Sequence record: PQ850594.1
Reading direction: 5' to 3' (one strand)
From: Escherichia phage AnnaHegner_Bas87
DNA length: 64,000 bases
Shown here piece by piece: positions 1 to 64,000 of this stretch (within the stretch, counting starts at the first letter, position 1; every line of letters starts with the position of its first letter). The position numbers and the translations under genes are program-made. The notes beneath the pieces were generated by a model. The model was not told where the DNA came from. It saw nothing but the letters and a program-made list of their open reading frames with translations, and ran no database searches.

Positions 1-50
1 AATAAGTAATGAAACTACTATATCCAAAAGGAAAATGAAAGGAGAAGAAA

Positions 51-269
51 ATGAAAATGATGAAACAGGTAACTTATGGTCTAGCTTGCTTAGGGACAGG
101 TTTTGTGATTTCCACAGCAGTACCTGTAAATGCAGTAGGCTCTCATTCTATTATAGAAGCTCCTGTAGAGAAGCTTAGTTCTCAATGTAAACAAAGGACC
201 ATTCAAAATAATTTGGTTGTTATTTGCCCAGACGCTCAATCTTCAGCTCTGAGAAAAATTCTTCCTTAA
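51..269 (+). CDS. small exported or membrane protein, possible lysis accessory
   Basis: GGAG RBS 5 nt upstream; N-terminal MKMMKQ + hydrophobic stretch + VNA-like cleavage site; sits immediately upstream of endolysin. Confidence 0.3.
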   Translation: MKMMKQVTYGLACLGTGFVISTAVPVNAVGSHSIIEAPVEKLSSQCKQRTIQNNLVVICPDAQSSALRKILP

Positions 270-302
270 TTGACCTAAAATAACAACAAAAGGAGGTCAA
301 AG

Positions 303-794
303 ATGGACGCTATCGCATTGCCGCCTGTACAGATGAGCCTAAGTCCGGCTGGTATGGAGTTTATCATGAAGCATGAAGGCATGAGAACTAAAGCCTATAA
401 AGACTCCGCTGGAATCTGGACTATATGTGTAGGGGCTACGCGCGATATGAATGGGTATCCAGTAAGACAAGGATTAACGTATTCTATAGAGGATTGTCTA
501 GCTCTGCTAGATAGAGACACACAAGACTCTGTTCGTGCTACTCAGAAAAACATAAGAGTTCCTATGCTAGCTCATGAATTTGATGCTGTCACTTCTTTCA
601 ACTTTAATGTTGGTGGTGGTGCTTTGTCAGCTTCAAAACTTAGGAAAGTGATCAACGGAGATGTGAAGGGTGATGTTTACTCAGAGTTCTTACGTTGGGA
701 TAAGATAACTGTTAAAGGTGTAAAGCAGCGGAGTCCGGGACTTCACAATCGCAGGGTTGCAGAAGCAAATCTATACACTACAGGAAAATATTAA
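303..794 (+). CDS. endolysin, T4-lysozyme-like (GH24) muramidase
   Basis: HEGMRTKAYKDSAGIWTICVGAT matches the catalytic E...D...T region of phage lysozymes; RBS AAGGAGG upstream. Confidence 0.85.
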   Translation: MDAIALPPVQMSLSPAGMEFIMKHEGMRTKAYKDSAGIWTICVGATRDMNGYPVRQGLTYSIEDCLALLDRDTQDSVRATQKNIRVPMLAHEFDAVTSFNFNVGGGALSASKLRKVINGDVKGDVYSEFLRWDKITVKGVKQRSPGLHNRRVAEANLYTTGKY

Positions 795-806
795 TGGAGG
801 TGCCTT

Positions 807-1610
807 TTGGCTATCGAAACAACTGCAGTAGTTACTACCGACTTAAACCCTCTGTACCCACGGGACAGGGATTATCTTTATGAAGGGGCTGCCCAGATAC
901 GACTGGTCAAACAAGTCTTAATTAACACTTTCCCTAACATCACAGAGCCGGTTCAACTTGATTCGGATTCTTTCAATATCCTAGCAAACAAGGTCTCTTT
1001 TACTGGAGACTCTATGGATGTTGGTGGTTTGATGATCAAAAACTTAACTCCGGGAACAGGAGACAAAGATGCTGTAACCAAGGGTCAGATGGAAGCTTTC
1101 ATGTTAAACTGGATGCAGAATAAACTCTATCGTATTGGAGCTTACTATATCACTGAAGAAGATATCAACCCCGGAGATTCTAGCTCTCTTGGCTTCGGTT
1201 CTTGGGCTAAAGTAACTGGTGTTGTTATGGGTACTGGTGTTGTTAACCCTGACGGTTCGGTTCCTAACGCCCAGCGTGTGGAATTCCAAGCAGGTGGCAC
1301 AGGAGGTCGAGTATTCAACACAATCCGTGCTGACAATATGCCTCTTACTACAATCAATGGTTCCAGTTTTCAAGTTAGTTCTTATTCTCACTCACATAAT
1401 ATCACGATGGGTCGTGGAGATGCTAGCGGTCACAACAGCAGTCCTAATTGGTACAGTCCGGGTGGTGGTTATACTCAGGTAACTGATACTAACACTCACT
1501 CTCACTCGATTACAGGTTCTGTTAGTTTTGGACGTGATGATGTATCGAGACAACCTATCAACACTTTGCCGCCTTTCAGAGCAGCGCATATCTGGAGACG
1601 TATTAGCTAA
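807..1610 (+). CDS. tail fibre / tail-associated structural protein
   Basis: Gly/Ser/Thr-rich with HSHS repeats, in structural block after endolysin; no enzymatic motif. Confidence 0.4.
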   Translation: MAIETTAVVTTDLNPLYPRDRDYLYEGAAQIRLVKQVLINTFPNITEPVQLDSDSFNILANKVSFTGDSMDVGGLMIKNLTPGTGDKDAVTKGQMEAFMLNWMQNKLYRIGAYYITEEDINPGDSSSLGFGSWAKVTGVVMGTGVVNPDGSVPNAQRVEFQAGGTGGRVFNTIRADNMPLTTINGSSFQVSSYSHSHNITMGRGDASGHNSSPNWYSPGGGYTQVTDTNTHSHSITGSVSFGRDDVSRQPINTLPPFRAAHIWRRIS

Positions 1611-1619
1611 GGAGGAACT

Positions 1620-4600
1620 ATGGCGCTTTATCCAATAAAATCTTTAGGGGCTGTAGGGGTTATTGCTGACCAAGCTCCGACTGATTTAGCACCTAATGCT
1701 TTCACTAATGCTATCAATGCCCGCTTTGTAGAGCAAAGAGTTTTTAAGACGGGGGGCAATGCCCCTCTTTCTTATGTAGAAGAAGATAAAGAGATTACAC
1801 CACTTTCTTTTATATCAATGCCTTTTGACTACTATAGTGCAGGTAATAGCTTTCTGATTGTTGGTACAGACAAAAAGCTATACAAGCTAACAGATGAAAG
1901 TTTGACAGATATTAGCCGAAAGGTTGCTACTGTCACAAAAAGAGCTTCCGCTTCTATTAAGATATATCCGGTTGTTTCTCAGATTGTTCCTAAAGAAACT
2001 TCTATTTCAATGAATTTCAATCAAACTAAAGCCTTGGAAGTTTCTATTCTTCCTGAAGATGCTAATAACACAGCTTTAGTTTGGGAGGTTAGTAATTCTT
2101 CTTATGGTAAAGTAGAAGCTGACACCGAGAACCCTAAAACTGCAACCTTGACGTCTTATGAAAAAGAAGGGAATTTAGTAGTTACTGTATCAACAGCTGA
2201 TAAATCTATTAGTGCTCAGATTGCAGTAAACATCATAGATGGTGATTCTGGTATCTTCTTAAGTCAGGATACAATAACTGTCCGCAAAGGTGGTAACACA
2301 ACGCTAACTGCTGTTACTGGAAAAACTCCTGTAACTTGGGTCTCTAGTAATGCTTCTGTTGTGTCTGTAACACCTAATGCTAATACACTGACAGCTACTT
2401 TGTCTGCTAATGGTGAGGGTACTGTAACAATAACTGCTGATAACGGAACTAAGAGTGCTTCTTGTCAAGTTACTGTTATACCTCAGATAGATAGTATCAC
2501 TCTGAGTCAGACAAGCGTTCAAATGAGCAGGGGTACTCAGTATGTTTTAACTGCTACGGTTAATCCTTCAGATGCTCCCAATAAAAGCATAACTTGGACT
2601 TCCTCTAATCCTACCATTGCCACAGTTTCTGGAAATAGTACAGAAGCGGTAATAACAGGGTTACTAGCTGGGTTTACTGAAATCACAGCTGTTACTCAAG
2701 AGGGTGATAGATCAGCAACCTGTACAGTGAGAGTTGATTTAGCTGGGAGAATGATGCGAACTTCTGCAATGGCTTTATCAGAACCTGTTGTAGATTCTAT
2801 ACAAGAAGAAGAAACCAATAATACTCCTATCGAATCAGAAGAGGTTTTATATTTTGTTAATGAGCCATCTGGAGTTGATACCTCAGGAATGTATGAAGGT
2901 AACAACTTCTATGATTACTCAAACGTCAACGATATGGAAGGTTTTGCACGAGCTGCACTCATGTCCAGCGATACTCCGTTGCAATCTTTATCACTAGATA
3001 TCATCGATGCCTCTCTTGATGTTGGGGAAGATATTGTAATCACAGCCAATGCTTTGCCTGAGGGAGAGTATTTCTATCAGTGGACAGTGGACAAAGCAGG
3101 ATATGTTTCAACCACATCTACTACCGGGAAATCTCTAAAACTGACAGCTATTCGTAAAGGTGAGATCAAAGTTACTTGTACTGCTAGTCAAATGACTCAG
3201 AAAGATTATGATGCTTTTGACGACTATCCTTGGTATCACACCATAATCTCTAACTGTGCAGTGGCTACCACTCACTATGAAACACCACAGGTCAAAGAAT
3301 TTGAATCTGAGTATTTCGTAGATCTTCCGGGATGGGGTGAGCAAACAGTCGTTGATAATGATGGCAACCCTTCTGTTAAGAAATTTAACTGGAAGTGTGA
3401 GCGTATTCGTGCATTCAACAACAGACTTTTTGCTCTGAATATGAGGGAATCTAATGCATCTGGTGTAACTACTCACTACCCTCTAAGACTTCGGTGGTCG
3501 AATTTCGCTAACGAAAACAAAGCTCCATCTCTTTGGGATGATTATGCTTATGATCGTTTAACAACTTCAGACCTATCAGCAAACATTGTTGGTCAAACTG
3601 AGGCTTTGGAAAATGGGTACGCTGGGTATATAGATTTAGCAGATTCTAACGGAAGCTTGATTGATGTACTTCCTCTGAAAGATTACCTTTTTGTTTACAC
3701 GGAGTTCGAAACCTACATTGGCTCTCCAACCAATAACACATATCAGCCCCTTATGTTTAAGAAGCTGTTTAATGACTCTGGCATACTTGCTCCTGAGTGT
3801 GCAGTTGAAGTCGAAGGTGGACACTTCGTAGTAACTCAAAATGATGTGATCTTACATAATGGTGCATCTAAAAAATCTATAGCATCTAACCGAGTCAAGA
3901 ATCTTCTCATTAATGAGATCTGTCTAGTAAACCCTCTAGCTACTAGAGTTCACCTACACCAAGACAAGAAAGAGGTTTGGGTTTTATATGTAGGTCCGGG
4001 AGAGCCTAAAGAGAGTTTTGCTTGTAATAAAGCCGCTGTTTGGAATTATGAGTTTGACACTTGGTCTTTCCGTACAATACCATATGCTCAGTGTATTGGG
4101 TTAGTCGATCCACCAGTTCTTGAGAGAGGTCCAATCTGGGCAGATTTTCAAGAGATCACTTGGGATGATCCCTCTATTAACCAATTAGTCTGGAGAAAGG
4201 ATGCTAATAACTTCCGTCAAAGGATTACAATAGTTGGCTCTTTCCTGAAGGGATTCTATCAAGTGGATGTTGGTGCTCTGGACTACATCTACGATAGAAC
4301 CAATGATAGGATTATAGAAAAACCTTTAGAAATGAGGCTAGAAAGAACTGGTATTGATTTTGATAATGTCACTAATGAGTGGAATCAAAAACATATTAAT
4401 AGATTTAGACCTCAAGTTACTGGTACAGGTACTTATACTTTTGAAGTCGGTGGAAGTCAATTCTCAAACGAGTATGGACACAATCACTCAACTAAAGAGT
4501 TTAGGGTAGGCTCAGATCGTCATGTATCCGTGAGACTGAACCATCCATACCTATTCTATAATGTTATAGATAATGATGTTAACAGTAATGCTTCTATGAA

Positions 4601-4640
4601 TGGTTTAACCATAGAGTTTAGTGTTGGCGGTCGAAGATAA
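1620..4640 (+). CDS. tail fibre or tailspike protein with bacterial Ig-like (Big_2-type) repeats
   Basis: 1006 aa; repeated ~80 aa Ig-like units (e.g. VTITADNGTKSASCQVTV, ITAVTQEGDRSATCTVRV); T7-like tail-fibre style N-terminus. Confidence 0.6.
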   Translation: MALYPIKSLGAVGVIADQAPTDLAPNAFTNAINARFVEQRVFKTGGNAPLSYVEEDKEITPLSFISMPFDYYSAGNSFLIVGTDKKLYKLTDESLTDISRKVATVTKRASASIKIYPVVSQIVPKETSISMNFNQTKALEVSILPEDANNTALVWEVSNSSYGKVEADTENPKTATLTSYEKEGNLVVTVSTADKSISAQIAVNIIDGDSGIFLSQDTITVRKGGNTTLTAVTGKTPVTWVSSNASVVSVTPNANTLTATLSANGEGTVTITADNGTKSASCQVTVIPQIDSITLSQTSVQMSRGTQYVLTATVNPSDAPNKSITWTSSNPTIATVSGNSTEAVITGLLAGFTEITAVTQEGDRSATCTVRVDLAGRMMRTSAMALSEPVVDSIQEEETNNTPIESEEVLYFVNEPSGVDTSGMYEGNNFYDYSNVNDMEGFARAALMSSDTPLQSLSLDIIDASLDVGEDIVITANALPEGEYFYQWTVDKAGYVSTTSTTGKSLKLTAIRKGEIKVTCTASQMTQKDYDAFDDYPWYHTIISNCAVATTHYETPQVKEFESEYFVDLPGWGEQTVVDNDGNPSVKKFNWKCERIRAFNNRLFALNMRESNASGVTTHYPLRLRWSNFANENKAPSLWDDYAYDRLTTSDLSANIVGQTEALENGYAGYIDLADSNGSLIDVLPLKDYLFVYTEFETYIGSPTNNTYQPLMFKKLFNDSGILAPECAVEVEGGHFVVTQNDVILHNGASKKSIASNRVKNLLINEICLVNPLATRVHLHQDKKEVWVLYVGPGEPKESFACNKAAVWNYEFDTWSFRTIPYAQCIGLVDPPVLERGPIWADFQEITWDDPSINQLVWRKDANNFRQRITIVGSFLKGFYQVDVGALDYIYDRTNDRIIEKPLEMRLERTGIDFDNVTNEWNQKHINRFRPQVTGTGTYTFEVGGSQFSNEYGHNHSTKEFRVGSDRHVSVRLNHPYLFYNVIDNDVNSNASMNGLTIEFSVGGRR

Positions 4641-4644
4641 CAAA

Positions 4645-4673
4645 TAGGGGCTTCGGCCCCTTTTATTGTTTTT
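4645..4673 (+). terminator. rho-independent terminator
   Basis: GGGGC-TTCG-GCCCC hairpin followed by TTTTATTGTTTTT directly after stop codon. Confidence 0.75.
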
Positions 4674-4687
4674 AATTGGAGGTACTT

Positions 4688-5656
4688 ATGGGTGCTGGAG
4701 GTTTTCGAAAGAATACTGGTAGAAACAACACCACACTTCCGTACAATGTTGGTTTTCTAAACAATGTGCAGGATACAGAAACTTACAACGTTGCCGTCTA
4801 TGATGAACTACAAAAAGTTAGTACAGCAACTAATCAGATGTTTCAAGCTATTGATGAAATACATGAAGAAATTGATGTTAGGATTAAAGCTCTTAATGCA
4901 ATGAATCTTCAATTTGATGAACTTGAAAACAGAATTACTACAGAGATCGAAACAGCTATTGCTGATATTCAAACACAGATGGGCAATCTGTCCACTGAAG
5001 ATATTTGGGATAATTCAGTACAACCGCCAGTTAAGCTAGAAAGTTCTATGGCAGGGTTTAAAACTTCTATAGAAGGTAATGAGGTTAAGATACAATCTGT
5101 TGAGGGAATCGTAAACCAGCAGGGAGAGGAAATTGGCTTAGTTCAAACAGAGATCTCCAACATTAACAGCAGTCTATCTTCTTATATGAAGCTATCTGAC
5201 TACGAAGCTACGTGGGGAATTAACTCAAATGTCAACGGTAGGTATGCTGGTGTCAAACTAACTAACAACGGCACGAATAGTCAGTTCCAAGTTACAGCTG
5301 ATAAGTTTGTTGTAGGTGATGGTAACTCGGGTAATACACCTTTTGTATTTGAAGGAGGTCGAGCTAAGATAGAGTTTGCTGATATTAAGAACGTCAATAT
5401 CACAACTGCTCAAATTGCTAATGCTCGTATTCAGTTTGCTCAAATAGATAACGTGTGGATTACTGATGGTCAGATTGCCAATCTTACAGCTAACAAGATC
5501 ACTGCTGGCTCTATGAGTGGTTCAAACTGGAGACTTACTGTTGGTGGGGATTTTGTGATGGGTGGCACAGGTGGGGCACAGCTCTGGATGAATGGTAATA
5601 GAATTGATTTCTATGATGGGAGCGGTGCACTGAGAATCAGAATAGGGAGTTGGTAA
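4688..5656 (+). CDS. tail fibre-like structural protein
   Basis: start moved to ATG at 4688 (GGAGG RBS; track ORF begins at in-frame TTG 4676); coiled-coil N-half, Gly-rich C-half. Confidence 0.4.
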   Translation: MGAGGFRKNTGRNNTTLPYNVGFLNNVQDTETYNVAVYDELQKVSTATNQMFQAIDEIHEEIDVRIKALNAMNLQFDELENRITTEIETAIADIQTQMGNLSTEDIWDNSVQPPVKLESSMAGFKTSIEGNEVKIQSVEGIVNQQGEEIGLVQTEISNINSSLSSYMKLSDYEATWGINSNVNGRYAGVKLTNNGTNSQFQVTADKFVVGDGNSGNTPFVFEGGRAKIEFADIKNVNITTAQIANARIQFAQIDNVWITDGQIANLTANKITAGSMSGSNWRLTVGGDFVMGGTGGAQLWMNGNRIDFYDGSGALRIRIGSW

Positions 5657-5657
5657 T

Positions 5658-6689
5658 ATGGCTTATGGAATATGGTGTCAACCTGTAGGACCGGGACCAG
5701 CTTCCCCAGCTCCTCTCTTTATTGATAGCGGAAGCACTTTTCCTCAAATAAAAAATTCAATAAGTGGGAGTTTCAACTTTAACGGGGCTGGTAGATCTTT
5801 TCCTATTAGTGGGTGGGATGGGAGTGGTCAAATAGTGATTGTACCAACAGGCTCTCTTTGTTGGCAATGGGAGGTTCCTCCTAATTTAGTTCCTGATGTA
5901 TATTGTGTCAACAATATCTATGTAGAGAATAACACATCATTCAGGGTTACATTAAACCAAAACCCGGGAAGCAACCCTTTGTTTGACTGTGGTTTCAATG
6001 TATATCAAATCTACCCAAGAGCTGATAGGAACTATGGAATAACCTTCTCTAATACAGCTGATTATTTCTCTATCTCAGATGCTGGGATTGTGGGTCAATG
6101 CATCTGGGCTTGGCAAGGAACTATAAACAACGCTCTACAGATACCTGATATTGGTGGTTTCTATATGCCTAATGCTGTAGTTTTTGCTAACTGGTCTGAT
6201 GGTGGTGTTGGTTTATCTTATACATCAGGAGATAGGGTGATTCGAGTTTATCAAAACAGGTCTTATAACAATGGCAACACTAATGAAGGTGGTTCTGTGT
6301 TTGCTAGGGTTGCTGTATTTTGTAATGGTGCTGGGGTTCCTGAACACAACGGCGGTTTAAATATATACTCTCCCGGAACTACTCAGTGCGTATTCTCTAC
6401 TTATAGGTCTCCTTTTACAGTAGACACTTTCGTAGGCTCAGCAGGTGGAAATACTGGCTTAGCTTATCCTATGATTCCTCTGTCTTCTGGAGTTGGAGCT
6501 ATCAGAGGAAGTGGGAGTGGTTGGTATTATCAACAAATGCGTTCTCATACCATGTCAGGGTCTTCAATAGGAACTGGATATGGTAGATATATGTTCCAAT
6601 GGTCTAACAGTTATGACTTAGGTTCTAATGCTGCTGTTAATATCTCCATCCCTGTAATCAACGCTGCTAAGATTTTTGCAGGTTTATGA
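5658..6689 (+). CDS. tail fibre / receptor-binding-like structural protein
   Basis: Gly/Asn-rich beta-type composition, structural block; no catalytic motif. Confidence 0.35.
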   Translation: MAYGIWCQPVGPGPASPAPLFIDSGSTFPQIKNSISGSFNFNGAGRSFPISGWDGSGQIVIVPTGSLCWQWEVPPNLVPDVYCVNNIYVENNTSFRVTLNQNPGSNPLFDCGFNVYQIYPRADRNYGITFSNTADYFSISDAGIVGQCIWAWQGTINNALQIPDIGGFYMPNAVVFANWSDGGVGLSYTSGDRVIRVYQNRSYNNGNTNEGGSVFARVAVFCNGAGVPEHNGGLNIYSPGTTQCVFSTYRSPFTVDTFVGSAGGNTGLAYPMIPLSSGVGAIRGSGSGWYYQQMRSHTMSGSSIGTGYGRYMFQWSNSYDLGSNAAVNISIPVINAAKIFAGL

Positions 6690-6701
6690 TAAGGAGTTTT
6701 T

Positions 6702-7499
6702 ATGACAAAAATAATGGGAGTGTCAGAGCTTGACCCTTTGGTCCAACAAGCTTCTAAGAAATATGGCATTCCTGCTGCTCTTATACATGCAGTGATTCAG
6801 AGAGAGTCTAATGGAAGACCTTCTGTTGAATCTGGTACAGGACCAGTAGGTTTAATGCAAATCAGTAAGGGGTTGGCTAAAGATTATGGATATAAACTTG
6901 AAGATAGGTTAGACCCTGCAAAGAATATTGACATGGGTGCTAGATATTTAAGAGATAACCTGAAAGCTTTTGATGGTGATGTGAGGAAGGCTTTGGTGGG
7001 GTATTCAGAAGGAACTGGTGGTGCTAAGCAAATGTTTGCTGGTAAGAGAGGGTTTACACCTCAAGCTTTAGATTCAATGAATAATAAGCTGTTCCTACCA
7101 TTCTTTGATAAGAACACAGCAGCGGCACAAGTGGCTAATCCTGTAGGTGCTTTGAAAGCAGTTCAGCCTGTGGACCAGTTTGATTCTAATACGCTGACTA
7201 GAGAAGGTGCTGCAAACGCTCCTACTCAAGCAGAGATAGCTGCAAGCAAGGCTGGAGCTTTAGGTGGTCGTCCTGTAGAGTTTTACTCTGATGAACAATC
7301 TACTGGGGAAAATCAAAAACCTCAACAGAACTTTGGAAATGCTGTATTGGCAGCTGCTTCTATGCTTGCAGGAAAACAGCCTAACTCTCAAACCGTACAG
7401 AGAGCACATGCCCCTACTCAAGCAGGTTCTCGATACAGTCCACAAACACAAGCCGTGCTGAGACGTTTGTCTAGCATAGGTACTGATATTTACAGATAA
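6702..7499 (+). CDS. virion-associated lytic transglycosylase (SLT domain)
   Basis: ESNGRPSVESGTGPVGLMQIS matches the SLT catalytic Glu and GLMQ motif. Confidence 0.7.
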   Translation: MTKIMGVSELDPLVQQASKKYGIPAALIHAVIQRESNGRPSVESGTGPVGLMQISKGLAKDYGYKLEDRLDPAKNIDMGARYLRDNLKAFDGDVRKALVGYSEGTGGAKQMFAGKRGFTPQALDSMNNKLFLPFFDKNTAAAQVANPVGALKAVQPVDQFDSNTLTREGAANAPTQAEIAASKAGALGGRPVEFYSDEQSTGENQKPQQNFGNAVLAAASMLAGKQPNSQTVQRAHAPTQAGSRYSPQTQAVLRRLSSIGTDIYR

Positions 7500-7508
7500 G
7501 GAGGACGT

Positions 7509-8561
7509 ATGTCTCTTTTCGGTTCTGCTCCTAAATCTAAGACTACGGTAGCTCCGTCTTCTCAGGTTGATGCTCTTCTGAAACAGATTGTAGCAAATGC
7601 TCAGGCTATGAATCAAAACGATCAAGGTTTTATTAATCGTAACATAGCAGGTTTTAATGAAAATCAAACAGCAGCTCTTTCTAATTTAGCAAATTCTAAC
7701 ACACTCAACCAACTCAGTAAGATGTACACCCCTAGAACTCAACAAGGGTTGGACCAGATGAATGAGTTGGCTCAGAAATATCAAAACCTAGTTAATAAAG
7801 GTGGTATCACTGCTCAGGATGTTAATAATTTTAGCTCTGGATTGAATAGCTCTGCTTTAGCTAAGTCTACAGGTAAAGCTGCTGCTAATGTATCTCTTGG
7901 TAATGGTTCTGATTCAGGTTCTCTTAGACGTGCTGCTGCTCAAGGTGCTGCTCTCTCTTCAGCGAATACAAACCTTTCTCGTTCTATTCAAGGTAAAAAC
8001 ATGGGTGTTAGCAATCTTATGAATAACAACTCCTATCAGCAAGGTTTGCTCAATGCTCAATCGGGTCTAGCAAATCAGAATCTGAATCTAGGAGCTGCTG
8101 GGGTACAAGCTGGTCAACAGGCAATACAGAATCAGCTCACTGCTGGGAATCTTCAACAACAGCAAGATCAACTCCAAGCTAACAACAATTGGGAGAATGC
8201 TATTGGCAATCAGCAGTATGGTTGGAATCAGCTTAACAACCAGCTTAATGTATTAAACTCAGTAAGCCCAATGGCTGGGTACACCATTACTAACAAAGGT
8301 GCTGCCCCTAATGTTTCACAACAAATCCTTGGTGCTGGGGTTACTGGTCTTGGTATTGCTGGACGTCTAGGTGCTTTTACCCCTAATCAGCAAACTACTA
8401 ATGCTTGGAACTCATACAATGCTTCTGGAGGTCAAGCTGGGATGGCTGGTCCTATGATTGGTGGCTCAAACCTGTCTCAACAGAATGGTCAGAGCAACTG
8501 GTTATCTACCGCAGGAAGTAATATCTTAGGTGGTGTTCTAGGAGCCTTTGGAGCAAATTAA
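7509..8561 (+). CDS. N/Q-rich internal virion protein
   Basis: low-complexity Asn/Gln/Gly-rich; N-terminus MSLFGSAPKSKTT paralogous to next gene. Confidence 0.4.
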   Translation: MSLFGSAPKSKTTVAPSSQVDALLKQIVANAQAMNQNDQGFINRNIAGFNENQTAALSNLANSNTLNQLSKMYTPRTQQGLDQMNELAQKYQNLVNKGGITAQDVNNFSSGLNSSALAKSTGKAAANVSLGNGSDSGSLRRAAAQGAALSSANTNLSRSIQGKNMGVSNLMNNNSYQQGLLNAQSGLANQNLNLGAAGVQAGQQAIQNQLTAGNLQQQQDQLQANNNWENAIGNQQYGWNQLNNQLNVLNSVSPMAGYTITNKGAAPNVSQQILGAGVTGLGIAGRLGAFTPNQQTTNAWNSYNASGGQAGMAGPMIGGSNLSQQNGQSNWLSTAGSNILGGVLGAFGAN

Positions 8562-8570
8562 GGAGGAGCT

Positions 8571-9539
8571 ATGGCTTTATTTGGTAGTGGGAGTAGCAAG
8601 ACTACTTCTAAAATGACAAGACCTGACTACATTCAGTCCTATATTGATCAGTTGGTCAATCAGGTTAATAACACTAGTTCAGGCGATTATGTGTATCGAG
8701 AAAATGTTGGACTTAATCAAAACCAGCAAGAAGCTCTGAACAATCTATCACAATCTGGTGCATTAGGTGCACTTTCTTCTCAGTATATGGATGCTGCTCA
8801 ATCTGGTTTAGGTTATCTAGATAATGCATACTCTGGATATAACAACCTGTCTAACTCTGGTCAAATCACTGGGGAACAGATTGGTGCTCTTGCAGGCCAG
8901 CTCTATGACGACGAGGCTGTGCAAGCAGCTATTGCAGCGAATAATGAACAAACCCAACAGAGTTTGGCTAGGAATGCACTTCCTCAAATCTCTCAGCAGT
9001 TTGCTGGTCAGCAAGGTTCTGGTGCACGTATGGCTAAATCTTTTGCTCAGGGTGATGCTCTGAACCAGATGCAGAACACAGCAACTAATATTACTAACAG
9101 TGCTTATGACTCCGCTCTAACTCAAGCACAGAACATTCTTTCTGGTAATAGACAAACACAAGCATCTGCTTTGGGTGGTTTATCTAACATTGGCTCCAAT
9201 CTTGCTAATCTAGGAAACCAAGCTGGTCAGTTATCACAACAGCAAATGATGAATCAGTGGAATGCAGGACTGCAACAGCAGCAACAACAGCAGTCTGATT
9301 TGAACAATGCTTATGAGAATGCTCAGAATGCCGCTAATTGGGGTTGGCAGGATATTAACAATCAACTAGGTGCTGCCGGGGTTCTTAATGGAGCTTTAGG
9401 GACAACCACAACTACTAAAACATCTGGTGGTAGTGGAGGCTTCCTAGGTGGTGCTGCTAGCGGTGCTGCTGCTGGCTCAGCTTTTGGCCCTTGGGGTGCT
9501 TTAGCTGGCGGTGTTATCGGTGGCTTAGCTAGCTCTTAA
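8571..9539 (+). CDS. N/Q-rich internal virion protein (paralog of 7509-8561)
   Basis: MALFGSGSSKTT N-terminus, QQQQQQ tract, Gly-rich C-terminus. Confidence 0.4.
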   Translation: MALFGSGSSKTTSKMTRPDYIQSYIDQLVNQVNNTSSGDYVYRENVGLNQNQQEALNNLSQSGALGALSSQYMDAAQSGLGYLDNAYSGYNNLSNSGQITGEQIGALAGQLYDDEAVQAAIAANNEQTQQSLARNALPQISQQFAGQQGSGARMAKSFAQGDALNQMQNTATNITNSAYDSALTQAQNILSGNRQTQASALGGLSNIGSNLANLGNQAGQLSQQQMMNQWNAGLQQQQQQQSDLNNAYENAQNAANWGWQDINNQLGAAGVLNGALGTTTTTKTSGGSGGFLGGAASGAAAGSAFGPWGALAGGVIGGLASS

Positions 9540-9553
9540 TTAGGAGAATAATT

Positions 9554-11221
9554 ATGCAACAAACTTCTTATGCGTATCTTCGCAGTCAAGACCCAAGAAA
9601 TCAGATTTATGGTGTTAAACAAGGGGCCGCTTCGGCCTCTCCATACATGGCAAGACCTGCTTATCCAGCTGCTGATGTTTCTATGTATAACCGGAGACCT
9701 CCTGCCTCTCCTGTAGGTTTATCCTCTCTTGTTGCTACTACTCAAGAAGACCAAGAAGCTATGTTAAATCCGGGATTTAGGCAGCGCCTTATGGAAGCAG
9801 AGAATCAAGGGACTCCTACAAGCCTTCAGGGTATTGATATTGGCGAACCAGCTCCTGCTATGAATAACCCAGATCTATCCTCTGATGAGGGTCTACAAGC
9901 TGCTGGGTTGATGCCTAGTGACCCACTTCCTGTTACTCCTCCTCGTAAACCTCTGGAAGAAACAGATAAAGAGTTCTCTCCAGTTCAGGTGGAACAGGCT
10001 CAGAATGTTATTAACACTTTAGCTAATAGTAATCCAGCTCCTGAAGGTATGGCTGGTGCAACTCGTGCTAAAGACCAAGAACGTATTAATAATGATATTA
10101 TGGAAGTAGCTAAAGCTAAAGATCCAGCACAAGCTTGGAATGAGCTTCAGAAGCAACCGTTCTACCAGAAGTCTAGTTTCTATACTGGCTTAATGGGTGT
10201 TGGTCTTTCTATCATGTCAGGTAAATCCCCTATTGAAGCTTTCCAGATTGGTTCTGGCTTAGCTGCTCAGGATGAAACTAAACAACAACTAGAAGCCAAC
10301 CGTGATGCTCTGTTAGAACAAGGCTATTCTCAAGATTCAGTTGCTGCTGCAATTGCTTCGGGAGATCCCTCCCTTCTCAAAATGCGTCAGATTAGTCCTC
10401 AGGAGAAGATGGCTCTTGCTGCTCAGGATGAAGAACGTGCTAATCGTGAGTGGGATAGACGTCAACAGATTCAAGAGAATTCGATGCGGGAACGTGCTGC
10501 TGAAACTCGTCGTGCTGCTGAAGAACGTGCTAATGCTCAGTTCGAGAAACAGAAAGAACTTATTGGATATCGTGATCAAGTTAAAGCAGAGCGTGCAGAG
10601 AAGGCTGCTCAGAGCTTTACTTTCAACCCTAAAGAAGTTCGTCTGGCTCAGAACACAGCAGAAGGTACAGTTGCTAAGCAGTGGGCAGAGAAAGCAGGTC
10701 TGTTCAACCAGTCTCATAAGGACTTGGATTTAGCAGACAAAGCTGTTAAGGATAAGGATTACCAAACTGCTCGTTCTGCTTACATGCAGGCTATTATGAA
10801 CTCCGCAAGGGCAGAAATTGGTGCTAACCGTTCTCTCCAAGCTGATGACTTGGCTCACTTTGCAGAAGACCCGTCAATCTTCGTTAAGGTTGGTAATACT
10901 TGGTCCCTTAAAGCAGGCTATCGTCCTTCTGATGCTGCTCTGTCATATGCTCGTAAGCAGGCAACTGTTGGTGCTACTTCCGCTGAGAAAGGTGTGAAGG
11001 ATGCTAAGAAAGCAACAATTGAGGCATATATCGGTTCTGGTATGGATAAGAAAAGAGCTACAGCTCTTGTCAACCGTGCTATCCCATCTGCTGGTTTCTA
11101 TGACCCATTCGGTACGTTTGAGAGTGAAGCTGAAGCAGCTGTTGGTGGAGATACTACAAATCCTCGCTTAACAGGTGCTCTTTCTTCTTCAGCGGCAGAT
11201 ACGAGTTGGATGTTCCAGTAA
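9554..11221 (+). CDS. internal virion protein
   Basis: 555 aa, charged coiled-coil middle, structural-block position. Confidence 0.35.
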   Translation: MQQTSYAYLRSQDPRNQIYGVKQGAASASPYMARPAYPAADVSMYNRRPPASPVGLSSLVATTQEDQEAMLNPGFRQRLMEAENQGTPTSLQGIDIGEPAPAMNNPDLSSDEGLQAAGLMPSDPLPVTPPRKPLEETDKEFSPVQVEQAQNVINTLANSNPAPEGMAGATRAKDQERINNDIMEVAKAKDPAQAWNELQKQPFYQKSSFYTGLMGVGLSIMSGKSPIEAFQIGSGLAAQDETKQQLEANRDALLEQGYSQDSVAAAIASGDPSLLKMRQISPQEKMALAAQDEERANREWDRRQQIQENSMRERAAETRRAAEERANAQFEKQKELIGYRDQVKAERAEKAAQSFTFNPKEVRLAQNTAEGTVAKQWAEKAGLFNQSHKDLDLADKAVKDKDYQTARSAYMQAIMNSARAEIGANRSLQADDLAHFAEDPSIFVKVGNTWSLKAGYRPSDAALSYARKQATVGATSAEKGVKDAKKATIEAYIGSGMDKKRATALVNRAIPSAGFYDPFGTFESEAEAAVGGDTTNPRLTGALSSSAADTSWMFQ

Positions 11222-11246
11222 TCTAAGACCTAAGTCCTATCTCTTA

Positions 11247-11255
11247 TAATGTATA
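11247..11255 (+). promoter_or_regulatory. TAATGTATA phage-sigma promoter-like element
   Basis: exact TAATGTATA about 37 nt upstream of the 11292 start codon, followed by AAGGAGA RBS. Confidence 0.5.
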
Positions 11256-11291
11256 TAGGAGGTAGGACATTTTTATTTATAAGGAGACGTT

Positions 11292-14200
11292 ATGGCTAAT
11301 TTAAAATCGTGGGAAGAAGCTTCCAAAGCTCCTGCGTATCTGAATGCCTCTCCAGAGCAACAGGCTCAAATGAGAGAACAATACAAGGCAGCAGGGGGCA
11401 CTATTCCTGAGACTCAACCACAAGAGCAACCACAACAAGAAGAACGAGGTGTTATTGGGGAGTTTGCTCAAGGTGTGTCTAACGCTCTTCAATCAGGTGG
11501 TGCTAACATTGCAGCTAGTGCTGCTAAAGGTTTAGGTGGGCTGGTAGAGATTGGTGAAAACCTAACTGGTTCGGAAACAAGCTATGGTAAGCGCATTCAA
11601 GAGAACTCTAAGCAATTGCTGGAAGAACGCTTATCTAAGATAGAAGATGGTTTTGGTAAAACAGCTGGTCAGTATGCTGGTGTTGCTGCTGATATTGGTT
11701 TGACAGTTGCAAACCCTGCTGTTGCTGCTGCTGTTATCGCAGCTCGTGAAACAGGTCGTGCTTATGCTGATCAAACTCCTAAAGAAGATGAAGATAAGTC
11801 AATCTTAGATGCTGCTCTTGTTGGTGGTGCTAACTACGCTGCTCAGAAGATACTTCCGGGCATGACTGGTACAGCTTCTACTACTCTAGGTCGTGTAGGA
11901 CAAAGCGTAGCCTCTAACGCGGTTGCTGGTGCTAAGGGTGGTGCTATTGTTGGTGCTGCTGAAGCTCAGAACAAATATGGAGATGATACTACTCTAGCTA
12001 ATGTCTTAGAAGGGGCTATTGAAGAAGGTGCACTCGGTGCCGCTTATGGTGGGGCGATTGGTGGGGTTCATGGGTTAATAAGTCGTCCTAGTCCTCAAGT
12101 GTTTGATCGTACTCCTGAGCATGTTAAGACTGACATTGCTGCTGAAGATGAGGCTATTCGTAAAGCTGCTAACGCTGATGAACTTCGTGAAGCCTATGCT
12201 AAAGCTGAGAATGCTAATGCTGCCTCTGCTTTAAACCTTCTGGATGAAAATGGTTTCCGAATCACAGATGCAGTTGCTATGGACTCTCCTGCTGTTCAAC
12301 GTATATTAAATACAGATCAAAATCGTGCAGAGAAGGCTGCTACGGTTCAGAAAGATAGTTCTAACGTTCCCGGTCTTAATCCTTTAGCTTCTCCTAAGAA
12401 GACTCAAGGTAAAGCTTTTGCGGACAACGAGTACAACCAGAAACAAGCTGTGGCAATGAAAGATGCAATGGCTGACTACACTAAAGATAACACCAAAGCC
12501 CTTACTGATGTTCTAGACAACCTAGACCGAGAGTTAGTAGCTCTGAGAGCAAGTGGTGATTTTACTGGTAGTGCTATTGACATTAAAAACCGTACTCAAG
12601 CTGATCGTGATTTTATTGATGCTTATAAAACTTTTTACAGTGAAGCTAATCGTTTCAAAGCTCGTGATGGTGAAGACCTAAACAACTTCATTGATAAAGC
12701 TACTCAGTTGCAGAAGCTCTCTGAAAATGTTTCTCCAGAAATGAAGAAGGCCATTGGTGGATTAAAGAAACTAAAAGGTATGCCTGAAGGTTTTAACCCT
12801 ATCCAAGATGCTTTCACTCTGAATAATACAGCTAAGTTCATGAGTAACCAAGACCGTGGTTGGACCTCTCTGACTGATGACGGTTTTCGTGAAGCTCCGG
12901 CTCCTGTGTTAGTTAAGAATCCTCTCGGTGCAGCCAAGTATGTACTTAACCGCTTTACTTCCGATCGTGCTCGTGCTCAACGTGAGAAGCAACAGTCAGC
13001 TAATAGTGAAGCTATCCGCTCTTTGGCTAGGGCTGATTTAGAAGTACAACGAGCTAGAACTCAGGCTGAAGAAGCAAGAGCAAAAATGGAAGAAGAACCA
13101 ACTACAGAAGATATCAAATTCCGTACTCAAAATGATGCACCTTCCGAACCGGTTCGTGAGGAGCCTTCTGCTACTACTGTGACGGAAGAAATTCCTTCCT
13201 CTCCAGCTCCAGCTGAAACACCTCTTACTGCGAGGGATTTGGTTGCTCAAAGACGTGCTCTCCAACAAGCAGAGCTTAGACGTCAAGAAGCTGAAGCTGC
13301 TCAGGCTCAAGAAAGTGCTACATCAGAACCTGAACCACAGCAAGAAGCTCTTACAGCTAGAGAATTAGTAGCTCAGCGTAGGGCTGTAGCAGAGGCTAAG
13401 AAACGTCAAGAGGCAGAGGAAGCAGAACGTGCTAAAGAAGCTCCTGAGGAGGCCGTAGAAGAGCCTAAAGAGAAACCTGAGCCATTACCTGCTCGTGCTC
13501 CTAAAGCTCCTGAGAAGGCTCCTGAGCCTGTTAAACCATCACTCGGTGTAGAGCGTCTGGCTTCTATGTCAACTGCTGCCCGTCAGGCAACAAAAGATCG
13601 TGCTGACCGATTTGCTCGTTCTTTGTATTCGGCTGCTGCTAAAGCTAAAGCTACTGCGGAAAACTTCCTTTCTTATAAAGGAGACCCTAAAGAGCTTATG
13701 CGTCGTATCCGTCAGGAAGACCAAGCAAACAACACACAGCGTCATGAAGAGATGGCTAGAAACCAACTAGCTTCACAGCAAGGCATTGCTTCTGCTAAAT
13801 CTCAACATGTTCGTGCTTCTTTTGCTGATTGGGTGAAAGAACGTGGGTTGCCTTCTGATATTGCTACTAAGGCTTTACGGGCTGAAGAGAAAGGTTTAGG
13901 TGGGAACGTCACAAGTCTAGATTCACTGAAGCGAAGAGCTGAGCGTTTATATCAGAAACAAAGAGATGATGAGTTTGACCGTCTCTATAGAGAGGCTCTG
14001 GAAGAGAATAAAGCTTTTGATAAGAGAGATGCTCCTAAACTGGTAGACCAGAAGAAAGAGCTTCAGGATGAAATTGGTGCGTTGCTTGATGCTGAACCGT
14101 TACGTCCTGCTCAGAAAGATGCTATGCGTAGGATTATGGAAGACTTCGTGGAGAGCAAGTTTAAATCTTCAGAGAAAGCTGGAAGGGTTGAGGCTTTGGA

Positions 14201-15737
14201 AGTTGGTCAGATGAAGGATGTGTGGGATGGGTTTATTAATACCTATAACCGAGAAGTTAACATGTTCAACAAGGCTAACAAGAATTCTCAATACGAAGCA
14301 GCAGCTAAACACTTGCAAGCACGTCAAGAACGTCTTGAGACGCTCCGTAACAGAGCTAAGGCTCGCAGTGATGCTAAGGCAGCCATGGAGGCTGAGAAGC
14401 AGTCCTTGGAGGCTATAGCGGCTCAGAAATCAGAGATAGAGAAGATGTTCAAAGAATTGCCTGAAAGTGTCAGAGAGGCTCAGGAAGGGCGTACTTTGAA
14501 ACAGCTTGCTGCTCACCATGATAAGAACTCTCCAGTACCACCGGAGCGTTTCCGTAGTATTATTGAACGTATCCACAACGCTGAGAGTGATTACCTCGAT
14601 CGCAAACGTCGTTTGACCGAAGCAGAGGAAGATGCTCGTGAAGCTAAGTGGAACAGGATGTATGAACAGGCTGAGGAAATGAACCGTAGGTTTGATATCG
14701 ATGCTAGAGTGAAGAGAGATAAAGCTCTAAAGGAAGCTCAAGAACGAGAGAATGACTTAATGGCAGTTCAACGTCAGCGTGATGACATTCATAAGCGTTT
14801 AGTCAATACTCTGGAAGAGAAGGGAGTTTCTAGGGAAGATGCTGAAGCGTATGCTGGGTCTTACATGGATAATCGGTATGCTTTGTTAGAGAAACCAATG
14901 ACTCCAGTGGAACACCAGAATGCTCGTGCTCGTATTGAATCTGACGTAGAGAAGTTTGTTAAGAAATACGAAACAGCTACTCCAATCGAAAGAGAGATCG
15001 CTAAAGCAACTGGTGATGTAGATGGGAAACCTTCTGACTTAGATGCAGAAACATTAAAAGCTATCGAAGATGCTCGTAAAGTTGATTCCGATTTTAAGAA
15101 ACTCTTAGATGAAGAGAAGGAAATGGAGAAGATTCGTTCAGCTCTACCTGAAGATGAAAGATCTCAGGCGAACTCTGATATTCTGGAAAGTATCAAGAAA
15201 CAGGAAGATGATTTTGCTAGCAAAGCAGAGAAAGCTTTTATTGAAGGGAAGGATTTGCAGGAGTTAGCGAGTGTTGCAGAAGTTCTAGATAGGGTTCATG
15301 GTGCAGACAAGGCTGGTAACAACCGTCGATTTGTACGTGCTCTACAGACTGCTGCCGAGAACAAGAAACGTTATGGGGATAATCCAGTGGCTTGGTTTAG
15401 TGCTGATGATTACTCTGCTATTGCGAAACTTGGTGCTGCTTCGGCAGGTGGTAACAAATCTCGAGCACTTGAGAAAATCTTTGGTTCTACAGCAGAACAA
15501 GCTAAAGGGAAACTTTTAGGGCGGGATGATGTAGCTAAGATTAGGCGTGTGATTGAAGCGAATCCTAATGTTAAGATTCCTTCTTACAAGACAACTACTC
15601 GACAAGAGTACATGCAGTTCTTGGAGAAGTATAATGACGAGGGAGAGTTGAAAGTCAAACGTGGTTCTCTGTCTGACAAGTTGGAGAGAGGTAAGCGTCA
15701 AGCCAAACTCCGTGTTAGAGTTCGAGCTAAAGAGTAA
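11292..15737 (+). CDS. giant internal virion / ejection protein
   Basis: 1481 aa; Ala/Gly-rich N-terminus, long Glu/Lys/Arg coiled coil, internal ~30 aa direct repeat (LTAR-D/E-LVAQRRA). Confidence 0.45.
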   Translation: MANLKSWEEASKAPAYLNASPEQQAQMREQYKAAGGTIPETQPQEQPQQEERGVIGEFAQGVSNALQSGGANIAASAAKGLGGLVEIGENLTGSETSYGKRIQENSKQLLEERLSKIEDGFGKTAGQYAGVAADIGLTVANPAVAAAVIAARETGRAYADQTPKEDEDKSILDAALVGGANYAAQKILPGMTGTASTTLGRVGQSVASNAVAGAKGGAIVGAAEAQNKYGDDTTLANVLEGAIEEGALGAAYGGAIGGVHGLISRPSPQVFDRTPEHVKTDIAAEDEAIRKAANADELREAYAKAENANAASALNLLDENGFRITDAVAMDSPAVQRILNTDQNRAEKAATVQKDSSNVPGLNPLASPKKTQGKAFADNEYNQKQAVAMKDAMADYTKDNTKALTDVLDNLDRELVALRASGDFTGSAIDIKNRTQADRDFIDAYKTFYSEANRFKARDGEDLNNFIDKATQLQKLSENVSPEMKKAIGGLKKLKGMPEGFNPIQDAFTLNNTAKFMSNQDRGWTSLTDDGFREAPAPVLVKNPLGAAKYVLNRFTSDRARAQREKQQSANSEAIRSLARADLEVQRARTQAEEARAKMEEEPTTEDIKFRTQNDAPSEPVREEPSATTVTEEIPSSPAPAETPLTARDLVAQRRALQQAELRRQEAEAAQAQESATSEPEPQQEALTARELVAQRRAVAEAKKRQEAEEAERAKEAPEEAVEEPKEKPEPLPARAPKAPEKAPEPVKPSLGVERLASMSTAARQATKDRADRFARSLYSAAAKAKATAENFLSYKGDPKELMRRIRQEDQANNTQRHEEMARNQLASQQGIASAKSQHVRASFADWVKERGLPSDIATKALRAEEKGLGGNVTSLDSLKRRAERLYQKQRDDEFDRLYREALEENKAFDKRDAPKLVDQKKELQDEIGALLDAEPLRPAQKDAMRRIMEDFVESKFKSSEKAGRVEALEVGQMKDVWDGFINTYNREVNMFNKANKNSQYEAAAKHLQARQERLETLRNRAKARSDAKAAMEAEKQSLEAIAAQKSEIEKMFKELPESVREAQEGRTLKQLAAHHDKNSPVPPERFRSIIERIHNAESDYLDRKRRLTEAEEDAREAKWNRMYEQAEEMNRRFDIDARVKRDKALKEAQERENDLMAVQRQRDDIHKRLVNTLEEKGVSREDAEAYAGSYMDNRYALLEKPMTPVEHQNARARIESDVEKFVKKYETATPIEREIAKATGDVDGKPSDLDAETLKAIEDARKVDSDFKKLLDEEKEMEKIRSALPEDERSQANSDILESIKKQEDDFASKAEKAFIEGKDLQELASVAEVLDRVHGADKAGNNRRFVRALQTAAENKKRYGDNPVAWFSADDYSAIAKLGAASAGGNKSRALEKIFGSTAEQAKGKLLGRDDVAKIRRVIEANPNVKIPSYKTTTRQEYMQFLEKYNDEGELKVKRGSLSDKLERGKRQAKLRVRVRAKE

Positions 15738-15790
15738 ACAAAAAAAGCCCCCAACCTGTAAAAAGGAAGGGGGCTTCTTTATTTCTAGAT
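15738..15790. terminator. bidirectional terminator between convergent blocks
   Basis: AGCCCCC...GGGGGCT hairpin with A-run on the left and T-rich on the right. Confidence 0.6.
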
Positions 15791-15842
15791 GTTAGAATCC
15801 ATCGAATTCATCACACATCCCAATTTTCTTCTTCGAAGTCAA

Positions 15843-16109
15843 TCATAAGACCTCCCAATCATCTGCAAATAAATCACCCTGAGATGGAACCCATCCGGGT
15901 TGCATAATACCCTGAGCATTCTTTAAGTCTAAATGAGGGGCGATAGTGAATCGACCTGTGATGCCAGCTTTTTCATAATCAGAACCCGGTCGAGCTTCTT
16001 CTACTTCATATCCACCTGCTTTGATGACGAACTGATTTGCACCATTCCAACCAGAACGAGCAATCTTCTTACCTTCTTTTACTTTAATAAGTGCTGAACT
16101 AAAATCCAT
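15843..16109 (-). CDS. DUF2829-family protein, Tad2-like anti-defence candidate
   Basis: MDFSSALIKVKEGKKIARSGWNG ... PGWVPSQGDLFADDWEVL matches my recollection of the DUF2829 signature. Confidence 0.55.
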   Translation of the reverse strand: MDFSSALIKVKEGKKIARSGWNGANQFVIKAGGYEVEEARPGSDYEKAGITGRFTIAPHLDLKNAQGIMQPGWVPSQGDLFADDWEVL

Positions 16110-16117
16110 TTGTTCTC

Positions 16118-16420
16118 CTAGATTAAATCATAATACTTAATAATATCGGAGAGCTTAAACTCTCGAATGTCATTCTTGTCGTTGTCCCAAGCGGTCATTA
16201 TCCAACAAGGTTTGCCCCCATTATGATAGCGGGAAGAAGCAACTGAGGTTCGTAAAGGAATAACGGAGCGGTCTGCAACTTCACCTCTCCAATTACGATA
16301 GCTAAAGCGAAGAACTTGTTTCGTAGATACTTGATCATGTGTGTTTTCCTTGTTCATAGATTCAAAGACTTCTCTTTCTTCAGGAGTCTCTAGATTTTTT
16401 AAATTCACGTCTTGCATCAT
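16118..16420 (-). CDS. hypothetical protein
   Basis: AAGGAAG RBS before ATGATG start; no recognisable motif. Confidence 0.4.
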   Translation of the reverse strand: MMQDVNLKNLETPEEREVFESMNKENTHDQVSTKQVLRFSYRNWRGEVADRSVIPLRTSVASSRYHNGGKPCWIMTAWDNDKNDIREFKLSDIIKYYDLI

Positions 16421-16784
16421 TCTCTTCCTTAGTTTTTATCTTATGGCAAGGCTCTTTGCATAAGACTTGAAAACCATCTTTCTCAACTAAAGCCCTCTCG
16501 ATGATTTCATCCCAAGTAGCTTCATGGTCCACTGGAACAATAGGCTCTACATGGTCTACTGCTACGTCTTTAAGAGGAGAATCATTACCACACATGGCGC
16601 ATTTGTAATGCATTGCCAGTTTGCCAGTTTTAGGGTTGATTTTACGTTCTGTCTGAGCCTCTTTGAGAGAATCAAACATAGGTTTCCATTTCCTAGTCAG
16701 AGAACGAATCCCTGACTTAATGAAGGAGTTATAACGTGCTTCAGTCCACTGACCAGAGCATCTTGTCTTCTCAGCTTTCGCCAT
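16380..16784 (-). CDS. HNH endonuclease
   Basis: CAMCG...VAVDHVEPIVPVDHE...LCKEPCHKIK, HNH with Cys pairs. Confidence 0.6.
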   Translation of the reverse strand: MAKAEKTRCSGQWTEARYNSFIKSGIRSLTRKWKPMFDSLKEAQTERKINPKTGKLAMHYKCAMCGNDSPLKDVAVDHVEPIVPVDHEATWDEIIERALVEKDGFQVLCKEPCHKIKTKEENDARREFKKSRDS

Positions 16785-16962
16785 AACCTACATCCATATC
16801 AGCGTCTTCCCAAATGCGTTTATTGACTCGGTGTGATTCTTTATCAGCACGAGGGATACGACCTGTGCGACGATCAAATGCTTGGTGCTTAATCTTTTGA
16901 TCTTTACGAGATTCACGAGTAGAGAAGTTTTCATCATACGAACGATAGTCAAATTTACCCAT
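16771..16962 (-). CDS. hypothetical small basic protein
   Basis: ORF only. Confidence 0.3.
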   Translation of the reverse strand: MGKFDYRSYDENFSTRESRKDQKIKHQAFDRRTGRIPRADKESHRVNKRIWEDADMDVGYGES

Positions 16963-16972
16963 TATAATATCC

Positions 16973-17818
16973 TTATTCCCAAGTTTTATCTAACCATGAC
17001 CAATCAAAGAGGTCACCTTCAGCTTGTCCAACGAAGAGCAATCGAGCGTTTTCTAACATCTTATCTTCTGCTTCTTCCTCGAACCTCTTATAGTATTCCA
17101 TTCGTATAATATGATAAAGAGTCCACTTATCGAATACCTTCTCAATAAGTTTGATTGCAGCCTTGCTACCAATGCCTTTACGACGCATTACTAGATTGCC
17201 ACCCCACATCATTTCAACCTTCTCACCACATCCGGGAATGTTATCTGTGCTATCCCCGATCAGCATCTGGTAGAAGAAGTTCTGCCATGCTACTTCCTCT
17301 GGTACATAGTGGGGAGGTACTTCTTTCTGTCTCTCCCCGCAAGCCCAACGGTAATGCCATCCGGGGGTGATTAACAAATCTTTATCACGGGTGCAAATGA
17401 TAGTGTTCTTATCACGTCTCTGTCTTTCAGCTAAGGCATCATCTGCCTCTCTCCCAAAAACTTCAACGAATTCATAATTCTCTTTAATGTAATCACTGAC
17501 ATTTTGCCAGTGGTGAGGTCTTTCTCCCGGTGGTCGATTAGCTTTATAACCTTGCTGCTTAGCAATATCAAACCGAAAATTACCACCTTCGCTGAAGTAA
17601 AAGATTGTTTTCTCGCAACCAGACCTTGCAATGATTACATCTATTTTATGTTGAAGTCGTTCAATCAAGAATCCATAATCAACTGGAACACGACCTGTGT
17701 CTAGAAAAGGATGCTCTTGTGTAAGAGCACCGACTTCATATCGCAGAACATCTGCATCCACAATTGCTACTTCAGGATAGATTACATCAGACATAGAGAC
17801 CTCTCCGTGTCCCTTCAA
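16973..17818 (-). CDS. 5'-3' exonuclease / flap endonuclease (T7 gp6-like)
   Basis: IVDADVL, READDALA, GDSTDNIPG and GIGSKAA motifs of the FEN/5'-nuclease family. Confidence 0.8.
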   Translation of the reverse strand: MKGHGEVSMSDVIYPEVAIVDADVLRYEVGALTQEHPFLDTGRVPVDYGFLIERLQHKIDVIIARSGCEKTIFYFSEGGNFRFDIAKQQGYKANRPPGERPHHWQNVSDYIKENYEFVEVFGREADDALAERQRRDKNTIICTRDKDLLITPGWHYRWACGERQKEVPPHYVPEEVAWQNFFYQMLIGDSTDNIPGCGEKVEMMWGGNLVMRRKGIGSKAAIKLIEKVFDKWTLYHIIRMEYYKRFEEEAEDKMLENARLLFVGQAEGDLFDWSWLDKTWE

Positions 17819-18383
17819 TAATCCACTCTAAATCCTCAACTGCCTCTTCTACAGAACGGTCATTAAAGAGGAGGTAGGTTGGTAGGTTTGTTCCTTCAAT
17901 ATAAGAACGGGAGTCTCCTTCAAAGGAGCAGCCATCGCGGAGAATCTGAACTACTCGAACATGGAAGTGTTTCTCTAGTTCTTCAACTTCTGCTTTAAAT
18001 CCACCATCAGAGAAGACGATAACATCATTCTGTGATGGGATACGTTGTTGAATACTGCTAACAGCAAGTTTACCCATGCAGGTCTCACCAAACATAGGCT
18101 TCAGGTAATTCTCGCTAGTTGCAATCATCAAGTCTCGAACTGACTTACCGTCCCATTCAGGACGGCTATGTTCTTTCCACTCACGGTCGTTGTACAGCTC
18201 CATGAACTCGTAAAGAGGTAGACCTAATGCAGCAGCAGCCACTCGATACATAGGCTCCTTAAAAGCCTTTACATGCGGCCTAAACTCGGTGTTACCAAGT
18301 GTTTTCTCTAACCAAGAATTAGCGATTGTATCTTTACCACAACCCGGTGGTCCATTCAGAATTACTACTAATGGTTTACTCAT
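17787..18383 (-). CDS. P-loop kinase, putative dNMP kinase
   Basis: Walker A GPPGCGKDT at N-terminus; size consistent with phage dNMP kinases. Confidence 0.5.
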   Translation of the reverse strand: MSKPLVVILNGPPGCGKDTIANSWLEKTLGNTEFRPHVKAFKEPMYRVAAAALGLPLYEFMELYNDREWKEHSRPEWDGKSVRDLMIATSENYLKPMFGETCMGKLAVSSIQQRIPSQNDVIVFSDGGFKAEVEELEKHFHVRVVQILRDGCSFEGDSRSYIEGTNLPTYLLFNDRSVEEAVEDLEWIIEGTRRGLYV

Positions 18384-19033
18384 TATTGAATCATCCCTTG
18401 AAGATCTTCTTTATCAAAGTGCTTCTCTACTACCGCTTCATACAGATCACGATTCTCTGAATAACGACGATAGAAGGTTCCGTGTGAAATTCCCAACTCT
18501 TGCTGGATGTGATCATGTGGGATGCCGAGAAAGAGCATTGAGAACATGCTTGCCATCTTACGGTTTTCCATAATGTCACTCAGGTCTTGGAAGAAGAAAA
18601 AGATTCTAGATTCCAAGAACGGGTCTCCAGTAGAATCATGCTTATCCATCGCAATCTCTAAAGGACTTTCCCATGAATTCATCTCAGGAGGTCTAAACAT
18701 ATCAGCCTCTGGAATAGAGTAGATACGTCGGTCTCCAACTGTCTGACGATTAGAACGAATCGACCAGATGATATTCTTGACACGATAAGTCATGTGCTCA
18801 ATATCTTTTTCATCAGTGAGCAGAAGTTCTTCTTGCTTTGCAAATACAAAACGCCAAGCGTTCAGTAACACTTCCTGAGCAACATCCTCTGCCTCGTGAT
18901 AATCTTTAATGTCATACATAAAATACTTATGCACAACTTTCCAGTTCTCTCGATAAAATTCATCGAAGGTTGGATAATATTTAATAGGAATGCCATGAAT
19001 ACGATAGCGTGTGGGTGTTGTCTTCTTCTTCAT
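18383..19033 (-). CDS. phage-encoded sigma-70-family sigma factor
   Basis: region 2-like [15 protein letters not shown] and C-terminal region 4-like HTH; ATGA overlap with downstream gene. Confidence 0.7.
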
Positions 19034-19057
19034 AAGTCGTCCTTAACTTACTTTATA

Positions 19058-19282
19058 TTAAACTACACAGAACAAATATATTGCTGTGTCAGGACAAGGG
19101 ATGTGATCACTAGGTTGCCTAATTCTATCCCATTCATCATCTTCTGCTATATAATAAGCCCAATAAGACTCACCATCGTTGATGAAGAATTTGAATGTTC
19201 GTCCCCAAATCTGATTATTATGTTCCCATACTGCATGAAATTGAGTAACACCTTCTGGTATTGTAAGTTCCGCTCTGATCAT
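19058..19282 (-). CDS. hypothetical protein
   Basis: ORF only. Confidence 0.35.
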   Translation of the reverse strand: MIRAELTIPEGVTQFHAVWEHNNQIWGRTFKFFINDGESYWAYYIAEDDEWDRIRQPSDHIPCPDTAIYLFCVV

Positions 19283-19578
19283 TGTATTCCTCTCTCCTTG
19301 AGAGCTTTAAGTAAACCATTATGGTTAGCAGCACAGGTTGTATAATTATCCTGATACCACTCAAGTGTTGTTGCAAATGCCACTCCCTGTGCACTCTGAA
19401 GTAAAGGGAGGTCTACATCACATTCAGCTTTTAGGTTTGTTGGTAAGGGCATTAGCTGCCTGCTGTTGTCGCTCATTGAACAAGCCATCAAACTAGAAGC
19501 GAGCAAAATCACCAAACAACTCTTTTGCTTTTTCTTTGTAAGCATTTTCTGCACCTTCTTGAGTGCTATGATAACCAA
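19279..19578 (-). CDS. o-spanin (outer-membrane lipoprotein, Rz1-like)
   Basis: signal peptide KKKQKSCLVILLASSLMAC with lipobox Cys, Pro-rich periplasmic part; true start probably internal Met. Confidence 0.5.
   Translation of the reverse strand: MVIIALKKVQKMLTKKKQKSCLVILLASSLMACSMSDNSRQLMPLPTNLKAECDVDLPLLQSAQGVAFATTLEWYQDNYTTCAANHNGLLKALKERGIQ
19448..19486 (-). repeat. duplicated spanin-junction segment, copy 2
   Basis: encodes GLFNERQQQAANAL in the HNH frame after its stop; near-synonymous copy of the i-spanin 3' end. Confidence 0.7.
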
Positions 19579-19843
19579 GCCAAATTACTTTGTTTTGATA
19601 TCCGATACGAGCACTCCATTTATTAATATCTGACCTGTATCCTACACCTTTTATTCCAGTTAAAGAGTTCTTTTGAACTATTTTATTGGCATTGTTGAGG
19701 ACAGGTGTTGCTTTTCTTAGATTGCTCCAAGAGTTATTAGACTTATCTAAATCTTTATGGTCTATTTGGAAATCGGGAATTTCTCCAGTTTTTATATACC
19801 AAGCAACTCGGTGAGCTTTGTATGTCTTTCTCTGAAAATTCAA
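19493..19843 (-). CDS. HNH homing endonuclease (HNH_3-type with AP2-like DNA-binding domain)
   Basis: HRVAW...IDHKDLDKSNN...NLR and AP2-like KWSARIGY...LGYH..EGAENAY; homologous N-terminal region extends upstream of the track start. Confidence 0.7.
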   Translation of the reverse strand: MNFQRKTYKAHRVAWYIKTGEIPDFQIDHKDLDKSNNSWSNLRKATPVLNNANKIVQKNSLTGIKGVGYRSDINKWSARIGYQNKVIWLGYHSTQEGAENAYKEKAKELFGDFARF

Positions 19844-19974
19844 TGTTACATAACCAGCTTTTGTTTTACACCCTGCAACCTTTCCTGCGAGTCTTGAGTT
19901 CCACTGAGCGCTCTTATCTTTAGAATGTTTCCAGTACAGAAGACCGGAAGCCTCGTCATAAGACAGATATTTAA

Positions 19975-20316
19975 TTAATTCTTTAATTTCAGTGCCTCCG
20001 CTGCTTGTTGTTGTCGTTCATTGAAAAGTCCTACATACTCATCGCTAGCACACACATTGTAAAAAACTGGCTTAGTCTTTTCATAATGCATCTCTTTGTA
20101 AATAGTTTCCGTGTTCTTCTTCCAGTTTGATAAACCAGTTAGAACTTTCTGAGCCACTTCATCAGCAGCCCTAGCCCTCTCAATCTCTATCTCGTGCTGC
20201 TTCTTCTCTTGGTCAAGAGTGTTGCTATCATTTCGATATTGCTCAAACTTCATTCCACCAAAGAAAATAAGAGCTGTGAAAATAAGAAAGCCTATATTGT
20301 TTTGAAGCTTTTCCAT
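19975..20316 (-). CDS. i-spanin (Rz-like)
   Basis: start moved to ATG 20316 (GGAG RBS; track start is GTG 20340 inside terminator hairpin); N-terminal TM, coiled coil. Confidence 0.5.
   Translation of the reverse strand: MEKLQNNIGFLIFTALIFFGGMKFEQYRNDSNTLDQEKKQHEIEIERARAADEVAQKVLTGLSNWKKNTETIYKEMHYEKTKPVFYNVCASDEYVGLFNERQQQAAEALKLKN
19996..20031 (-). repeat. duplicated spanin-junction segment, copy 1
   Basis: encodes GLFNERQQQAAEAL as the true i-spanin C-terminus. Confidence 0.7.
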
Positions 20317-20329
20317 TTTAACTCCAACG

Positions 20330-20351
20330 AAAAAAGCCACCCAAAGGTGGC
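20330..20351 (-). terminator. rho-independent terminator (minus strand)
   Basis: GCCACC-CAAA-GGTGGC hairpin followed on the minus strand by a T-run. Confidence 0.6.
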
Positions 20352-20374
20352 TAAGCTATTACAAGGAGAGATTC

Positions 20375-21115
20375 TTAGAATGGAGAGTCATCCTCTTCAA
20401 AGGTTGATTGCGGCTCTTCATTAATGGTAGGGATGCTTGGAGTAGCATCTTTCTGTTCAGTGTCAGAAGCTTTAGTAACTTCACGACCAGCCAGAGGGAT
20501 ATTCTTAGCATCGTTAGCTTGAGTCAAGAGGCTACGTTGGAATGGGAAGATTGCTTGATAAGCAGCTAAGTTAGCGTCAGTCTCAGCATACGGTTCGAAG
20601 AAGATCAACTCACTACGAGGAGCACCTACCGCGTCACGATATTTAGTCGGGATTGGAGTGATGCTTTTAATGGAGTTTTTCTTCTCACCAGCTTTGTTTA
20701 CATAGGAATTAACCAGAATGTTAACAGGCTGACCTAACAGCATATCTTTAAACCAACCCAAATCACCTTTCAGTGCTTGAACACTTGGGTCGATCATTTT
20801 AATCAGATTTAGAATACCAGAGTTCTTAGCTCGTGGATTTACATCGAAAGATTTAAACTGGCAAGCAGGACGAGGGTCCAGAGGTTTGCCTTCATTATCA
20901 GTCCCTGTTGCATCTACGCCAATCAGCTCAAAAGCTAAGTCCATACGGAAAGCTGGATTCTTAGGAGTAACTGCTTTGGTTTTAGGGTCAATCCAAGGGT
21001 CACGATTGTGAACACCCAAACCTACAACACGAACAATACGTGCTTCGTACTCACCATCAGGGATTACATCGTAGTTGGATTTACGGGATACAGACAGTTC
21101 AGGGATCATAGACAT
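20375..21115 (-). CDS. putative single-stranded DNA-binding protein
   Basis: acidic C-terminal tail ending EEDDSPF resembles SSB/gp2.5 tails; adjacent to replication genes; weak inference. Confidence 0.4.
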   Translation of the reverse strand: MSMIPELSVSRKSNYDVIPDGEYEARIVRVVGLGVHNRDPWIDPKTKAVTPKNPAFRMDLAFELIGVDATGTDNEGKPLDPRPACQFKSFDVNPRAKNSGILNLIKMIDPSVQALKGDLGWFKDMLLGQPVNILVNSYVNKAGEKKNSIKSITPIPTKYRDAVGAPRSELIFFEPYAETDANLAAYQAIFPFQRSLLTQANDAKNIPLAGREVTKASDTEQKDATPSIPTINEEPQSTFEEDDSPF

Positions 21116-21174
21116 ATTAATATTTCCTTATATAGATTTAAGATTGTTGCTCTCTTTGAGCGGTTTGTATACTA

Positions 21175-21183
21175 TATACATTA
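21175..21183 (-). promoter_or_regulatory. TAATGTATA promoter-like element (minus strand)
   Basis: exact motif about 60 nt upstream of the 21115 start. Confidence 0.5.
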
Positions 21184-21245
21184 CACTTATACAGATAAGG
21201 TTCTATTATACTATAACCTTTTTGGTAGTAGATAATGACAAGTAG

Positions 21246-21254
21246 TAATGTATA
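21246..21254 (+). promoter_or_regulatory. TAATGTATA promoter-like element (plus strand)
   Basis: exact motif on the plus strand back-to-back with the minus-strand copy, facing a ~190 nt ORF-free segment. Confidence 0.35.
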
Positions 21255-21448
21255 TATGGTATAGCTAGTAAAGCTATTGCAGGCTTGTATATTGGGCAAT
21301 CATTGTAACCCTTGCAAGTACCGAAGGGCAGGAGACACCTGCGAGATAAAAATAGAGAATTAAGGAAATCCTTGATTTAGGTTGAGGACTCCTAGGACTT
21401 TGATTCTCTATTAAAATCAAAAGAAAACTTAACTTAAAACAATAACTT

Positions 21449-22087
21449 CTACCATTCTAAAAGACCTTTAAAACTAGTTTGTTCTACTGTTCTCTGATAA
21501 GGTAAGTTAGATTCTGCTTGTTTGCTTAACATCTCTTGTACTTTATCAGTAATTGGATAATCTTTTTGTAATAAAGAAGCTATCCACTCTTTCCTACTTT
21601 CCAGTTCTTTTCTAATCTCTTGCAGAGACACAGCTTTGTAATCAATTTGTTCCATAGAGGTACAAAAATATCTCCAATCTTTGATAGTAGAGTTATGAGT
21701 ATGAGCATAGATATTATACTTTCCTCTCATTTCATCAGAGTGAATAGGAATATGAGTTACCCAAAATTCTTTGTATTTATAATCACCACTGATGTGTCTA
21801 AAGACTTTCATCATATCAGGGAGAAGTTCTAATCTGTCATGATTTCCTAAGACAAGATGTTTCTCTCCCTTTACTTCAGCGATAATATCAAGTGCATATT
21901 TCTCAAACACCCAATCACCTGTAAAGAAAGTTTTATCACGTTTAGTAACATGGTCGAACGCTGCTAAGATAGCTTTGTCATGTTCTTCAATACTACTAAA
22001 CTTCTTTCTAAAATTACAGATGTTACGATGGCCTAGGTGACCATCACCTGCAAAATAAACTTCAGCCATTCTCGTATGTGTCCTCAT
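21449..22087 (-). CDS. calcineurin-like metallophosphoesterase
   Basis: GDGHLGH, GNHD and HTHN metal-binding motifs. Confidence 0.65.
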   Translation of the reverse strand: MRTHTRMAEVYFAGDGHLGHRNICNFRKKFSSIEEHDKAILAAFDHVTKRDKTFFTGDWVFEKYALDIIAEVKGEKHLVLGNHDRLELLPDMMKVFRHISGDYKYKEFWVTHIPIHSDEMRGKYNIYAHTHNSTIKDWRYFCTSMEQIDYKAVSLQEIRKELESRKEWIASLLQKDYPITDKVQEMLSKQAESNLPYQRTVEQTSFKGLLEW

Positions 22088-22247
22088 AATATGAGTAGTT
22101 GAAGGATTCAGCTTTCGTTTCAGCCTCCTCCATATCGTCTGTTTCCAGAATCACTTTCCAGCCAGAACCTTCAGGATACTCAGCCCCTTCGTCTAGCCAG
22201 ACTTTATACCGTTTAGATAGTGCAACCATCGCAGATATAATCTCCAC
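22062..22247 (-). CDS. small acidic protein (paralog of 22797-22976)
   Basis: shares Y-K/S-VW...GW.VIL.TDD.EEAE...NYS.YYE pattern with the downstream paralog. Confidence 0.4.
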   Translation of the reverse strand: MEIISAMVALSKRYKVWLDEGAEYPEGSGWKVILETDDMEEAETKAESFNYSYYEDTYENG

Positions 22248-22416
22248 TCAAGGATTCTTGTAAGAGACGAGATTGCTCATCGGCATACAAAGCATCAATT
22301 TCTTCCTTGAGCTTTGCAAGCTCTACAAAGTTGATAAGTTGCCCATAATCTGTCGCATCTGTGATAAATTGAAACAAACCTGTCGCATCATTTTTAATAA
22401 TATATTCATTAGACAT
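22213..22416 (-). CDS. hypothetical small protein
   Basis: ORF only. Confidence 0.35.
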   Translation of the reverse strand: MSNEYIIKNDATGLFQFITDATDYGQLINFVELAKLKEEIDALYADEQSRLLQESLSGDYICDGCTI

Positions 22417-22640
22417 TATAGCAACTCCCTTTGTTTACTGTTGATAACAGTCATCGCTGTTACTGGGTTGTTTGTTCCAAGATATTCTAGAACAGAGACA
22501 CCCTTAGTCGGTTTATCAGCCTCTATGTAATTCTTAACCTTGCCACCAAGAACCGCTAGAGAAGCCTGAGCTTCTGCTTCATCAGTATGAACTCGGTCAA
22601 CTGTTTTCTTTCCAATCGTGTAAGTGTGAACGTAAATCAT
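22416..22640 (-). CDS. hypothetical small protein
   Basis: ORF only. Confidence 0.35.
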   Translation of the reverse strand: MIYVHTYTIGKKTVDRVHTDEAEAQASLAVLGGKVKNYIEADKPTKGVSVLEYLGTNNPVTAMTVINSKQRELL

Positions 22641-22843
22641 TTAACTTCCTCAATATTGACTAATTCAAAACTTCCTATTTCTTCAAGTTTGATAATCTCT
22701 TTAACCTTCTCAACAGCTTTAATAGGGTTTTCTTCTTCTACAACTTTACACCCTGACACTTCAAGACTTCCTGTTCCACGAAGGTATAAATTTAACTTAT
22801 AAACTACTTTGTAGTATTTCATCGTGCTCCCAATTTCTTTCAT
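22637..22843 (-). CDS. hypothetical small protein
   Basis: ORF only. Confidence 0.35.
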   Translation of the reverse strand: MKEIGSTMKYYKVVYKLNLYLRGTGSLEVSGCKVVEEENPIKAVEKVKEIIKLEEIGSFELVNIEEVK

Positions 22844-22976
22844 AATATCCAGAGTTGTAGTTTAGGGCGCATTTCTCGGCCTCTTCTATGTCGTCTGTGT
22901 TTAGGATATTAACCCAACCACCAACTTCATCAAAACCCTCTTCTTCTTCATTAAACCATACGCTGTATTTCTTCAT
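22797..22976 (-). CDS. small acidic protein (paralog of 22062-22247)
   Basis: start moved to internal Met (MKKYSVW) giving ATGA overlap with the upstream small ORF. Confidence 0.4.
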   Translation of the reverse strand: MKKYSVWFNEEEEGFDEVGGWVNILNTDDIEEAEKCALNYNSGYYERNWEHDEILQSSL

Positions 22977-23152
22977 CTTGATAAGACTCTCCCCCAATCC
23001 TTGATGTAACAGCGACCGTCAACCCACTTGGTCTCTGATTTAAACTCTTTTGAGATTCGAGTCTCGCAATCTTCTTTACTGTAATCTCCAAGAGCATCCA
23101 TCGCCCAAAGAAACAGAGCAATTACAATAGACCAGATTAGAAACTTCTTCAT
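22973..23152 (-). CDS. small secreted protein (sub-60 aa, not in ORF track)
   Basis: ATG overlapping the stop of the HAD gene; MKKFLIWSIVIALFLWAMDALG signal-like N-terminus; 59 aa. Confidence 0.35.
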   Translation of the reverse strand: MKKFLIWSIVIALFLWAMDALGDYSKEDCETRISKEFKSETKWVDGRCYIKDWGRVLSR

Positions 23153-23541
23153 CGTATCACCAGAGGCTCTTCAGAGTATACAGGAGAGGCTATTTCTACC
23201 GGAGGTGCTGCTCTAAGGTCATTAAGCCTTACGCCCTTCAGCATACCATCTAGGTGGTCCATTTTAGGGATACCTACAGGGAAGTCATCAATCCAAACAT
23301 CCACAAAGAAACCCAAGCTCTGAGTGACGGAATCCTTCTGAACACCGTTGCAAAAGATAACAGGAATATCTAGACTTGCTGCATCTGCTAGAAGCTCCTC
23401 ATTTGAATACCCATTGGGTTGAGCAAAACGATAGGTGACAATACGTACGTCATGTCCACGAGATTTCATAAGACCTACAATGTGGGTCCACATCTCTTTG
23501 TCCACTGTAAAAGTATCATCATAATCTAAACCAATATTCAT
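23149..23541 (-). CDS. HAD-superfamily phosphatase-like protein
   Basis: N-terminal GLDYDDT (DxDxT) and later VWIDD acidic motif. Confidence 0.5.
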   Translation of the reverse strand: MNIGLDYDDTFTVDKEMWTHIVGLMKSRGHDVRIVTYRFAQPNGYSNEELLADAASLDIPVIFCNGVQKDSVTQSLGFFVDVWIDDFPVGIPKMDHLDGMLKGVRLNDLRAAPPVEIASPVYSEEPLVIR

Positions 23542-23556
23542 ATTAGCCTCTTAGAC

Positions 23557-23580
23557 AAGAAAAGCCACCCGAAGGTAGCT
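23557..23580 (-). terminator. rho-independent terminator (minus strand)
   Basis: AGCTACC-TTCG-GGTGGCT hairpin with G-U wobble on the minus strand, then TTTTCTT. Confidence 0.55.
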
Positions 23581-23822
23581 TATTTATTCTGTGTTTCCAG
23601 TTCGCTGATACGAACTTTCAAACCATTGATTTCAGCCTGAGCGGCTTCTAGCTTAATTAGAGCTTCTTCAGCGTCAGCTTCTGTTTGAAGAACCGCAGTA
23701 GTTAGTTCATACAAAGCCTGACGTAGTGAATCTTTGCCCATAGAATGAATCTGTGCAACAAAGAATTGCTTACCTTCAGTTGTTTCTAGAGTCTCTTTCA
23801 ATTCTTTAGATGTTAAAGTCAT
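23580..23822 (-). CDS. small coiled-coil protein
   Basis: AAGGGAG RBS; heptad-like Ala/Glu/Leu composition. Confidence 0.4.
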   Translation of the reverse strand: MTLTSKELKETLETTEGKQFFVAQIHSMGKDSLRQALYELTTAVLQTEADAEEALIKLEAAQAEINGLKVRISELETQNK

Positions 23823-23824
23823 TA

Positions 23825-23992
23825 TTACTCCCTTTCATAAATTTTGAGAACTGTACCACCATCTGCTTTAATCTGAGCAGCGACTTCATCGCGTTCTTCA
23901 TCAGAATAAACCAGTTGGTTGTGAAATTTTCCTGTAGCATCTTGGAAATATACATTCCATTTTGGAGCAGGTTTACGAATCAAATCCATCAT
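23825..23992 (-). CDS. hypothetical small protein (sub-60 aa, not in ORF track)
   Basis: GAGGAG RBS then ATGATG; 55 aa ORF ending 3 nt before the next start. Confidence 0.35.
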   Translation of the reverse strand: MMDLIRKPAPKWNVYFQDATGKFHNQLVYSDEERDEVAAQIKADGGTVLKIYERE

Positions 23993-24180
23993 TGATCTTT
24001 CTCCTCTCGTTCAACCCATGTACGGAAAAGCTCCCCATACACTTTGGCATCATCAAAACGTCCTTCTTCCTGTGCGAGTTTTTGTTGCTTCAAGCACCAT
24101 TCAGAACTTTTTACTTCTTCCACTTCCTTGTCTCCTTAAAAAGAACTAATCAATAAGACTAGTTCATTTCGTAATACGAT

Positions 24181-24372
24181 TCAGCTCTTCCACGGGAGGT
24201 TGATGGTTAAATTCTTAATGGAGAAATCTTTATCAGGAAACTCTTCCATTAACTCAGCCGCTTCTTGAATAGCTTTTCTTTCTGTGTTATAGATGCAGAA
24301 ATGTCCATTACAGCAAACAATTGCATCTTTTGCTCCCGTAATGGCCCATGTTTCATGTACATGTCTAGTCAT
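24181..24372 (-). CDS. hypothetical small Cys-containing protein
   Basis: ORF only; CCNGHFCIYN. Confidence 0.35.
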   Translation of the reverse strand: MTRHVHETWAITGAKDAIVCCNGHFCIYNTERKAIQEAAELMEEFPDKDFSIKNLTINLPWKS

Positions 24373-24389
24373 TATTCCTCCACTACAAA

Positions 24390-26237
24390 TTAGTGAGTGT
24401 GATTCCAGTTTAACCCAATCTTACAGTCAGATGCCAGAGGGCATTCCATTTTGAGATACTCACCTGCTTTACGAACACACTCTTCAGTGAGGGTACGAAG
24501 TTTGTTAACATCGTCACGATGTACAGTGAACTGGCCTTCATCATGCATGTCAATAACCTTCGCACAACGAACACCATCACGCTCAATCCATTTATTAAGG
24601 AATAGCATTGCATACTTCATAACAATCGCCCCAGCGCTCTGTAAGAGAGTATTTAAGGCTTTATGAACCATAACCTTTCCAGTTGCATCTCTTCTCATTG
24701 TAATACGACGTCCATCCACACCGTAGATGTATCCACTTTGTGCTTTCTCTGTCATACGTTCAATAAGAATTGCAATACAAGGATTCTCTGCTAAGAATCT
24801 TGCCCTCATGACAGCTCCTTCATCAGAGCCACCGCCTACGATGCTTCCTAACTTAGCGTCACCAGCTCCGTAGTTGAATGCGTAGATAAATGTTTTAGCA
24901 TTATCACGAGTAGGAAGGCCAGCAAGTTTTTGGTTATGTGAGTGAATATCTCCTTCTAAAAGAATATCTCTGTACATAACAGCAGAAGCTAGACCGCGTT
25001 CAGCTTCTCGTTTCTTAGCCGGGTTGTTTTCTCGCTCTGCTTCAGCGAGCATCTCACGACACTCTTTAATAAGGTAGTGAGCTAGCATCCTCAGCTCAAG
25101 ACCAGAGCCATCGTAACCTAAGAAGATTTCACGACCAGCAGGAACATAGAACTTATAGGCACCTACAGGTTTGTCTTTCTTGCCCGGTTTTCCCACTTCG
25201 TAGATAGTGTTAGTACCCTTTCGTACGTAACACCCATCAGGGATATGGTTGGTAATGGTGAAAGGATGGTTATGACTATCGTCTGAGGAATAGTCAGATT
25301 GAAAAAGACTGCGGCACTCGTGACCAAACAAACCGCGAGAAGGAATATTAACAACAATGCGATGTTTAAAACGAAATGTCGGAGTAGCGCAGCTATTAGC
25401 TTCGGCGGACAACTTACCATCTTTACGTTCCTTGTCGATAAGCCCGCTAATCAAACCTAGCCTGTGAGCCGCTACAACGCGTCTCTTAAGCAAACTTCCT
25501 ACACCCCCTAGCTCACCCCCAAGCCCTTCTTCAAGAGTCTCCTCAAGGTTTGTAGGGGCTGTAGGCCACTTGTTTGATGTAGCCAAAGCTTTTTTGATTT
25601 CATCAAAGGTTACAGGCTTCTTCCTATTAGGGTTAAGACCTAAACCGCTGACATAGGCTTTCATATAATTGACAGTGTGATAACGGAAGTGCTTATCCAA
25701 AAACCTTCGGATATCAGCATCTATCATCTCTGCTGTCTGTTTCTCTTTAGCGTTACCTCGAATCCAAGCAGAATACCATGCAGAGTATGTACCATACTTC
25801 TTCATAGCTTTACGAATTTCAAAAGTATTCCAAGGTTTCTTAGAATAATTCCACTCTGGAGGTATAAAACCTTCATCCATCAAGGCTTCTTTAATACGTG
25901 CATCTTTTGATGGGTCAAAATCTACATACTCAACGCAAGTAAACGCCCCACCGATATCTTCTCTTTTAAGACCAACCCTATCGCAATAGAGCTGAGGCCA
26001 CTTCTGTAAAGCACCTGACTTCTTAAAAGGCTTAGCATAAGTTGAACCATCCACCCGCATTTTAGGGAGGAGAGGAATCAGTTCTTTATCAATATTGACA
26101 ATAATCTCTTTGAGAAGGTGAACAAACCACCGAGCGTTTCTTCTGTTGAAGTTGACTCCATGCTTCGCTTGTTTTGAGATTATATCAGCGACTGTCATCT
26201 CCGTTATGAAAGGTAACTTATCAGGGTTATCCATCAC
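24390..26237 (-). CDS. DNA polymerase, family A, polymerase domain only (T7 gp5-like)
   Basis: DGSGLELRMLAHY (motif A), RDNAKTFIYAFNYGAG (motif B), VIDMHDEGQF (motif C); no exonuclease domain in this ORF. Confidence 0.85.
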   Translation of the reverse strand: MMDNPDKLPFITEMTVADIISKQAKHGVNFNRRNARWFVHLLKEIIVNIDKELIPLLPKMRVDGSTYAKPFKKSGALQKWPQLYCDRVGLKREDIGGAFTCVEYVDFDPSKDARIKEALMDEGFIPPEWNYSKKPWNTFEIRKAMKKYGTYSAWYSAWIRGNAKEKQTAEMIDADIRRFLDKHFRYHTVNYMKAYVSGLGLNPNRKKPVTFDEIKKALATSNKWPTAPTNLEETLEEGLGGELGGVGSLLKRRVVAAHRLGLISGLIDKERKDGKLSAEANSCATPTFRFKHRIVVNIPSRGLFGHECRSLFQSDYSSDDSHNHPFTITNHIPDGCYVRKGTNTIYEVGKPGKKDKPVGAYKFYVPAGREIFLGYDGSGLELRMLAHYLIKECREMLAEAERENNPAKKREAERGLASAVMYRDILLEGDIHSHNQKLAGLPTRDNAKTFIYAFNYGAGDAKLGSIVGGGSDEGAVMRARFLAENPCIAILIERMTEKAQSGYIYGVDGRRITMRRDATGKVMVHKALNTLLQSAGAIVMKYAMLFLNKWIERDGVRCAKVIDMHDEGQFTVHRDDVNKLRTLTEECVRKAGEYLKMECPLASDCKIGLNWNHTH

Positions 26238-26250
26238 CCACTCCTTATAG

Positions 26251-26604
26251 TTATTGGTATATTAAATCTGTGAATGCTTGGTTGTCTTCAACAATATCTA
26301 AAGCTTCATATGAATCAGCCAATTCATCCACATAAAAGACTGCTGGAATATCTTCTGCTCGTTGTCTACGAGCTTCTCTCCGTTCGTTGCTGTTTCTCTG
26401 AACCTGTGCAAGTTTCATACCCCACACCTGCTCATATAACTCTGGATACTTGTCACTAACCACTACATAGTTTCGAGCTGGTTGGTTTCTATTAATCTTC
26501 GCTGTCAACTCAATAAACTGGCGAAACTCTTGAATAGAGAGGTTGTCATGAATATTATCCCACTTGAGAACGCAGTGACGTTCTAGGCGTTGAGGTACTG
26601 GCAT
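26251..26604 (-). CDS. hypothetical protein
   Basis: ORF only. Confidence 0.4.
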   Translation of the reverse strand: MPVPQRLERHCVLKWDNIHDNLSIQEFRQFIELTAKINRNQPARNYVVVSDKYPELYEQVWGMKLAQVQRNSNERREARRQRAEDIPAVFYVDELADSYEALDIVEDNQAFTDLIYQ

Positions 26605-26607
26605 AAC

Positions 26608-26877
26608 TTACTCCACTGTAGGGAATGGTTTTAGGTTGTTCATGGCTGTACGAACATCAGCACAGACTTCAGGGTCACGATAAGAGAGGAATTTACCATC
26701 CTTACCACGAATCATTACATTAGTCCGTGCTGTTTTATTAGGCAATAAAGAAATCCCTCCAATCAGGTGATTGGTAGGGTGTTGTCCTTGATTAACCTTG
26801 TAGTCATGAGTCTGAGCGTCACCATTAAAGAGATGATCACGAATTTGGATTAAGCTGATCTTCATATTATGCACCAA
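26608..26877 (-). CDS. small protein, tandem paralog A
   Basis: shares KTARTNVMIRGKDGKF...NLKPFP with the adjacent gene. Confidence 0.4.
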   Translation of the reverse strand: MVHNMKISLIQIRDHLFNGDAQTHDYKVNQGQHPTNHLIGGISLLPNKTARTNVMIRGKDGKFLSYRDPEVCADVRTAMNNLKPFPTVE

Positions 26878-27118
26878 AGTTAGGGAAAGGTTTCAGATTT
26901 TCAATAGACTTAGCAATACGCTTAGGAACAATCTTATCACGGAAGGAGATGAACTTGCCATCAGGGCCACGAAGGGCTACATTAGTACGAGCTGTTGTTT
27001 TGTTAAACTGAATCATCTCAACAGAGCTTGTAACATTTTCTACAGGAAAAGTATAACTCTCAGTTGTGTTCAGAGAAGGAAGGAAATCAGTTACAGTGAT
27101 ATAAGTTACTTTAGACAT
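26867..27118 (-). CDS. small protein, tandem paralog B
   Basis: TTARTNVALRGPDGKF...NLKPFP. Confidence 0.4.
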   Translation of the reverse strand: MSKVTYITVTDFLPSLNTTESYTFPVENVTSSVEMIQFNKTTARTNVALRGPDGKFISFRDKIVPKRIAKSIENLKPFPNFGA

Positions 27119-27140
27119 ATTTATTACCTTAGGTTACATA

Positions 27141-27170
27141 AAAGAAAAGGCCACCCGAAATGGGTAGCCT
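27141..27170 (-). terminator. rho-independent terminator (minus strand)
   Basis: AGGCTACCC-loop-GGGTGGCCT hairpin (G-U wobble on minus strand) then TTTCTTTT. Confidence 0.55.
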
Positions 27171-27174
27171 TATA

Positions 27175-27492
27175 TTAACTTGAGCTTAAAGCTCCTTTTC
27201 GACCGCCTGCTGATTTTCCAGCACGATCTCCACTTTTGCCGCCGTTCGAGCGATTTCGAGAGACTGATTCAACACGTAAGTTACTTGACGCATTAGAACC
27301 TCCCGACTTGATTGATCGTTTGTGTCCAACATCTTTACCTCGGACAGCAGCTTTTCCATCGCGCTTTTCAACGATGCGACGTGCACGGTGGCGCTGAGCA
27401 TCTCCGCTCTTGCTACCAACGCCGGTCTCACCCCTTGCGATTGCAGTTCTTCGTTCTTGTGCATAATCACGTTTCGCCTTATCGGTCATCAC
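27175..27492 (-). CDS. basic Gly/Lys/Arg-rich protein, KGG-repeat-like
   Basis: strong TAAGGAG RBS and TAATGTATA motif upstream; preferred over overlapping alternative-frame ORF 27186-27470. Confidence 0.45.
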   Translation of the reverse strand: MMTDKAKRDYAQERRTAIARGETGVGSKSGDAQRHRARRIVEKRDGKAAVRGKDVGHKRSIKSGGSNASSNLRVESVSRNRSNGGKSGDRAGKSAGGRKGALSSS

Positions 27493-27524
27493 AACTCCTT
27501 AACATATCAGTGTACACTAAGGAG

Positions 27525-27533
27525 TATACATTA
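27525..27533 (-). promoter_or_regulatory. TAATGTATA promoter-like element (minus strand)
   Basis: exact motif in the 44 nt gap between the PhoH stop and the 27492 start. Confidence 0.5.
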
Positions 27534-27536
27534 TGT

Positions 27537-28274
27537 TTATGATTTTTCAGATTCCATTGCTTTAACAATAGCTTTACAGAAACCTGAACGAACAATATCG
27601 TCTGATTCACCATCTACTAGAGCGGCAAATTCAAATAACTGGTGACGGTAGATGAAATCAGTAGCCCAATCCAGACCACTCTCACCACGCATATCATGCT
27701 GATTAGTATCTCCCATGCAGAACATCTGAGAGGTTTCACCAAGACGTGTCATGATTGAATATGCTTCATCAGGAGTAGTATTCTGGAACTCATCAACAAT
27801 CACGATGGCGTCATTGAATGATCGACCACGCAGATATTCCAGAGGTACGAACTCAATGTTACCATTACCTACTTGACATTCGTAGAAACCTTTACCGTAG
27901 CGCTGAGTAATAACATCAACGATTGGCATCAGGTATGGTTCAAACTTCTCACGAAGCCCACCGGGAAGTAGTCCAAGACTGTTACCCATACCAACAGCAG
28001 GTCGGCTTAGGATAATCTTCTCAATCTTCCCACTCTTCAGAGCATCGATCACTGTAGAAGTGATTACGAATGTCTTACCACAGCCAGCAGGAGCATCTGT
28101 GAATACAACCTGTTTGGTTTTAATTGCATCAAGCAGCTCACTCTGGAATTGGTTCTGAGGTACTACCGGCTTAGCAAGAACTACTTCTTCAAATTCCCGC
28201 TTTCCTTTCTTGGTGACGAGAGCTTCACGACGTAATTCTCTCCGTGATGCTTTCCGAGATTCTCTACGACTCAT
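27537..28274 (-). CDS. phoH: PhoH-like ATPase
   Basis: Walker A APAGCGKTF and overall PhoH-like layout. Confidence 0.8.
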   Translation of the reverse strand: MSRRESRKASRRELRREALVTKKGKREFEEVVLAKPVVPQNQFQSELLDAIKTKQVVFTDAPAGCGKTFVITSTVIDALKSGKIEKIILSRPAVGMGNSLGLLPGGLREKFEPYLMPIVDVITQRYGKGFYECQVGNGNIEFVPLEYLRGRSFNDAIVIVDEFQNTTPDEAYSIMTRLGETSQMFCMGDTNQHDMRGESGLDWATDFIYRHQLFEFAALVDGESDDIVRSGFCKAIVKAMESEKS

Positions 28275-28452
28275 TTCCTACCTCCGTGTTCTTCATATAA
28301 GAAGCTACAGGATTTACACTCTGAGCAATGGATACCTATAACCTTAATTTCGACAAACTTCTTATTCTTCCCTTTAGTCGGGGAGCCTTTGGCAAGCTCC
28401 CGTATTACTTTCGAGTCCAAATGGAGAAGAGTTGATTCACATTTAAAACATT

Positions 28453-28773
28453 TCAGATTGATTTGTCCTTATGTAAACGGTATACTTCAGTAGCCATACA
28501 AGCTATACGCTCGTCATGAGGAAGATGCATACCAGTGGAGCCATTCCATCCATTGAACTCTGAATCGAAGAATCCAATAGGCTCAGGATACATCTCTTGC
28601 AAGGTGGTTAAGTCATCAGCCACTTGTTGCCACTTATCGTCAGACCAGATTGGGTCATCCAACCAATAATACAAATAGGAGTGGATAAGCATCTGTGTTC
28701 TGTGTCGTTTAATCACTTCAGCAGGACTGATTTCATTTCCGTTACCAGTCCTAAATGTATTATTGTTGATCAT
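28453..28773 (-). CDS. small protein resembling the N-terminal Ia domain of NAD-dependent DNA ligase
   Basis: IHSYLYYWLDDPIWSDDKWQQVADDL...YPE parallels the LigA H.YLY...D.PEI.D..YD..L pattern; no adenylation domain present. Confidence 0.35.
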   Translation of the reverse strand: MINNNTFRTGNGNEISPAEVIKRHRTQMLIHSYLYYWLDDPIWSDDKWQQVADDLTTLQEMYPEPIGFFDSEFNGWNGSTGMHLPHDERIACMATEVYRLHKDKSI

Positions 28774-29249
28774 TCCAAAACCCTTTCTTCTAAATCATAA
28801 AAGATTTGATTTGTCCCATTATTCTCAACAAGCACTGTTCCATTATCTAACAGGGTAGCAACTTGGGAATAAGGAATGTTCTTTAACATCAGAGAGTTGG
28901 TGGTTGGCTTCTTTTTGAAGTAAGCGACAGGCTCAACGTAGAAGGAAATCCCACGACTCCCTTTGATTGGAGTACTCGAAGACAATACCCAAATTGTTTC
29001 TGGATTGCCTACTCCTTTTTCAACACCGACCTCAACAAGAGAGTCAGCAGCGAAACCTACAGGACGCCTAGAAGAACCAAGCAACCGAATATATCCCGGT
29101 AGTTTTGACATATTAGACCAACTGCCAGTGTTTTCATTAAACATAGGTCGTGTATTTCCATATGCCCAAACCTGATTATCACAATCGCGGGCTATGTATT
29201 TGGTCCACTCAGGAACATCATATTCTCTTCCTTCAAAAATAGCTTTCAT
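28770..29249 (-). CDS. hypothetical protein
   Basis: ORF only. Confidence 0.4.
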   Translation of the reverse strand: MKAIFEGREYDVPEWTKYIARDCDNQVWAYGNTRPMFNENTGSWSNMSKLPGYIRLLGSSRRPVGFAADSLVEVGVEKGVGNPETIWVLSSSTPIKGSRGISFYVEPVAYFKKKPTTNSLMLKNIPYSQVATLLDNGTVLVENNGTNQIFYDLEERVLE

Positions 29250-29558
29250 TTAGATAACCTTGTGCTTGTAGGTGTTAGGTTTGTAGTAATGCAACCAGTT
29301 TATGTGTTGCTTCTGTTCAAGGTAGTGCCTGCAATCATGACAAAAAGCATGACCCAAACCTGTTTCCTCGTTCAGCTTGAAATTGATAAGAAGCTTCTTC
29401 TTTTGACAGAAGCTACATACTTTAGTGGGCTTCACGTAGTGCGTCCCATGAGATTGGGAAAAGTTTACGAAGCTCTTCATCAACAGTTGATGCGAATAAA
29501 CGCACTTCGTATTGAGCATGGTCTGACAGACGTTGACGACACAACTCTGACCAACCAA
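29250..29558 (-). CDS. Cys-rich putative zinc-binding protein
   Basis: CSFCQKKK...CHDCRH; start uncertain because it overlaps the ThyX-like 3' end. Confidence 0.3.
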   Translation of the reverse strand: MVGQSCVVNVCQTMLNTKCVYSHQLLMKSFVNFSQSHGTHYVKPTKVCSFCQKKKLLINFKLNEETGLGHAFCHDCRHYLEQKQHINWLHYYKPNTYKHKVI

Positions 29559-30072
29559 ATAAAGACCCTGTCCACACCCACTCAGTGATCATGCCCTGAG
29601 GCAATACGAATCGAGCTTGCTCTGGAGCGATAAACTTAATCAATTCATCATACGACTCAAGAGCTGTTTCGTATGCCCGATTAATCAGAACTAGTGCAGA
29701 GTTTTGTGCTCCTGTGGTGAGGAGATTCCCCGCACCTGCATGGAGGTCCGAAGGTCTTTCAAAAATCTCTTTAGGGATGAAGAGTTCAACTGCTCCATCT
29801 TTATACCGCCGGGACATTTCGTTCCATGAGAATCCAACTTGGTGTTTATTGAGTTGTCTAGCAATTGCAATGGGAGCCTTACACCGAAAGGTGATTTGAG
29901 GGTGTCGAAAAGGAGTCACATGACGTTCCCGAGCTAAGAATTTAATCAACCGCTCGTCACGTTCGTTCAGATCACCATCTCGTGTCACACCAAAGGAAAC
30001 CCTTGCTGCATTGACCACAGATTTGTCGGAACCCATGTGCTCTACCAGTGTTGCTTTTAAAAAATCAGACAT
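29422..30072 (-). CDS. thyX: ThyX-family (flavin-dependent thymidylate synthase-like) protein with divergent signature
   Basis: overall ThyX pattern but the canonical RHR-X7-8-S motif reads KHQVGFSWNEMSRRY. Confidence 0.55.
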   Translation of the reverse strand: MSDFLKATLVEHMGSDKSVVNAARVSFGVTRDGDLNERDERLIKFLARERHVTPFRHPQITFRCKAPIAIARQLNKHQVGFSWNEMSRRYKDGAVELFIPKEIFERPSDLHAGAGNLLTTGAQNSALVLINRAYETALESYDELIKFIAPEQARFVLPQGMITEWVWTGSLFGWSELCRQRLSDHAQYEVRLFASTVDEELRKLFPISWDALREAH

Positions 30073-30532
30073 ACTTCAACTTCTCCTTGTTGTAAACTTC
30101 TTCTGCCTCTTCGCAAGAAGCAAAAGTCCCTAAATGTATATTCTTACCTTTGACGCCAATGATGGCTCGGTATCTATCACCAGAAGTTGTCTTACGAAGA
30201 TACACACCCCTAGGAAGATTTCCTATCTTGCTATCAACATCATACTGCTTTCTGTTATGGCAGTTAGTGGATGGATTTACATCTCTTAGGTTATCAATCG
30301 AATCATTAAGTTTGTTCTGGTCGATGTGGTCAATTTCAAACTCAGGAAACTTTCCATGAACAAAGAACCAAGCAAGGCGACAAGCTCTGTAGCTTTTCCC
30401 TTCATACTCAATATAACGATAACCTAGAGAAGATACATATCCAGCTTGATTCCCTTTAACCCTTCGACCTTTTGTGTTCTTCCAGAAGAAGGCTCCAGTC
30501 TTAGGGTTATATTCCAAGTCATCTTGTATCAT
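30065..30532 (-). CDS. HNH homing endonuclease (HNH_3-type with AP2-like domain)
   Basis: YRACRLAW...IDHIDQNKLNDSIDNLR and AP2-like RYRAIIGVKGKNIHLGTF..EEAEEVY; stop overlaps the ThyX-like start. Confidence 0.7.
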   Translation of the reverse strand: MIQDDLEYNPKTGAFFWKNTKGRRVKGNQAGYVSSLGYRYIEYEGKSYRACRLAWFFVHGKFPEFEIDHIDQNKLNDSIDNLRDVNPSTNCHNRKQYDVDSKIGNLPRGVYLRKTTSGDRYRAIIGVKGKNIHLGTFASCEEAEEVYNKEKLKYV

Positions 30533-30539
30533 CTCTTCC

Positions 30540-30752
30540 TTAATAATAAACTTTTGGTACTACTACAATGAAACCCGCTGCTGTCATATATGCACGGTGG
30601 ATTGAAATCTTCGAATCACGACCCATCTTCTTGAGGGCACGTTTAGTGCATCGTGCAGTTTTACGAGTAGCACACGTGTTAACCCTTGGATACTCCATCT
30701 CTGGATATTCAGAAACAACAGCCCAAAAATACACATCTTTTCCTTGAGTCAT
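30540..30752 (-). CDS. small protein, KVYY family member 1
   Basis: W.VV...TR..AR..KRALK....ISI.....Y ending KVYY; four paralogs in the window. Confidence 0.4.
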   Translation of the reverse strand: MTQGKDVYFWAVVSEYPEMEYPRVNTCATRKTARCTKRALKKMGRDSKISIHRAYMTAAGFIVVVPKVYY

Positions 30753-30767
30753 AATAGCACCTATTCT

Positions 30768-30983
30768 TTAATAGTAAATCTTTTTATAAATCAGGTTGCT
30801 TCCACTTTCTGTTTCAATCCCTTTCTGGATTGTAATCTTAGAAGCACCGGTATTAGCAATTTTTAAAGCTCGTTTAAAGCGGCGAGCCTCTCTCCGTGTT
30901 GTGTATGAGGAGAAGCTAGGGATTGTACTATCAAAATTAAACCACTTAACTACCCAAAAAGTAATCCAAGGTTTCTTTTCCAT
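30768..30983 (-). CDS. small protein, KVYY family member 2
   Basis: TRREARRFKRALK...ITIQK ending KIYY. Confidence 0.4.
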   Translation of the reverse strand: MEKKPWITFWVVKWFNFDSTIPSFSSYTTRREARRFKRALKIANTGASKITIQKGIETESGSNLIYKKIYY

Positions 30984-30984
30984 A

Positions 30985-31260
30985 TTAAATACCTTTCAGA
31001 GCTGTATCTAAAAACGCACGGAGGTTTGATTCAGTTTGCATACCGGACAAGCTGTAGTGAGCACCACTGTTCATGTTAGGAACCACAAAGGCTGGGATAC
31101 TGCGAACACCATATTCAATGGCTCGCTCTCGACCATCACCTTCAGAGATATTTACTTCTTCAACTTCTACGTTGTAATCAGCTACAACTTTCTTAAACAC
31201 AGGAGCCATAGCTGCACATGGAGCACAGGAATTACTATAAAACTTAATTACTTTACTCAT
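30985..31260 (-). CDS. thioredoxin/glutaredoxin-fold protein
   Basis: CAPC active-site motif; start moved to internal Met (MSKVIKF) with AAGGAA RBS. Confidence 0.6.
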   Translation of the reverse strand: MSKVIKFYSNSCAPCAAMAPVFKKVVADYNVEVEEVNISEGDGRERAIEYGVRSIPAFVVPNMNSGAHYSLSGMQTESNLRAFLDTALKGI

Positions 31261-31450
31261 TTTATTCCTTGTTAATAAACAGATTGATATGACGCTGGGT
31301 AGCAGGAACAACAATAAAAGATTTATACTGACCTTTTGCTAAGTCATGAGCAATCTTCTTTGTCTGACCAAGACCCATCACACAGCCACTAACGATAATG
31401 GCATGTGCTTGTAATTCTTCAGGTAGGTTTAGTTTCACTCTTTGGATTCC

Positions 31451-31636
31451 TTATAGCATACAAAGAATAATAACAAGAGGTAGTGTTATAGCAAAATGTA
31501 CCAGAACAACACTACCTAGCTTGATAGCTTTAACATCCTCTTCTGCTGGGTTTTCTTTAATTGCTAAATTTCGAGCTTTATATATAACAGTACCAACTAT
31601 TAACGACCACACGGCCCACACAATCAGTGAAATCAT
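31451..31636 (-). CDS. small two-TM membrane protein (paralog pair)
   Basis: two hydrophobic helices around a KENP loop. Confidence 0.4.
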   Translation of the reverse strand: MISLIVWAVWSLIVGTVIYKARNLAIKENPAEEDVKAIKLGSVVLVHFAITLPLVIILCML

Positions 31637-31645
31637 ATCAAACCC

Positions 31646-31867
31646 TTATGCAGTCAACAGGTGGAGAAGGAAAGGAATGACAACAGAGAAAACTACCAGA
31701 GCAATGCTACCATGTTTAATAGGTTTGGCATCATTTGGATTTTCTTTAAGCATCTGCTTCTGAGCCAGATAAACGATACCACCAACAAGGATTGCCCATA
31801 CAGACCATACGATTGCTGAAAACATACTCATATCCTTATAAAGAAGTTCGCCCCACCTCTTGAACAA
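31646..31867 (-). CDS. small two-TM membrane protein (paralog pair)
   Basis: AIVWSVWAILVGGIVY...KENPND...ALVVFSVVIPFLL. Confidence 0.4.
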   Translation of the reverse strand: MFKRWGELLYKDMSMFSAIVWSVWAILVGGIVYLAQKQMLKENPNDAKPIKHGSIALVVFSVVIPFLLHLLTA

Positions 31868-31888
31868 AGAGACAGGGCGGAGGTTTGA

Positions 31889-32464
31889 TTAGTAAGACAC
31901 ATCACCACTGGAGTGGGACATGTTGCTCTTGACGAAGTAACAGAACTTGCCAAGACCTTCATTAATTTCTTGAAGCATACTCTGGTCCACTGGATAGGTG
32001 CACAAGTCTGAATCAAACTCATCCATCTTCTCAATGATACACATAAGAGTCATGCACATGTCGGAAAGCATACCGTCCATGTCGAGATCAGCGTTACCTT
32101 CTCGGAACCAAGCATGGCCTAAATAATTACTAGCAGTAGCATCCACTTTAACACAATGAAAGCGCATACGCTCTGCTATTCGGTCGCCTGCCTCACGAGC
32201 ATAATCTTCTAGTTCATCGAACATACCATGAACACCTTGGAAACCAGCTCCAGAGACGTTCCAGTGGTAGTTCTTTGCTTTGATGTGTAGAAGTTCAAGG
32301 TTAGCTTGCACACCACACAAGATGTGTTCTAAGCTGTTACCGCTAATCAGTTTATTCATTCCCTCAAGACGAGAGATAGAAGAGTCAGTAGTAGAGAATG
32401 GGTTGCTAGAACCCACTCGTGTTAGTTCTGGTAAGTCGAAGACATTATTATGCATTAGGTGCAT
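31889..32464 (-). CDS. Dps/ferritin-like protein
   Basis: YHWNVSGAGFQGVHGMFDELEDYAREAGDRIAERM matches the Dps ferroxidase-site signature. Confidence 0.6.
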   Translation of the reverse strand: MHLMHNNVFDLPELTRVGSSNPFSTTDSSISRLEGMNKLISGNSLEHILCGVQANLELLHIKAKNYHWNVSGAGFQGVHGMFDELEDYAREAGDRIAERMRFHCVKVDATASNYLGHAWFREGNADLDMDGMLSDMCMTLMCIIEKMDEFDSDLCTYPVDQSMLQEINEGLGKFCYFVKSNMSHSSGDVSY

Positions 32465-32795
32465 CCCCTTCTAAGTTAGTTGAATTAGCTACATTACGAG
32501 CAATGTTATCCATGACCTGCTGGGTAATAACAATGCAATTCTGTGGGTCTACAGACTTAGAACGCCCCATTTCAGGGTCATAAACCTTAACACGCTTGGC
32601 TGTTGAGCCAGTAACTTGCAACACTTTGAGAAGATAACCTTGGTTTCCAATAGACCATGCAACAACATCACGATTCTTGATATAACGACCAAGCATATCA
32701 CGATGATAGAACTGCTGCATAACTTTAGCTTTGCTAATCTCTTCAGATGGCGGGGCCACTTTACTCAAATCTAACATAACTCTCTCCTGTTTCAT
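32448..32795 (-). CDS. hypothetical protein
   Basis: AGGAGAG RBS; AAATGTATA promoter-like variant upstream. Confidence 0.4.
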   Translation of the reverse strand: MKQERVMLDLSKVAPPSEEISKAKVMQQFYHRDMLGRYIKNRDVVAWSIGNQGYLLKVLQVTGSTAKRVKVYDPEMGRSKSVDPQNCIVITQQVMDNIARNVANSTNLEGDAPNA

Positions 32796-32813
32796 ACAAT
32801 ATTCTTATACTGT

Positions 32814-32822
32814 ATATACATT
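32814..32822 (-). promoter_or_regulatory. promoter-like variant AAATGTATA (minus strand)
   Basis: one-mismatch variant of TAATGTATA about 20 nt upstream of the 32795 start. Confidence 0.3.
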
Positions 32823-32847
32823 TGAGAGTTATCATATCTACTACCAA

Positions 32848-33063
32848 CTAGTAATAAACCTTGCTGGATATGAATCCAGCACTGTTATGGATATTTTCAA
32901 TCCAACGATGAATCTCCACCTTTTCAGCGATTCCTAAAGCTTTTGTAGCTTTTATAGTTTTCTTAGCAAGACGAGCCTCTTGTCTTGTGTTGAATAATTG
33001 AATACAATCACCACCAAGAGCTTTGTTAGCCCATTTAGTACGAACTGCCCATAATTTATCCAT
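32848..33063 (-). CDS. small protein, KVYY family member 3
   Basis: NTRQEARLAKKTIK...VEIHR ending KVYY. Confidence 0.4.
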   Translation of the reverse strand: MDKLWAVRTKWANKALGGDCIQLFNTRQEARLAKKTIKATKALGIAEKVEIHRWIENIHNSAGFISSKVYY

Positions 33064-33275
33064 TAGTAATGTACCTTTCCGCTGATATAGAAACGACCTG
33101 ATTTAAAGTCTTGAGCTTTGTGGATAGTGATCTTATTAATTGTGCTTTCACAACTTAACAAGAACTTCTTATGAGCGCGAGCTTCTTGACGGGTATTCCT
33201 AATACCCATTGACTCTGTACCACTGCTCCAGTGAATACGAACTACCCAACGTCTTTTCATTGTTCCAAACTCCAT
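33063..33275 (-). CDS. small protein, KVYY family member 4
   Basis: NTRQEARAHKKFL...ITIHK ending KVHY. Confidence 0.4.
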   Translation of the reverse strand: MEFGTMKRRWVVRIHWSSGTESMGIRNTRQEARAHKKFLLSCESTINKITIHKAQDFKSGRFYISGKVHY

Positions 33276-33466
33276 TATCTGTCAACCAATTTAGGGACAA
33301 ACTGCATTACACAGACCTGACTACGAGGGAGATTTATTTCACAAGCGGCTCTTCTCGTCTCAATCTTAACGCTAGAATCTGGACCAACGTTAGATATAAA
33401 TACTCCCATAGCAAATGCCCCAACTACAAAACCAATAGCTAAGTAAGTAGCTTTTTCTTCTTTCAT
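33275..33466 (-). CDS. small membrane protein
   Basis: single hydrophobic helix LAIGFVVGAFAMGVFI. Confidence 0.35.
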   Translation of the reverse strand: MKEEKATYLAIGFVVGAFAMGVFISNVGPDSSVKIETRRAACEINLPRSQVCVMQFVPKLVDR

Positions 33467-33471
33467 CTTGG

Positions 33472-34005
33472 TTATACACCTTTAGATGCAACTACCCCAT
33501 TGCTGCCATTGTAACGACCCTTCACTGCATAGGAATCATCACCAGCGTGAGAGTGTTCAAACATAACCATCTGACCAACACGCATCCCAGCACGAACTCG
33601 TAAGCTGTGGTTGTGGGTAACGTTATGGAATTCAAAGGTCAGCTTACTGCTGTTAAACCCTGCATCAGCCCAACCAGCATGTAAGTGGTTCAAACCACAA
33701 CGAGCCATTGAGGAGCGAAGTACAAACAGACTTGAGATGTTATCTGGAAGGTTAAACTCTTCCATTGAGTGCGCTAAGAAGAATTGTCCCGGAGTGATGA
33801 CAATACCATCTTCAGGGATTTTCACCTCTTTCCACTTGAGGTTTTCTTTAGCATCAATGTCAACAATGCCGTCAGCCTGTTCTTCAACAAGGATAGTATC
33901 ACCAATACGGATATCCACACTAGCAGCGTTAACATATTTATGCTCCGCATCTAAAAAGCCATTATCAATAACACTGTGTAATTCTTGAGAACCTAAAAGA
34001 CTCAT
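33472..34005 (-). CDS. dcd: dCTP deaminase / dUTPase-superfamily enzyme
   Basis: HAGWADAGFNS...GMRVGQMV matches the dCTP deaminase G.iDpGf...pGmri.Q pattern. Confidence 0.65.
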   Translation of the reverse strand: MSLLGSQELHSVIDNGFLDAEHKYVNAASVDIRIGDTILVEEQADGIVDIDAKENLKWKEVKIPEDGIVITPGQFFLAHSMEEFNLPDNISSLFVLRSSMARCGLNHLHAGWADAGFNSSKLTFEFHNVTHNHSLRVRAGMRVGQMVMFEHSHAGDDSYAVKGRYNGSNGVVASKGV

Positions 34006-35450
34006 GAGTTTCTGTTTCCTTGTACAGATGATGCCAAATTGTTAATCATGTTACGAGCTGTTTCACGAGTCAGCGTAACACCTGCTAAGTTACTATCAAG
34101 TTCACCAACTAATTCACGAGCTGTTGCTCGGAGTTCTGCACCAAGTGTAGTGTTAGAATGAGCCAGACCATTACGACGACCGACAGGTCGAGGAGTATTG
34201 TTAGCATCATTAGCTAAAGATGCAAAACCAATACGAGCAGCTTCACGAGCGGCTATAGCTGCTACCCGATCTTCCGTAGGGGTTGGCAAATCACCAACTT
34301 CTACACGTTCTATATCACTAGAACGTAGACCCTGAACAACAGAGCTAACTGTTTCCCATGAACGACGGGAGCGCTGCAAATCACCCATAGATGGAGAAGA
34401 AGCAGGTCGAACAGTTACTCCACCTGTATCATGAGTGACGTGCCATGTACGAGTACCCATTCCAGAAGAACGGGCACTACCAAAACTACCAGTGAAAGTA
34501 TCACGAGGTGACTCTGTAGCAGGTGCTGCGAATCTTGTCTGTTGCCAAGAGTCACGTCTGTCAGTTCCCGGAGTCCAAGGCTGCGTAATTGCTTCAGCAC
34601 CTATAGTGGTTAATCCGCTAGACCATTCTGTCTGTAGATTAACTTCCTCGTCCAGATAACTACGACCCCTTTCCTGAGGAATGTTTAATATAGTTTCCAT
34701 CATCTTCAGGGTATAATGACGACGCTGATTCTGATATAAATTTACACCAGCCATAGGTCCAACTAAATCACTAATCAGGTGAACTTCTGGCTCACCGAAA
34801 GCTCCCATTGCAAGGTGCATGTATTCAGTAGAACTGCTATAAACTGCAACAGTTGCTTCAGGCCACTTCTTGTGAACATACTTCATTTCACGACTAGATA
34901 CCACAGGAATGTCACGAGTGTATGACATTGCAAACAAACCTTCGTTTGACACATACAGATTACCAAGAGTCATAAACCCTTGACAGATCATAGGAAAGCG
35001 ACGGCTTAAAGTATCCATATCCAAAGGTAGATTAATCATCATCTGGATTTTAACTTGATCAATCTCAATTTCCAGAATCTCTTGGAAAGTGAAAAGCGCT
35101 TCAGCATAGGTTGTCCCGTTAACAGGCTGAATTAGTCGAGATGTAACCTGAAGCCCCTTACTTTCTGTCCAAGATAAGAAGTTGTCAAGGAATAGTGCAG
35201 CATTACCTACGTTAGCAGGGCTGTTTTCTTGACGAGTGTTCCAACGAAGCCCTCCTTGAACTAGGAAGATATCAACATCATTCGGAGTTCTATTTTGAAA
35301 GAACGTATCACGGATAGCACCACCTGCAATAACAGGATAGATGCCATCAGGGACTACGTTATCTCTGATCAAATTACGAATCAGGTCAAGCCCTACACTG
35401 AGGGCTTCTCCTTCTTGAAGGTTCAATTCAGATAGTGGAATCTTAATCAT
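34002..35450 (-). CDS. Pol-beta-superfamily nucleotidyltransferase (CCA-adding/poly(A) polymerase-like head) with low-complexity C-terminal half
   Basis: PVIAGGAIRDTFF...PNDVDIFLV (GG.xRD plus DxD); C-terminal ~200 aa Ser/Arg/Thr/Gly-rich. Confidence 0.5.
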   Translation of the reverse strand: MIKIPLSELNLQEGEALSVGLDLIRNLIRDNVVPDGIYPVIAGGAIRDTFFQNRTPNDVDIFLVQGGLRWNTRQENSPANVGNAALFLDNFLSWTESKGLQVTSRLIQPVNGTTYAEALFTFQEILEIEIDQVKIQMMINLPLDMDTLSRRFPMICQGFMTLGNLYVSNEGLFAMSYTRDIPVVSSREMKYVHKKWPEATVAVYSSSTEYMHLAMGAFGEPEVHLISDLVGPMAGVNLYQNQRRHYTLKMMETILNIPQERGRSYLDEEVNLQTEWSSGLTTIGAEAITQPWTPGTDRRDSWQQTRFAAPATESPRDTFTGSFGSARSSGMGTRTWHVTHDTGGVTVRPASSPSMGDLQRSRRSWETVSSVVQGLRSSDIERVEVGDLPTPTEDRVAAIAAREAARIGFASLANDANNTPRPVGRRNGLAHSNTTLGAELRATARELVGELDSNLAGVTLTRETARNMINNLASSVQGNRNS

Positions 35451-35452
35451 TT

Positions 35453-36001
35453 CTACATTTTCCAGTTGAGAGATGGGGGATTCTTATAATCAAATCCAGC
35501 CATTTGGCAAAGACACATGTAAACCTTAACTGTCAAGTTAACGTCTTGTTCACAATACGTGAACATGTCTTCAGTGAAAGCATCCCATGCTTCTTCCTGT
35601 TCACCATAGTCACCCTTCAGCTCTCCCAGAAATTCGCCCCATTGCTTGAGGCCATGACCGCGAGGTCCGTGTCTAGGGTCGCCTTTGGGATATTCTGGAC
35701 TGTCACCAATACGGTCAGGCTTGAGGTATCGACTCAGGCACAGGGTATCAAAGACATTAAAACGAAAAGGTATCACATGAGAGTAGAATTTAAACAAAGC
35801 AGGAAGGTCAAAATCAATAATATTGTGACCTATTACTACATCAGCTTCTTTCAGTTTGTGTAGTGCTTCTTCAATTTGGTGAGGGCGATACCCCCACCGT
35901 TCTCCAGACAGTACATCAAATATCCATATACACCAGACATTCTGAATACCATCATAGAGGTTATCACCTTCAATATCAAACGCATACAGTTTCTTTACCA
36001 C
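35453..36001 (-). CDS. 3'-5' exonuclease, DnaQ-like (T7 gp5 N-terminal exonuclease homolog)
   Basis: FDIEGDN (Exo I), HNIIDFDLP (Exo II), YCEQDV (Exo III); collinear with the T7 DNA polymerase exonuclease domain. Confidence 0.75.
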
Positions 36002-37785
36002 GGACGTGCCTCCCCTTCTTGTGAAAGTAAGGAAGCTGCATCTTCTCCGTTGGTGACTGTAAACGGATTATCTTCATCAACTTCATGATCTTCTCGTTCC
36101 ACAAGACGACCTGTTTCGTTAATGTATTTGGTATAGCAAACCCCTGTCTGTCCATAGTTACGCTCTTTGAGCAGACGTATGATTGACAAGTTTTTACCTA
36201 ACCCATCCGCTTGTTTATTACGTTCGAAACCGATAATACATTGACACCAGCGCATTAATGAACGTGAGCCAGTAAACTGTACTTCTTTAACCTGACCACC
36301 TTCTTCGTGAGGGGCACCGCCCGCCGGAGCATTCAAGTGAGATAACACAAAAGCAGTGAAGTCTAATTCCTTACACATACCAGCAAGCTCTGAAGCAATC
36401 TTACTGATTTCTGTATTCACTTCGGATGGAGTTAAGTGAGATACCAATGCAGTGATGTTATCAAGAATGATAAATTTACACTGATTCTCAACTACCCAAA
36501 AGCGAATACACTGCTTAATGTCTTCCCATTCGTTCTGCCCAAAGTTGTCATACAAGAAAAACTTATCAGCGTATCGAAGTGCTTCATCTCGTAGCTGGCT
36601 TTCTTCGTACTCAACATCTGGTCGGTGGAAAGGTACAGATGCTGACTTACCTGCAATGTTCTTAACAGACATGCCTACCTTCTCTTCCAAGAAGAAGCCA
36701 CCACCATTAAAACCATGCTCAAGGCAAAGCCATGCTACCAGTTCGTGTGCGATTAAGGTTTTACCTGAACCAACACCACCGCCGATTGCAACCATCTCTC
36801 CCCAACGAATACCGAAAGTCATGTCGTTAAGAGTTTTCCACGGATAAGGGATACCCCACTCCGCTTTCTTCAGAGCATCTTCAAGGCAATCAAAAACTGT
36901 AACAGCGCCGGCAGGAGATTCCCGCTTAGCTGAATATTTCAGATTGTTGAAAAGCTCTTGACCTCTCCCTGCAAGTAACATGTCGTTTGCATCTTTGATT
37001 TCCTTTTCTTGTCCGTTATAAGTGAACGTACCTTTTGGAATTCTTGCAAACTTGACATGTGGGTACAGAGAACGACCTTTAGTCAATGCAATCTCTCCTG
37101 CATCATCATTGTCCATGCAGAGTACAATCTCCTCGAAACCATTAATAAAATCACGATTTCTTGACAACACAGAAGAGATTGAACCTGCACCGAACGGAAG
37201 AGAGACACAAGCAGGTTTGATATTAGTTGCGTTTGTGAACGCAGTAAGTACGTGGAATCCAGACATACAAGAGAGTGGGTCTTCGAAGATGAAGAGCTTC
37301 TTATTGTAAACATCGCCACGTTGTGCTTGAGCCATACCAAATAAGTCGGCTTCTTTCACATTACCTACATAATAGAACTTCTTGCTGTCTAGAAGTTTTA
37401 CTTCATATCCAACAATATTCCCATCACGTTCACGAGGGAAGAAGTAGCTGTCAGGAGTTTGACCATCTGTTTGGCTTAAACCGATACGGCATCCATAACG
37501 TTCAGATACAGCTTTAGGAATTAAGCGACGAGTCAACTCTCCCTGAGGAAGCTCTAAGCAATCGTCTAAGACTTCTCGGAGTTCTTCAGGGGACAGCTCT
37601 TTCTTTTCATTAGGAGTGGGCGTCGTTCCTTTCTCGAAGATTTCATACGCACCACATCTGTTACATGAACCCCACTCCTCACCGGACTCTTCATTTCGGA
37701 AGAGAATCATGTGATTGCGGGTCTTATCACGACCATGAGAGATACACTCTTTACAGCCTGTGTCTCCCAAAATGATCTTTGACAT
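35995..37785 (-). CDS. primase-helicase (T7 gp4-like)
   Basis: N-terminal zinc ribbon CKEC...CNRC, TOPRIM region, DnaB-type Walker [10 protein letters not shown]. Confidence 0.85.
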
Positions 37786-37820
37786 GCTCTATCCTCCTTG
37801 GAATTCCTTGAGCAATCTTC

Positions 37821-38027
37821 TTAATAAAACGATCGTATTTCTTCCCACACGTCATCTTGCAAGTTTCGGAAACCCTGCAAGGTTTGCTTTGTTCTGTGAA
37901 TAAATTCTTCAGAGTGCTTATCAGGTGTGAGCATACTGACAAACTTTTCATAGCGATTAATCTTCCACCGCATCTTTAAGTAGTCAGATTCAAGCTTTCT
38001 TAATTTCTGCCTGTCAGTTACTGTCAT
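37821..38027 (-). CDS. hypothetical small protein
   Basis: start moved to internal Met to limit overlap with the upstream gene. Confidence 0.3.
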   Translation of the reverse strand: MTVTDRQKLRKLESDYLKMRWKINRYEKFVSMLTPDKHSEEFIHRTKQTLQGFRNLQDDVWEEIRSFY

Positions 38028-38445
38028 CCTTCTCACCTGCCAGATATGCTGTCCAGTCACCCGATTCAACCAGAACATCTTGTTCTTCGTCGATGTGATA
38101 AATCCACGCTTCCACAGTTTCGCCGCTGTCCAATAATACTGGAATCAGCGTACGCTTATAAAAGGTGTATGGGTTATCATTGCCACGGTGACCTTCCAGA
38201 CCGTCATATGGGCCTTCCAGACCAGCTTGGGTTGTTTCAAAGACTTCTACACGAACAGGCTTACCATTGCTGTCATGCTCCAAAGATACACTTGGGAAGT
38301 ATGCTGTGCAATACTGATACAGGTTACAGTTGTTTACTGTCCACCCTTCACCAATAGACACACCACCTGCACGAGCATTGATAGCATGGTTGTGTTGACC
38401 TTTTCTCAAGCTTCCGTAAGTTGCAACTAGTACTTTATCAGACAT
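38014..38445 (-). CDS. gamma-glutamyl cyclotransferase-like (AIG2/GGCT fold) protein
   Basis: N-terminal VATYGSLRKGQHNH (YGSL motif). Confidence 0.55.
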   Translation of the reverse strand: MSDKVLVATYGSLRKGQHNHAINARAGGVSIGEGWTVNNCNLYQYCTAYFPSVSLEHDSNGKPVRVEVFETTQAGLEGPYDGLEGHRGNDNPYTFYKRTLIPVLLDSGETVEAWIYHIDEEQDVLVESGDWTAYLAGEKDDSN

Positions 38446-38511
38446 TATATTACCTTTTAGTGTTTCAGTTAAATTCGAACTAGCCTCCTCTTTCGAAGAG
38501 GCTAAAGCAAA

Positions 38512-38697
38512 TCATTCTACTTCGAAGTGTTTGATCACACCAGTCAACACATCAGATTGGAATGTACCCACTAGCTCTGTACCTCGGAAGAAGTTAACAC
38601 TTGTTCCAAGTGATTCAAAGCGATCTGCTTGAATGTCCAGAGATTGAATATTTCCTTCTGCTGACATTGTACGAAACATGATTGTGTATTTATTCAC
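38512..38697 (-). CDS. hypothetical small protein in ligase cluster
   Basis: 61 aa ending in Glu (KHFEVE). Confidence 0.35.
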   Translation of the reverse strand: MNKYTIMFRTMSAEGNIQSLDIQADRFESLGTSVNFFRGTELVGTFQSDVLTGVIKHFEVE

Positions 38698-38936
38698 AGA
38701 CTTGTTACTCCCTTATCTGCTTGTGCAATTGCGATGATACGCTCAGCACATTCCATTGAATATTTATCACCTCGTTTGAGGAAGGTGATGATTGCAGAGA
38801 ACTGATTACCAATCATTCTCTTATTTGTGATACCGAACTCTTCACAGAGTTGGTTGATAGCTTTACGAGAGCCTACAATCAGAGGCTCTTTTTCTTCGGT
38901 CATTCCACGGCTGATCAAATCTTCGATAGACAACAT
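38694..38936 (-). CDS. hypothetical small protein in ligase cluster
   Basis: ORF only. Confidence 0.35.
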   Translation of the reverse strand: MLSIEDLISRGMTEEKEPLIVGSRKAINQLCEEFGITNKRMIGNQFSAIITFLKRGDKYSMECAERIIAIAQADKGVTSL

Positions 38937-38962
38937 TACAAATTCCTTTTTGTTTAATTTAA

Positions 38963-40198
38963 TTACAGAGTTACTGCTACTTCGCTACCTTCAACATTGA
39001 CAGACTCTAACTTGCGAGGGTTATGAATCTGTACCGGATTAACCGGAACGTTCCAACCACTACGGTAGAAGTTACGACCATCACAGAACAAAATGACATT
39101 GGCAGACATTGCATTCGGTTGCAGGTTGTTATGGACATGACGGATATCTGCAATCCAATAACCACGAGACAAAGTGTAACCAGTAGGTGCATTACGAATA
39201 GTTTGAGTATTCATCTGACCTTCCAGTTGCATCTCTTCAGGAACTACATCTACCGAATCAACTGGCTGTGCTACCTGATCTTCCAGTGCAAAGTTTTCAT
39301 CATTAGCGCTTTCGCTGTCATCTACCAACTCACCGTCTCCATCTTCAATCGGAGTCTGGTAAACCACTTTATACTGAGGAGTATAGAGAGGGTTCTGAGC
39401 TTTAACAAACTCAAGGATGTTATGGCGGTAGGTATCCAGAGTTGTACCAGTCAGGCCCGGTGCTGTATTAACTTCCAGTACCCACGCTTCTTGACCTTTG
39501 GTGATAATATCAACTGCACCGAAATCCAGACCCATTGATTCAACAGCTTTCACCGCATTGATCAGAGAGGCGTCATTCGGAGCATCTGTGAAGGAGCTTG
39601 AGTAAACCCAGCCAGTGTGGTGATTACGAATATCTTCACGATAGTTAGGGTCTTCGCGATAACCATTGCGACGAATCTTCTTCTGAACATAGGTGATTAC
39701 ACCTTTGAACACATGGACACGCCACTCACGACGTGGGCCTTGAATGCCTTTAGTGTACAGTTCAGCTCGACCAAGACCATCACCCGGTTCTACAACAACA
39801 ATACCCGAACCAGAGTGACCAGTCAGCTCATGGCGCTCATACACAATATTACCAGTGTTTGACCACTCCTGAGCAGTCTCTTGAACATCTGTGTATTCCA
39901 CAGTTTTAACACCTGCTTGGTCCATCACACTGAAAGCACGACGTTTGTTCGCTGCCATATATAAGGCTGCGGTACGGTTAAGGACGGTTGCAGAACCAAA
40001 GAATGATTCAGGATAGCGACGGTTCCCGTAGTTAACAACCACATCACCTTCACGAGAACGCCAGCGGCTATTCTCTGAAAGAAGACCCATCACGTTAGCA
40101 TTGATGCGTTCATCACGGATAGTATCACTGATAGCAGATACTAGAGCGTTAACAGAATCAGACGGGCCATACGGAAGAACACGGATACGAGTAGTCAT
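38963..40198 (-). CDS. ATP-grasp ligase (RimK/glutathione-synthetase-like) with C-terminal extension
   Basis: EWRVHVFKG ... AWVLEVNTAPGLTG matches ATP-grasp nucleotide-binding strands. Confidence 0.65.
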   Translation of the reverse strand: MTTRIRVLPYGPSDSVNALVSAISDTIRDERINANVMGLLSENSRWRSREGDVVVNYGNRRYPESFFGSATVLNRTAALYMAANKRRAFSVMDQAGVKTVEYTDVQETAQEWSNTGNIVYERHELTGHSGSGIVVVEPGDGLGRAELYTKGIQGPRREWRVHVFKGVITYVQKKIRRNGYREDPNYREDIRNHHTGWVYSSSFTDAPNDASLINAVKAVESMGLDFGAVDIITKGQEAWVLEVNTAPGLTGTTLDTYRHNILEFVKAQNPLYTPQYKVVYQTPIEDGDGELVDDSESANDENFALEDQVAQPVDSVDVVPEEMQLEGQMNTQTIRNAPTGYTLSRGYWIADIRHVHNNLQPNAMSANVILFCDGRNFYRSGWNVPVNPVQIHNPRKLESVNVEGSEVAVTL

Positions 40199-40200
40199 TT

Positions 40201-40431
40201 TTAGATACCTTTTAGTTTAAGAATTTCGTTACGACAGGATTGAATTTTAGCTTCGATTGCCCAATACTCAGCGAACATTTCGTCTTCTTGGGCATCGCTT
40301 GGAGAGTCAATTAAGTTAAAAGCAAACGGATACAGCTTTCGCTGCTCCGTTACCAGTTGTTGAAGTCGGAGTTGTTGATACTCCAGCATTGTCAGGTGAG
40401 GCTTAGCTCCCTTGCTTGACATGAGGCTCAA
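40201..40431 (-). CDS. hypothetical small protein in ligase cluster
   Basis: ORF only. Confidence 0.35.
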   Translation of the reverse strand: MSLMSSKGAKPHLTMLEYQQLRLQQLVTEQRKLYPFAFNLIDSPSDAQEDEMFAEYWAIEAKIQSCRNEILKLKGI

Positions 40432-40636
40432 CTTTAATCCCCTTCATTTTAACATAGTCAGCCAACACGTTATTGATAACGGTTGGAAAAGGGATTTCTA
40501 CTGGAGAGTCAACCAGCTTCCCAATACCTTCTTGCATCCACTTCTGGATTGCTCGGAGGTTATCACATCCTGTGCTTGTCATCGGAATACGGCGGGTAGT
40601 TACCACGTTATCCAACATCAGTTTACGAACTTCCAT
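40403..40636 (-). CDS. hypothetical small protein in ligase cluster
   Basis: ORF only. Confidence 0.35.
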   Translation of the reverse strand: MEVRKLMLDNVVTTRRIPMTSTGCDNLRAIQKWMQEGIGKLVDSPVEIPFPTVINNVLADYVKMKGIKVEPHVKQGS

Positions 40637-40647
40637 AACTATACCTC

Positions 40648-42681
40648 TTAGTGTTTACCTTTACAGTAATCTGAATTACAGATCACCCTGTTTTCTTTGT
40701 TCAGTGAGCAAGTTTCTGCATCACGCCACGGAATTTGTTTATAACAGACTGCACAAAACCCAATTGAAGTCCAGAGGGCTTTTGTAAACTCAGCTGTTCG
40801 TTGTCCATCGTAACTGACAACTGTTTTTCGGAGAGAGGTTGACTTTTCTGGAAATGTCTCCGCTTTCTCAGCGGGTACCTCCTTTGGGGCATTCTTTGGA
40901 CCATAAACAGAGATGGCATAAGTATCACCACCACGTTTTTCCAAATACGAATTAGGAACATCTGCAAGTGTGATGTCCCCTGAACGTTTTGCTGAGCTGA
41001 CCATTACAATCATACGGCTAAGCATACGTTCATCAACACGAACAGCTACTTCAGGACGACGTGGGTTGGTTGTGTCTACTGCTTTAGTCCAAATATAACC
41101 TTCAGATAGAGTAACATTCTTTACTTTATCTTTGATTTCTTTGGAGCAGATATAACAAACGTCTTCACCACGAAGTTTACTCATTTCGTTGTCAAACTCG
41201 AAATCAGTCTTGACTTCACCACAGATAGCACATACACCCAAAGGCACATCTTCTTCCTCTTCAGAGGTTTTAGATAACGCTTCGAAGCATTCTGGATGCC
41301 AGTATGCCTGATAAGCAAACACAGCCTTACGAGCATCTTTCCAGTCAATGTGCTTATCACAACCACCACAGTCACCATGAGAGTGAGATTCCCAGAACTT
41401 ACGAGTGACTTCTACACCATTCTTAGTGATGAAGGAGTCCTCTGCATCAAAAGGGATATCATCATCAAAATCAGCAGTAGTGCTTTGAGGCTCCTTATCT
41501 GTAGCATCAACAAACAGCCCTGAAGTTAGTACGAGGCGAATCATACTGTCCACTTCGGAGATACAAGCGATTGTCCCGCGATATACTACCTTTGGGTTTT
41601 CAAGAGCCTTAAGATATTCATCTTTGGCTACGTTGTGAACATCCCCTTCGACATACTCTTGGGCTTTATCATCGTAGATGTAACCAACCATCTTACCACG
41701 ATCTGTGTTGTTATAAGCATGGAACTCGTGAGGAATAATATCCACACGACCATCACGACGATAAGGAAGACCACGATCGGCAGCCAGTTTGTTCTGGTCT
41801 TCAATCGCTTTACGACGACGAATGTCTCCGCTTGTCACGCCGGGCTTGTCGTCTTTGTTTCCGTAAATGTCGCTTGTGCTGCTGCTTGGTTTGTTTGTCT
41901 GTTGGTTCTGATAAAGAGAGGAGTTCGAGTAATAGCCGCCCCAGCGACTCGTTACCGTAAAAACCGGAAGCTTGTGCTCCACCTCTTGAACCAGAGTCAT
42001 ACGACTGTTAGACACATCAAAGATATACTCAGTTCCCACTTTACACTCGAAGTGGTCATTGATACGGTTCTTGTGGGATTTAGAACGCTCTAAAATCCAC
42101 ATAAGCATAGCTTCTTCAGAAGCCCCAAACCAATCCAAACCACAGCGGGCTAGGTGGAAAGGACGCTCATCATTACGGATAATGTGAAGCGTGTTGTCTT
42201 TAGCATCATGCCAAATCAAAGTGAATGCACCATCCAGTTTTTGGATAGTCTCTGCTGCTCCAATGGTGTTAATTGAGTGGCAGATGTTTTCACTATCAAC
42301 TTCGAAACGCTTACTGTCAGGAAGGAGATCTTGATCTAACAGGGTTCCATTATGAACCAGAGTAATATCCCCGTGAGTAAATGGGTGAGCATTTCGAGCA
42401 TTGACAGCCCCACGAGTGGCATGTCGGCTGTGACCAACAATCCACGAAGGAGGAACTACGTAGTTCGTAAGCCCTTTGGTAATATTTGTATATTCTGTCT
42501 GGAGCATAAAAGCATAAGAAGGAAGAGCTTCTTTATAAGAGAAGACTTGCTTTTCACCTTTACGCTGACCAAACACACCAGTTGAGTGCTGTCCACGGAA
42601 AACACCAGCATACAGAAGTTGGTTGAAAATGTCCAAATCTGCTGAGGTCATGTTGCCGCCAGCTAATACGATACCACAAAT
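40648..42681 (-). CDS. class II glutamine amidotransferase / Ntn-hydrolase-fold protein fused to Cys-rich C-terminal domain
   Basis: GATase-II signature (RGQHSTG, HSRHATRG, HNGTL); upstream in-frame ATT-TGT-GGT-ATC-GTA supplies the CGIV nucleophile, so start set to ATT 42679-42681 with AGGTGG RBS. Confidence 0.65.
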   Translation of the reverse strand: MCGIVLAGGNMTSADLDIFNQLLYAGVFRGQHSTGVFGQRKGEKQVFSYKEALPSYAFMLQTEYTNITKGLTNYVVPPSWIVGHSRHATRGAVNARNAHPFTHGDITLVHNGTLLDQDLLPDSKRFEVDSENICHSINTIGAAETIQKLDGAFTLIWHDAKDNTLHIIRNDERPFHLARCGLDWFGASEEAMLMWILERSKSHKNRINDHFECKVGTEYIFDVSNSRMTLVQEVEHKLPVFTVTSRWGGYYSNSSLYQNQQTNKPSSSTSDIYGNKDDKPGVTSGDIRRRKAIEDQNKLAADRGLPYRRDGRVDIIPHEFHAYNNTDRGKMVGYIYDDKAQEYVEGDVHNVAKDEYLKALENPKVVYRGTIACISEVDSMIRLVLTSGLFVDATDKEPQSTTADFDDDIPFDAEDSFITKNGVEVTRKFWESHSHGDCGGCDKHIDWKDARKAVFAYQAYWHPECFEALSKTSEEEEDVPLGVCAICGEVKTDFEFDNEMSKLRGEDVCYICSKEIKDKVKNVTLSEGYIWTKAVDTTNPRRPEVAVRVDERMLSRMIVMVSSAKRSGDITLADVPNSYLEKRGGDTYAISVYGPKNAPKEVPAEKAETFPEKSTSLRKTVVSYDGQRTAEFTKALWTSIGFCAVCYKQIPWRDAETCSLNKENRVICNSDYCKGKH

Positions 42682-42758
42682 TTTCTAATCCACCTGAAGG
42701 GTAAACCCTTTCATCTAATTAACCTTTAAATGCGCCCTGTATAAGAGCGCCCGTTGTG

Positions 42759-43859
42759 TTACAGTAGTCGTTCTAATTGCATTTCCAGATGGTCTGGAAT
42801 ATAACCAGTGACGTTATCATCACTGCTACCTGATTCACGCATCAATGCAAACATGTGACGAATTTCACGAACCGTTGCGATTCGAGTGCTTTCAATCTGA
42901 GGGGTGTAGTAGGTCATGATCTCTTCGTAGACACTGTTGGCATTACCGCGCACATATCCCAAGAAACCATAGAAGTCATTCATATCACGTAAGTTGATAA
43001 GGACTTCACCATCAGGGCCAGTCTGTTGCACACGAACACGACCAACCAAAGTCACAGATTGCTCACGACAGAAGAGAATATCACGAGCAAGACGATACCC
43101 TTCAGTGAGATCACTGTCTCTTGGAGTATAGTCTAGGGGTAGATGTTGAATCATAGGAGCGAAGCGCAGCTCATTCAACTTCTCAACATAAGCTTCATTG
43201 TCTAAATCTGCATATTCAACAGCCAGTTTCTTGAGAACCAAGAAGCGGTTGACCAGATTCAGAAGTTGGCTCTTTTTCCACTTCGGCTCTGAGATACGGA
43301 ACTCAACAGAACCAAATTGAGATAGAGGCAAAAGATTAAGGGAGGTATATTTATCCCAGCTATTAACAAGAGAGTGGAAGAAAGCTTCCCCGTCTCGGTT
43401 GAACGCTGACGAAGCATTCATAACTTGTGCTTGAACGACAGCAAAAGCTGGACAGAAGTTGCTACGATAGCGATGGTATCCAGAACATTTGAACATCATC
43501 TTTTCATAGAACGTCCATCCAAGAATAACTTTCTTAAGGATGTTACTATCAGCGTCACGCATATCCATATGAACATGAGTGGAGCAGCGCCAAGTTCCCT
43601 CGGCTCCAGAATCCTGTACTGCTTCACTCAGATTGTTAATAGCACGAAGTAATTCTTCACCGTTGTAAGGTCGTGCACATACTAATTCACAACCATCACG
43701 AAGAGAGCCATCTTCAGTACAAACCCACATATCAGCGTCAATGTCAGTTGTACCTTCGACTTCTAACTCAATACCAACACCACACTGAAAAGCAATACTT
43801 GGATGCGGTTCAGATAAGCGAGGGTTACGGTATCCAAAAACTTGTGCTACGGTTGTCAT
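42759..43859 (-). CDS. glutamine-synthetase-like amidoligase (GCS2/YbdK-like carboxylate-amine ligase)
   Basis: GVGIELEVEG N-terminal acidic strand and STHVHMD His motif. Confidence 0.55.
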   Translation of the reverse strand: MTTVAQVFGYRNPRLSEPHPSIAFQCGVGIELEVEGTTDIDADMWVCTEDGSLRDGCELVCARPYNGEELLRAINNLSEAVQDSGAEGTWRCSTHVHMDMRDADSNILKKVILGWTFYEKMMFKCSGYHRYRSNFCPAFAVVQAQVMNASSAFNRDGEAFFHSLVNSWDKYTSLNLLPLSQFGSVEFRISEPKWKKSQLLNLVNRFLVLKKLAVEYADLDNEAYVEKLNELRFAPMIQHLPLDYTPRDSDLTEGYRLARDILFCREQSVTLVGRVRVQQTGPDGEVLINLRDMNDFYGFLGYVRGNANSVYEEIMTYYTPQIESTRIATVREIRHMFALMRESGSSDDNVTGYIPDHLEMQLERLL

Positions 43860-44482
43860 AATGATTCCACCAACTCTACATTATATGATGACAGGTCTGA
43901 AGAAATATGCTTGAACTTCTCCAGAAGGTTTAAAGATTGACGACCATTGTCGCCATAACCAGCTTCAAGAAGCACGTTTCCAACGTAAGCCCCTTTGTAA
44001 TAAACTTTTCCATCGACAGGATTGATATAGATGAAACGAGTAACCAACCCTTCAAACTCTGGATTAAACAGGTTGTACACCAAATCACCCGGAATCGAAC
44101 GTCCGAGAGAAGGTGGAGTACCACGAAGTTTATTCCCCATCAAGCCTTTAGCTCGCTGACGAACAGGGTTGATATGGGTCCAGCTCACCATGTTATTACC
44201 ATGCTGAAGGTATCCTACATCTGGAGACTCCAGAATGAGGCTGTGATCAAACACTGGGATATTACTAACAATCTGACGTTCAAACTGACCTTCGGAGTTT
44301 TTAGTCCAGCGTTCCGCCTCAAACACTAAAGACATTTCAGCGTCGTGTGAGTAGTCGTCAATATCAAAGTTACCTTGCTGACGAACATCAAGCACATATA
44401 GAGGGAGGTTTTTACCATCAGGTGATCGCTGGGCAATCCATGTTCCACAATAATAGTGTTGAAAATCTCTTAACAAGCTCAC
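43856..44482 (-). CDS. hypothetical protein in ligase cluster
   Basis: ORF only; overlaps neighbours by 4 nt. Confidence 0.4.
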   Translation of the reverse strand: MSLLRDFQHYYCGTWIAQRSPDGKNLPLYVLDVRQQGNFDIDDYSHDAEMSLVFEAERWTKNSEGQFERQIVSNIPVFDHSLILESPDVGYLQHGNNMVSWTHINPVRQRAKGLMGNKLRGTPPSLGRSIPGDLVYNLFNPEFEGLVTRFIYINPVDGKVYYKGAYVGNVLLEAGYGDNGRQSLNLLEKFKHISSDLSSYNVELVESL

Positions 44483-44491
44483 AATATCACC

Positions 44492-45298
44492 TTATACAAT
44501 CTGGAGTTTAGAGGAGAATTTATCCGCTTCTTTAACATCGTTACTGTTGATGATGTTGTGAAGCTTTTCAATTGGAAGGCGAGAATGAAGTGACATCAAT
44601 ACTTCCATATCACAGCCTTGAACAACCTTATCAACTTGCTCATAAACAAACTTGCGGGTTGACTTCTCGCCAATCCAGAAGTTAGAAAGAGAACGATATT
44701 CAATACCGTAATCTTTGTAGCGAATGGCAGAAGCCTTTCCGTATAACTCTTTACGACGAGTGTCTTTATCCATGATCACAGCTGGCAAGGACAGGAAGTA
44801 ATCACACAACACACCCAACATCATTTGAGTCTGACGACTAATTTCCAGCGTACCAGTGACGCCAAGGTGAACATGACCGCCAGCAGTACGCAGACCTTTG
44901 TCTGTCGCTACTGGAGATGGGTTTTTCTGACCAGTGAAGGCGTTGAAATCAGGAGTACAACCAAATACAAAAGCTGACGGGTGGAATGATTCAAGCTCTT
45001 CTGAAGTGAACACATGAGAGCTAATCCCAAGCGCTGCTTCCAGACCACGATCATTCAGGATTTTGTTAGTCAGATCAATACCACGCTGAATATTATCATC
45101 AAACGCTTCAAATCCTTTCTGTGGGTTAATATCGAATTCAGCCAGAACGTTGTCTTCTTGAAGACGAACATCAGGGGCCAGATCAATTTTGTTGTCTTTA
45201 GAGCAGCCCAGCTTACCAGCCACAGAGGTGATAATACCAGAAGCAGTACGAACAAACATTTCAGGGTCAGAACCAATAAGGAAAGCACGCTTAGTCAT
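44492..45298 (-). CDS. second amidoligase-like protein (weak)
   Basis: start moved to internal Met (MTKRAFLIGSDPEMF); GSDPEMF acidic strand and GGHVHLGV motif. Confidence 0.4.
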   Translation of the reverse strand: MTKRAFLIGSDPEMFVRTASGIITSVAGKLGCSKDNKIDLAPDVRLQEDNVLAEFDINPQKGFEAFDDNIQRGIDLTNKILNDRGLEAALGISSHVFTSEELESFHPSAFVFGCTPDFNAFTGQKNPSPVATDKGLRTAGGHVHLGVTGTLEISRQTQMMLGVLCDYFLSLPAVIMDKDTRRKELYGKASAIRYKDYGIEYRSLSNFWIGEKSTRKFVYEQVDKVVQGCDMEVLMSLHSRLPIEKLHNIINSNDVKEADKFSSKLQIV

Positions 45299-46241
45299 TG
45301 TAATACTCCACGAGTTCATCAAAAAGGGAAACAACACGAGCACCAGCTTCTTCTGGTGTCATTGAGGAAGGTACTGCTTGCATCAGTCGTTCGATAAAAC
45401 TGCGAACAGTGATTCTGTCCATACGCTGATCTAATACTTCTCGCTTGTGACCTGCACAAGTTGACCAGAGACGCAACCACTCACTCATACTTTCATAATG
45501 GTCAGGGTCTTGGTCACGACGGCGTGCCATACGACGGAGAACTCCATCATTATGGTTTCGTACATAACCATCTCGGTTATCATCAACACCGAACACATTC
45601 TGAACCCATACGTTTTCAGAAAATTCATCAGTGGTGCAAATTAGTGGCAGAAATGCAATTGCACTCATGTCACCATCAAAATAAGTCGCTGCTGACTCAT
45701 CGGTTGAGTCTACGTCATTACTATAACACCAGCGACCAAAGAAGTTACGACTTAAACCAGCTAAGCGTAGAGCTAAACCGATTCGTTGTCGCTTAAGCAA
45801 CTCTTCCTTGTCTTGTACGCCTTCCTGAAGGAACTCCATTCCATTAAAATCACCATCCAAATAACTACGGATGGTCATTAGTCCAGTAAACACCTTGTCT
45901 GCTGGATGGTTTCGAAGGTTCACGGCAATGGAGTTCACCGAAGTGACAGAGAACATATCTTTATAGCAAGACATTGAGTTAAAAATGTCTGTTGCTTCAA
46001 CTAAAGCTCTTTCGATATCTTTAGCCGGCACGCCATAAAAATTGTGAGGCCAGAAGTTAATAACTTCAATTTCTGAAGTTCTGTCACGAAGGCTTGTTCG
46101 GTTACGACTTTCACCGTTAATGTCTGTAACAGAATACATGTGCATACAGTTAAAAGTACCAAAGCAAGCTCTTCCTTTGAACACTGACTCACCGAAATCC
46201 TCTGCCGGTGTTACCGGAGCAATCGATGCGGAGATTGACAT
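45291..46241 (-). CDS. hypothetical protein in ligase cluster
   Basis: ORF only. Confidence 0.4.
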   Translation of the reverse strand: MSISASIAPVTPAEDFGESVFKGRACFGTFNCMHMYSVTDINGESRNRTSLRDRTSEIEVINFWPHNFYGVPAKDIERALVEATDIFNSMSCYKDMFSVTSVNSIAVNLRNHPADKVFTGLMTIRSYLDGDFNGMEFLQEGVQDKEELLKRQRIGLALRLAGLSRNFFGRWCYSNDVDSTDESAATYFDGDMSAIAFLPLICTTDEFSENVWVQNVFGVDDNRDGYVRNHNDGVLRRMARRRDQDPDHYESMSEWLRLWSTCAGHKREVLDQRMDRITVRSFIERLMQAVPSSMTPEEAGARVVSLFDELVEYYND

Positions 46242-46249
46242 ATTCGCCT

Positions 46250-47467
46250 CTATTTATTAAAGAATAATTTTTCCATAATGGTTTCCCACTCTTCTGAGGG
46301 GAGGGTTGAGAACCCGTTTCCGTGAAGCCTGTTTGTCATGCAACTAATAATATTGTACATGTTGTAGCTTCGGGTGGATTCTGTTCCATTGTTCCAGTTA
46401 TAACCGAAAACAATTTTATCGAAGGAGGTTTTATCCGTAGTTACTTCTCGGATGAACTCAACCAAGAGCGATTTCTCTGTGATGACCGCACGTTCACCAT
46501 CTGGCAGATTACAATACTGAGGAAGAAGGATTGGTAAGAACATCGAATTGTTCACTCGACAATCGCGCACACCTTCACTGCGATAGATTAGGCTTGAGAA
46601 GTCTTCATCACGCAGGTGTCCTTCACCTTCAGTGTATTCACACTGTCGCCATTTGGTCTGGCGAGGTTTAACCATTGTACTACCAACGCCTACTGTATAC
46701 AGAGACGCTTGGAAGATACATGAATCGTAATCATTCCCTGTTAAAGCAACTTGCTCATTGCCGAACACATCCACTGAAGAGTTGATCAGTCGGCTGAATG
46801 CAAGAGAGGCTAAAGGGGACCAACCTTTCTTATACATCTTGTTCAACATTTCATACACAGCAGATTTTTCATCATCTGTATAGAATGTACGATTCAGCAT
46901 CAGATAGAACAGAGCGCGATCAGCAGGACAACCATCAGTACAAACACCCATGAATCCTACTTCATGCCATACCAGACATGAGTCAGAATCCTTATCCATG
47001 AATGCTTCAAAGGCTTCCATTACAGCCCTGTCAGTAACATCAGGACGGTTGTTTTCTTCTGCCCATGTTTCTACATGAGAAGGAGGACGAGGGTCTCCAT
47101 TCTCCACCCCTTCGCGGAAATATTGAGTGGTAATAGGCTTTTTATCACCATAACGTTTTACACCATAAGCGGGAAGGTGTGTACCAGAGTTCCAGATGTA
47201 CTTAATTTCGGACATAGGCATCATGTTTTCAAGAACGTTCTCTTCAGCAGTGCCTTGACGAACCATCATATTTTCACTCCACACCTTAATGCGGATATTC
47301 CAGCCGTAGTTGCTGTCATACGTGTTATAATAATCAGGATCACCATCTTCATCTTCATCATAATCACCACCCTGATAGTAACCTGCTTTCAGGAAACCAT
47401 AACAAGGAGGCCAGATGGTTACAACATCATCTGATTCTTTCCAGCTTTGAAGTGTTACAGGGAACAT
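46250..47467 (-). CDS. hypothetical protein in ligase cluster
   Basis: 405 aa ORF, acidic N-terminal patch; no motif recognised. Confidence 0.4.
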   Translation of the reverse strand: MFPVTLQSWKESDDVVTIWPPCYGFLKAGYYQGGDYDEDEDGDPDYYNTYDSNYGWNIRIKVWSENMMVRQGTAEENVLENMMPMSEIKYIWNSGTHLPAYGVKRYGDKKPITTQYFREGVENGDPRPPSHVETWAEENNRPDVTDRAVMEAFEAFMDKDSDSCLVWHEVGFMGVCTDGCPADRALFYLMLNRTFYTDDEKSAVYEMLNKMYKKGWSPLASLAFSRLINSSVDVFGNEQVALTGNDYDSCIFQASLYTVGVGSTMVKPRQTKWRQCEYTEGEGHLRDEDFSSLIYRSEGVRDCRVNNSMFLPILLPQYCNLPDGERAVITEKSLLVEFIREVTTDKTSFDKIVFGYNWNNGTESTRSYNMYNIISCMTNRLHGNGFSTLPSEEWETIMEKLFFNK

Positions 47468-47478
47468 CTTTTACCTCT

Positions 47479-47841
47479 TTACTCTGCTACCAAAAGGCTC
47501 AGAGATTTGCGAATGTAGTCAATACTACGGAAGTTTCGATAGTTCTCTTGGAAGCGCATTTTTTCAAACTCTGCTTCCTGAAGCTCTACCTCTGCTGCTT
47601 TATATCCTGATAAAGCTAAACTTACCACATCCTGAGGTAAGGTATTACGACGGCGAATAAGATATTTATTCGCTTTTAGTTTACCTTGTGCACGAGCCAT
47701 TTTGGCCTTTGCCGCCTTGATACCATGAGAAATCCAAAGCAGTTGCTGTTTCAGATCTTCCTCATCCATACCACCTAAATCATTTGCTACTTTATGAAGC
47801 GTAGACAGGTTCACATGGCCTTTAATGGGGCGTAGGTTCAT
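47479..47841 (-). CDS. hypothetical protein
   Basis: ORF only. Confidence 0.4.
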   Translation of the reverse strand: MNLRPIKGHVNLSTLHKVANDLGGMDEEDLKQQLLWISHGIKAAKAKMARAQGKLKANKYLIRRRNTLPQDVVSLALSGYKAAEVELQEAEFEKMRFQENYRNFRSIDYIRKSLSLLVAE

Positions 47842-48208
47842 AACTTCTCCTGTTTGTCACATTGATTGGTTAGCCAGTTGTAAGACCCTCTGTTATTCTT
47901 GCTTAACTCGCAAGATGCAAAAGAGTACATCCTGACAAACCCCACAGTGGCTAAGCAAATAAAGATTGCTGCCAATAAGAATTTAGCTTTCAACTTATTA
48001 TCCATACAACCTCTTCTTTGAACTTAAAAAAGGACTCTCATAAGAGAGCCAAGCTTTAAGGCCAATTAAATAGATATCACCCAATATCTGTGGATAACCT
48101 GCTCTTAAAATATTCTATCCGACGGATGTTCGAGGATTATTCCTCTCCCTAGCATCGGCCCCATACGGGAAAGATTAAATTAAGATTAGGTTAGTTGAGC
48201 CAGAATAG

Positions 48209-48243
48209 CTCACATAGCCCTCTGATACTCACGAGGGCTATAG
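48209..48243 (-). repeat. conserved hairpin element, copy A
   Basis: CTCACATAGCCCTC-loop-GAGGGCTATA, 9 bp stem, immediately 3' of gene 48247-48498. Confidence 0.6.
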
Positions 48244-48246
48244 ATG

Positions 48247-48498
48247 TTACTCTGTATCTCCGTCGAAGCGGAGGATTGCTGTCGGAACAGGAATAACTGC
48301 CATGTCAATCTCTAAACGGAAGAGATGACCTGTGCTCAACTGAACTGCTGTTACCGGCTTAGCGATACCAGCAACAGAGGCAGAAGGGATTCGGATAAAG
48401 AATTCCCCCGGATATTCAACCGAACGAAACACATCTCCCGGTGTCATATCTTTTACTTGAACAGTAGGCTCAGGAGGTGTTTTATTGGAAATTTGCAT
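48247..48498 (-). CDS. small protein, PGDVFR family
   Basis: PGDVFR...G.LFRLE...VIPVP shared with 53775-54005. Confidence 0.45.
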   Translation of the reverse strand: MQISNKTPPEPTVQVKDMTPGDVFRSVEYPGEFFIRIPSASVAGIAKPVTAVQLSTGHLFRLEIDMAVIPVPTAILRFDGDTE

Positions 48499-48731
48499 TA
48501 CAAACCTTTCTTAGCACGATCTTTGGCAGTCTTGCCAGTGCGAATACGGTGGGAAACATTAACCAGTTCGCCGCCTTCGACGATGGTTACGCTTTTATTT
48601 TTCGCAATATCGAATACAGTCTTCTCTGTACCGCCCAGACGAATCTGTTTAGGTTCGCTGTGGGTCTGAGTTGATTTAGACTGGAACTGGAACGGCTGAC
48701 GGATGGCATCAATTGCGCTAACTTTAGACAT
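48498..48731 (-). CDS. hypothetical small protein
   Basis: ORF only. Confidence 0.35.
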   Translation of the reverse strand: MSKVSAIDAIRQPFQFQSKSTQTHSEPKQIRLGGTEKTVFDIAKNKSVTIVEGGELVNVSHRIRTGKTAKDRAKKGL

Positions 48732-48758
48732 GCTTTATTACCTTACATTAAAGAGAGA

Positions 48759-49187
48759 TTAAACAACAAATTGGAACGCTTCGTATCCAAACTTGTATGA
48801 GAAGTCATGCTTGAATTTCACTACACGACCACGATCACGGAAAGATTTCAGACGACTAATAAAGCCAGCCATCGGCTCAGGGTCAATAGGGCTACGAATC
48901 TTCATAGCTACAGAGTGCAGCTTGAAGCGTTTACCAGTGCTACAGGCCATCATCACATACTCCATACGAGTAGTCCAGATGTTGAGCACCATGCTTGTTT
49001 TCTCCGCTGACCAACCAGTCTTGCGGGCGATTTCTTTATGGACATTAAGCTCCAAAGGAAGAGGGAATTGCTTGTTGAATGAAGCCGGATATAGCTTGAC
49101 CAGAAGGTCAATGTTTTCTTTATACGTTAAGTAAGCCAATTTCTTGCTTACGTTAGGGAATTTCCCAGACATTTTTTGAAGCTCCAA
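48759..49187 (-). CDS. ProQ/FinO-domain-like RNA-binding protein
   Basis: KKLAYLTYKE...YPASF...PLPLELNVHKEIA...WTTRMEYV...GKRFKL parallels the ProQ N-terminal domain. Confidence 0.45.
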   Translation of the reverse strand: MELQKMSGKFPNVSKKLAYLTYKENIDLLVKLYPASFNKQFPLPLELNVHKEIARKTGWSAEKTSMVLNIWTTRMEYVMMACSTGKRFKLHSVAMKIRSPIDPEPMAGFISRLKSFRDRGRVVKFKHDFSYKFGYEAFQFVV

Positions 49188-49371
49188 AACAGCGCCGAAA
49201 AGAGAGGCGTCATAGTAGCTAAAGGGAGGAGAGAAGAGGGATTATTTACTTACCTTTTTCTGTCCATTGATATACCAGATAACTGAACCGTCAGGCTGTC
49301 GTTGACCGAAGCCTTTCAAGTTAACCATTTCTTCTTCAGAGTAGGCACGTTTTCTCACTGAGTTTCTCCTG

Positions 49372-49629
49372 TCAATAGAAGGTGTGTGTAGAGTCATCGT
49401 TCATACATAACCAAACGAAGAAGACAATCACACAGAAAGCAATAACACCGAGAACTGCAAGGATTATAGTGTTAGCTAATGTGGTATCTAACACGCTTTG
49501 CAGGTACATAAAGAATTGTACGATACCACATAACCCTAGCACGACCCCAACGACAATGAGGAGCCAATATGTGCAGAGAAGGACTGCATCTAATAGTGAT
49601 ACATACTTTGGATGATCTTTATGTCTCAC
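49372..49629 (-). CDS. small multi-pass membrane protein
   Basis: three hydrophobic segments. Confidence 0.4.
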   Translation of the reverse strand: MRHKDHPKYVSLLDAVLLCTYWLLIVVGVVLGLCGIVQFFMYLQSVLDTTLANTIILAVLGVIAFCVIVFFVWLCMNDDSTHTFY

Positions 49630-49885
49630 TGATCTTTTCCACTAAATCCAGAGTTGCTGATTCAAATACAACACCAACTACCATATTAGGTGCCATATTA
49701 CGAACGTATCCGCTCTGCATAGACACGGCCCGAGAGTATTCAGAACCGTTAGAACTTTTGTTTACCTTCATGTAAAGGGTTTGCTCTTTATCTTCTTTCA
49801 GAGTAAAGAAAGAGCCGGGAAGAAGCCTCTGAACAGTCAGAGGGATATCTGCAACATGAGTCTTATTGATAGTAAGAACTGTCAT
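49619..49885 (-). CDS. small protein, PGDVFR-family-like
   Basis: LLPGSFFTLKEDKEQTLYMKV resembles the family N-terminus. Confidence 0.35.
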   Translation of the reverse strand: MTVLTINKTHVADIPLTVQRLLPGSFFTLKEDKEQTLYMKVNKSSNGSEYSRAVSMQSGYVRNMAPNMVVGVVFESATLDLVEKISET

Positions 49886-49888
49886 TGC

Positions 49889-50143
49889 TTATTCCTTAAT
49901 AGTTGCTTCAGCTTTAATAGGAATAACAGCAACATCTTTACGAGGTGCGGTCGCTCGACCTGTGTTAAGGCAGGCTACAAGTCTGTGCTCATCCGCACCT
50001 TTAATACACAGTCGAGTTGAGAACTCGGTAGATAGTAAGATGTACAAATCGTCATCTTCACTGTTAGGATACATGAAGCAATCCCCAAGACGCAGAGCGC
50101 TGAGTGGTATTGCGTTCTTACTGGCTGGTTTATTAACTTTCAT
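49889..50143 (-). CDS. small protein, PGDVFR-family-like
   Basis: LRLGDCFMY...VAVIPIKAEA. Confidence 0.35.
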   Translation of the reverse strand: MKVNKPASKNAIPLSALRLGDCFMYPNSEDDDLYILLSTEFSTRLCIKGADEHRLVACLNTGRATAPRKDVAVIPIKAEATIKE

Positions 50144-50419
50144 TTTACCACCTTTAGTTATGGACCAATTTATGAGAGAACTCTCGGAAGAATGCTTTCA
50201 TAAATAGGGGGAGGGGACGAATCCTCCCATATCCTATTAATTAATGTTGCATGTAAGACCTAACAATCCGATGCTGTAGTGGATAGCGTAAAACGCTTAC
50301 CGGCATTAAACCCAGCCCATGAGGGGCTTATGTGATTAAAATGCTCAACATTGAGCGGTTAGTTGATAGGAGATCTGAAGTCCTATCTCAAAGGACTCTC
50401 GTAAGAATCCTTCACGATA

Positions 50420-50674
50420 TCACTTAGTAAGAAAGATTATCAACTTATCCGCTACCCAGCCTATTAACATAAGGACAGGTAAGAAGAAGATAAAGATCAG
50501 CATAAAAGGCCAGAAGAATATCACCGTCCAAATAGAAAGTATATCAGGCTGACCACTCCATGAGCAGTGGAAGAAGTTGTAGAGTGTATTGGTTTTGAAA
50601 CACCATTTAACTGCGATGGCTGCTAACCACCAACCAATAACATAAATCAGGAGGACATACGCTGCTGTAACCAT
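50420..50674 (-). CDS. small membrane protein
   Basis: two or three hydrophobic helices, Trp-rich. Confidence 0.4.
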   Translation of the reverse strand: MVTAAYVLLIYVIGWWLAAIAVKWCFKTNTLYNFFHCSWSGQPDILSIWTVIFFWPFMLIFIFFLPVLMLIGWVADKLIIFLTK

Positions 50675-50901
50675 TCACCGTTCCATTGATAGTTTCGAGT
50701 GACCACGTTTCCGTGGATAAGGAAGTGCTGTCGGCGAAGGATATCTTTAACGTTGTAATAAGCAGCGTTTCCAAGATGACCTTCTTTGATAAGCCAACGC
50801 AGATTACGAATATCAACCAACAACAGTTTTACTTGCTGTTGGCATGAAGTCTTAGCTGCTGTTTCAAGCAACGCTTTCGTATCAGAATAATGACCAGACA
50901 T
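50647..50901 (-). CDS. hypothetical protein
   Basis: ORF only. Confidence 0.35.
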   Translation of the reverse strand: MSGHYSDTKALLETAAKTSCQQQVKLLLVDIRNLRWLIKEGHLGNAAYYNVKDILRRQHFLIHGNVVTRNYQWNGEWLQQRMSS

Positions 50902-50902
50902 A

Positions 50903-51229
50903 TCACCACTCCTTACCCTTTGTTGTTACAGAGCCACTACACTGTACACCACGGGAGATAAAGTCATAACGCGACCAATCACCTTGTGTCTCCATATCAC
51001 GCCCTGCATAAGCCTTCTCATCAACAGCACCGCCGTTGGAACAAGAAGCACCAGCATAACGCATATCAATTTCACCACTAGGAATCTTCTCCCCGCTGTG
51101 CCAACGGGAAACACAGACACCTTCTACCGATAATGCACACCATCCATCAGGACGATGCTGTACGCAGCCTGTAAGAGCTACACAGGCGATAAAGATACAG
51201 GTTAAGGTAATTACACCACCCCAGCTCAT
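50903..51229 (-). CDS. Cys-rich lipoprotein, superinfection-exclusion candidate
   Basis: signal peptide with lipobox LTGC; mature part has 6 additional Cys. Confidence 0.45.
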   Translation of the reverse strand: MSWGGVITLTCIFIACVALTGCVQHRPDGWCALSVEGVCVSRWHSGEKIPSGEIDMRYAGASCSNGGAVDEKAYAGRDMETQGDWSRYDFISRGVQCSGSVTTKGKEW

Positions 51230-51366
51230 GATCCCTCCTGAAGCGCCTTACGGCGGCTATCTCGCCAAGCCATCCATAGGTAGGTTTTGAGTTCTTCTCT
51301 CTCTTCTTCGCTGAATAAAGGAGAAGTAAAGATATCATCAAACCACTCATTAAACTCAGGGGTCAT
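51226..51366 (-). CDS. hypothetical small acidic protein (sub-60 aa, not in ORF track)
   Basis: AGGAGG RBS then ATG right after the tRNA; 46 aa; stop overlaps the lipoprotein start (ATGA). Confidence 0.35.
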   Translation of the reverse strand: MTPEFNEWFDDIFTSPLFSEEEREELKTYLWMAWRDSRRKALQEGS

Positions 51367-51384
51367 ATACCCTCCTACGTTGAT

Positions 51385-51460
51385 TGGTGCACCCTACAGG
51401 ATTCGAACCTGTAACCAACGACTTAGAAGGTCGCTGCTCTATCCATTGAGCTAAGGGTGC
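51385..51460 (-). tRNA. tRNA-Arg (anticodon UCU), with encoded CCA
   Basis: cloverleaf folded by hand: 7 bp acceptor stem GCACCCT/AGGGTGC, D-arm GCTC/GAGC, anticodon loop CUUCUAA, T-arm ACAGG-TTCGAAT-CCTGT. Confidence 0.85.
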
Positions 51461-51469
51461 TGGATTTGT

Positions 51470-51679
51470 TTAACTAAAAATACGCAAGGCCACATCGTGA
51501 CCAATATGACCGGGAACTTTATGCTGCTCTATTTTCAGACAGCGCTTACAGATACGAGATACACGAGACTCTTTTCTCTCAACTGGAGTGTCTTTAGCAT
51601 GAGTGATTTGAAGGTTTTCAGTGATCACCCACTCATGTTTACATTCAGAATCTTCGGGCTTTTTCTTACGAAAGAACAT
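51470..51679 (-). CDS. small zinc-ribbon protein, HEW/CxxC family
   Basis: start moved to internal Met (MFFRKKK) with AAGAGGTG RBS; CKHEW...CKRC. Confidence 0.4.
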   Translation of the reverse strand: MFFRKKKPEDSECKHEWVITENLQITHAKDTPVERKESRVSRICKRCLKIEQHKVPGHIGHDVALRIFS

Positions 51680-51687
51680 AACACCTC

Positions 51688-51852
51688 TTAGATCAGATCT
51701 GTTTTCTTGTGCAGACCACACACTTTACAGCGAGAGTAGATACGCAACCCTTGTCGCTCTCTGTCAGTAAGTTTATTTGTGATCGTCAGTTCATAAGTAG
51801 AAAGATCTTCCCACTCATGGAAATGAAATAGACGTTTGAACCATTTGATCAT
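51688..51852 (-). CDS. small zinc-ribbon protein, HEW/CxxC family (not in ORF track)
   Basis: MIKWFKRLFHFHEW...CKVCG, 54 aa. Confidence 0.4.
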   Translation of the reverse strand: MIKWFKRLFHFHEWEDLSTYELTITNKLTDRERQGLRIYSRCKVCGLHKKTDLI

Positions 51853-51861
51853 AATGATTCC

Positions 51862-52023
51862 TTAGATTACATCACGATGACTAACATCACCACACACCTT
51901 ACACTGAATAACGTAACGTGTGCCCTTGTCATTGTTCCCATCTGAATCCGTATAGACCAGAGGACGGGTGTTAATAATCTTCCAATCATGACAATGGAAG
52001 ACACGCTTTAGCCACTTAATCAT
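51862..52023 (-). CDS. small zinc-ribbon protein, HEW/CxxC family
   Basis: start moved to internal Met (MIKWLKRVFHCHDW...CKVCG). Confidence 0.4.
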   Translation of the reverse strand: MIKWLKRVFHCHDWKIINTRPLVYTDSDGNNDKGTRYVIQCKVCGDVSHRDVI

Positions 52024-52024
52024 A

Positions 52025-52282
52025 TTAAGCACACGCCGGTAATTCAATTAACTGAGGAGTACGACAAGGGCCATCCTCATACACACCTACCAGTGTTGGC
52101 ATGTAAGGCCCAGCGCACTGGTATTCATCGAACAGTTCATTGTAAGTAGGCTTCCACTTCCAAGCCCACACATAACCCATTCGATCAATGGCAATGTAAC
52201 GAGTGTTCAGAGGAACCTGCATCATCACATCACCAACTGCTATTACTTTCGTAATAACTGCTGCTCGGAAGTTTGTCTTCAT
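52025..52282 (-). CDS. hypothetical protein
   Basis: ORF only. Confidence 0.35.
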   Translation of the reverse strand: MKTNFRAAVITKVIAVGDVMMQVPLNTRYIAIDRMGYVWAWKWKPTYNELFDEYQCAGPYMPTLVGVYEDGPCRTPQLIELPACA

Positions 52283-52587
52283 GACTTTGCAGCCTCCATC
52301 ATTTTATTCATTTTAGCCACACCTTTACAGATAAGAGGCATCAATTCATCAGCCAGTTCAGTGGATAAAAGTTCAAGTCCACCTGACTTAATACCATTCA
52401 CTGCATTCTCAACGTCATCCGACAACAACATCATTGTTAACCATGGGGATTTTATTCCCACAGTAAAGCCCGGTTCGTACCGTGAGTGACTATAGGTGAA
52501 ATCTAAATGGGTCACACCGGGCATTTTAGACATTTGAGCACGGATGACTACCTTAGGATTGCAGCGAGTTGAAGATGAAATTGTCAT
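52279..52587 (-). CDS. hypothetical protein
   Basis: ORF only. Confidence 0.35.
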   Translation of the reverse strand: MTISSSTRCNPKVVIRAQMSKMPGVTHLDFTYSHSRYEPGFTVGIKSPWLTMMLLSDDVENAVNGIKSGGLELLSTELADELMPLICKGVAKMNKMMEAAKS

Positions 52588-52835
52588 GGCTTTTTAATCT
52601 CAATCTGAACGTTGACGACGAATACAGTATGGTTTGCACTGTACACTGAAGTGCCTATGATTGGCTTATCATCACTGAGGATTTCAACAGCGTGCTCAAG
52701 GTTAATCTTCAGATGAAGACGCCCTGATTCCATGAAGAAATCACCAGCACGTATCTCACCGAACTTAGCTGGCACACCGATAGAGGGTATCAGTATGTCA
52801 GTGCGACCTTTACGGTCAAATAAACGATTGAACAT
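52584..52835 (-). CDS. hypothetical protein
   Basis: ORF only. Confidence 0.35.
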   Translation of the reverse strand: MFNRLFDRKGRTDILIPSIGVPAKFGEIRAGDFFMESGRLHLKINLEHAVEILSDDKPIIGTSVYSANHTVFVVNVQIEIKKP

Positions 52836-52844
52836 ATCAACCCC

Positions 52845-53054
52845 TTATGTAATATCAACCTCAAACCAACAGGTAAGAGCTTTTTCATTGTTGCGTTTTG
52901 GCTCAAAGGATTTAACAACCGATAATACTCGGCGCTGTTCCCCATCAAACCAGATAGTTTCATCTTTTTCAGGGAGTAGGTTGTGTGCAGCACAAACGAT
53001 TTCACCTAGCACAACCTGTCTGCCATCTTGCTTACGAACTAAACGAATGTTCAT
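52845..53054 (-). CDS. hypothetical small protein
   Basis: start moved to internal Met (MNIRLVRKQ) with AGAGAGG RBS. Confidence 0.35.
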   Translation of the reverse strand: MNIRLVRKQDGRQVVLGEIVCAAHNLLPEKDETIWFDGEQRRVLSVVKSFEPKRNNEKALTCWFEVDIT

Positions 53055-53099
53055 AACAACCTCTCTTGTTAGTTTAAGTAAGAGTTGTCCCTTAATTAA

Positions 53100-53130
53100 A
53101 ACAACAAAGGCCACCCCTAAGGGCAGCCTC
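53100..53130 (-). terminator. rho-independent terminator (minus strand)
   Basis: GGCTGCCC-TTAG-GGGTGGCC hairpin (two G-U wobbles on minus strand) then TTTGTTGT. Confidence 0.5.
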
Positions 53131-53134
53131 TTAT

Positions 53135-53338
53135 TTAAGCGCAAGCACTACGCAGTTTGTTATTCAAGAAGCGATCTTCTGCATTATACAGGAATGCATA
53201 GAACAACTCTTTTGCTACATCCCGATCGCAATTGAGACATTTAGAGATCTGTAACAACAAACCATCACGACTATTAGGATGGTCAATTATCGCAAGACGA
53301 ATAATCTCACGAATACCAATGTCATGCTCAGCCGCCAT
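53135..53338 (-). CDS. hypothetical small protein
   Basis: start moved to internal Met (MAAEHD) overlapping an upstream 46-codon ORF. Confidence 0.35.
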   Translation of the reverse strand: MAAEHDIGIREIIRLAIIDHPNSRDGLLLQISKCLNCDRDVAKELFYAFLYNAEDRFLNNKLRSACA

Positions 53339-53728
53339 AGAACCAATCACCCTGACGTTTACGGATGTTAGTTGTCAGACGAAGCATGGCAGACTCAATC
53401 TTCAGAGCACCATTTGCCACTGCTTCCATACGCTCAGGACGGTTCATACGCTTGGTTGACTTCTTCATAACGTTCTCTCTTTGTTAGTGGAGGCAGTATT
53501 GCCAGTTAATATAAAGGGAAGCCCTACACGTTAAGGCTTCCGCTTGTACAAACTGTCGAGAACTTTCTACCCCTAGATTGTTCTCTATCCCAAACCGATA
53601 CATACCCCTACATATCGGAAAGCTGTTCGAAAATTAACAGGTTTTAGTCTATCACCGGATGTTTGAGACAAGTCTCGCCCTAGCGGTGAGCCATATGGCG
53701 TTGAGATTATAGTTAATTGAGGAACATC

Positions 53729-53763
53729 CTCACATAGCCCTCTGATAAACACAAGGGCTATAA
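53729..53763 (-). repeat. conserved hairpin element, copy B
   Basis: CTCACATAGCCCTC-loop-AAGGGCTATA immediately 3' of gene 53775-54005. Confidence 0.6.
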
Positions 53764-53774
53764 GTCGATGTTAC

Positions 53775-54005
53775 TTAACCATTGATATGAGTTACTTGAA
53801 CATCAGGTACAGGGATGACTTCATGGTCTTCCTGTAATTGGAACAGTGTCCCCTGACTAAGACCAACCACACGACGCATATCGTTAAGGCTAGTGTCTGT
53901 CTTTAGGTAGACATTTTCAGAGTTAGTTGGTAAACGGAACACATCTCCCGGACGTAACTCACTGAGCTTTTTAGTAACAACTACAGAGAAGAGATTAATT
54001 TTCAT
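53775..54005 (-). CDS. small protein, PGDVFR family
   Basis: LRPGDVFRL...GTLFQLQEDHEVIPVP. Confidence 0.45.
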   Translation of the reverse strand: MKINLFSVVVTKKLSELRPGDVFRLPTNSENVYLKTDTSLNDMRRVVGLSQGTLFQLQEDHEVIPVPDVQVTHING

Positions 54006-54178
54006 TTGATTAACACCAAATCAGTACGACGTTCGAAGGAAGGAGAAGATTCACCATTCCACTGAACAAGATAACAGAGAACACCATCAATCGTTGTTCT
54101 CCGACGAATAACACCTGTTTGAGTACCGCCAACAAGGCGAACAGTGTTACCAGTGGTAAACTTAACCTTTGAGCGCAT
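54002..54178 (-). CDS. hypothetical small basic protein
   Basis: start moved to internal Met; overlaps the 3' end of the upstream gene. Confidence 0.3.
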   Translation of the reverse strand: MRSKVKFTTGNTVRLVGGTQTGVIRRRTTIDGVLCYLVQWNGESSPSFERRTDLVLIK

Positions 54179-54467
54179 CCTCTGTTTCCTCATTCTGGCG
54201 TTTAATTTCTTCAGTGAGTTGCTTGTTGAGATCTTGAATACGTTTAATCTCCCAACCCAAAGAAGCCAAACGATCATTACGTGCTTCAATTTGCTCCTGC
54301 ATCTTGAGCAGTTTGGAACGAACATCAGCATTAAAGACTTCCTCTTGCTCAAGAAGGAACTCATAACGACGCTTCCAGCTTGCTGACTTATTACTTAACG
54401 CAATAAATCCTAGAACAGAAATCGTTACGGTGAGTACGAGAAGGAATCTATAAACCTCTAAAGTCAT
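54162..54467 (-). CDS. membrane-anchored coiled-coil protein
   Basis: N-terminal TM (FLLVLTVTISVLGFIAL) then heptad-rich Glu/Lys/Leu/Gln segment. Confidence 0.45.
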   Translation of the reverse strand: MTLEVYRFLLVLTVTISVLGFIALSNKSASWKRRYEFLLEQEEVFNADVRSKLLKMQEQIEARNDRLASLGWEIKRIQDLNKQLTEEIKRQNEETEDALKG

Positions 54468-54668
54468 ATCTTTATCCTCTTAAAGTAAGATATTATAAGA
54501 AATGTTATTTAGAATTTATTATTTCTAAACTTAATTTCTATCAATAATTTTCAGAGGTCTATATACAGTCATTACCTCTGGTCCCAAATCACTTCCACTT
54601 TTTGCAGAGAAAATCATAAGTGTGTGATTTATAAGGAAATTTAGTTTGTCAATCTTGGCACCTATGAA

Positions 54669-55055
54669 TCAATCACGGGCACTATTATTGAACACTAAAT
54701 CACCACAATACATTGGATTGGTATACCACTTTGGCACCCCTTCGCTCTTACTCTGAAAGTATGTACCGCTGTATAAAGGCACATAACCTCTCTTCAGTGC
54801 ACGTCTTGCAAGCCCCTCGCTCTCTCTGATTGACTTCTTTATCAGAGGATTATCATCACGAATCAGCTTTACATAACGTTTAAAAGGTTTCTCCTTCTTT
54901 AATAGGACGGGTATCCACTCGAACTGGTTTCGTTGATTTATAACCTGCTCGGCAGTCAGTTTTCGTTGTGACATTCTGTTTATTACGGTATCCGCAACTA
55001 ATGCTTTACATGCGGTTGGCTGGTTCCCTGCCTCATAATAAATAGTCAATGTCAA
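54669..55055 (-). CDS. SleB/CwlJ-like cell-wall hydrolase domain protein
   Basis: IYYEAGNQPTACKALVADTVINR...QFEW and later ARRALKRGYVPLY..TYF parallel the Hydrolase_2 pattern. Confidence 0.5.
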   Translation of the reverse strand: MTLTIYYEAGNQPTACKALVADTVINRMSQRKLTAEQVINQRNQFEWIPVLLKKEKPFKRYVKLIRDDNPLIKKSIRESEGLARRALKRGYVPLYSGTYFQSKSEGVPKWYTNPMYCGDLVFNNSARD

Positions 55056-55107
55056 AAGTAGCTGGGCCGTTGTTATCAGAACTTACTACCCCCTTGTTTT
55101 ACGGGCA

Positions 55108-55134
55108 TAAAAAAGCCCCATCCGAAGACGGGGC
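55108..55134 (-). terminator. rho-independent terminator (minus strand)
   Basis: GCCCCG-loop-TGGGGC hairpin followed on minus strand by TTTTTTAT. Confidence 0.5.
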
Positions 55135-55373
55135 GACCTGAAAGAGTGAACATGACCTCACTCATTTAAGAATCCTCGTAAAGACTCTTAAAAAAGAGGC
55201 CTCGTTAAAGGCCCGGTCAAATGACCATCCAATAGGGATTGAACCATGCCAATGATTCACAAAGGGAGTTCCCTTTAGGCATCACTAGCTACGCAAAAAG
55301 CCGCACAAAGGCGGCAGACAAAAAGACGCTCAAGAAGAGCGTCATAGTAGTTGACCACTGGTACAGAAGGGGC

Positions 55374-55817
55374 TTACTTAACTCTTGCTGTTTTGATTGG
55401 GTCAATATATTTTTCAACTCCCCATTTATGTTTACTATCAGCGTAGAAAACATCTGGTGCACATTGGCTAGTAGTAGGAAATGCTTTCGGTGGCTTAGTG
55501 CTACCTTTATTCTTCTGCTTACCTTTAGTGCGACCATTACAGAAGATTTCTAAACGTTTCTCTTCTTCTGTTTTCGCTGCACCGTTGGTTAACAAGGAAC
55601 GCTTATGATCAGCAAGAAGAAGCGCATCAGCACGGTGAACACGACGACCTAACACCTTCGCTACGGTAGAAGGTTTATGTTCTTGAGCGGCTTGTTTGAT
55701 AGCTCTTCGTTTAAGGCTACGTTTGCTAATATGGTTAACAGCGGCTGGCTTTTCTTTTTCCAGCTCACTCATAGAGAACACTCGTCCGCCTTTCATGCTG
55801 ATTTTAGATTTAGCCAT
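55374..55817 (-). CDS. hypothetical basic protein
   Basis: Lys/Arg-rich 147 aa ORF. Confidence 0.4.
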   Translation of the reverse strand: MAKSKISMKGGRVFSMSELEKEKPAAVNHISKRSLKRRAIKQAAQEHKPSTVAKVLGRRVHRADALLLADHKRSLLTNGAAKTEEEKRLEIFCNGRTKGKQKNKGSTKPPKAFPTTSQCAPDVFYADSKHKWGVEKYIDPIKTARVK

Positions 55818-55887
55818 TTCTTTATTCCTTTCGCTGATAAATTATATCGTGCAAGCCTTACCATACAGCAAGGCTTAACCAAATAAC

Positions 55888-56097
55888 TTAATCAATTAAA
55901 CTAAATGACTTCCAACTACGTGTAATTGCTACTTTTTCGCCATCAAAGAGAACACTTACAGAGATCAGTTTACCGCGACAACTGGATACCGTGGTAATAC
56001 GTCCGGTTAATGCCTTACCTTTATTCAGGTAGTGATAGCGGACACGACGTCCTAACAAACGAGTAGCTTTCTTCTCTAACGTGCTTAAGCTGGTCAT
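55888..56097 (-). CDS. hypothetical small protein
   Basis: ORF only. Confidence 0.35.
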   Translation of the reverse strand: MTSLSTLEKKATRLLGRRVRYHYLNKGKALTGRITTVSSCRGKLISVSVLFDGEKVAITRSWKSFSLID

Positions 56098-56318
56098 TAA
56101 ATAGCCCCTTTATATTGGAGTGATCTTACACGACGATACATAACAGTTGATGCACTAATCGCCGCTTGTTTTCTTTCGTGCTCATGCTGATTCTTTTTAA
56201 TCTTATCCATCTCGGCATCGTTACGACGACGCTGTAGTATTCTGCTACATTTGCGATGGTTGTTATTAGCACGTGCTTTCTTACAGATAGGGCACAAATG
56301 GGATTGAGTTAAGATCAT
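56097..56318 (-). CDS. hypothetical small Cys-containing basic protein
   Basis: CPICKKARANNNHRKC. Confidence 0.35.
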   Translation of the reverse strand: MILTQSHLCPICKKARANNNHRKCSRILQRRRNDAEMDKIKKNQHEHERKQAAISASTVMYRRVRSLQYKGAI

Positions 56319-56539
56319 TTGCGTAACCCCAGCTTACGAAGGAATCGGCCTAGCTTAGTTTCCTGCGTGATAGTGTAAGTAACAGAGTTTTCAATCAAGG
56401 CTTGTTCTTGAATCGGTGACGGATACCACTCGCCAGTAAGAACGCATTTGCATTCGATTCCGTATTTATCGGTTTTACGATAGGTCATGTTGTTGAGAAT
56501 GTTACGATACATCTTAACTTCTGTTTTCAGTTTTGGCAT
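56315..56539 (-). CDS. hypothetical small protein
   Basis: ORF only. Confidence 0.35.
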   Translation of the reverse strand: MPKLKTEVKMYRNILNNMTYRKTDKYGIECKCVLTGEWYPSPIQEQALIENSVTYTITQETKLGRFLRKLGLRK

Positions 56540-56593
56540 GGTGTTTATCTCTTTTTAGTTTCTTTGATTAGCACACTGAATCAATGCACTAGT

Positions 56594-56627
56594 AAAAGAA
56601 AAAGGCGCTACCCTTTCGAATAGCGCC
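56594..56627 (-). terminator. rho-independent terminator (minus strand)
   Basis: GGCGCTA-10 nt loop-TAGCGCC hairpin followed on minus strand by a T/C-rich run. Confidence 0.55.
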
Positions 56628-56646
56628 CCATGTGTTTTATTGTTGG

Positions 56647-57558
56647 TTATGCTGCCAGTTGACGCGCTGCCATAATCTCAGCGGCCTTGCGCAATACTTC
56701 TTCCTCTTCCTGCGCAGCTTTCTCGTTAGCTTTAACAGTCGAGGCGTTTGAGATACGACCGCGAAGGTTAGATAATTTCTCAGTCATTTCGTTGATCGCC
56801 TTTTCCATTTCATCAGCGTATGAGTCCAGAGATTCAAGCTCTTTAGTCGAGGCATTAATCAGGTAGTCATCGCTGATAGAAACAGTTGAAGCGGTTACTT
56901 TCTTAAGGAGTGAATCGAAAGTTTTCTTAACTTTGCCTACTTCTTCACTCAATGCGATAGTATTGTCAGAAGATGCGCCGTTGCGTTCATCTGCCAGTAG
57001 TGCCGCTTCAATACGGATTGCAGCCAGACGGTCAACCAGTGCATAAATATCCTGATTAAAGTTTTCGTTAACCTTCTGGTTGATCTGGTTTGCTACCGGA
57101 ACGTTGTCGTTGCAACCTTTGTAGAATGCTGGGTTATCAACCTGCACGTCTTCACCTTTAGCAAAGCGTTCAAAGGAATTAGACCAGCGGGCGCGGTTTT
57201 GTTCCATTTTGGCCTTAACTTGTTCCGGTTTAGCATCCTCTTTCGCTTTCGCTTCACCTTCCAGATTAATCCATTTCTTTTTACCGTTCGCCCCGTCGCT
57301 GTTGTACTTGATCGGGGTTAAGAAAGAGATGGCAACCGCAATCACGTCTAAGTCACGATAACGCTCAGTTAACAAGAAATCAACCGCCGCCTGCAATACA
57401 TCCAGTTTCTTACCGTTGGTGCGGAAGTGCTGCAAATGGCCTAACAGGAAGTTAGAAACATCTTGTTTGATTGCCGCGTTGTTGCTACGAATGTTGTTAG
57501 CCAGTGCATTAAAGCCGGATTCGTTAACCAGATTAAAAACTTTAGCCATGATATTCAC
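56647..57558 (-). CDS. hypothetical protein, first long ORF after the ORF-free leader
   Basis: 303 aa; Ala/Lys/Glu-rich helical composition. Confidence 0.45.
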   Translation of the reverse strand: MNIMAKVFNLVNESGFNALANNIRSNNAAIKQDVSNFLLGHLQHFRTNGKKLDVLQAAVDFLLTERYRDLDVIAVAISFLTPIKYNSDGANGKKKWINLEGEAKAKEDAKPEQVKAKMEQNRARWSNSFERFAKGEDVQVDNPAFYKGCNDNVPVANQINQKVNENFNQDIYALVDRLAAIRIEAALLADERNGASSDNTIALSEEVGKVKKTFDSLLKKVTASTVSISDDYLINASTKELESLDSYADEMEKAINEMTEKLSNLRGRISNASTVKANEKAAQEEEEVLRKAAEIMAARQLAA

Positions 57559-57616
57559 CTTTCAATTGTAAGGGCACTATGCCCCGCTCTCTATGAGCTT
57601 TTTAAGTCACTATTGA

Positions 57617-57656
57617 CTTATCAATAATCACTCAATATCAAGTAATTATTGATAAG
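57617..57656. promoter_or_regulatory. perfect 12 bp inverted repeat, operator-like
   Basis: CTTATCAATAAT-16 nt-ATTATTGATAAG about 60-100 nt upstream of the 57558 start. Confidence 0.4.
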
Positions 57657-58468
57657 CGAGGCGGTCTTATCAGGAGTTAACCTTGCCGCCTCCTTATCCG
57701 TGATGTTTCATCTGGTATCTTTAATTAGTCGCTATAAATAAAGCCGACCTGATAGCGATGATCAATCATCACAATAAGGCAGTGCGTCCGACTCTATTTA
57801 ATTACTTTATCGTAACCGTCGGCAATATCGTCTACTTTGCTTTCGCTCCCGCCTATCCTTTTGTACTAACTCTCAATCGCTAACCATCGCCCACTACGGG
57901 AGGTTATTGCGAAAGAGTCATTAGCCGTCTAATACATTGACGTTTTATATCTTTCAGCAGGTTTACTACATAAACTGATTATGTACGCCATCAATAGTGG
58001 CCTCAAATCATTCACATCGTAAACGTTCACACTAAACCTTTTTGTTAAATAGCAATTTGCCACTTTTTAACCATTCACCGCCGCCCCCAATTGGGCGTTA
58101 ATTCGTCGGATTTGCCTACCCTGATAAACTTCTTTCACTGTAGCACCTTGTTAGCGATGGCCGCCGCTACCCTTTAACCGTGGGCGATTAGTTTAGGCCG
58201 TTGCGTGTACTCAATGAATCCGTTTTATCAGTGGTGACGTTTCCAGTTAAGGGATTGTAAAAACTGTTTACCCTGATAATTTAGGGAGTCTTACGCCGTT
58301 TTATCTGGTATGTTTTCCGATGGTTATTATCATCCAACATATTCAACCGATATAGGAGAATGTTTAAATTGTTAAAGAGCGGTAAATCTATCAGTGTGCT
58401 TTCTCACACTATGCAACTGTTAGCCGTTGTTACGCTTTTCTTAAGCGGTGAATTGCTTAAGTGTGCTC

Positions 58469-58497
58469 ATTATGAATCATGCTGTTTTAGCTGTCAA
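58469..58497 (-). promoter_or_regulatory. sigma-70-like promoter (TTGACA-17 bp-CATAAT), leftward
   Basis: on minus strand TTGACA at 58492-58497 and CATAAT at 58469-58474; part of a 38 bp repeat. Confidence 0.45.
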
Positions 58498-58955
58498 CCG
58501 CTTTTTTAATCTTTTTCGTCGTTCCCGCTGTTGGGAAGATATATCAACCAGCTTTGTTTGATTGAAGATTAAGCGGTAAGGCTTAACTTATGATTCATAT
58601 TTTTAAAGAGCGGTGAAGCATTTACAGCTTAACACATCGTGTTAGCTTGTCAACTCTTTTTATCATCTTCTTTTATTCTATTCCCTTATCTCGCTTGAAT
58701 CTTTGCGAAAGGGCAAGATGATAAGTCTGATTTGTCTTTTAGGAATCTAGTGCGCTTTCAAGCATCGACCATTTGAAAGTATCGAACAAATGAGGCTTAT
58801 TTTGTTGCTCATCGTCCGCCTGTTTCACGTATGAATCAGGAATCAATTCTAGTGGTCAACTAAGCGCCTTATAGTAATGACGTCGCCGCCACCTGTAAGA
58901 CAAATCATATTTTTAAAGAGCGGGGATATTTTAAGTCATCGCTGACTGAGTGCTT

Positions 58956-58984
58956 ATTATGAATCAGGCTGTTTTCGGTGTCAA
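58956..58984 (-). promoter_or_regulatory. sigma-70-like promoter (TTGACA-17 bp-CATAAT), leftward, repeat copy 2
   Basis: same arrangement and about 85 percent identical 38 bp block. Confidence 0.45.
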
Positions 58985-59161
58985 TACTATTTTTAAAGTA
59001 TTTTCACTTTCTAGCCTGATTTTTAAAGAGCGTAGCACTTTCATTGTGCGTCTTACTGTCGGTATTCCTACCGCTCCCCGTTGAAGCCTTTTACCGTGAT
59101 GCTAATCACCTATCGAGGAGTTTTTACTACTTGTTGTTACTTACTGCTTACTACGGGATTC

Positions 59162-59189
59162 ATATTACTATACAGGAAAACCCTGTCAA
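59162..59189 (-). promoter_or_regulatory. weaker sigma-70-like promoter within 85 bp duplicated element, copy A
   Basis: TTGACA on minus strand at 59184-59189 with TAATAT-like -10. Confidence 0.3.
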
Positions 59190-59393
59190 TACCCTTTTTT
59201 CAAATTATTTTATATCTCACTGTTTTATAAAGGAATTTATTTTAGGGAGGATAGGAACTACAAAGAAATCAGGAGGTAAAGGAACGTGCACGCGTGATAC
59301 ATCACAAGAAATGGCTTGTAAAGCAATAATAAGCGTCCTGTAACGCATCACAACGAGCTAAAAGGGAGTAAGGCATACAATCACCTTAGAAAT

Positions 59394-59417
59394 GAAAAAA
59401 GCGCCTCAAAAGGGCGC
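59394..59417 (-). terminator. rho-independent terminator (minus strand)
   Basis: GCGCC-loop-GGCGC hairpin followed on minus strand by TTTTTT; directly after stop of 59439-59765. Confidence 0.6.
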
Positions 59418-59438
59418 TTAGAGAGTCTTACGGATTGG

Positions 59439-59765
59439 TTACGGATTGGTGCAAGTGCCGTTACCGGATGATATTTCGTTCATCGACTCATCGAACAACG
59501 TCATTCTAGACCGCATCATGTGATCTATAGTGATTTGCTTTCCGGTAATTTCGTTAACAAGCATCGCATACTTGCCATCAACGACACGATGATCATAGTC
59601 ATTCAGGTCAATCAATACTACCTTGCTAGACTTCTTGCCAGTGTCGTAGTTTTCCATAAGATAGGTGCATTGCAGACCATCTAAACTGGCCTCGTTGAAT
59701 ACGGCAGCATGTGACACGGAAGAAACGGCGAACAAGGCAGCAAATACAGCAAATTTAATTTTCAT
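59439..59765 (-). CDS. small secreted periplasmic protein
   Basis: start moved to internal Met: MKIKFAVFAALFAVSSVSHA signal peptide. Confidence 0.45.
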   Translation of the reverse strand: MKIKFAVFAALFAVSSVSHAAVFNEASLDGLQCTYLMENYDTGKKSSKVVLIDLNDYDHRVVDGKYAMLVNEITGKQITIDHMMRSRMTLFDESMNEISSGNGTCTNP

Positions 59766-59857
59766 GATCCAACCCTTAAGCGGAACGTGCAACAAAGAAA
59801 AACAAGTCATAGATAAATGCTATGATACAGAGAACTAACAGACAATGCAAAAAATAC

Positions 59858-60133
59858 TTATGTAACATTACTCACCACTTTATCTAGATGATCATCGAAC
59901 GTTTCACAAATGGATTGCACTTCGTCAATATCTAATAGCAGACCGTGACGGGCAAAGAATTGAGCTAACTCAAGATAATCCGCACCAATAAGCATGACAC
60001 CATTGAAAGGGGCGATCTTAACATCTTGAGATGTTACCAATAATAAATTACCAATATCAGCAATAGCGTCATAATTCAGTGTAACGCCTACGCCGTAATT
60101 ATGTGTTTCAATAATGGCGATAGTTTCCATCAT
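59858..60133 (-). CDS. hypothetical protein
   Basis: ORF only. Confidence 0.35.
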   Translation of the reverse strand: MMETIAIIETHNYGVGVTLNYDAIADIGNLLLVTSQDVKIAPFNGVMLIGADYLELAQFFARHGLLLDIDEVQSICETFDDHLDKVVSNVT

Positions 60134-60396
60134 TAGTTATCCTCGATAGTCAATAACTCTTCCAGCGATAAGCCAGATTTAACCAGCAAATCACGATACT
60201 CGTTAGCATCCATCGGATCAAGGCCGGACAACTGAGCGATAGTCATGCGTGCACGTAATGAAGATAAAGACACTAGCGCACGGATAGGGATCAGTACAAG
60301 CCCATATTTACCGCTGATAACTAAATCACCATGCTGGATGCACATGTAGGCGTTTATCACGGTTGCAAATGATTCGTTCATTGAATAGCCTCGCAA
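60133..60396 (-). CDS. hypothetical protein
   Basis: ORF only. Confidence 0.35.
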   Translation of the reverse strand: MRGYSMNESFATVINAYMCIQHGDLVISGKYGLVLIPIRALVSLSSLRARMTIAQLSGLDPMDANEYRDLLVKSGLSLEELLTIEDN

Positions 60397-61238
60397 TTAG
60401 CAAAGTTAATAAAGGTTGTATAAACTGCTACACCGTCATTGTAAGCAGTGGTAGCGAGTACAGTTTCACTCACATCACCATAACTAACGAGATTAGTTAC
60501 AAACTGTAATTTCTCTTTCTCAACCTTCTGGTAAAGAGAATACGTCACCATATCACGATCACTATCAGCACGTTTCAATTTAATAACTGATTGAATGCCT
60601 GATTTCTCGTCCAACGGGGTAAGAGTGACACGAACATCTTTTACGGTTACAGAGTTAAAATGCACCTTCCAGAATGAATCATTACCATCACTGCCAACGT
60701 CACGGCAGACCATATCAGGAGCATTCTTAAACGTGCTAACAAAGGATTGCAGACCAGTAGAAAGAGAGTCTTTTGCCTGAACATTGGTAGCGATAGCACT
60801 AACACCGATAGCTGCAACCAGTGCATAAGAAGCCAGATTAACAGACTTCATAATCTTATTTGCAATAGAAGGCTTGCTATCTTTCTTCTTGTTCTGAATA
60901 GCTTCAACCATAGCAGACAAGCGGGCTAATACTGCGTTAACATCGCGGCAAGATTCAGGCCAATCCTTTTGAGTCCAACTATCTAAATTAGCCTGAATGT
61001 AACAGTTGATAGCATCTTGCATATCGGTAAAACCATTCTCTTTCATCGACTCTTTATCTTCACACTGTAAGGCGTTCGCGGTGGAATCAATGATAAGGCA
61101 AGCCAGAATGACAGAGTTTTTGAAGCTGGTACGAGCTTGCTGATTATCCATCCATTGAGAAGGCACACCAACGGAAAGACCTAACGAAGAAAGTACATCA
61201 TTTGCTTGATTCAAGTATTTAATTGCTAACTTTGACAT
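60378..61238 (-). CDS. membrane protein with central signal-anchor-like helix
   Basis: 286 aa; central MKSVNLASYALVAAIGVSAIATNVQA segment between two soluble domains. Confidence 0.4.
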   Translation of the reverse strand: MSKLAIKYLNQANDVLSSLGLSVGVPSQWMDNQQARTSFKNSVILACLIIDSTANALQCEDKESMKENGFTDMQDAINCYIQANLDSWTQKDWPESCRDVNAVLARLSAMVEAIQNKKKDSKPSIANKIMKSVNLASYALVAAIGVSAIATNVQAKDSLSTGLQSFVSTFKNAPDMVCRDVGSDGNDSFWKVHFNSVTVKDVRVTLTPLDEKSGIQSVIKLKRADSDRDMVTYSLYQKVEKEKLQFVTNLVSYGDVSETVLATTAYNDGVAVYTTFINFANCEAIQ

Positions 61239-61283
61239 TTCATTAATCCTTTCGGTTGATGTGAACTACAAACTACGATTGCA

Positions 61284-61311
61284 ACTATATATTAAAGGAA
61301 AAACCTGTCAA
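61284..61311 (-). promoter_or_regulatory. sigma-70-like promoter (TTGACA-16 bp-TATAGT), leftward, within 85 bp element copy B
   Basis: about 45 nt upstream of the 61238 start. Confidence 0.45.
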
Positions 61312-61424
61312 CTACTTATTTTCAAACTATTTCATAACTCACTGAATATAAAAGGAATTTAATTTACTAAACTTTCTTGTTCAGAGGAATGACTAACTAA
61401 AAGAATGTTACTTTATAACACTTA

Positions 61425-61975
61425 TAGAACGGGTAGCAGACCAACGGGATAGATAGATGGGTAAGACGTGCCGCATAGGTTAGCCAATGGGTAAGAAGCC
61501 TAACGAGGAAGGGGAAACGGGTGGGATATAATGTAAGTTAGTTACAGGTAACAGGTCAGACCATGCGGTAATAAATTACCAGTCAAAAATCTACTCATCA
61601 AAAGAAAAAAGAAACGCTGAAAAAGAAAAGAATAAAAGAAAGAATAAAAATAATAACTAAAGTAAACAACTACCAGTCTAAACATACATACATCAATAAT
61701 CCACTCATGAATAATCACATAAGTTATTACATTCAAACTATGGGGGATGGTCATCAATGGTATAGTTGCATAGTGTTACTAGTAGTTATCATAGGTTATC
61801 ATTAGCCTGATCATAGTCACTATTATAGCCCCTTAACAGAGGCTAGCCTTTCATCCTTCCTTAACATGAGTAAGAGAAATACGGGTAGGAAATCACTGGT
61901 TAGATATACATGGGTAAATAATGCATGTGTAATATCAATGGGTAGGGTATTTATGGGTAGGGATACCACTGGTAG
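61425..61975. repeat. iteron-like array 1 of (A/C)(T/C)GGGTA-type motifs
   Basis: at least 8 dispersed copies (e.g. GATGGGTAAG, AATGGGTAAG, CATGGGTAAA, AATGGGTAGGG, TATGGGTAGGG) in ORF-free DNA, separated by a purine-rich A tract. Confidence 0.6.
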
Positions 61976-62184
61976 CAGGTAGGCTAGGGCTTAGAGCTTA
62001 AAGGCTGATTGATTTCCTAAAGGCAATTGCATTGGTAATAACCCTTTTTTAAATGAGGACTCCCCCTTTTTAGGAAACGCGCTCGGAGAGGCTAGGTCCA
62101 TCCGGTCAAATTGAAATTTTAAACTCTTATATATAACTATATGCCCCAACGTTAGTTGTGGATTTAAGAATAAGGAACTATTTT

Positions 62185-62349
62185 ATGTGGAATATTAAGT
62201 TACTAATTAAGCAATTCAAATGTCAACACGAATACTACCCGATACGAATATCGAGAGGTGATGAACGGTTACACGCTTATTACAAGAGTACTTGGAGATG
62301 CGCAGACTGTGGTAAGGTTAGGAATAGTAAATGGGTGGATAGGCCTTAA
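62185..62349 (+). CDS. small zinc-ribbon protein, HEW/CxxC-family-like
   Basis: start moved to ATG 62185 with AAGGAA RBS (track start is GTG 62158); FKCQHEY...WRCADCGK. Confidence 0.4.
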   Translation: MWNIKLLIKQFKCQHEYYPIRISRGDERLHAYYKSTWRCADCGKVRNSKWVDRP

Positions 62350-62460
62350 TGGGTATGCCTTAATGTGGGGTAGCCTTTATGGAGTCCCTTTACTTCAGCG
62401 TACATGGGTTAGTACATGGGTGGGCCTTTAGATGAGTACGCCTTTATGGGTTGATCACTC
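62325..62460. repeat. iteron-like array 2 of ATGGGT(A/G/T) motifs
   Basis: 6 further copies, the first inside the 3' end of ORF 62185-62349. Confidence 0.55.
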
Positions 62461-62484
62461 TCTTATATCAGAGGAGATATAAAA

Positions 62485-62751
62485 ATGATTCTAGACTTTT
62501 TATCAGAGTTGATTCCTTACTTCCGCACTGAAAAATGTGCATTTAAAGTTGAAGAAGTTGGGGACACTGAAGTAATAACTTGTTTGGGTAGATTAGTAGA
62601 CCTAGACGATGATGAAGATTTTGATGTTACAATAGACCTGAGTTCATTGGGCTGGTTGTACATGAGATTTTGCATAACCTACAAACCTGAGACTTATAAA
62701 GACTATCGTTATAGTGATAACACTGACACTGAAGGAGAGAATGATGAATAA
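62485..62751 (+). CDS. small acidic protein
   Basis: GGAG RBS; Asp/Glu-rich, acidic C-terminus. Confidence 0.4.
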   Translation: MILDFLSELIPYFRTEKCAFKVEEVGDTEVITCLGRLVDLDDDEDFDVTIDLSSLGWLYMRFCITYKPETYKDYRYSDNTDTEGENDE

Positions 62752-63397
62752 TATGACAGGAACTAATACACTGAATGCAATCTATGAGAACATGGGATGT
62801 AAAGGCGAGGTTGTTTATAATGGTGGTCTCCGTCCTTTATCAGAGGACACTTTCTATCTGAATCGTGTTCATGAAACTACTGGAGGTAAATCCCGAGTTG
62901 AGATGGTAAAACAACTGGCTCATGGTTCTGTGTATGGTTATGCTCCTTCAACCCGTGAATTATGGGAAGGTTTGATTTCTCATACAGAAGCTAAGGATGT
63001 GAAAGATTATTTCACTGTAGCGAAAGAGGTTAAACGTAAACTTCCTTCCAGTTTAGAAGTTGTTCCGTATGTATCCGACAAACATGCACACCTACCGGAC
63101 TATGCCCGTGAGATGATTGAGATGATAGAAGAGGCTGAGTATGAAGCTCTGAATAACTATCTCAACTCGAAAGATCAATGGTCACGTAATGTAGTAATTG
63201 ATGAAGAAGGTAATGAAGTTGTAACGTGGGTGCATGTTAGTGAACAAGCTCTGGACCCCGAGCTTGAAGAATACAAAAAATTTTTGGCGTCCTCTTCTTT
63301 TGATGTAGAGAATGACAAATCTGTTCCAGTTAGCTGGGAAGGTGAAACTGTAGCTCTCCAGACTTTGTTCAACCTACACGTAGGTGATGTAGACTAA
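62744..63397 (+). CDS. hypothetical protein
   Basis: start moved to ATG with AAGGAG RBS at 6 nt spacing; overlaps upstream stop. Confidence 0.4.
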   Translation: MNNMTGTNTLNAIYENMGCKGEVVYNGGLRPLSEDTFYLNRVHETTGGKSRVEMVKQLAHGSVYGYAPSTRELWEGLISHTEAKDVKDYFTVAKEVKRKLPSSLEVVPYVSDKHAHLPDYAREMIEMIEEAEYEALNNYLNSKDQWSRNVVIDEEGNEVVTWVHVSEQALDPELEEYKKFLASSSFDVENDKSVPVSWEGETVALQTLFNLHVGDVD

Positions 63398-63408
63398 TAA
63401 AAGGTGTT

Positions 63409-63433
63409 GCCTCCTCTCGTGGGAGGCTTTTTG
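63409..63433 (+). terminator. rho-independent terminator
   Basis: GCCTCC-7 nt loop-GGAGGC followed by TTTTTGTT. Confidence 0.6.
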
Positions 63434-63462
63434 TTATAACGATAATGTAGAAGGAGTATAAG

Positions 63463-63933
63463 ATGTTTGGAGAAAAAGGAGAACTCACGCCTGCACAGGT
63501 AGCTGAGATTACAGGAAGACTGCCCGGAGTAACGGAAGAACTTGAATCCAAGGGCATGGAACCAAGCACAGGGAAGTTCACTAAAGGTAATAAATTTGGA
63601 CGTCCCAAAGGTAGTAGAGGTAAATTGACACAGCTCATGCTCGATCGTGTTGCTGCTAGTCATCTGTCTCCCGATGAAGTGTTGATTCAGATTTATGAAG
63701 ATCCAAGTATTCCACCCGATCTTAGATTCAAGGCTGCAAGTAAAGTCGCTGATCTGGTATATCCTAAGGCAGCTTCTGTTGAGGTTAAGATTGAGGAAGA
63801 GAATGTAATCAATGAAGAATCACTGAACGCACAGATTCGAGACTTCTTGACTGGTGCACTGAAAGTGGATGTGCTACCTCCAGAGGACTCTGAGGACGCT
63901 GAAAAGGAGGAGGAGGAAGCGGACGAGAGTTAA
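63463..63933 (+). CDS. putative DNA-binding protein, possible small terminase subunit
   Basis: GGAG RBS; basic KGNKFGRPKGSRGK patch and acidic C-terminal tail; position ahead of the missing packaging genes; weak. Confidence 0.3.
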   Translation: MFGEKGELTPAQVAEITGRLPGVTEELESKGMEPSTGKFTKGNKFGRPKGSRGKLTQLMLDRVAASHLSPDEVLIQIYEDPSIPPDLRFKAASKVADLVYPKAASVEVKIEEENVINEESLNAQIRDFLTGALKVDVLPPEDSEDAEKEEEEADES

Positions 63934-64000
63934 TAGGAATAAAGGGGGAGGGTTCTTTTCGCGAGGGATCTCTCCCTTTCTTATTTTATTGGAGGAATAT

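Follow-up and report, generated by a model that had tools for sequence, protein, structure and literature searches.

Background

Free-standing homing endonuclease genes of bacteriophage T4 often overlap the upstream ORF by 11–24 bp, and their translation is restrained (PMC2988022). Homing endonucleases have also been described within lysis loci: in the T5-like phages Shivani and phiR201, a GIY-YIG homing endonuclease lies between the two spanin genes (Kongari et al. 2018, PMC6139136). At the level of the start codon, AUU, AUC, AUA, and CUG initiate translation in Escherichia coli at 0.02–3% of AUG, with infC and pcnB as AUU-initiated genes (10.1101/063800). No homing endonuclease with an AUU start turned up in a search of the literature, and the BASEL paper, which notes endonuclease insertions in Gordonclarkvirinae, does not mention the spanin-junction locus.

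Here, we describe an HNH endonuclease gene that sits in the former i-spanin/o-spanin overlap of Escherichia phage AnnaHegner_Bas87, a phiEco32-like (Gordonclarkvirinae) E. coli podophage. The window—the whole stretch of DNA analyzed—comprises 64,000 nucleotides of record PQ850594.1. As the initial annotation had proposed, the conserved N-terminal region of this endonuclease is devoid of a canonical start codon, the first being TTG 19843 at codon 49. The full endonuclease is probably made from AUU 19987 by Shine–Dalgarno (SD)-directed initiation, to which ribosomes terminating on the i-spanin gene may contribute, and its expression would be low.

The endonuclease cassette at the spanin junction

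The layout of the locus comprises the following features, with the basis of each in brackets:

19975..20316, minus strand: i-spanin, 113 aa, stop TAA 19977–19975; the proposed HNH start falls within its final 13 nt (ORF listing; Rz-like spanin in the SU7, ECBP2, and Bas91 records)
20031..20084, minus strand: original o-spanin start stub (MKRLSQFFTMCVLAMSM, then stop), ended by TAG at the left edge of the cassette (comparison with HNH-less phages)
19990..20028, minus strand: cassette-borne recoded copy of the i-spanin tail, LFNERQQQAAEAL (comparison with the native copy)
19445..19483, minus strand: native copy of the i-spanin tail segment, downstream of HNH, now in the o-spanin gene and outside i-spanin (comparison)
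19279..19545, minus strand: o-spanin, 88 aa, with the new signal peptide MLTKKKQKSCLVILLASSLMAC (O-spanin annotated at the same place in SU7)
Empty allele in phages 4E8/ECBP2: ...GAGTATGTCA^GCTTGTTCAATGAGCGACAACAGCAGG...

The HNH gene occupies the same junction in 8 of the 95 related phage records (six phages), and the four aligned HNH-less relatives (4E8, ECBP2, Bas91, and VTCCBPA_211) are all continuous across ...GAGTATGTCA^GCTTGTTCAA...—a presence/absence polymorphism at one precise site in otherwise collinear genomes. HNH-less phages carry a single copy of the 39-nt tail segment, and the frame of the o-spanin stub runs on in them as MKRLSQFFTMCVLAMSMSACSMSDNSRQ.... In the window, the recoded and the native tail copy are identical at 29 of 39 nt and 12 of 13 amino acids, the differences being mostly synonymous. 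The HNH 3′ end, read in a different frame, encodes the new o-spanin signal peptide, and HNH codons 146–164 show zero synonymous changes between the window and SU7/PAS59. By this comparison, the element gives i-spanin a replacement tail and o-spanin a new signal peptide.

Reading frame and domains of the endonuclease

For the endonuclease itself, these features are relevant:

20018..20020, minus strand: in-frame TAA bounding the HNH frame upstream (frame translation)
19995..19999, minus strand: GGAGG, putative SD, 7 nt upstream of ATT (16S duplex, conservation)
19985..19987, minus strand: ATT (AUU), proposed initiation codon (conserved column, Met1 alignment, spacing to W19)
19841..19843, minus strand: TTG, first canonical start-type codon, here read as internal Leu49 (weak SD, not conserved, inside predicted strand E47–51)
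19493..19987, minus strand: proposed complete ORF of the homing endonuclease (HNH_3, putative AP2), running from ATT 19987 through 164 codons and the stop (translation, Pfam, AlphaFold, Foldseek)
Proposed translation: residues 1–48 include MKELIKYLSYDEASGLLYWK (N-terminal, formyl-initiated) and YLSYDEASGLLYWK
30065..30532, minus strand: paralogous HNH_3 endonuclease with a normal ATG start (Pfam, alignment)

The HNH frame is open from TAA 20020–20018 to the stop at 19495–19493 and reads Q, stop, TTTTSSGGTEIKELIKYLSYDEASGLLYWK.... Translation thus agrees with the initial annotation, which had the frame open back to this TAA within the i-spanin 3′ end. The first in-frame ATG/GTG/TTG is the TTG at 19843–19841 (codon 49 of 164), from which the ORF listing gives a 116-aa product, 19493..19843. 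Above this TTG, the near-cognate codons in frame are just ATT 19987–85, ATT 19975–73, CTG 19966–64, and CTG 19939–37—two ATT and two CTG, the only kinds of codon that the initial annotation had considered available. An ACG at 20017 adjoins the upstream stop on its 3′ side; it was dropped as a start, as it bears no SD and the frame of the E20-1 clade opens merely four codons before its ATC. By itself, a 48-codon stretch free of NTG is unremarkable. The missing start goes beyond chance because these codons correspond by homology to the N-terminal regions of homologues, are conserved, and evolve under purifying selection.

The encoded protein matches PF13392 (HNH_3) at residues 56–94 with 51.7 bits against a Pfam cut-off of 24.8, and PF00847 (AP2) at residues 110–159 with 28.0 bits, under the Pfam cut-off of 33.3; the AP2 structures 1gcc, 7et5, and 7wq5 are matched by Foldseek with probability 1.0 over 47–55 columns. 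Catalytic residues D76, H77, N98, and N101 are invariant in three homologue alignments. The AlphaFold model has a mean pLDDT of 88.9 over the whole protein and places strands E8–11, E16–19, E47–51, and E54–57 before the HNH motif (pLDDT 91–97). Its best Foldseek match is I-HmuI (1u3e; E 5e-4), and this structural match with its 104 aligned columns is longer than the sequence match to I-HmuI, which spans query residues 52–104 only. We identify the gene as a free-standing HNH_3 homing endonuclease gene with a putative AP2 domain; its product resembles I-HmuI in the N-terminal and HNH portions.

The 48 upstream codons as protein sequence

T5 hegI and other homologues match the 48 codons upstream of the TTG with their N-termini, in alignments beginning at query residue 1–2. 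The Met1 of a homologue in Vibrio phage 1.182.O aligns with the Ile encoded by ATT 19987, which lies 18 codons before W19; the homologues' ATG is found 16–30 codons before that Trp. Among 72 distant metagenomic homologues, 71 have a canonical start—nearly always ATG—within this range, and the sole exception, L018, is itself a copy of the spanin-junction HNH element. The similarity to the paralogue at 30065..30532, noted in the initial annotation, holds as well, with 33–36% identity in an alignment starting at LEYNPKTGAFFWK.

Selection on the upstream region, computed over codons 6/8–48, is the same as in the catalytic core, with pN/pS of 0.08–0.33 and 0.08–0.30, respectively. For the upstream codons, the window gives a dN/dS of 0.15 against SU7 and a pN/pS of 0.09 against L099, and E20-1 gives a pN/pS of 0.33 against L098. 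Between the window and the E20-1 clade, the synonymous sites of this region are saturated (25/27), with pN at 0.26. The compared lineages have pS values of 0.5–0.96, and their synonymous sites are half to fully saturated. In the predicted model, residues 1–50 have pLDDT values of 91–97. On this comparative evidence, the 48 upstream codons are genuine translated sequence under purifying selection.

Conservation of the start region

Nine more copies of the element are found in six phages and three metagenome contigs and represent at least four diverged lineages. The ten copies compared are those of the window, Bas86, SU7, PAS59, E20-1, KM01, EK010, L018, L098, and L099, the last three of which came from a metagenome scan and a protein database; scans of IMG/VR with the protein and with the orthologue alignment as query returned distant homologues only. 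None of the ten has a canonical start above the conserved LSYDE motif. Bas86 matches the window exactly in the start region. The column of 19987 holds ATT in five copies and ATC in four, and codon 19987 is the sole start-like codon common to the copies. An SD followed by 7 nt and ATT/ATC at this column is conserved in 9/10 copies, the SD having the form GGAGG, GGAGGTG, or GAGGG at the same column. L099 keeps GGAGGTG and ATT despite a very different i-spanin background. The exception is L098 (ERZ22233142 NODE_35), where an additional T displaces the ATC from the reading frame. Relative to i-spanin, HNH lies in frame −1 in nine of the copies and in frame 0, behind a TAG, in L098, and the 164-codon frame is likewise intact in 9/10. 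The E20-1 clade has an in-frame GTG/ATG at codon 13 without an SD (+0.6 kcal/mol).

Current annotation does not recover this start. The six phage records and the metagenome gene calls shorten the endonuclease to 100–152 aa with four differing internal starts; three of these occur among the phages, and the Bas86 record uses the TTG.

Proposed initiation at AUU 19987

The duplex of GGAGG-N7-ATT with the 16S 3′ end is calculated at −9.5 kcal/mol in the window clade and that of GAGGG-N7-ATC at −6.3 kcal/mol in the E20-1 clade—in each case the best among the candidate starts. The native i-spanin tail of HNH-less phages bears no SD and has GCTAGTGCC at that place, and both cassette variants carry the SD though their i-spanin tails differ in protein sequence. 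GGAGG by itself is a weak predictor here: Only 8 of the 24 minus-strand GGAGG motifs are followed by a canonical start opening an ORF of 40 aa or more, and given this count, the motif alone was dropped as proof of a ribosome-binding site (RBS). From conservation and context together, AUU 19987 is most likely the codon really used.

From ATT 19987 it is 8 nt to the first base of the i-spanin stop, and the two genes overlap by 13 nt. In the window clade, an ATG at 19987 would make a TGA in the i-spanin frame. Hence, the absence of ATG in this clade could stem partly from the gene overlap and not from selection for weak initiation; an ATG at that codon in the E20-1 clade would merely turn Ser to Trp in the i-spanin tail.

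An RBS-sequestering hairpin of the I-TevI/mobE kind is not conserved in the 10-sequence alignment, for which RNAalifold gives only a 4-bp hairpin of −1.0 kcal/mol. In the window alone, GGAGGC can pair with GCUUCC at about 19951–19946, in a fold no better than shuffles (z = +0.83). A search for a dedicated HNH sigma-70 promoter or terminator gave nothing above shuffle expectation.

In the proposed mechanism, SD-directed initiation at AUU 19987–19985 would yield the full 164-residue endonuclease, and a share of the ribosomes starting there may come straight from termination at the i-spanin stop, 8 nt downstream. Such coupling may contribute; it is compatible with the arrangement and not separable from de novo initiation. 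The weak start would keep the nuclease scarce, as AUU/AUC initiate at about 0.02–3% of AUG in E. coli, while the full DNA-binding N-terminal domain would still be made. This low expression may be adaptive.

Alternative explanations

Translation from the downstream TTG 19843 would make a 116-aa protein of about 13.6 kDa, beginning MNFQRK and retaining the HNH and putative AP2 parts, and leave the upstream similarity vestigial. This is the first canonical codon and is annotated in the Bas86 record, and since Pfam HNH_3 begins at residue 56, the motif and the AP2 domain would survive such a start. The initial annotation had set this out as the case against its own reading; it is contradicted by the pN/pS of the upstream codons, which at 0.08–0.33 matches that of the core in lineages whose pS is 0.5–0.96. 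The TTG is, moreover, not conserved (its column reads ATT in SU7/PAS59, ATA in L018), and its SD is poor (−4.2 kcal/mol). It lies inside a predicted β-strand, and starting there would delete residues 1–48 (pLDDT 91–97), which fall within the 104 I-HmuI columns; the three differing internal starts annotated across phages give no consistent downstream start either. We consider a TTG start very unlikely. A non-canonical start elsewhere appears unlikely, too. ATT 19975, where UAAUU over the i-spanin stop would allow pure termination–reinitiation, and CTG 19966 are both in frame and above LSYDE, and UAAUU resembles the UAAUG coupling arrangement of T4 mobE (PMC2988022). In L098, if its sequence is correct, the sole usable codon is an ATT two codons past the i-spanin TAG, with AAGGA 7 nt upstream. 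Against these starts, both codons are replaced in relatives—ATT 19975 by GTT in SU7/PAS59 and ACT in L099, CTG 19966 by CTA in SU7, PAS59, and L099 and by TTA in the E20-1 clade—and neither bears an SD (−0.9 kcal/mol).

Three further explanations dispense with a separate initiation event, with expression, or with a free-standing gene. A programmed −1 frameshift near the i-spanin end would produce an i-spanin–HNH fusion, and the −1 frame in 9/10 copies fits this. In the window clade, A_AAG lies 11 nt past GGAGG, an arrangement that resembles dnaX; in the E20-1 clade, the i-spanin frame contains a U_UUA_AAA heptamer. These putative slip sites, however, differ and are unaligned, so no slippery heptamer is conserved, nor is any structure downstream (4-bp hairpin, −1.0 kcal/mol; single-sequence z = +0.83), and frame 0 behind a TAG in L098 would require another recoding event. 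A fused nuclease would also be misplaced relative to DNA, as i-spanin is anchored in the membrane at its N-terminus with a periplasmic C-terminal part (PMC6139136). Frameshifting is accordingly highly improbable in our assessment. Decay into a pseudogene that has lost its ATG and is no longer expressed would explain the absent canonical start and the shortened gene calls, yet the intact 164-codon frame in 9/10 copies, the invariant catalytic residues, and the low pN/pS throughout (upstream codons equal to the core) make it more improbable still. Lineages whose divergence has saturated their synonymous sites share the start-less state, which is therefore old and stable. Phage group I introns frequently carry HNH ORFs, and the Bas86 record joins the Rz-like spanin CDS across HNH as if an intron were spliced from the i-spanin mRNA. 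An Rfam search of 19200–20400 at E ≤ 10, however, gave no intron match and just four weak sRNA matches, all below gathering scores and located at 20248–20393, upstream of the element. Upstream of HNH, the i-spanin copy ends with a full tail and an in-frame stop of its own; divergent versions of one 39-nt segment lie on both flanks, unlike in an exon–intron–exon layout; and o-spanin gains a new start inside the HNH gene; an intron is the least probable explanation of all. Of the four routes listed in the initial annotation, noncanonical initiation is thus favored by the SD with ATT/ATC 7 nt on in 9/10 copies, coupling to i-spanin is compatible with the data, frameshifting lacks support, and decay is rejected.

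Implications and comparison with known systems

Under the favored reading of initiation at AUU 19987, the real endonuclease is most likely a 164-aa protein that has the N-terminal part aligned to I-HmuI, and gene callers limited to ATG/GTG/TTG will go on misannotating the gene. In E. coli systems, AUU initiation has been confirmed for very few genes (infC and pcnB); retention of a near-cognate start across synonymous-saturated lineages would offer a clean natural test of how weak starts are maintained. The locus also has a homing endonuclease entering overlapping essential lysis genes and breaking neither—supplying a new end for i-spanin and a new beginning for o-spanin—which bears on how such elements spread.

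Maybe, the AUU/AUC start is itself a selected trait of a self-contained mobile cassette that combines a throttled start in a recoded i-spanin tail, the nuclease, and an overprinted signal peptide, with a product made at trace level or only when IF3 discrimination relaxes late in infection. We hold this idea tentatively and regard it as rather doubtful. If true, it would add a natural conserved AUU/AUC-initiated gene beyond infC and pcnB and a new means for a homing endonuclease to curb its own toxicity.

As in infC and pcnB, a near-cognate AUU would be the only available start for a conserved N-terminus, an SD lies upstream, and low, tunable translation would be expected (10.1101/063800). Unlike in those genes, the start is proposed from sequence, the sister clade uses AUC, and there is no evidence of IF3-type autoregulation; the HNH gene is a mobile phage nuclease with its start inside another gene. 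With T4 mobE, segC, segF, mobA, and mobC, it shares the overlap with the upstream gene (about 11–24 bp in T4, 13 nt here). In T4, coupling or weak initiation sites limit expression (PMC2988022), and the genes use AUG, several with an RNA hairpin over the RBS—as in I-TevI—whereas the HNH element has no conserved hairpin, and the start codon itself would supply the restraint.

I-HmuI of phage SPO1 (PDB 1U3E) is similar in that the aligned part includes the N-terminal β-rich region ahead of the HNH motif. It is, however, intron-encoded and has another C-terminal DNA-binding part, while the protein described here is free-standing and ends in a putative AP2 domain.

The endonuclease-separated two-component spanin layout of Shivani and phiR201 is found at the HNH locus as well. 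In both cases, a homing endonuclease gene turns overlapped spanins into separated ones, with i-spanin altered only at its extreme C-terminus and o-spanin only in its lipoprotein signal sequence. The locus described here differs in its phage group and in its nuclease, which is HNH_3 with a putative AP2 domain and not GIY-YIG, in the signal peptide overprinted on the endonuclease 3′ end, and in an i-spanin tail that is a recoded duplicate also bearing the putative SD and start of the endonuclease.

Locus and reading frame

The source of the DNA is an E. coli podophage of the phiEco32-like type, which belongs to the Gordonclarkvirinae subfamily (Kuravirus/Suseptimavirus); over 19200-20400, phage Bas86 is the closest public record (96.2% identity). 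All genes under discussion are located on the minus strand and follow each other in this order:

20352-20335, minus: terminator-like hairpin
20316..19975, minus: i-spanin, stop at 19977-19975
20023..19493 (range translated), minus: HNH reading frame, between i-spanin and o-spanin
19545..19279, minus: o-spanin, after the HNH frame
beyond o-spanin, minus: small ORF, then ECF-type sigma factor gene

Translation of 20023..19493 yields Q, a stop, and then TTTTSSGGTEIKELIKYLSYDEASGLLYWK...FARF up to the terminal stop. The TAA at 20020-20018 closes the frame upstream, and the first ATG, GTG, or TTG is TTG 19843; in between, the only near-cognate codons are ATT 19987, ATT 19975, CTG 19966, and CTG 19939. 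As the i-spanin stop lies at 19977-19975, the open stretch begins within i-spanin. The paralogous HNH endonuclease gene at 30065..30532 starts with ATG and aligns from LEYNPKTGAFFWK. The initial annotation had described exactly this situation—an N-terminal region homologous to that of the paralogue, no canonical start, and only ATT or CTG codons back to a stop inside the i-spanin 3' end—and all of its factual statements are correct.

The missing start is a lineage property

A comparison with orthologues, proposed in the initial annotation, extends the observation to nine further copies of the element at the same locus, in six phages (Bas86, SU7, PAS59, E20-1, KM01, and EK010) and three metagenome contigs (L018, L098, and L099). 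The copies form at least four diverged lineages (pS 0.5-0.96 between lineages), and in every copy the stretch before the conserved LSYDE motif is devoid of canonical starts. As a control, we used 72 distant metagenomic homologues in which Trp19 was aligned and the 5' end was intact. In 71 of them, a canonical start, nearly always ATG, precedes Trp19 by 16-30 codons; the single exception is L018, itself a copy of the element. Hence, the lack of a canonical start is stable in the spanin-inserted lineage and specific to it.

Public annotations and metagenome gene calls (L001-L006; P0001-P0004) assign four mutually inconsistent starts to this gene—TTG at codon 49, GTG at 37, GTG or ATG at 13, and ATG at 65, counted from ATT 19987—with gene-caller products of 100-152 aa. 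In practical terms, public annotations of this endonuclease are most likely wrong at the 5' end.

The upstream codons encode protein

A tblastn search against phage genomes matched >2,600 records. The alignments of the best non-orthologous matches (phiEB49 gp51, T5 hegI, Pseudomonas KIL4, Salmonella S147, and Vibrio 1.182.O) begin at query residue 1 or 2. The Vibrio phage homologue has its Met1 exactly at the Ile of ATT 19987 in a multiple alignment, and the window paralogue starts two residues later. Codons 6/8-48 evolve at catalytic-core rates: dN/dS is 0.15 there and 0.09 in the core for window versus SU7, pN/pS is 0.09 and 0.14 for window versus L099, and the values for E20-1 versus L098 are 0.33 and 0.20. 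In comparison with the E20-1 clade, synonymous sites of these codons are saturated (25/27) at a pN of 0.26. A start at TTG 19843 with merely vestigial similarity upstream is contradicted by this core-like selection, and decay of the gene is excluded by the selection data together with invariant catalytic residues.

The AlphaFold model, built on 21 sequences, has a mean pLDDT of 88.9, with 91-97 for residues 1-50, and places TTG 19843 (residue 49) inside the predicted strand E47-51. A Foldseek comparison with the PDB ranks I-HmuI, an HNH homing endonuclease, first, with 104 aligned columns. At the sequence level, I-HmuI matches only residues 52-104; the additional columns must therefore belong to sequence surrounding this motif. 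Pfam assigns HNH_3 to 56-94 and AP2 to 110-159. Homology, selection, structure model, and fold comparison all say that the upstream stretch is real protein; a TTG-started product would hence be without residues 1-48, a conserved segment that is under selection and modelled with confidence.

Anatomy of the cassette

Alignment with HNH-less relatives (4E8, ECBP2, Bas91, and VTCCBPA_211) shows an empty allele with overlapped spanins: i-spanin ends in ...DEYVSLFNERQQQAASALTNKPKS and a stop, and o-spanin starts inside i-spanin in another frame (MKRLSQFFTMCVLAMSMSAC...). The cassette—the endonuclease gene with its flanking pieces—is inserted at ...GAGTATGTCA^GCTTGTTCAA... and comprises or creates:

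20084..20031, minus: old o-spanin start inside i-spanin, a 17-codon stub (MKRLSQFFTMCVLAMSM, stop)
20028..19990, minus: cassette left end, recoded duplicate of the next 39 nt of i-spanin
ATG 19545, minus: new lipoprotein signal peptide MLTKKKQKSCLVILLASSLMAC, in another frame of the endonuclease's last ~17 codons

The duplicate matches the native 19483..19445 in 29/39 nt and 12/13 aa, with mostly synonymous differences. It finishes i-spanin as ...LFNERQQQAAEALKLKN and a stop, and holds the Shine–Dalgarno (SD) sequence and ATT of the endonuclease. The o-spanin stub is closed by a TAG created at the cassette left edge, and the new signal peptide meets native o-spanin at the lipobox cysteine, an arrangement also annotated in SU7. 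Thanks to the recoded i-spanin tail and the overprinted o-spanin signal peptide, both lysis genes stay intact. HNH codons 146-164 (19496-19552) carry zero synonymous change between window and SU7/PAS59, compared with a dS of about 0.5-0.7 in the rest of the gene, which is consistent with a dual-coding signature.

Probable initiation at a near-cognate codon

In eight copies, each in-frame start-like codon was tested for complementarity to the 16S 3' end. Codon 1 is the sole start-like position common to the scanned copies and has the best SD in each: in the window clade it is an ATT that follows GGAGG at a 7-nt spacing (-9.5 kcal/mol), and in the E20-1 clade an ATC that follows GAGGG at the same spacing (-6.3 kcal/mol). 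L099 keeps GGAGGTG and ATT despite a strongly diverged i-spanin background, and neither conservation nor an SD was found for ATT 19975 and CTG 19966 in the scan. The spanin gene is not the source of the SD, as HNH-less phages carry GCTAGTGCC at this position. By itself, GGAGG predicts starts poorly in this genome, with 8/24 minus-strand occurrences preceding a gene start. ATT 19987 lies 18 codons before Trp19, within the ATG range of the homologues, and 13 nt inside i-spanin, with the first base of the i-spanin stop 8 nt downstream. In the window, the SD (CGGAGGC) has a potential pairing partner in GCUUCCG, ~45 nt further on within the HNH coding sequence (19946-19999, minus); in SU7 this pairing is weakened to G-U pairs, and the E20-1 clade lacks it. 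Overall, the fold is no better than that of shuffled sequence, and no RBS-masking hairpin is conserved among the copies.

A -1 frameshift producing an i-spanin–HNH fusion could draw on the U_UUA_AAA that directly precedes the HNH ATC, in the zero frame of i-spanin, in the E20-1 clade (L004/L005/L006/L018), but this heptamer is missing from the window clade, which has only A_AAG. With no slippery site shared, no conserved stimulatory structure in the alignment of copies, a different recoding event needed in L098, and a nuclease joined to a membrane-anchored protein with a periplasmic C-terminal part, frameshifting lacks support. The Bas86 record (L001, PQ850622, 585-1477) annotates an Rz-like spanin as an intron-like two-piece join across HNH. 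A group I intron, however, has no Rfam support, its RNA is not detectable, and it misfits the cassette anatomy, in which the upstream spanin copy ends at a stop of its own; the join is apparently a mis-annotation. Among the options raised initially, non-canonical initiation is favored by the SD-N7-AUY kept in nine of the ten copies and coupling to i-spanin termination is compatible, whereas frameshifting and decay are not upheld.

From these sequence comparisons, the best explanation, held with moderate confidence, is that a free-standing HNH_3 + AP2 homing endonuclease starts at a near-cognate AUU (AUC) conserved among the copies, and SD-directed initiation at AUU 19987, with or without ribosomes terminating on i-spanin, is the most economical reading. 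The SD would recruit the ribosome to initiate at AUU 19987, terminating ribosomes might contribute, and the weak start would keep the output of the complete 164-residue enzyme low. AUU, AUC, AUA, and CUG initiate in E. coli at about 0.02-3% of AUG, and infC and pcnB have confirmed AUU starts (10.1101/063800).

In L098, one extra T in the T-run just 5' of LSYDE (ENA ERZ22233142 NODE_35, ~1095-1125) puts the ATC out of frame, and HNH lies in frame 0 directly behind the i-spanin TAG. This is either an assembly error or a lineage with a different ATT: if the sequence is real, the start must be an ATT located two codons past the i-spanin stop and preceded by AAGGA at a 7-nt spacing, which once more points to a near-cognate codon, though at another position. 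At 19987, an ATG would introduce a TGA into the i-spanin frame at the cost of three residues, whereas its only effect in the E20-1 clade would be a Ser-to-Trp change. Hence, the overlap does not fully explain the absence of ATG, and selection for weak initiation may contribute.

Comparison with known systems

The element occurs in only 6 phages (8/95 records) across Kuravirus and Suseptimavirus, and in E20-1 the i-spanin is window-like but the cassette is of the other variant; this patchiness and mixture fits a mobile element. The 13-nt i-spanin overlap resembles the 11-24 bp overlaps of free-standing endonuclease genes in T4, where coupling or scanning was proposed to limit expression (PMC2988022). 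A direct precedent for the cassette is found in the T5-like phages Shivani and phiR201, whose spanins are separated by a GIY-YIG endonuclease gene, with i-spanin altered only at the extreme C-terminus and o-spanin only in the signal sequence (PMC6139136). Our literature searches did not find the combination of features, or the locus itself, described; the element can be assigned to kinds already known, namely genes that start with AUU, homing endonuclease genes with restrained translation, and spanins separated by an endonuclease gene.

Follow-up and report, generated by a model that had tools for sequence, protein, structure and literature searches.

A conserved motif opposite promoter P40 of phiEco32-like coliphages is a candidate seventh gp36 promoter for a structured antisense RNA

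The intergenic region upstream of gene 40 in a phiEco32-like coliphage carries two divergent copies of the promoter element of the phage sigma factor gp36. The copy on the minus strand is the published promoter P40, which drives the SSB-like gene 40, and this half of the pair is already known. For the copy on the plus strand we propose, with confidence evenly divided between acceptance and doubt, that the two copies form a divergent gp36 promoter pair in which the plus-strand copy is a seventh gp36 promoter that would give rise to a structured antisense non-coding RNA of ~155 nt. The existence of a plus-strand transcript as such we hold to be rather probable, judging from the sequence comparisons presented below.

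Work on sigma factors encoded by phages has phiEco32 as its reference system, the gp36 promoter map of which is quoted as comprising six promoters. The phiEco32 model would gain a level of regulation from a seventh promoter, because it would be opposed to the gene block and would make a conserved non-coding RNA. If true, the RNA would represent a family that is absent from Rfam, and the finding would bear on the shut-off of early transcripts or on the start of replication in a phage group that is widely used in therapy collections.

Genomic Context and Sequences Compared

As judged by sequence similarity the window, i.e., the whole stretch of DNA that was analysed (64,000 nucleotides), belongs to a Kuravirus, a phiEco32-like coliphage. 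The 1.9 kb around the intergenic region were 99.8% identical to Escherichia phage NC-B and matched 98 phage records, all of them from phiEco32-like podophages that have E. coli or Shigella as their host; the matching records whose taxonomy was checked belonged to the Gordonclarkvirinae, mostly to Kuravirus. The original prediction had reasoned from a T7-like setting, which has to be replaced by that of a phiEco32-like phage, in which host RNA polymerase works with a phage sigma factor. For the comparisons described below 26 Kuravirus-type sequences from isolates, IMG/VR contigs, and metagenome contigs were used, and in total ~30 of the roughly 100 known relatives were covered, all of these sequences being related to each other.

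Genes on the minus strand span ~16 kb to 61 kb of the window. They include the homologue of the phage sigma factor gp36 (18383-19033, minus strand), which is 80% identical to phiEco32 gp36 and has a weak Sigma70_r2 match under the Pfam cut-off. The DNA polymerase gene (24390-26237) is part of the replication-gene block, and a tRNA-Arg(TCT) gene was observed in the early region (51385-51460, minus strand). The intergenic region itself (21116-21448, 333 nt) is located between the two minus-strand ORFs 20375..21115 and 21449..22087. The second of these, which is the gene upstream of the gap, encodes a calcineurin-like phosphoesterase (Pfam PF00149; phrog_547).

The ORF at 20375..21115 is the homologue of gene 40 (phi32_40) and encodes a protein of 246 aa that, based on homology and fold searches, is a probable OB-fold SSB. 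Sequence searches with the protein gave no match in Pfam, among the PHROG functions, or in the PDB, and "ssDNA-binding protein" is its name in a few GenBank records. When its AlphaFold model (pLDDT 82, pTM 0.74) was searched with Foldseek, nearly all matches were to OB-fold SSB, PriB, RPA, or PrgE proteins, and these matches were weak (best E-value 9e-4, TM <0.5). The acidic C-terminal tail ends in EEDDSPF, the P-F being invariant in 37 homologues, and resembles the tip of E. coli SSB. The earlier designation of this neighbour as a putative SSB thus finds backing in the weak OB-fold matches and in the acidic tail and none in Pfam; an OB-fold SSB is plausible for the gene 40 product, if weakly shown. 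In the leader of gene 40 a small conserved hairpin, GCUC-AAAGA-GAGC (21149..21161, minus strand), was recognized from an invariant alignment block and from folding, and it may serve as a translational operator of the SSB type. A different hairpin is found at this position in 7-11, GAP52, and PKM.Lu.22.1.

The Divergent Promoter Pair

The nonamer TAATGTATA was found as an exact match at 21175-21183 on the minus strand and at 21246-21254 on the plus strand, the two copies being divergent with 62 nt between them, in full agreement with the original prediction of back-to-back motifs about 60 bp apart in a gap of 333 bp. The window contains four exact copies of the nonamer vs. 0.67 expected, a number that was reached in 1 of 100 shuffles, and two of the four are <80 nt apart in divergent orientation. 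Given the background rate, any one copy is estimated to have another within +/-100 nt with a probability of ~0.002. The nonamer corresponds to tAATGTAtA, the consensus of the gp36 promoters, which consist of a single element and from which transcripts start 6-8 nt downstream (PMC8948821, PMC4331800, PMC4281155); both copies match this consensus at nine of nine positions. The published lists give six gp36 promoters, namely P6, P13, P26, P40, P58, and P68 (PMC8948821 Table S3; PMC4331800).

Since the minus-strand copy (21175..21183) stands before the gene-40 homologue, it is the P40 of the published list, a gp36-dependent middle promoter with a predicted start at ~21167-21169. Its nonamer had a pairwise identity of 1.00 among the 26 Kuravirus-type sequences. 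The plus-strand copy (21246..21254, predicted start at ~21260-21262) is also present in phiEco32 itself and is not among the gp36 promoters in the lists given in PMC8948821, PMC4331800, and PMC4281155, which cite the primary study. It is not located upstream of a gene on its own strand: no plus-strand ORF of at least 40 aa occurs before 21620, and the motif is directed at the 3' end of a gene on the minus strand.

The plus-strand nonamer was exact in 25 of the 26 Kuravirus-type sequences (pairwise identity 0.991), as compared to an identity of 0.59 for the variable spacer between the two promoters (21184..21221), 0.43 for the 11 nt just 5' of the plus-strand copy, and 0.80 for the third codon positions of gene 40. 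It was kept in every relative that carries the conserved block described below. It also survives in the ES17 group, where ~120 nt with hairpins of their own, including a 47-aa ORF annotated in ES17, are inserted between P40 and the plus-strand motif, and the spacing between the two promoters ranges from 62 to ~185 nt. The plus-strand motif is thus under purifying selection. The core is not absolutely fixed, since it reads TAATATATA in one metagenomic Kuravirus (ERZ1034915 NODE-75), in which P40 is still exact, and consistently TAATGAATA in a second clade whose gene 40 is 72-74% identical.

These changed cores, one in a single metagenome and one in a whole clade, would be in line with a reading in which the RNA is a by-product and the block downstream is conserved for reasons of the minus strand or of the DNA, e.g., as a terminator, a possible RNase III site, or a recombination linker. 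The plus-strand motif would then be a relic of a duplicated P68, serve as a sink for polymerase, or stimulate P40 as its divergent partner through transcription-induced supercoiling. We consider this reading unlikely. A relic would not remain 99% identical between flanks of 43-59% identity, and the range of spacings to P40 argues against a geometric coupling of the two promoters.

The relationship to P68 is specific. The 13-nt element TTGGTAGTAGATA (21222..21234, plus strand) upstream of the plus-strand copy has only two exact copies in the window, the second being located at 32835-32847 on the minus strand. The gap between this element and the core is 11 nt at the plus-strand copy, and the second copy is equally far from AAATGTATA at 32815-32823 (minus strand). 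Each of five complete genomes contained the bipartite pattern TGGTAGTAKAT-N12-WAATGTATA exactly twice, at the site of the plus-strand copy and at the P68 site. In phiEco32 the second bipartite site lies inside the 72-nt gap directly 5' of phi32_68 and is therefore the published P68.

The plus-strand copy and P68 are hence paralogous sites that share the core (W)AATGTATA, an identical TTGGTAGTAGATA element, the spacing of 11 nt, and a 5' hairpin at the start of the (predicted) transcript, and both are conserved in every genome examined. They differ in that P68 precedes a protein gene and has the orientation of the gene block, whereas the plus-strand copy is on the opposite strand, has no ORF downstream, and does not appear in the published lists. 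The similarity suggests an origin by duplication, which would also be expected if the RNA were a by-product. Under the reading that we favour, host RNA polymerase together with gp36 would read both of the divergent promoters, the one on the plus strand being of the P68 type (TTGGTAGTAGATA, 11-nt gap, TAATGTATA) with a start near 21261. Recognition by sigma-70, with TTGGTA of TTGGTAGTAGATA as the -35 box, was considered as well and rejected, since by eye no acceptable -10 box was present at a distance of 16-18 nt.

Coding Potential and Structure of the Predicted RNA

The original prediction had described ~190 nt of ORF-free, structured sequence in front of the plus-strand copy, and this description was confirmed: 21255-21448 contains no plus-strand ORF of at least 40 aa, with stops in all plus frames, and folds better than its shuffled versions (z-score -2.6 for the plus and -2.9 for the minus strand). 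A coding function of the region was rejected on account of the stops in every frame and of 1-nt indels between close relatives. Likewise, the minus-strand ORFs 21138..21299 and 21274..21420, both with TTG starts, were rejected, since in relatives they are interrupted by indels and by exchanges of the cassette.

The RNA predicted from the plus-strand promoter would have a length of ~155 nt here and of 158-185 nt in relatives, and would have four parts, beginning with a hairpin at the 5' end, followed by an exchangeable cassette, a small GC hairpin, and finally a long hairpin at the 3' end. In the RNA-seq data set PRJNA1225266, which was sampled 10 min after infection of E. coli NC101 with phages among which are the Kuraviruses RSB02 and RSB04, reads were mapped to the host only (PMC12803456).

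The 5'-terminal hairpin, H1 (AUAGCU-AGUAA-AGCUAU, 6 bp; 21261..21277, plus strand), begins at the expected transcription start, 7 nt after the motif. Across ten distinct variants 98.3% of the cells of this helix were paired. Compensatory double changes were observed three times at two pairs (U-A to G-C in one, C-G to U-A and to A-U in the other), in addition to a G-C to G.U change. The covariation score was 0.33 vs. 0.14 in shuffles, 1 of 500 of which reached the observed value (the shuffles ignore phylogeny), and it dropped to ~0 when the partners were slid against each other. Half of the variants (5 of 10) contain a G.U pair that becomes an A.C mismatch if read on the minus strand, and the commonest form of H1 is such a G.U variant, found among others in the phiEco32, ES17, and NJ01 types. 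Accordingly, the free energy of the phiEco32-type H1 is -3.1 kcal/mol on the plus vs. 0.0 kcal/mol on the minus strand, in a helix that is weak overall (-2 to -6 kcal/mol). In the second clade a different hairpin, ACAUC-AAAY-GAUGU, occupies the same distance from the motif, directly before the invariant UUGCA. Hairpins at the 5' end are also found in the P58-like leader (27487-27533, minus strand) and in the P68-like leader (32775-32823, minus strand). Both the covariation of H1 and its G.U pairs, which fit the plus strand only, speak against the RNA being a mere by-product.

Following H1, a variable cassette (21282..21319, plus strand) is inserted between the invariant UUGCA and GAAGGGCAGG. 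The window carries type A, and the unrelated types B, C, and D were found in relatives, which gives at least four unrelated cassettes that assort independently of the type of H1. Three independent Logan assemblies break off 34-204 nt upstream of gene 40, in or next to the intergenic region, and it may be strain polymorphism in the cassette region that interrupts them.

A conserved scaffold with an exchangeable cassette could also be the design of a trans-acting or protein-binding small RNA, the cassette of which would pair with host or phage targets or sequester a protein. The four unrelated cassettes, their independence of the 5' hairpin type, and the invariance of the scaffold would suit such an RNA. 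It would represent a new family, as no Rfam 15 family matched at gathering score, the best match at E<=10 having 18.7 bits vs. a threshold of 41.2. Against it stands that complementarity to the rest of the window was at chance level, the best matches being 12-mers with E-values of about 0.5. Furthermore, a search of 5,426 E. coli genomes (E<=10, blind to seeds shorter than ~24 nt) gave no match to cassettes A and B, and the predicted RNA lacks a U-rich 3' tail of the Hfq type. We regard a trans-acting role as decidedly unlikely.

Downstream of the cassette the sequence becomes nearly invariant. The segment 21320..21352 (plus strand, identity 0.957) contains a small hairpin recovered by alifold, GCAGG-AGACA-CCUGC (21328-21342), and an A-run that on the minus strand is the U-tract of a terminator. 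Together with the long hairpin that follows, it belongs to a block of ~95 nt with an identity of 96-97.5% across all lineages, the second clade among them. With its helices invariant, the block showed no covariation in alifold. Short and long forms of the long hairpin were found in both clades, which implies recombination across the block, and recombination or the role of the minus-strand terminator could partly account for its invariance. The shuffling of these hairpin forms between clades is also what would be expected if the block were kept for DNA-level reasons and the RNA were a by-product. On the other hand, terminators rarely need 95 invariant nucleotides, and the 20-mer of the block that was tested occurs only once in the window, so that the block cannot be a repeated recombination linker.

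The Long Hairpin and the 3' End of the RNA

The long imperfect hairpin at 21351..21412 (identity 0.975), identified by folding, would serve both strands, as a terminator on the minus strand and as the 3' domain of the predicted RNA on the plus strand. Read on the minus strand, the hairpin (21412-21351) lies 37 nt past the stop codon of the phosphoesterase gene and has UUUUUAUC behind it. With a stable stem and a U-run at the operon end, it can thus be assigned to the upstream (phosphoesterase) operon as its intrinsic terminator. It was missed by a consensus terminator scanner because the loop limit of the latter was 8 nt. A good intrinsic terminator exactly at the end of an operon is a further point for the view that the RNA is a by-product of sequence conserved for the minus strand. 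The hairpin itself is more stable on the plus strand (about -22 kcal/mol vs. -14 to -18 kcal/mol on the minus strand) because several of its pairs are G.U.

A canonical intrinsic terminator is located directly 3' of gene 40 (20335-20352, minus strand). Transcribed from its own promoter and flanked by terminators, the SSB-like gene therefore forms a separate unit.

Where the predicted RNA would end is less clearly marked. The terminator scan detected no canonical plus-strand terminator after the long hairpin, nor for kilobases downstream. The Kuravirus sequences have UU(U)AAAA as the plus-strand tail of the hairpin, and the second clade has UUUU or UUU. The RNA could have the predicted length of ~155 nt if the long hairpin stops or protects it, and could otherwise be longer and antisense to the phosphoesterase gene. 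In having an A-run on one side of the hairpin and a U-containing run on the other, and in standing between convergent units, the element resembles bidirectional intrinsic terminators. It differs from them in that the hairpin is ~60 nt long, AU-rich, and nearly invariant and in that the U-run on the plus strand is only 2-4 nt long.

Within the long hairpin two direct repeats were observed (21384-21399; alignment columns 125-148), which read TAGGGACT in most relatives and AGGACT here and are 9-10 nt apart. In one set of phages both repeats have lost a G together.

Putative Function as Antisense RNA

Lambda OOP RNA is a short antisense RNA that is transcribed from pO and is complementary to the 3' end of the cII mRNA. 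The RNA predicted here spans 21351-21412, i.e., the terminator hairpin of the minus-strand operon, and its long 3' hairpin would be the complement of the terminator that ends the oppositely transcribed upstream operon; complementarity to a 3' end, as in OOP, is thus present. According to the mechanism we propose, the RNA would be made once gp36 appears, in the middle phase of infection, and would act in cis as the antisense partner of the 3' terminator hairpin in transcripts of the upstream operon and in read-through transcripts, in the way OOP does on the cII mRNA. The convergent transcription might at the same time insulate the gene-40 unit.

The likeness to OOP consists in a short non-coding transcript from an intergenic promoter that is directed against the neighbouring operon within a block of replication and regulation genes, and in the overlap with the 3' end of convergent transcripts. 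As for the differences, OOP is made by the sigma-70 polymerase, has its own terminator, and overlaps coding sequence, whereas the RNA predicted here would depend on a phage-sigma promoter and have a 3' end not marked by a canonical terminator, and its certain overlap is with the terminator hairpin only. Drawn by analogy, a cis-antisense mechanism of the OOP type is a tentative suggestion that we place on the doubtful side.

Replication Origin as an Alternative

The region had originally been put forward as either an origin or the source of a noncoding transcript. The transcript half is supported by the conserved motif, the P68 architecture, and the covarying plus-strand H1, whereas the origin half fared less well. 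An origin would require that the gp36-dependent plus-strand transcript is the primer or R-loop RNA of a transcription-primed or transcription-activated replication origin, where either an RNA-DNA hybrid in the invariant block or the opening of A+T-rich DNA would allow priming of the leading strand. Parallels are known from T4 oriF/oriG, the T7 primary origin, and ColE1 RNA II. With such transcription-dependent origins the region shares a phage-specific, middle-type promoter, a structured non-coding transcript, conserved DNA beside A+T-rich DNA, and the location in a replication module.

Several features of the region would suit an origin. The middle-type promoter is aimed at ~95 nt of nearly invariant DNA, the invariance of which is at the level of sequence and not merely of structure, as would be expected of a site bound by proteins, and the direct repeats in this block (TAGGGACT or AGGACT, 9-10 bp) are about one helical turn apart. 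The DNA past the block is A+T-rich (72-75% A+T at 21351-21500), purines, and G in particular, are abundant in the RNA-like strand at 21320-21337, and the site lies within the replication-gene block, which includes the SSB-like gene 40 and the DNA polymerase gene. If this reading were true, the onset of replication would be wired to the appearance of gp36, and the ~95-nt block would be the site of the hybrid and of the loading of replication proteins.

Weighed against these features, the only extremes of the cumulative GC skew are at 15773 and 61342, with none at 21.2 kb, which is a weak test for phages; the maximum and minimum coincide with the convergent and the divergent switch of gene orientation. 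The A+T-rich segment that follows the hairpin varies among relatives and is for the most part deleted in the window and in ECBP2, Paul, XT32, and TH34, and leading-strand synthesis from the RNA would run head-on against the transcription of the minus-strand genes. It is in these three respects, the missing skew signal, the poorly conserved A+T-rich part, and the opposition of priming to gene transcription, that the region departs from transcription-dependent origins. In addition, no paper on a phiEco32 origin was present among the top literature matches listed.

The distribution of the element likewise speaks against an origin. Logan contigs with a gene 40 of 61-64% identity did not carry the conserved block, and the Grimontviridae had no divergent promoter upstream of their gene-40 homologue. 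An analogue of the divergent promoter was considered for 7-11, GAP52, and phages of Proteus, Aeromonas, and Vibrio and was rejected, as only the forward promoter was found and the intergenic regions were mostly short. In sum, an origin role has no positive support, and we rate it as very unlikely.

Other gp36-Type Sites in the Window

The remaining copies of the nonamer in the window, exact or with one mismatch, were located at the sites expected for P26, P58, P68, and P6. The same variant as in the published P6, TAATGTAGA, was also found at 43875-43883 (minus strand), ~16 nt upstream of the ATG of the ORF 42759..43859 (minus strand), where it may represent a further gp36 promoter within the block of minus-strand genes. 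At its 5' end the P58-like leader has CUCCUU, which pairs with the Shine-Dalgarno sequence AAGGAG.

Follow-up and report, generated by a model that had tools for sequence, protein, structure and literature searches.

The window analysed here, 64,000 nt of Escherichia phage AnnaHegner_Bas87 (sequence record PQ850594.1), belongs to a phiEco32-like phage (Gordonclarkvirinae). It shares about 95% nucleotide identity with Suseptimavirus genomes, and is nearer to Suseptimavirus UKE3, EK010 and ECBP2 than to phiEco32 itself. Two ORFs on its minus strand correspond to consecutive parts of T7 gp5: (i) a predicted standalone 3'-5' proofreading exonuclease subunit of the DEDDy type (35453..36001; 182 aa, GTG start), and (ii) an exonuclease-less family A DNA polymerase, which may start at an ATG (24390..26234; 614 aa) or at the preceding GTG (24390..26237; 615 aa). 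The ATG is the more likely start; it is the one annotated in relatives, and the sequence AAGGAG lies upstream. The stop codon of the exonuclease gene and the start codon of the polymerase gene are separated by 9,218 bp. An earlier note, made from the letters alone, had proposed a T7-like polymerase split into exonuclease and polymerase genes about 9 kb apart, and the domain content and collinearity of the two ORFs bear this out.

The exonuclease ORF aligns with T7 gp5 residues 1 to about 201, and comprises a complete T7-type 3'-5' exonuclease domain. As the earlier note had stated, the 182-aa protein contains all three DEDDy (DnaQ-like) motifs: Exo I (DxE), Exo II (Nx2-3[FY]D) and Exo III (Yx3D). 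In the alignment, Exo I residues D9/E11, Exo II residues N60/D65 and Exo III residues Y149/D153 pair with T7 D5/E7, D65 and Y/D174, respectively. A search of 5.8 billion proteins gave 36 homologues with 35–96% identity, every one of them standalone (163–208 aa). The six motif residues are invariant in all 36, D63 is kept in at least 90% of them, and the C-terminal tail residues F170, P175 and P176, which flank the old linker, are highly conserved. Two PHROG families annotated as 'DNA polymerase exonuclease subunit', phrog_38876 (E 2.6e-67) and phrog_403, match the ORF in profile searches, and Pfam PF01612 does so with 24.2 bits where 23.6 is required. Among PDB structures T7 gp5 ranks first, whether the search is by sequence or by fold; the top 27 Foldseek matches of the AF2 model (pLDDT 92) are all T7 gp5.

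The polymerase ORF aligns with T7 gp5 residues about 202 to 704 and matches PF00476 (E 3.7e-24) and phrog_17. Alignment and domain scan agree with the earlier description of an ORF with motifs A, B and C in which no exonuclease domain is found. Motif A (D375/E380), motif B (R443/K447/Y451/Y455) and motif C (H564-D565-E566) correspond to T7 D475/E480, R518/K522/Y526/Y530 and D654/E655, and are invariant in 94 polymerase homologues. The tyrosine at the dideoxy-discrimination position of motif B is present (Y451; Y526 in T7), and the C-terminal His is retained; together, the two ORFs thus keep all exonuclease and polymerase catalytic residues of T7 gp5. Judged by sequence and predicted fold, the protein belongs to the T7-like subfamily of family A, nearer to T7 gp5 than to Pol I/Klenow: phmmer against the PDB returns T7 at E 6.5e-33 and Klenow at 7.7e-10, and Foldseek with the AF2 model (pLDDT 93) returns T7 at E 1e-26 and Bst at 4e-17.

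The polymerase half differs from T7 gp5—a single chain of 704 aa—in three ordered insertions, about 170 residues in all, which neither T7 nor the compact fused relatives possess. These lie in the thumb (138 aa vs 51 in T7), before motif A (79 vs 36) and after motif A (51 vs 26). The thumb segment at the position of the T7 thioredoxin-binding element (T7 262–338) is shorter than its T7 counterpart (55 aa vs 77), and is predicted to be ordered (pLDDT >90). Residues 12–26, at the polymerase N-terminus beside the old linker, are highly conserved.

By alignment, the break between the two ORFs falls in the exo/pol inter-domain linker of T7 gp5. Both ORFs match consecutive parts of the fused-polymerase profile phrog_17 (exonuclease, 670–826; polymerase, 837–1233). 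In alignments of virtual fusions, the last exonuclease residue pairs with T7 residue about 201 in AnnaHegner_Bas87, phiEco32 and APT65, and with about 207 in ZCPS1. Searching with both halves by tblastn detected neither a paralogue nor a fused polymerase in the 64,000-nt window, and the closest relative, with a genome of 75.7 kb, has neither in its annotation; the full-length gene that the earlier note considered fatal to its proposal is thus absent from both. Between the window and phiEco32, pS is 0.64–0.79 (synonymous sites saturated) and pN 0.10–0.125 for both halves. Since both are conserved and under purifying selection, their sequences mark them as functional genes.

Immediately upstream of the exonuclease gene lies a T7 gp4-like primase/helicase gene (35995..37785, minus strand; phrog_239, E 3.9e-175; DnaB_C and Toprim_2 domains). 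The GTG start of the exonuclease gene overlaps the primase/helicase stop codon by 7 nt (GTGGTAA), and because of this overlap the two genes are probably translationally coupled. The direct succession of helicase and exonuclease is conserved in phiEco32, APT65, ZCPS1, locus L092 and IMG/VR loci, and T7 likewise has gene 4 followed by gene 5.

The gap between the two halves (26251..35450, minus strand) contains 24 ORFs, all on the same strand. Pfam and PHROG scans identify a nucleotidyltransferase, a dCTP deaminase, a Dps-like protein, a thioredoxin-like protein, ThyX, a standalone NAD-ligase Ia domain and PhoH, the remainder being an HNH endonuclease and small ORFs. The ThyX-like, HNH, Dps-like, dCTP deaminase and nucleotidyltransferase genes named in the earlier note are all there; its count of about 15 genes was too low. 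All 22 genes that lie between the polymerase and exonuclease genes of UKE3 (gp054–gp075) were recovered in the gap by tblastn. The HNH homing-endonuclease gene and a 70-aa ORF (together 30065..30752, minus strand; PF13392, phrog_99) are absent between ThyX and gp064 of this closest relative, on which ground we class them as a mobile insertion within the gap. The thioredoxin-like protein (30988..31260, minus strand; 91 aa, CAPC motif; PF00085, E 4.2e-12) could serve the polymerase as a processivity partner, an idea taken from the literature on phage Privateer (PMC7881722).

A consensus scan detected two terminator-like features between the exonuclease and polymerase genes, each a pattern match only: a hairpin with T-run at 27147..27171 (minus strand), at the equivalent of which SU7 has an annotated terminator, and a second hairpin at 31849–31879. 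With two such hairpins between them, the exonuclease and polymerase genes may not be expressed equally. A sigma-70 promoter scan returned fewer sites (18) than shuffled controls (mean 30), and is uninformative on transcription units. Elsewhere in the window, a separate gene (16973..17818, minus strand) is a candidate for a FEN-like 5'-3' exonuclease, with weak, sub-threshold matches to the Pfam families 5_3_exonuc_N and 5_3_exonuc. Its UKE3 homologue is annotated 'exonuclease', and the paper on phage YF01 describes a separately encoded 5'-3' exonuclease (PMC9965538). If this assignment is real, all three Pol I-type activities are encoded by separate genes, as in T7 (gp6).

The split itself is already known: for phiEco32, the LUZ24 group and all Kuravirus-like phages it is on record, in annotations as well as in print. 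To go by citing papers and RefSeq notes, it has been reported for the phiEco32 group since 2008; the phiEco32 RefSeq notes state that gp74 'contains 3'-5' exonuclease domain' and that gp53 'lacks 5'-3' and 3'-5' exonuclease domains'. It has been described in LUZ24-like phages, with a link to phiEco32 (PMC3517423), and a split exo/pol polymerase also appears in PMC9965538. What is new here is the count of 24 ORFs in the gap, the delimitation of a clade of 88 exonuclease-less polymerases, the probable growth of the gap, and the exclusion of inteins and introns at this split.

The order primase/helicase, exonuclease and, further downstream on the same strand, polymerase recurs in phiEco32, UKE3, ECBP2, SU7, APT65, ZCPS1 and L092. 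Phage PJNS034 (exonuclease 46% identical) was left out of this comparison, as its exonuclease gene stands at the very end of the sequence record. phiEco32, whose exonuclease (gp74) and polymerase (gp53) are 80% and 87% identical to those of AnnaHegner_Bas87, shares the series primase/helicase, exonuclease, nucleotidyltransferase, dCTP deaminase, Dps-like, thioredoxin, ThyX, PhoH, polymerase, but has a gap of 8.0 kb rather than 9.2 kb and lacks the extra HNH gene and small ORF. LUZ24-like Pseudomonas phages (Bruynoghevirus: LUZ24, PaP3, tf, ZCPS1), in which the halves are called 'DNA polymerase part I / part II', also have a standalone exonuclease after the primase/helicase and an exonuclease-less polymerase downstream. 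In these phages the break lies at the same linker (T7 ~207), and the polymerases carry the same insertions and fall in the same exonuclease-less clade; they differ in a gap of only ~1.4 kb (four small genes), a polymerase of 545 aa, and an exonuclease ~34% identical to that of AnnaHegner_Bas87. Among IMG/VR loci, all 11 with an exonuclease ORF of at least 42% identity (L012–L022) have it as a standalone gene. A primase/helicase match lies upstream in each, next to the exonuclease ORF in most of them, and the polymerase, where found, lies 7.8–9.5 kb further on. More distant IMG/VR loci are nearly all fused.

A neighbour-joining tree, calculated from 100 polymerases without support values, places the 88 exonuclease-less polymerases in one clade whose sister group consists of compact fused polymerases; a partner exonuclease gene was checked individually for a minority of the clade's metagenomic members. 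The AnnaHegner_Bas87 polymerase falls within this clade, and shares its thumb and pre-motif A insertions in the alignment. A basal member has the order helicase, 197-aa exonuclease, three small genes, polymerase. Basal and LUZ24-like relatives have an exo-pol gap of 0.9–1.4 kb, AnnaHegner_Bas87 and its nearer relatives one of 8–9.6 kb. One exonuclease-less clade beside compact fused polymerases fits a single old fission.

From these observations we infer the following evolutionary route. The gene of a T7 gp5-type family A replicative polymerase would have undergone an old fission at the exo/pol linker. The exonuclease half would have kept the ancestral place directly after the gp4-like primase/helicase, translationally coupled to it, while the polymerase half, which has a separate ribosome-binding site and start codon, would have been displaced downstream by the genes that gathered in the break. 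The gap would thereby have grown from 0.9–1.4 kb to 8–9.6 kb, filled by a nucleotide-metabolism module.

It is rare for a family A polymerase to have its proofreading domain on a chain of its own, and the domain is believed to be necessary for stability. A proofreader on a separate polypeptide is familiar from the E. coli Pol III core, in which the alpha polymerase and the DEDD-type proofreader epsilon/DnaQ form one complex, epsilon binding the PHP domain of this family C polymerase by a C-terminal peptide. The resemblance to the AnnaHegner_Bas87 split is a functional analogy only—family C vs family A, with no homology in the mode of interaction. Parallels are found in the 2023 survey of family A polymerases by Czernecki et al. 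(PMC10201439), which holds that these enzymes require the exonuclease domain for stability and discusses how exo and pol came to be split in other T7-like phages. In S-SBP1-like cyanophages, the boundary between the exonuclease and polymerase domains is likewise where the gene is divided, the thioredoxin-binding element is also shortened, and an AlphaFold2 complex of the two proteins is reported to superpose on an unsplit polymerase (PMC10201439). That split is independent, created by a recent 1-nt frameshift that left adjacent, overlapping genes, whereas the AnnaHegner_Bas87 split is old and common to a large clade. A recent fission of the S-SBP1 type is ruled out for AnnaHegner_Bas87 by the 9,218 bp and 24 ORFs that lie between the halves.

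In our judgement, the best explanation, and a probable one, is that fission at the old linker gave rise to a gp5-like heterodimer: the 182-aa and 614-aa polypeptides would associate non-covalently, with the smaller subunit proofreading for the polymerase. Physical association and proofreading in trans are likely by this argument from sequence; the conserved exonuclease tail and polymerase N-terminus, on either side of the old linker, are as expected if the domain interface has been kept. Literature searches returned no biochemical work on the split enzyme of phiEco32- or LUZ24-type phages.

The arrangement is also open to readings in which the exonuclease does not dock as in T7. It could proofread on its own, as the earlier note also allowed, or be tethered in some other way, or it could be a general 3'-5' DNase; the coupled primase/helicase might recruit it, or its role might lie in recombination or repair, with the polymerase stabilised by its own insertions. 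The overlap with the primase/helicase gene, an adjacency kept in every split relative examined, speaks for this, as do the terminator-like sites between the two genes and the large polymerase insertions, which could alter or replace a T7-type exo/pol interface. The adjacency carries little information, however, because it is merely the ancestral T7 gene order, and both the strong conservation of the residues flanking the old linker and the retention of the interface in the published S-SBP1 model argue for docking. We regard an undocked exonuclease as unlikely. It is very improbable that the 182-aa ORF is a decaying remnant, in a phage that has no proofreading or borrows a host exonuclease. Its Pfam score barely exceeds the threshold, but catalytic residues that are invariant down to 35% identity, a confidently predicted fold, strong purifying selection and an ORF that is intact in all genomes examined are not those of a pseudogene, and on such conservation we reject a remnant.

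A single functional chain could, in principle, be restored after transcription or translation, by a split intein, an intron, RNA trans-splicing or programmed recoding. Interruptions are indeed frequent in the polymerase genes of this lineage, with intron-like insertions within motifs B and C: in ECBP2 and SU7, an HNH-containing insertion of 607 bp lies in motif C and weakly matches the group I intron model, and the ORFs of many relatives end inside motif B. Those insertions sit at catalytic motifs, whereas the break considered here lies at a domain linker. Alignment of the two ORFs covers T7 residues 1–~201 and ~202–704 from end to end, which leaves no space for intein halves; without unaligned residues at the exo/pol junction relative to T7 gp5, an intein or trans-splicing at the split is ruled out. 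Both halves possess a separate Shine-Dalgarno sequence and start codon, and the 9.2 kb between them hold 24 conserved, independently translatable genes. These genes, and the absence of any Rfam family at gathering score in positions 23000–38000, rule out an intron in the gap. Any such joining of the two halves is scarcely credible.

Why a heterodimer of this kind should persist allows one further suggestion, which we hold to be distinctly doubtful: that the fission was kept since it made proofreading and synthesis separately controllable, the polymerase insertions, perhaps with the phage thioredoxin from the gap, forming a new docking and processivity surface that would replace the covalent link. 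Separate control is conceivable because the exonuclease is coupled to the primase/helicase and the polymerase lies elsewhere in the module, behind two terminator-like sites. If it is true, the exonuclease:polymerase ratio, and hence replication fidelity or exonucleolytic idling, could shift during infection.

AnnaHegner_Bas87 itself is one more member of a known arrangement, and adds no new biology on its own. Its place in a large, old phage clade, with halves up to about 9.6 kb apart, would make the enzyme of that clade a natural two-subunit family A replicase.

The earlier note held that a T7-like DNA polymerase is divided here into an exonuclease ORF and a polymerase ORF without an exonuclease domain. 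This is confirmed by Pfam and PHROG profiles, by sequence and fold matches to T7 gp5, and by motif mapping. The exonuclease ORF (35453–36001, minus strand, 182 aa) matches PF01612 narrowly (24.2 bits, cut-off 23.6), and strongly matches phrog_38876 (E 2.6e-67) and phrog_403 (E 3.1e-37), both named "DNA polymerase exonuclease subunit". The polymerase ORF (24390–26237, minus strand) encodes 615 aa when read from 26237; the start is most likely the ATG at 26234, which has AAGGAG upstream and gives the 614 aa annotated in relatives. Its PF00476 match is confined to residues 363–612. For both proteins, the best solved-structure match is T7 gp5, by sequence and by the fold of the AF2 models (pLDDT 92 for the exonuclease, 93 for the polymerase). 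Further, the two ORFs match consecutive parts of phrog_17, a large fused-polymerase profile (670–826 and 837–1233, respectively).

Collinearity with T7 gp5 was assessed using a virtual-fusion alignment, in which split pairs joined in silico were aligned with two fused polymerases of Vibrio phages and with T7 gp5. The exonuclease ends opposite T7 residue ~201, in the inter-domain linker, and each catalytic residue of both halves has a T7 counterpart. In the exonuclease, D9/E11, D65 and Y149/D153 correspond to T7 D5/E7, D65 and Y/D174; in the polymerase, D375/E380, R443/K447/Y451, D565/E566 and H614 correspond to T7 D475/E480, R518/K522/Y526, D654/E655 and H704. The six exonuclease catalytic residues are invariant among 36 homologues (35–96% identity), as are polymerase motifs A, B and C and the terminal histidine among 94. 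Between the window and phiEco32, pS is 0.64–0.79 (saturated) versus a pN of 0.10–0.125. To judge from the sequences, both are functional genes.

No full-length polymerase–exonuclease gene, which the earlier note had named as counter-evidence, was found: tblastn with both halves revealed no paralogue of either in all 64 kb of the window, and the complete annotation of the closest genome, that of phage vB_EcoP-101114UKE3 (hereafter UKE3; 75.7 kb), lists no fused gene, with one each of a 614 aa polymerase, a 182 aa "DNA polymerase" (the exonuclease) and a 5'-3' exonuclease. Could the two ORFs instead be intein halves, or the product of a splicing artefact? Since they cover T7 gp5 end to end (residues 1 to ~201 and ~202 to 704), there is no room for intein halves. 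A splicing artefact is excluded by the same alignment, by the lack of any Rfam family at gathering score in 23000–38000, and by the possession of a Shine-Dalgarno sequence by each half (GGGGAGG for the exonuclease).

Intron-like interruptions do occur in the polymerases of relatives. In phage ECBP2 (locus L001, 2170–2786), motif C is interrupted between H564 and D565 by an inserted 607 bp that include an HNH ORF, as it is in SU7 at the equivalent position of its locus (L002); the insertion matches the group I intron model RF00028 at full length yet below threshold (27.2 bits, E 1e-4). The Vp_R1 polymerase ORF (P0094) stops at motif C too (window residue ~564), and the ORFs of many metagenomic relatives stop inside motif B, between RDNAKTF and IYAF (P0050–P0053, P0114, P0117, P0121 and P0137, ending at window polymerase residues ~449–454). 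These sequences point to two recurrent intron/homing-endonuclease insertion sites in the polymerase lineage. The window polymerase gene is uninterrupted, with no such insertion at codons 564/565 (~24540). The interruptions sit within catalytic motifs, whereas the exonuclease/polymerase break sits at the inter-domain linker.

Most likely, a gp5-like enzyme would be reassembled non-covalently from the 182 aa and 614 aa chains. Indirect support comes from (i) the conservation of residues on both sides of the old linker, (ii) the co-occurrence of the two genes in every split genome examined for both, and (iii) a published AF2 exonuclease/polymerase complex from an independently split T7-like group, which superposes on an unsplit polymerase (PMC10201439). 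In the C-terminal tail of the exonuclease, F170, P175 and P176 are nearly invariant among the 36 homologues. Several features leave room for different docking or regulation: three ordered polymerase insertions relative to T7 (thumb, 138 aa versus 51; pre-motif A, 79 versus 36; post-motif A, 51 versus 26), a putative thioredoxin-binding segment 22 aa shorter than that of T7 (55 versus 77 aa), two terminator-like hairpins between the genes (31849–31879 and 27147–27171), and a 91 aa phage thioredoxin-like protein with a CAPC active site, encoded between the halves (30988–31260, minus strand; PF00085). The phage thioredoxin has already been proposed as a polymerase partner (Privateer paper, PMC7881722).

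The gap between the halves was put at about 15 genes in the earlier note; this is too few. It holds 24 ORFs: all 22 genes that UKE3 annotates there, plus an HNH endonuclease gene and a 70 aa ORF. The additional pair (30065–30752, minus strand) separates ThyX from the following conserved gene. It is missing from UKE3 (95.7% identical) and resembles a free-standing homing endonuclease that has inserted next to ThyX. The gap module includes a nucleotidyltransferase, dCTP deaminase, Dps-like protein, thioredoxin, ThyX, ligase Ia domain and PhoH. The "nucleotidyltransferase" (phrog_12715; 34002–35450, minus strand; 482 aa), directly downstream of the exonuclease and conserved in the group, has no Pfam match and a long C-terminal half rich in Ser/Arg/Gly. 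The protein annotated as "DNA ligase" in relatives (28453–28773, minus strand, 106 aa) is the NAD+-binding Ia domain alone of an NAD-dependent ligase (PF22745, E 1e-33), without adenylation and OB domains. A very basic, low-complexity protein of 105 aa, rich in Arg/Lys/Ser/Gly and without a family match (27175–27492, minus strand), is followed by the hairpin at 27147–27171, which is strong. Outside the gap, 16973–17818 (minus strand), annotated as "exonuclease" in relatives, is a candidate divergent FEN-like 5'-3' exonuclease with weak, sub-threshold Pfam matches (27.5 bits versus 34.3, and 22.4 versus 40).

The region 24000–38000 matches 98 phage records by megablast, almost all of them from Escherichia phages in the subfamily Gordonclarkvirinae; ECBP2, UKE3, IME267, EK010 and other Suseptimavirus show 93–96% identity over 90–97% of the query, and the EK010 exonuclease is 100% identical to that of the window. 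The split itself is already known and already annotated. In RefSeq, the phiEco32 counterpart of the exonuclease (gp74) is a [quoted passage not shown], and that of the polymerase (gp53) a "DNA polymerase; lacks 5'-3' and 3'-5' exonuclease domains". According to PMC3517423 (2012), every phage of the LUZ24 group encodes the proofreading exonuclease and the polymerase in separate genes, as a 2008 report had described for phiEco32. The split has also been published for all Kuravirus-like phages and is reported in phages 7-11, Privateer, Vp_R1 and BUCT695 (PMC9965538), and an exonuclease/polymerase fission has been analysed in S-SBP1-like cyanophages (PMC10201439, 2023). No biochemical characterisation of the split polymerase emerged from our literature searches. 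The earlier reading of a split T7-type polymerase is supported.

In a search of 5.8 billion proteins, 36/36 exonuclease homologues were standalone (163–208 aa). Among 80 IMG/VR loci, the same was true of all 11 exonuclease ORFs of at least 42% identity (L012–L022); upstream of each lies a primase/helicase match, in most loci as its immediate neighbour, and the polymerase, where found, lies 7.8–9.5 kb further on. For the remaining standalone loci, no polymerase was found in the sequence available (at most 10 kb downstream). Almost all of the more distant loci are compact fused polymerases (574–592 aa). The exonuclease domain is missing from polymerase homologues down to ~36% identity, and the nearest fused polymerases (597–637 aa) cover only 60–66% of the query because they are without the polymerase insertions. 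When 100 polymerases were compared in a neighbour-joining tree (429 columns, without support values), all 88 exonuclease-less sequences fell in one clade, sister to compact fused polymerases.

Gene order in relatives, the comparison proposed earlier, agrees: a standalone exonuclease with the polymerase downstream. The gap is 0.9 kb (three small genes) in the basal metagenomic contig L092, whose 197 aa exonuclease is 35% identical to the window's, 1.4 kb in Bruynoghevirus ZCPS1, 8.0 kb in phiEco32, 9.2 kb in the window and 9.6 kb in Aeromonas phage APT65. The simplest reading of these sequences would be a single old fission at the exonuclease/polymerase linker, with the break later filling up with genes; in the window, the filling genes form a nucleotide-metabolism module. 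The minus strand is the coding strand from ~16 kb to 62 kb of the window, and the helicase-then-exonuclease order is the ancestral order of T7 gene 4 then gene 5. The GTG start of the exonuclease overlaps the primase/helicase stop (GTGGTAA, 35995–36001), which suggests that translation of the proofreading subunit is coupled to that of the helicase and not of the polymerase.
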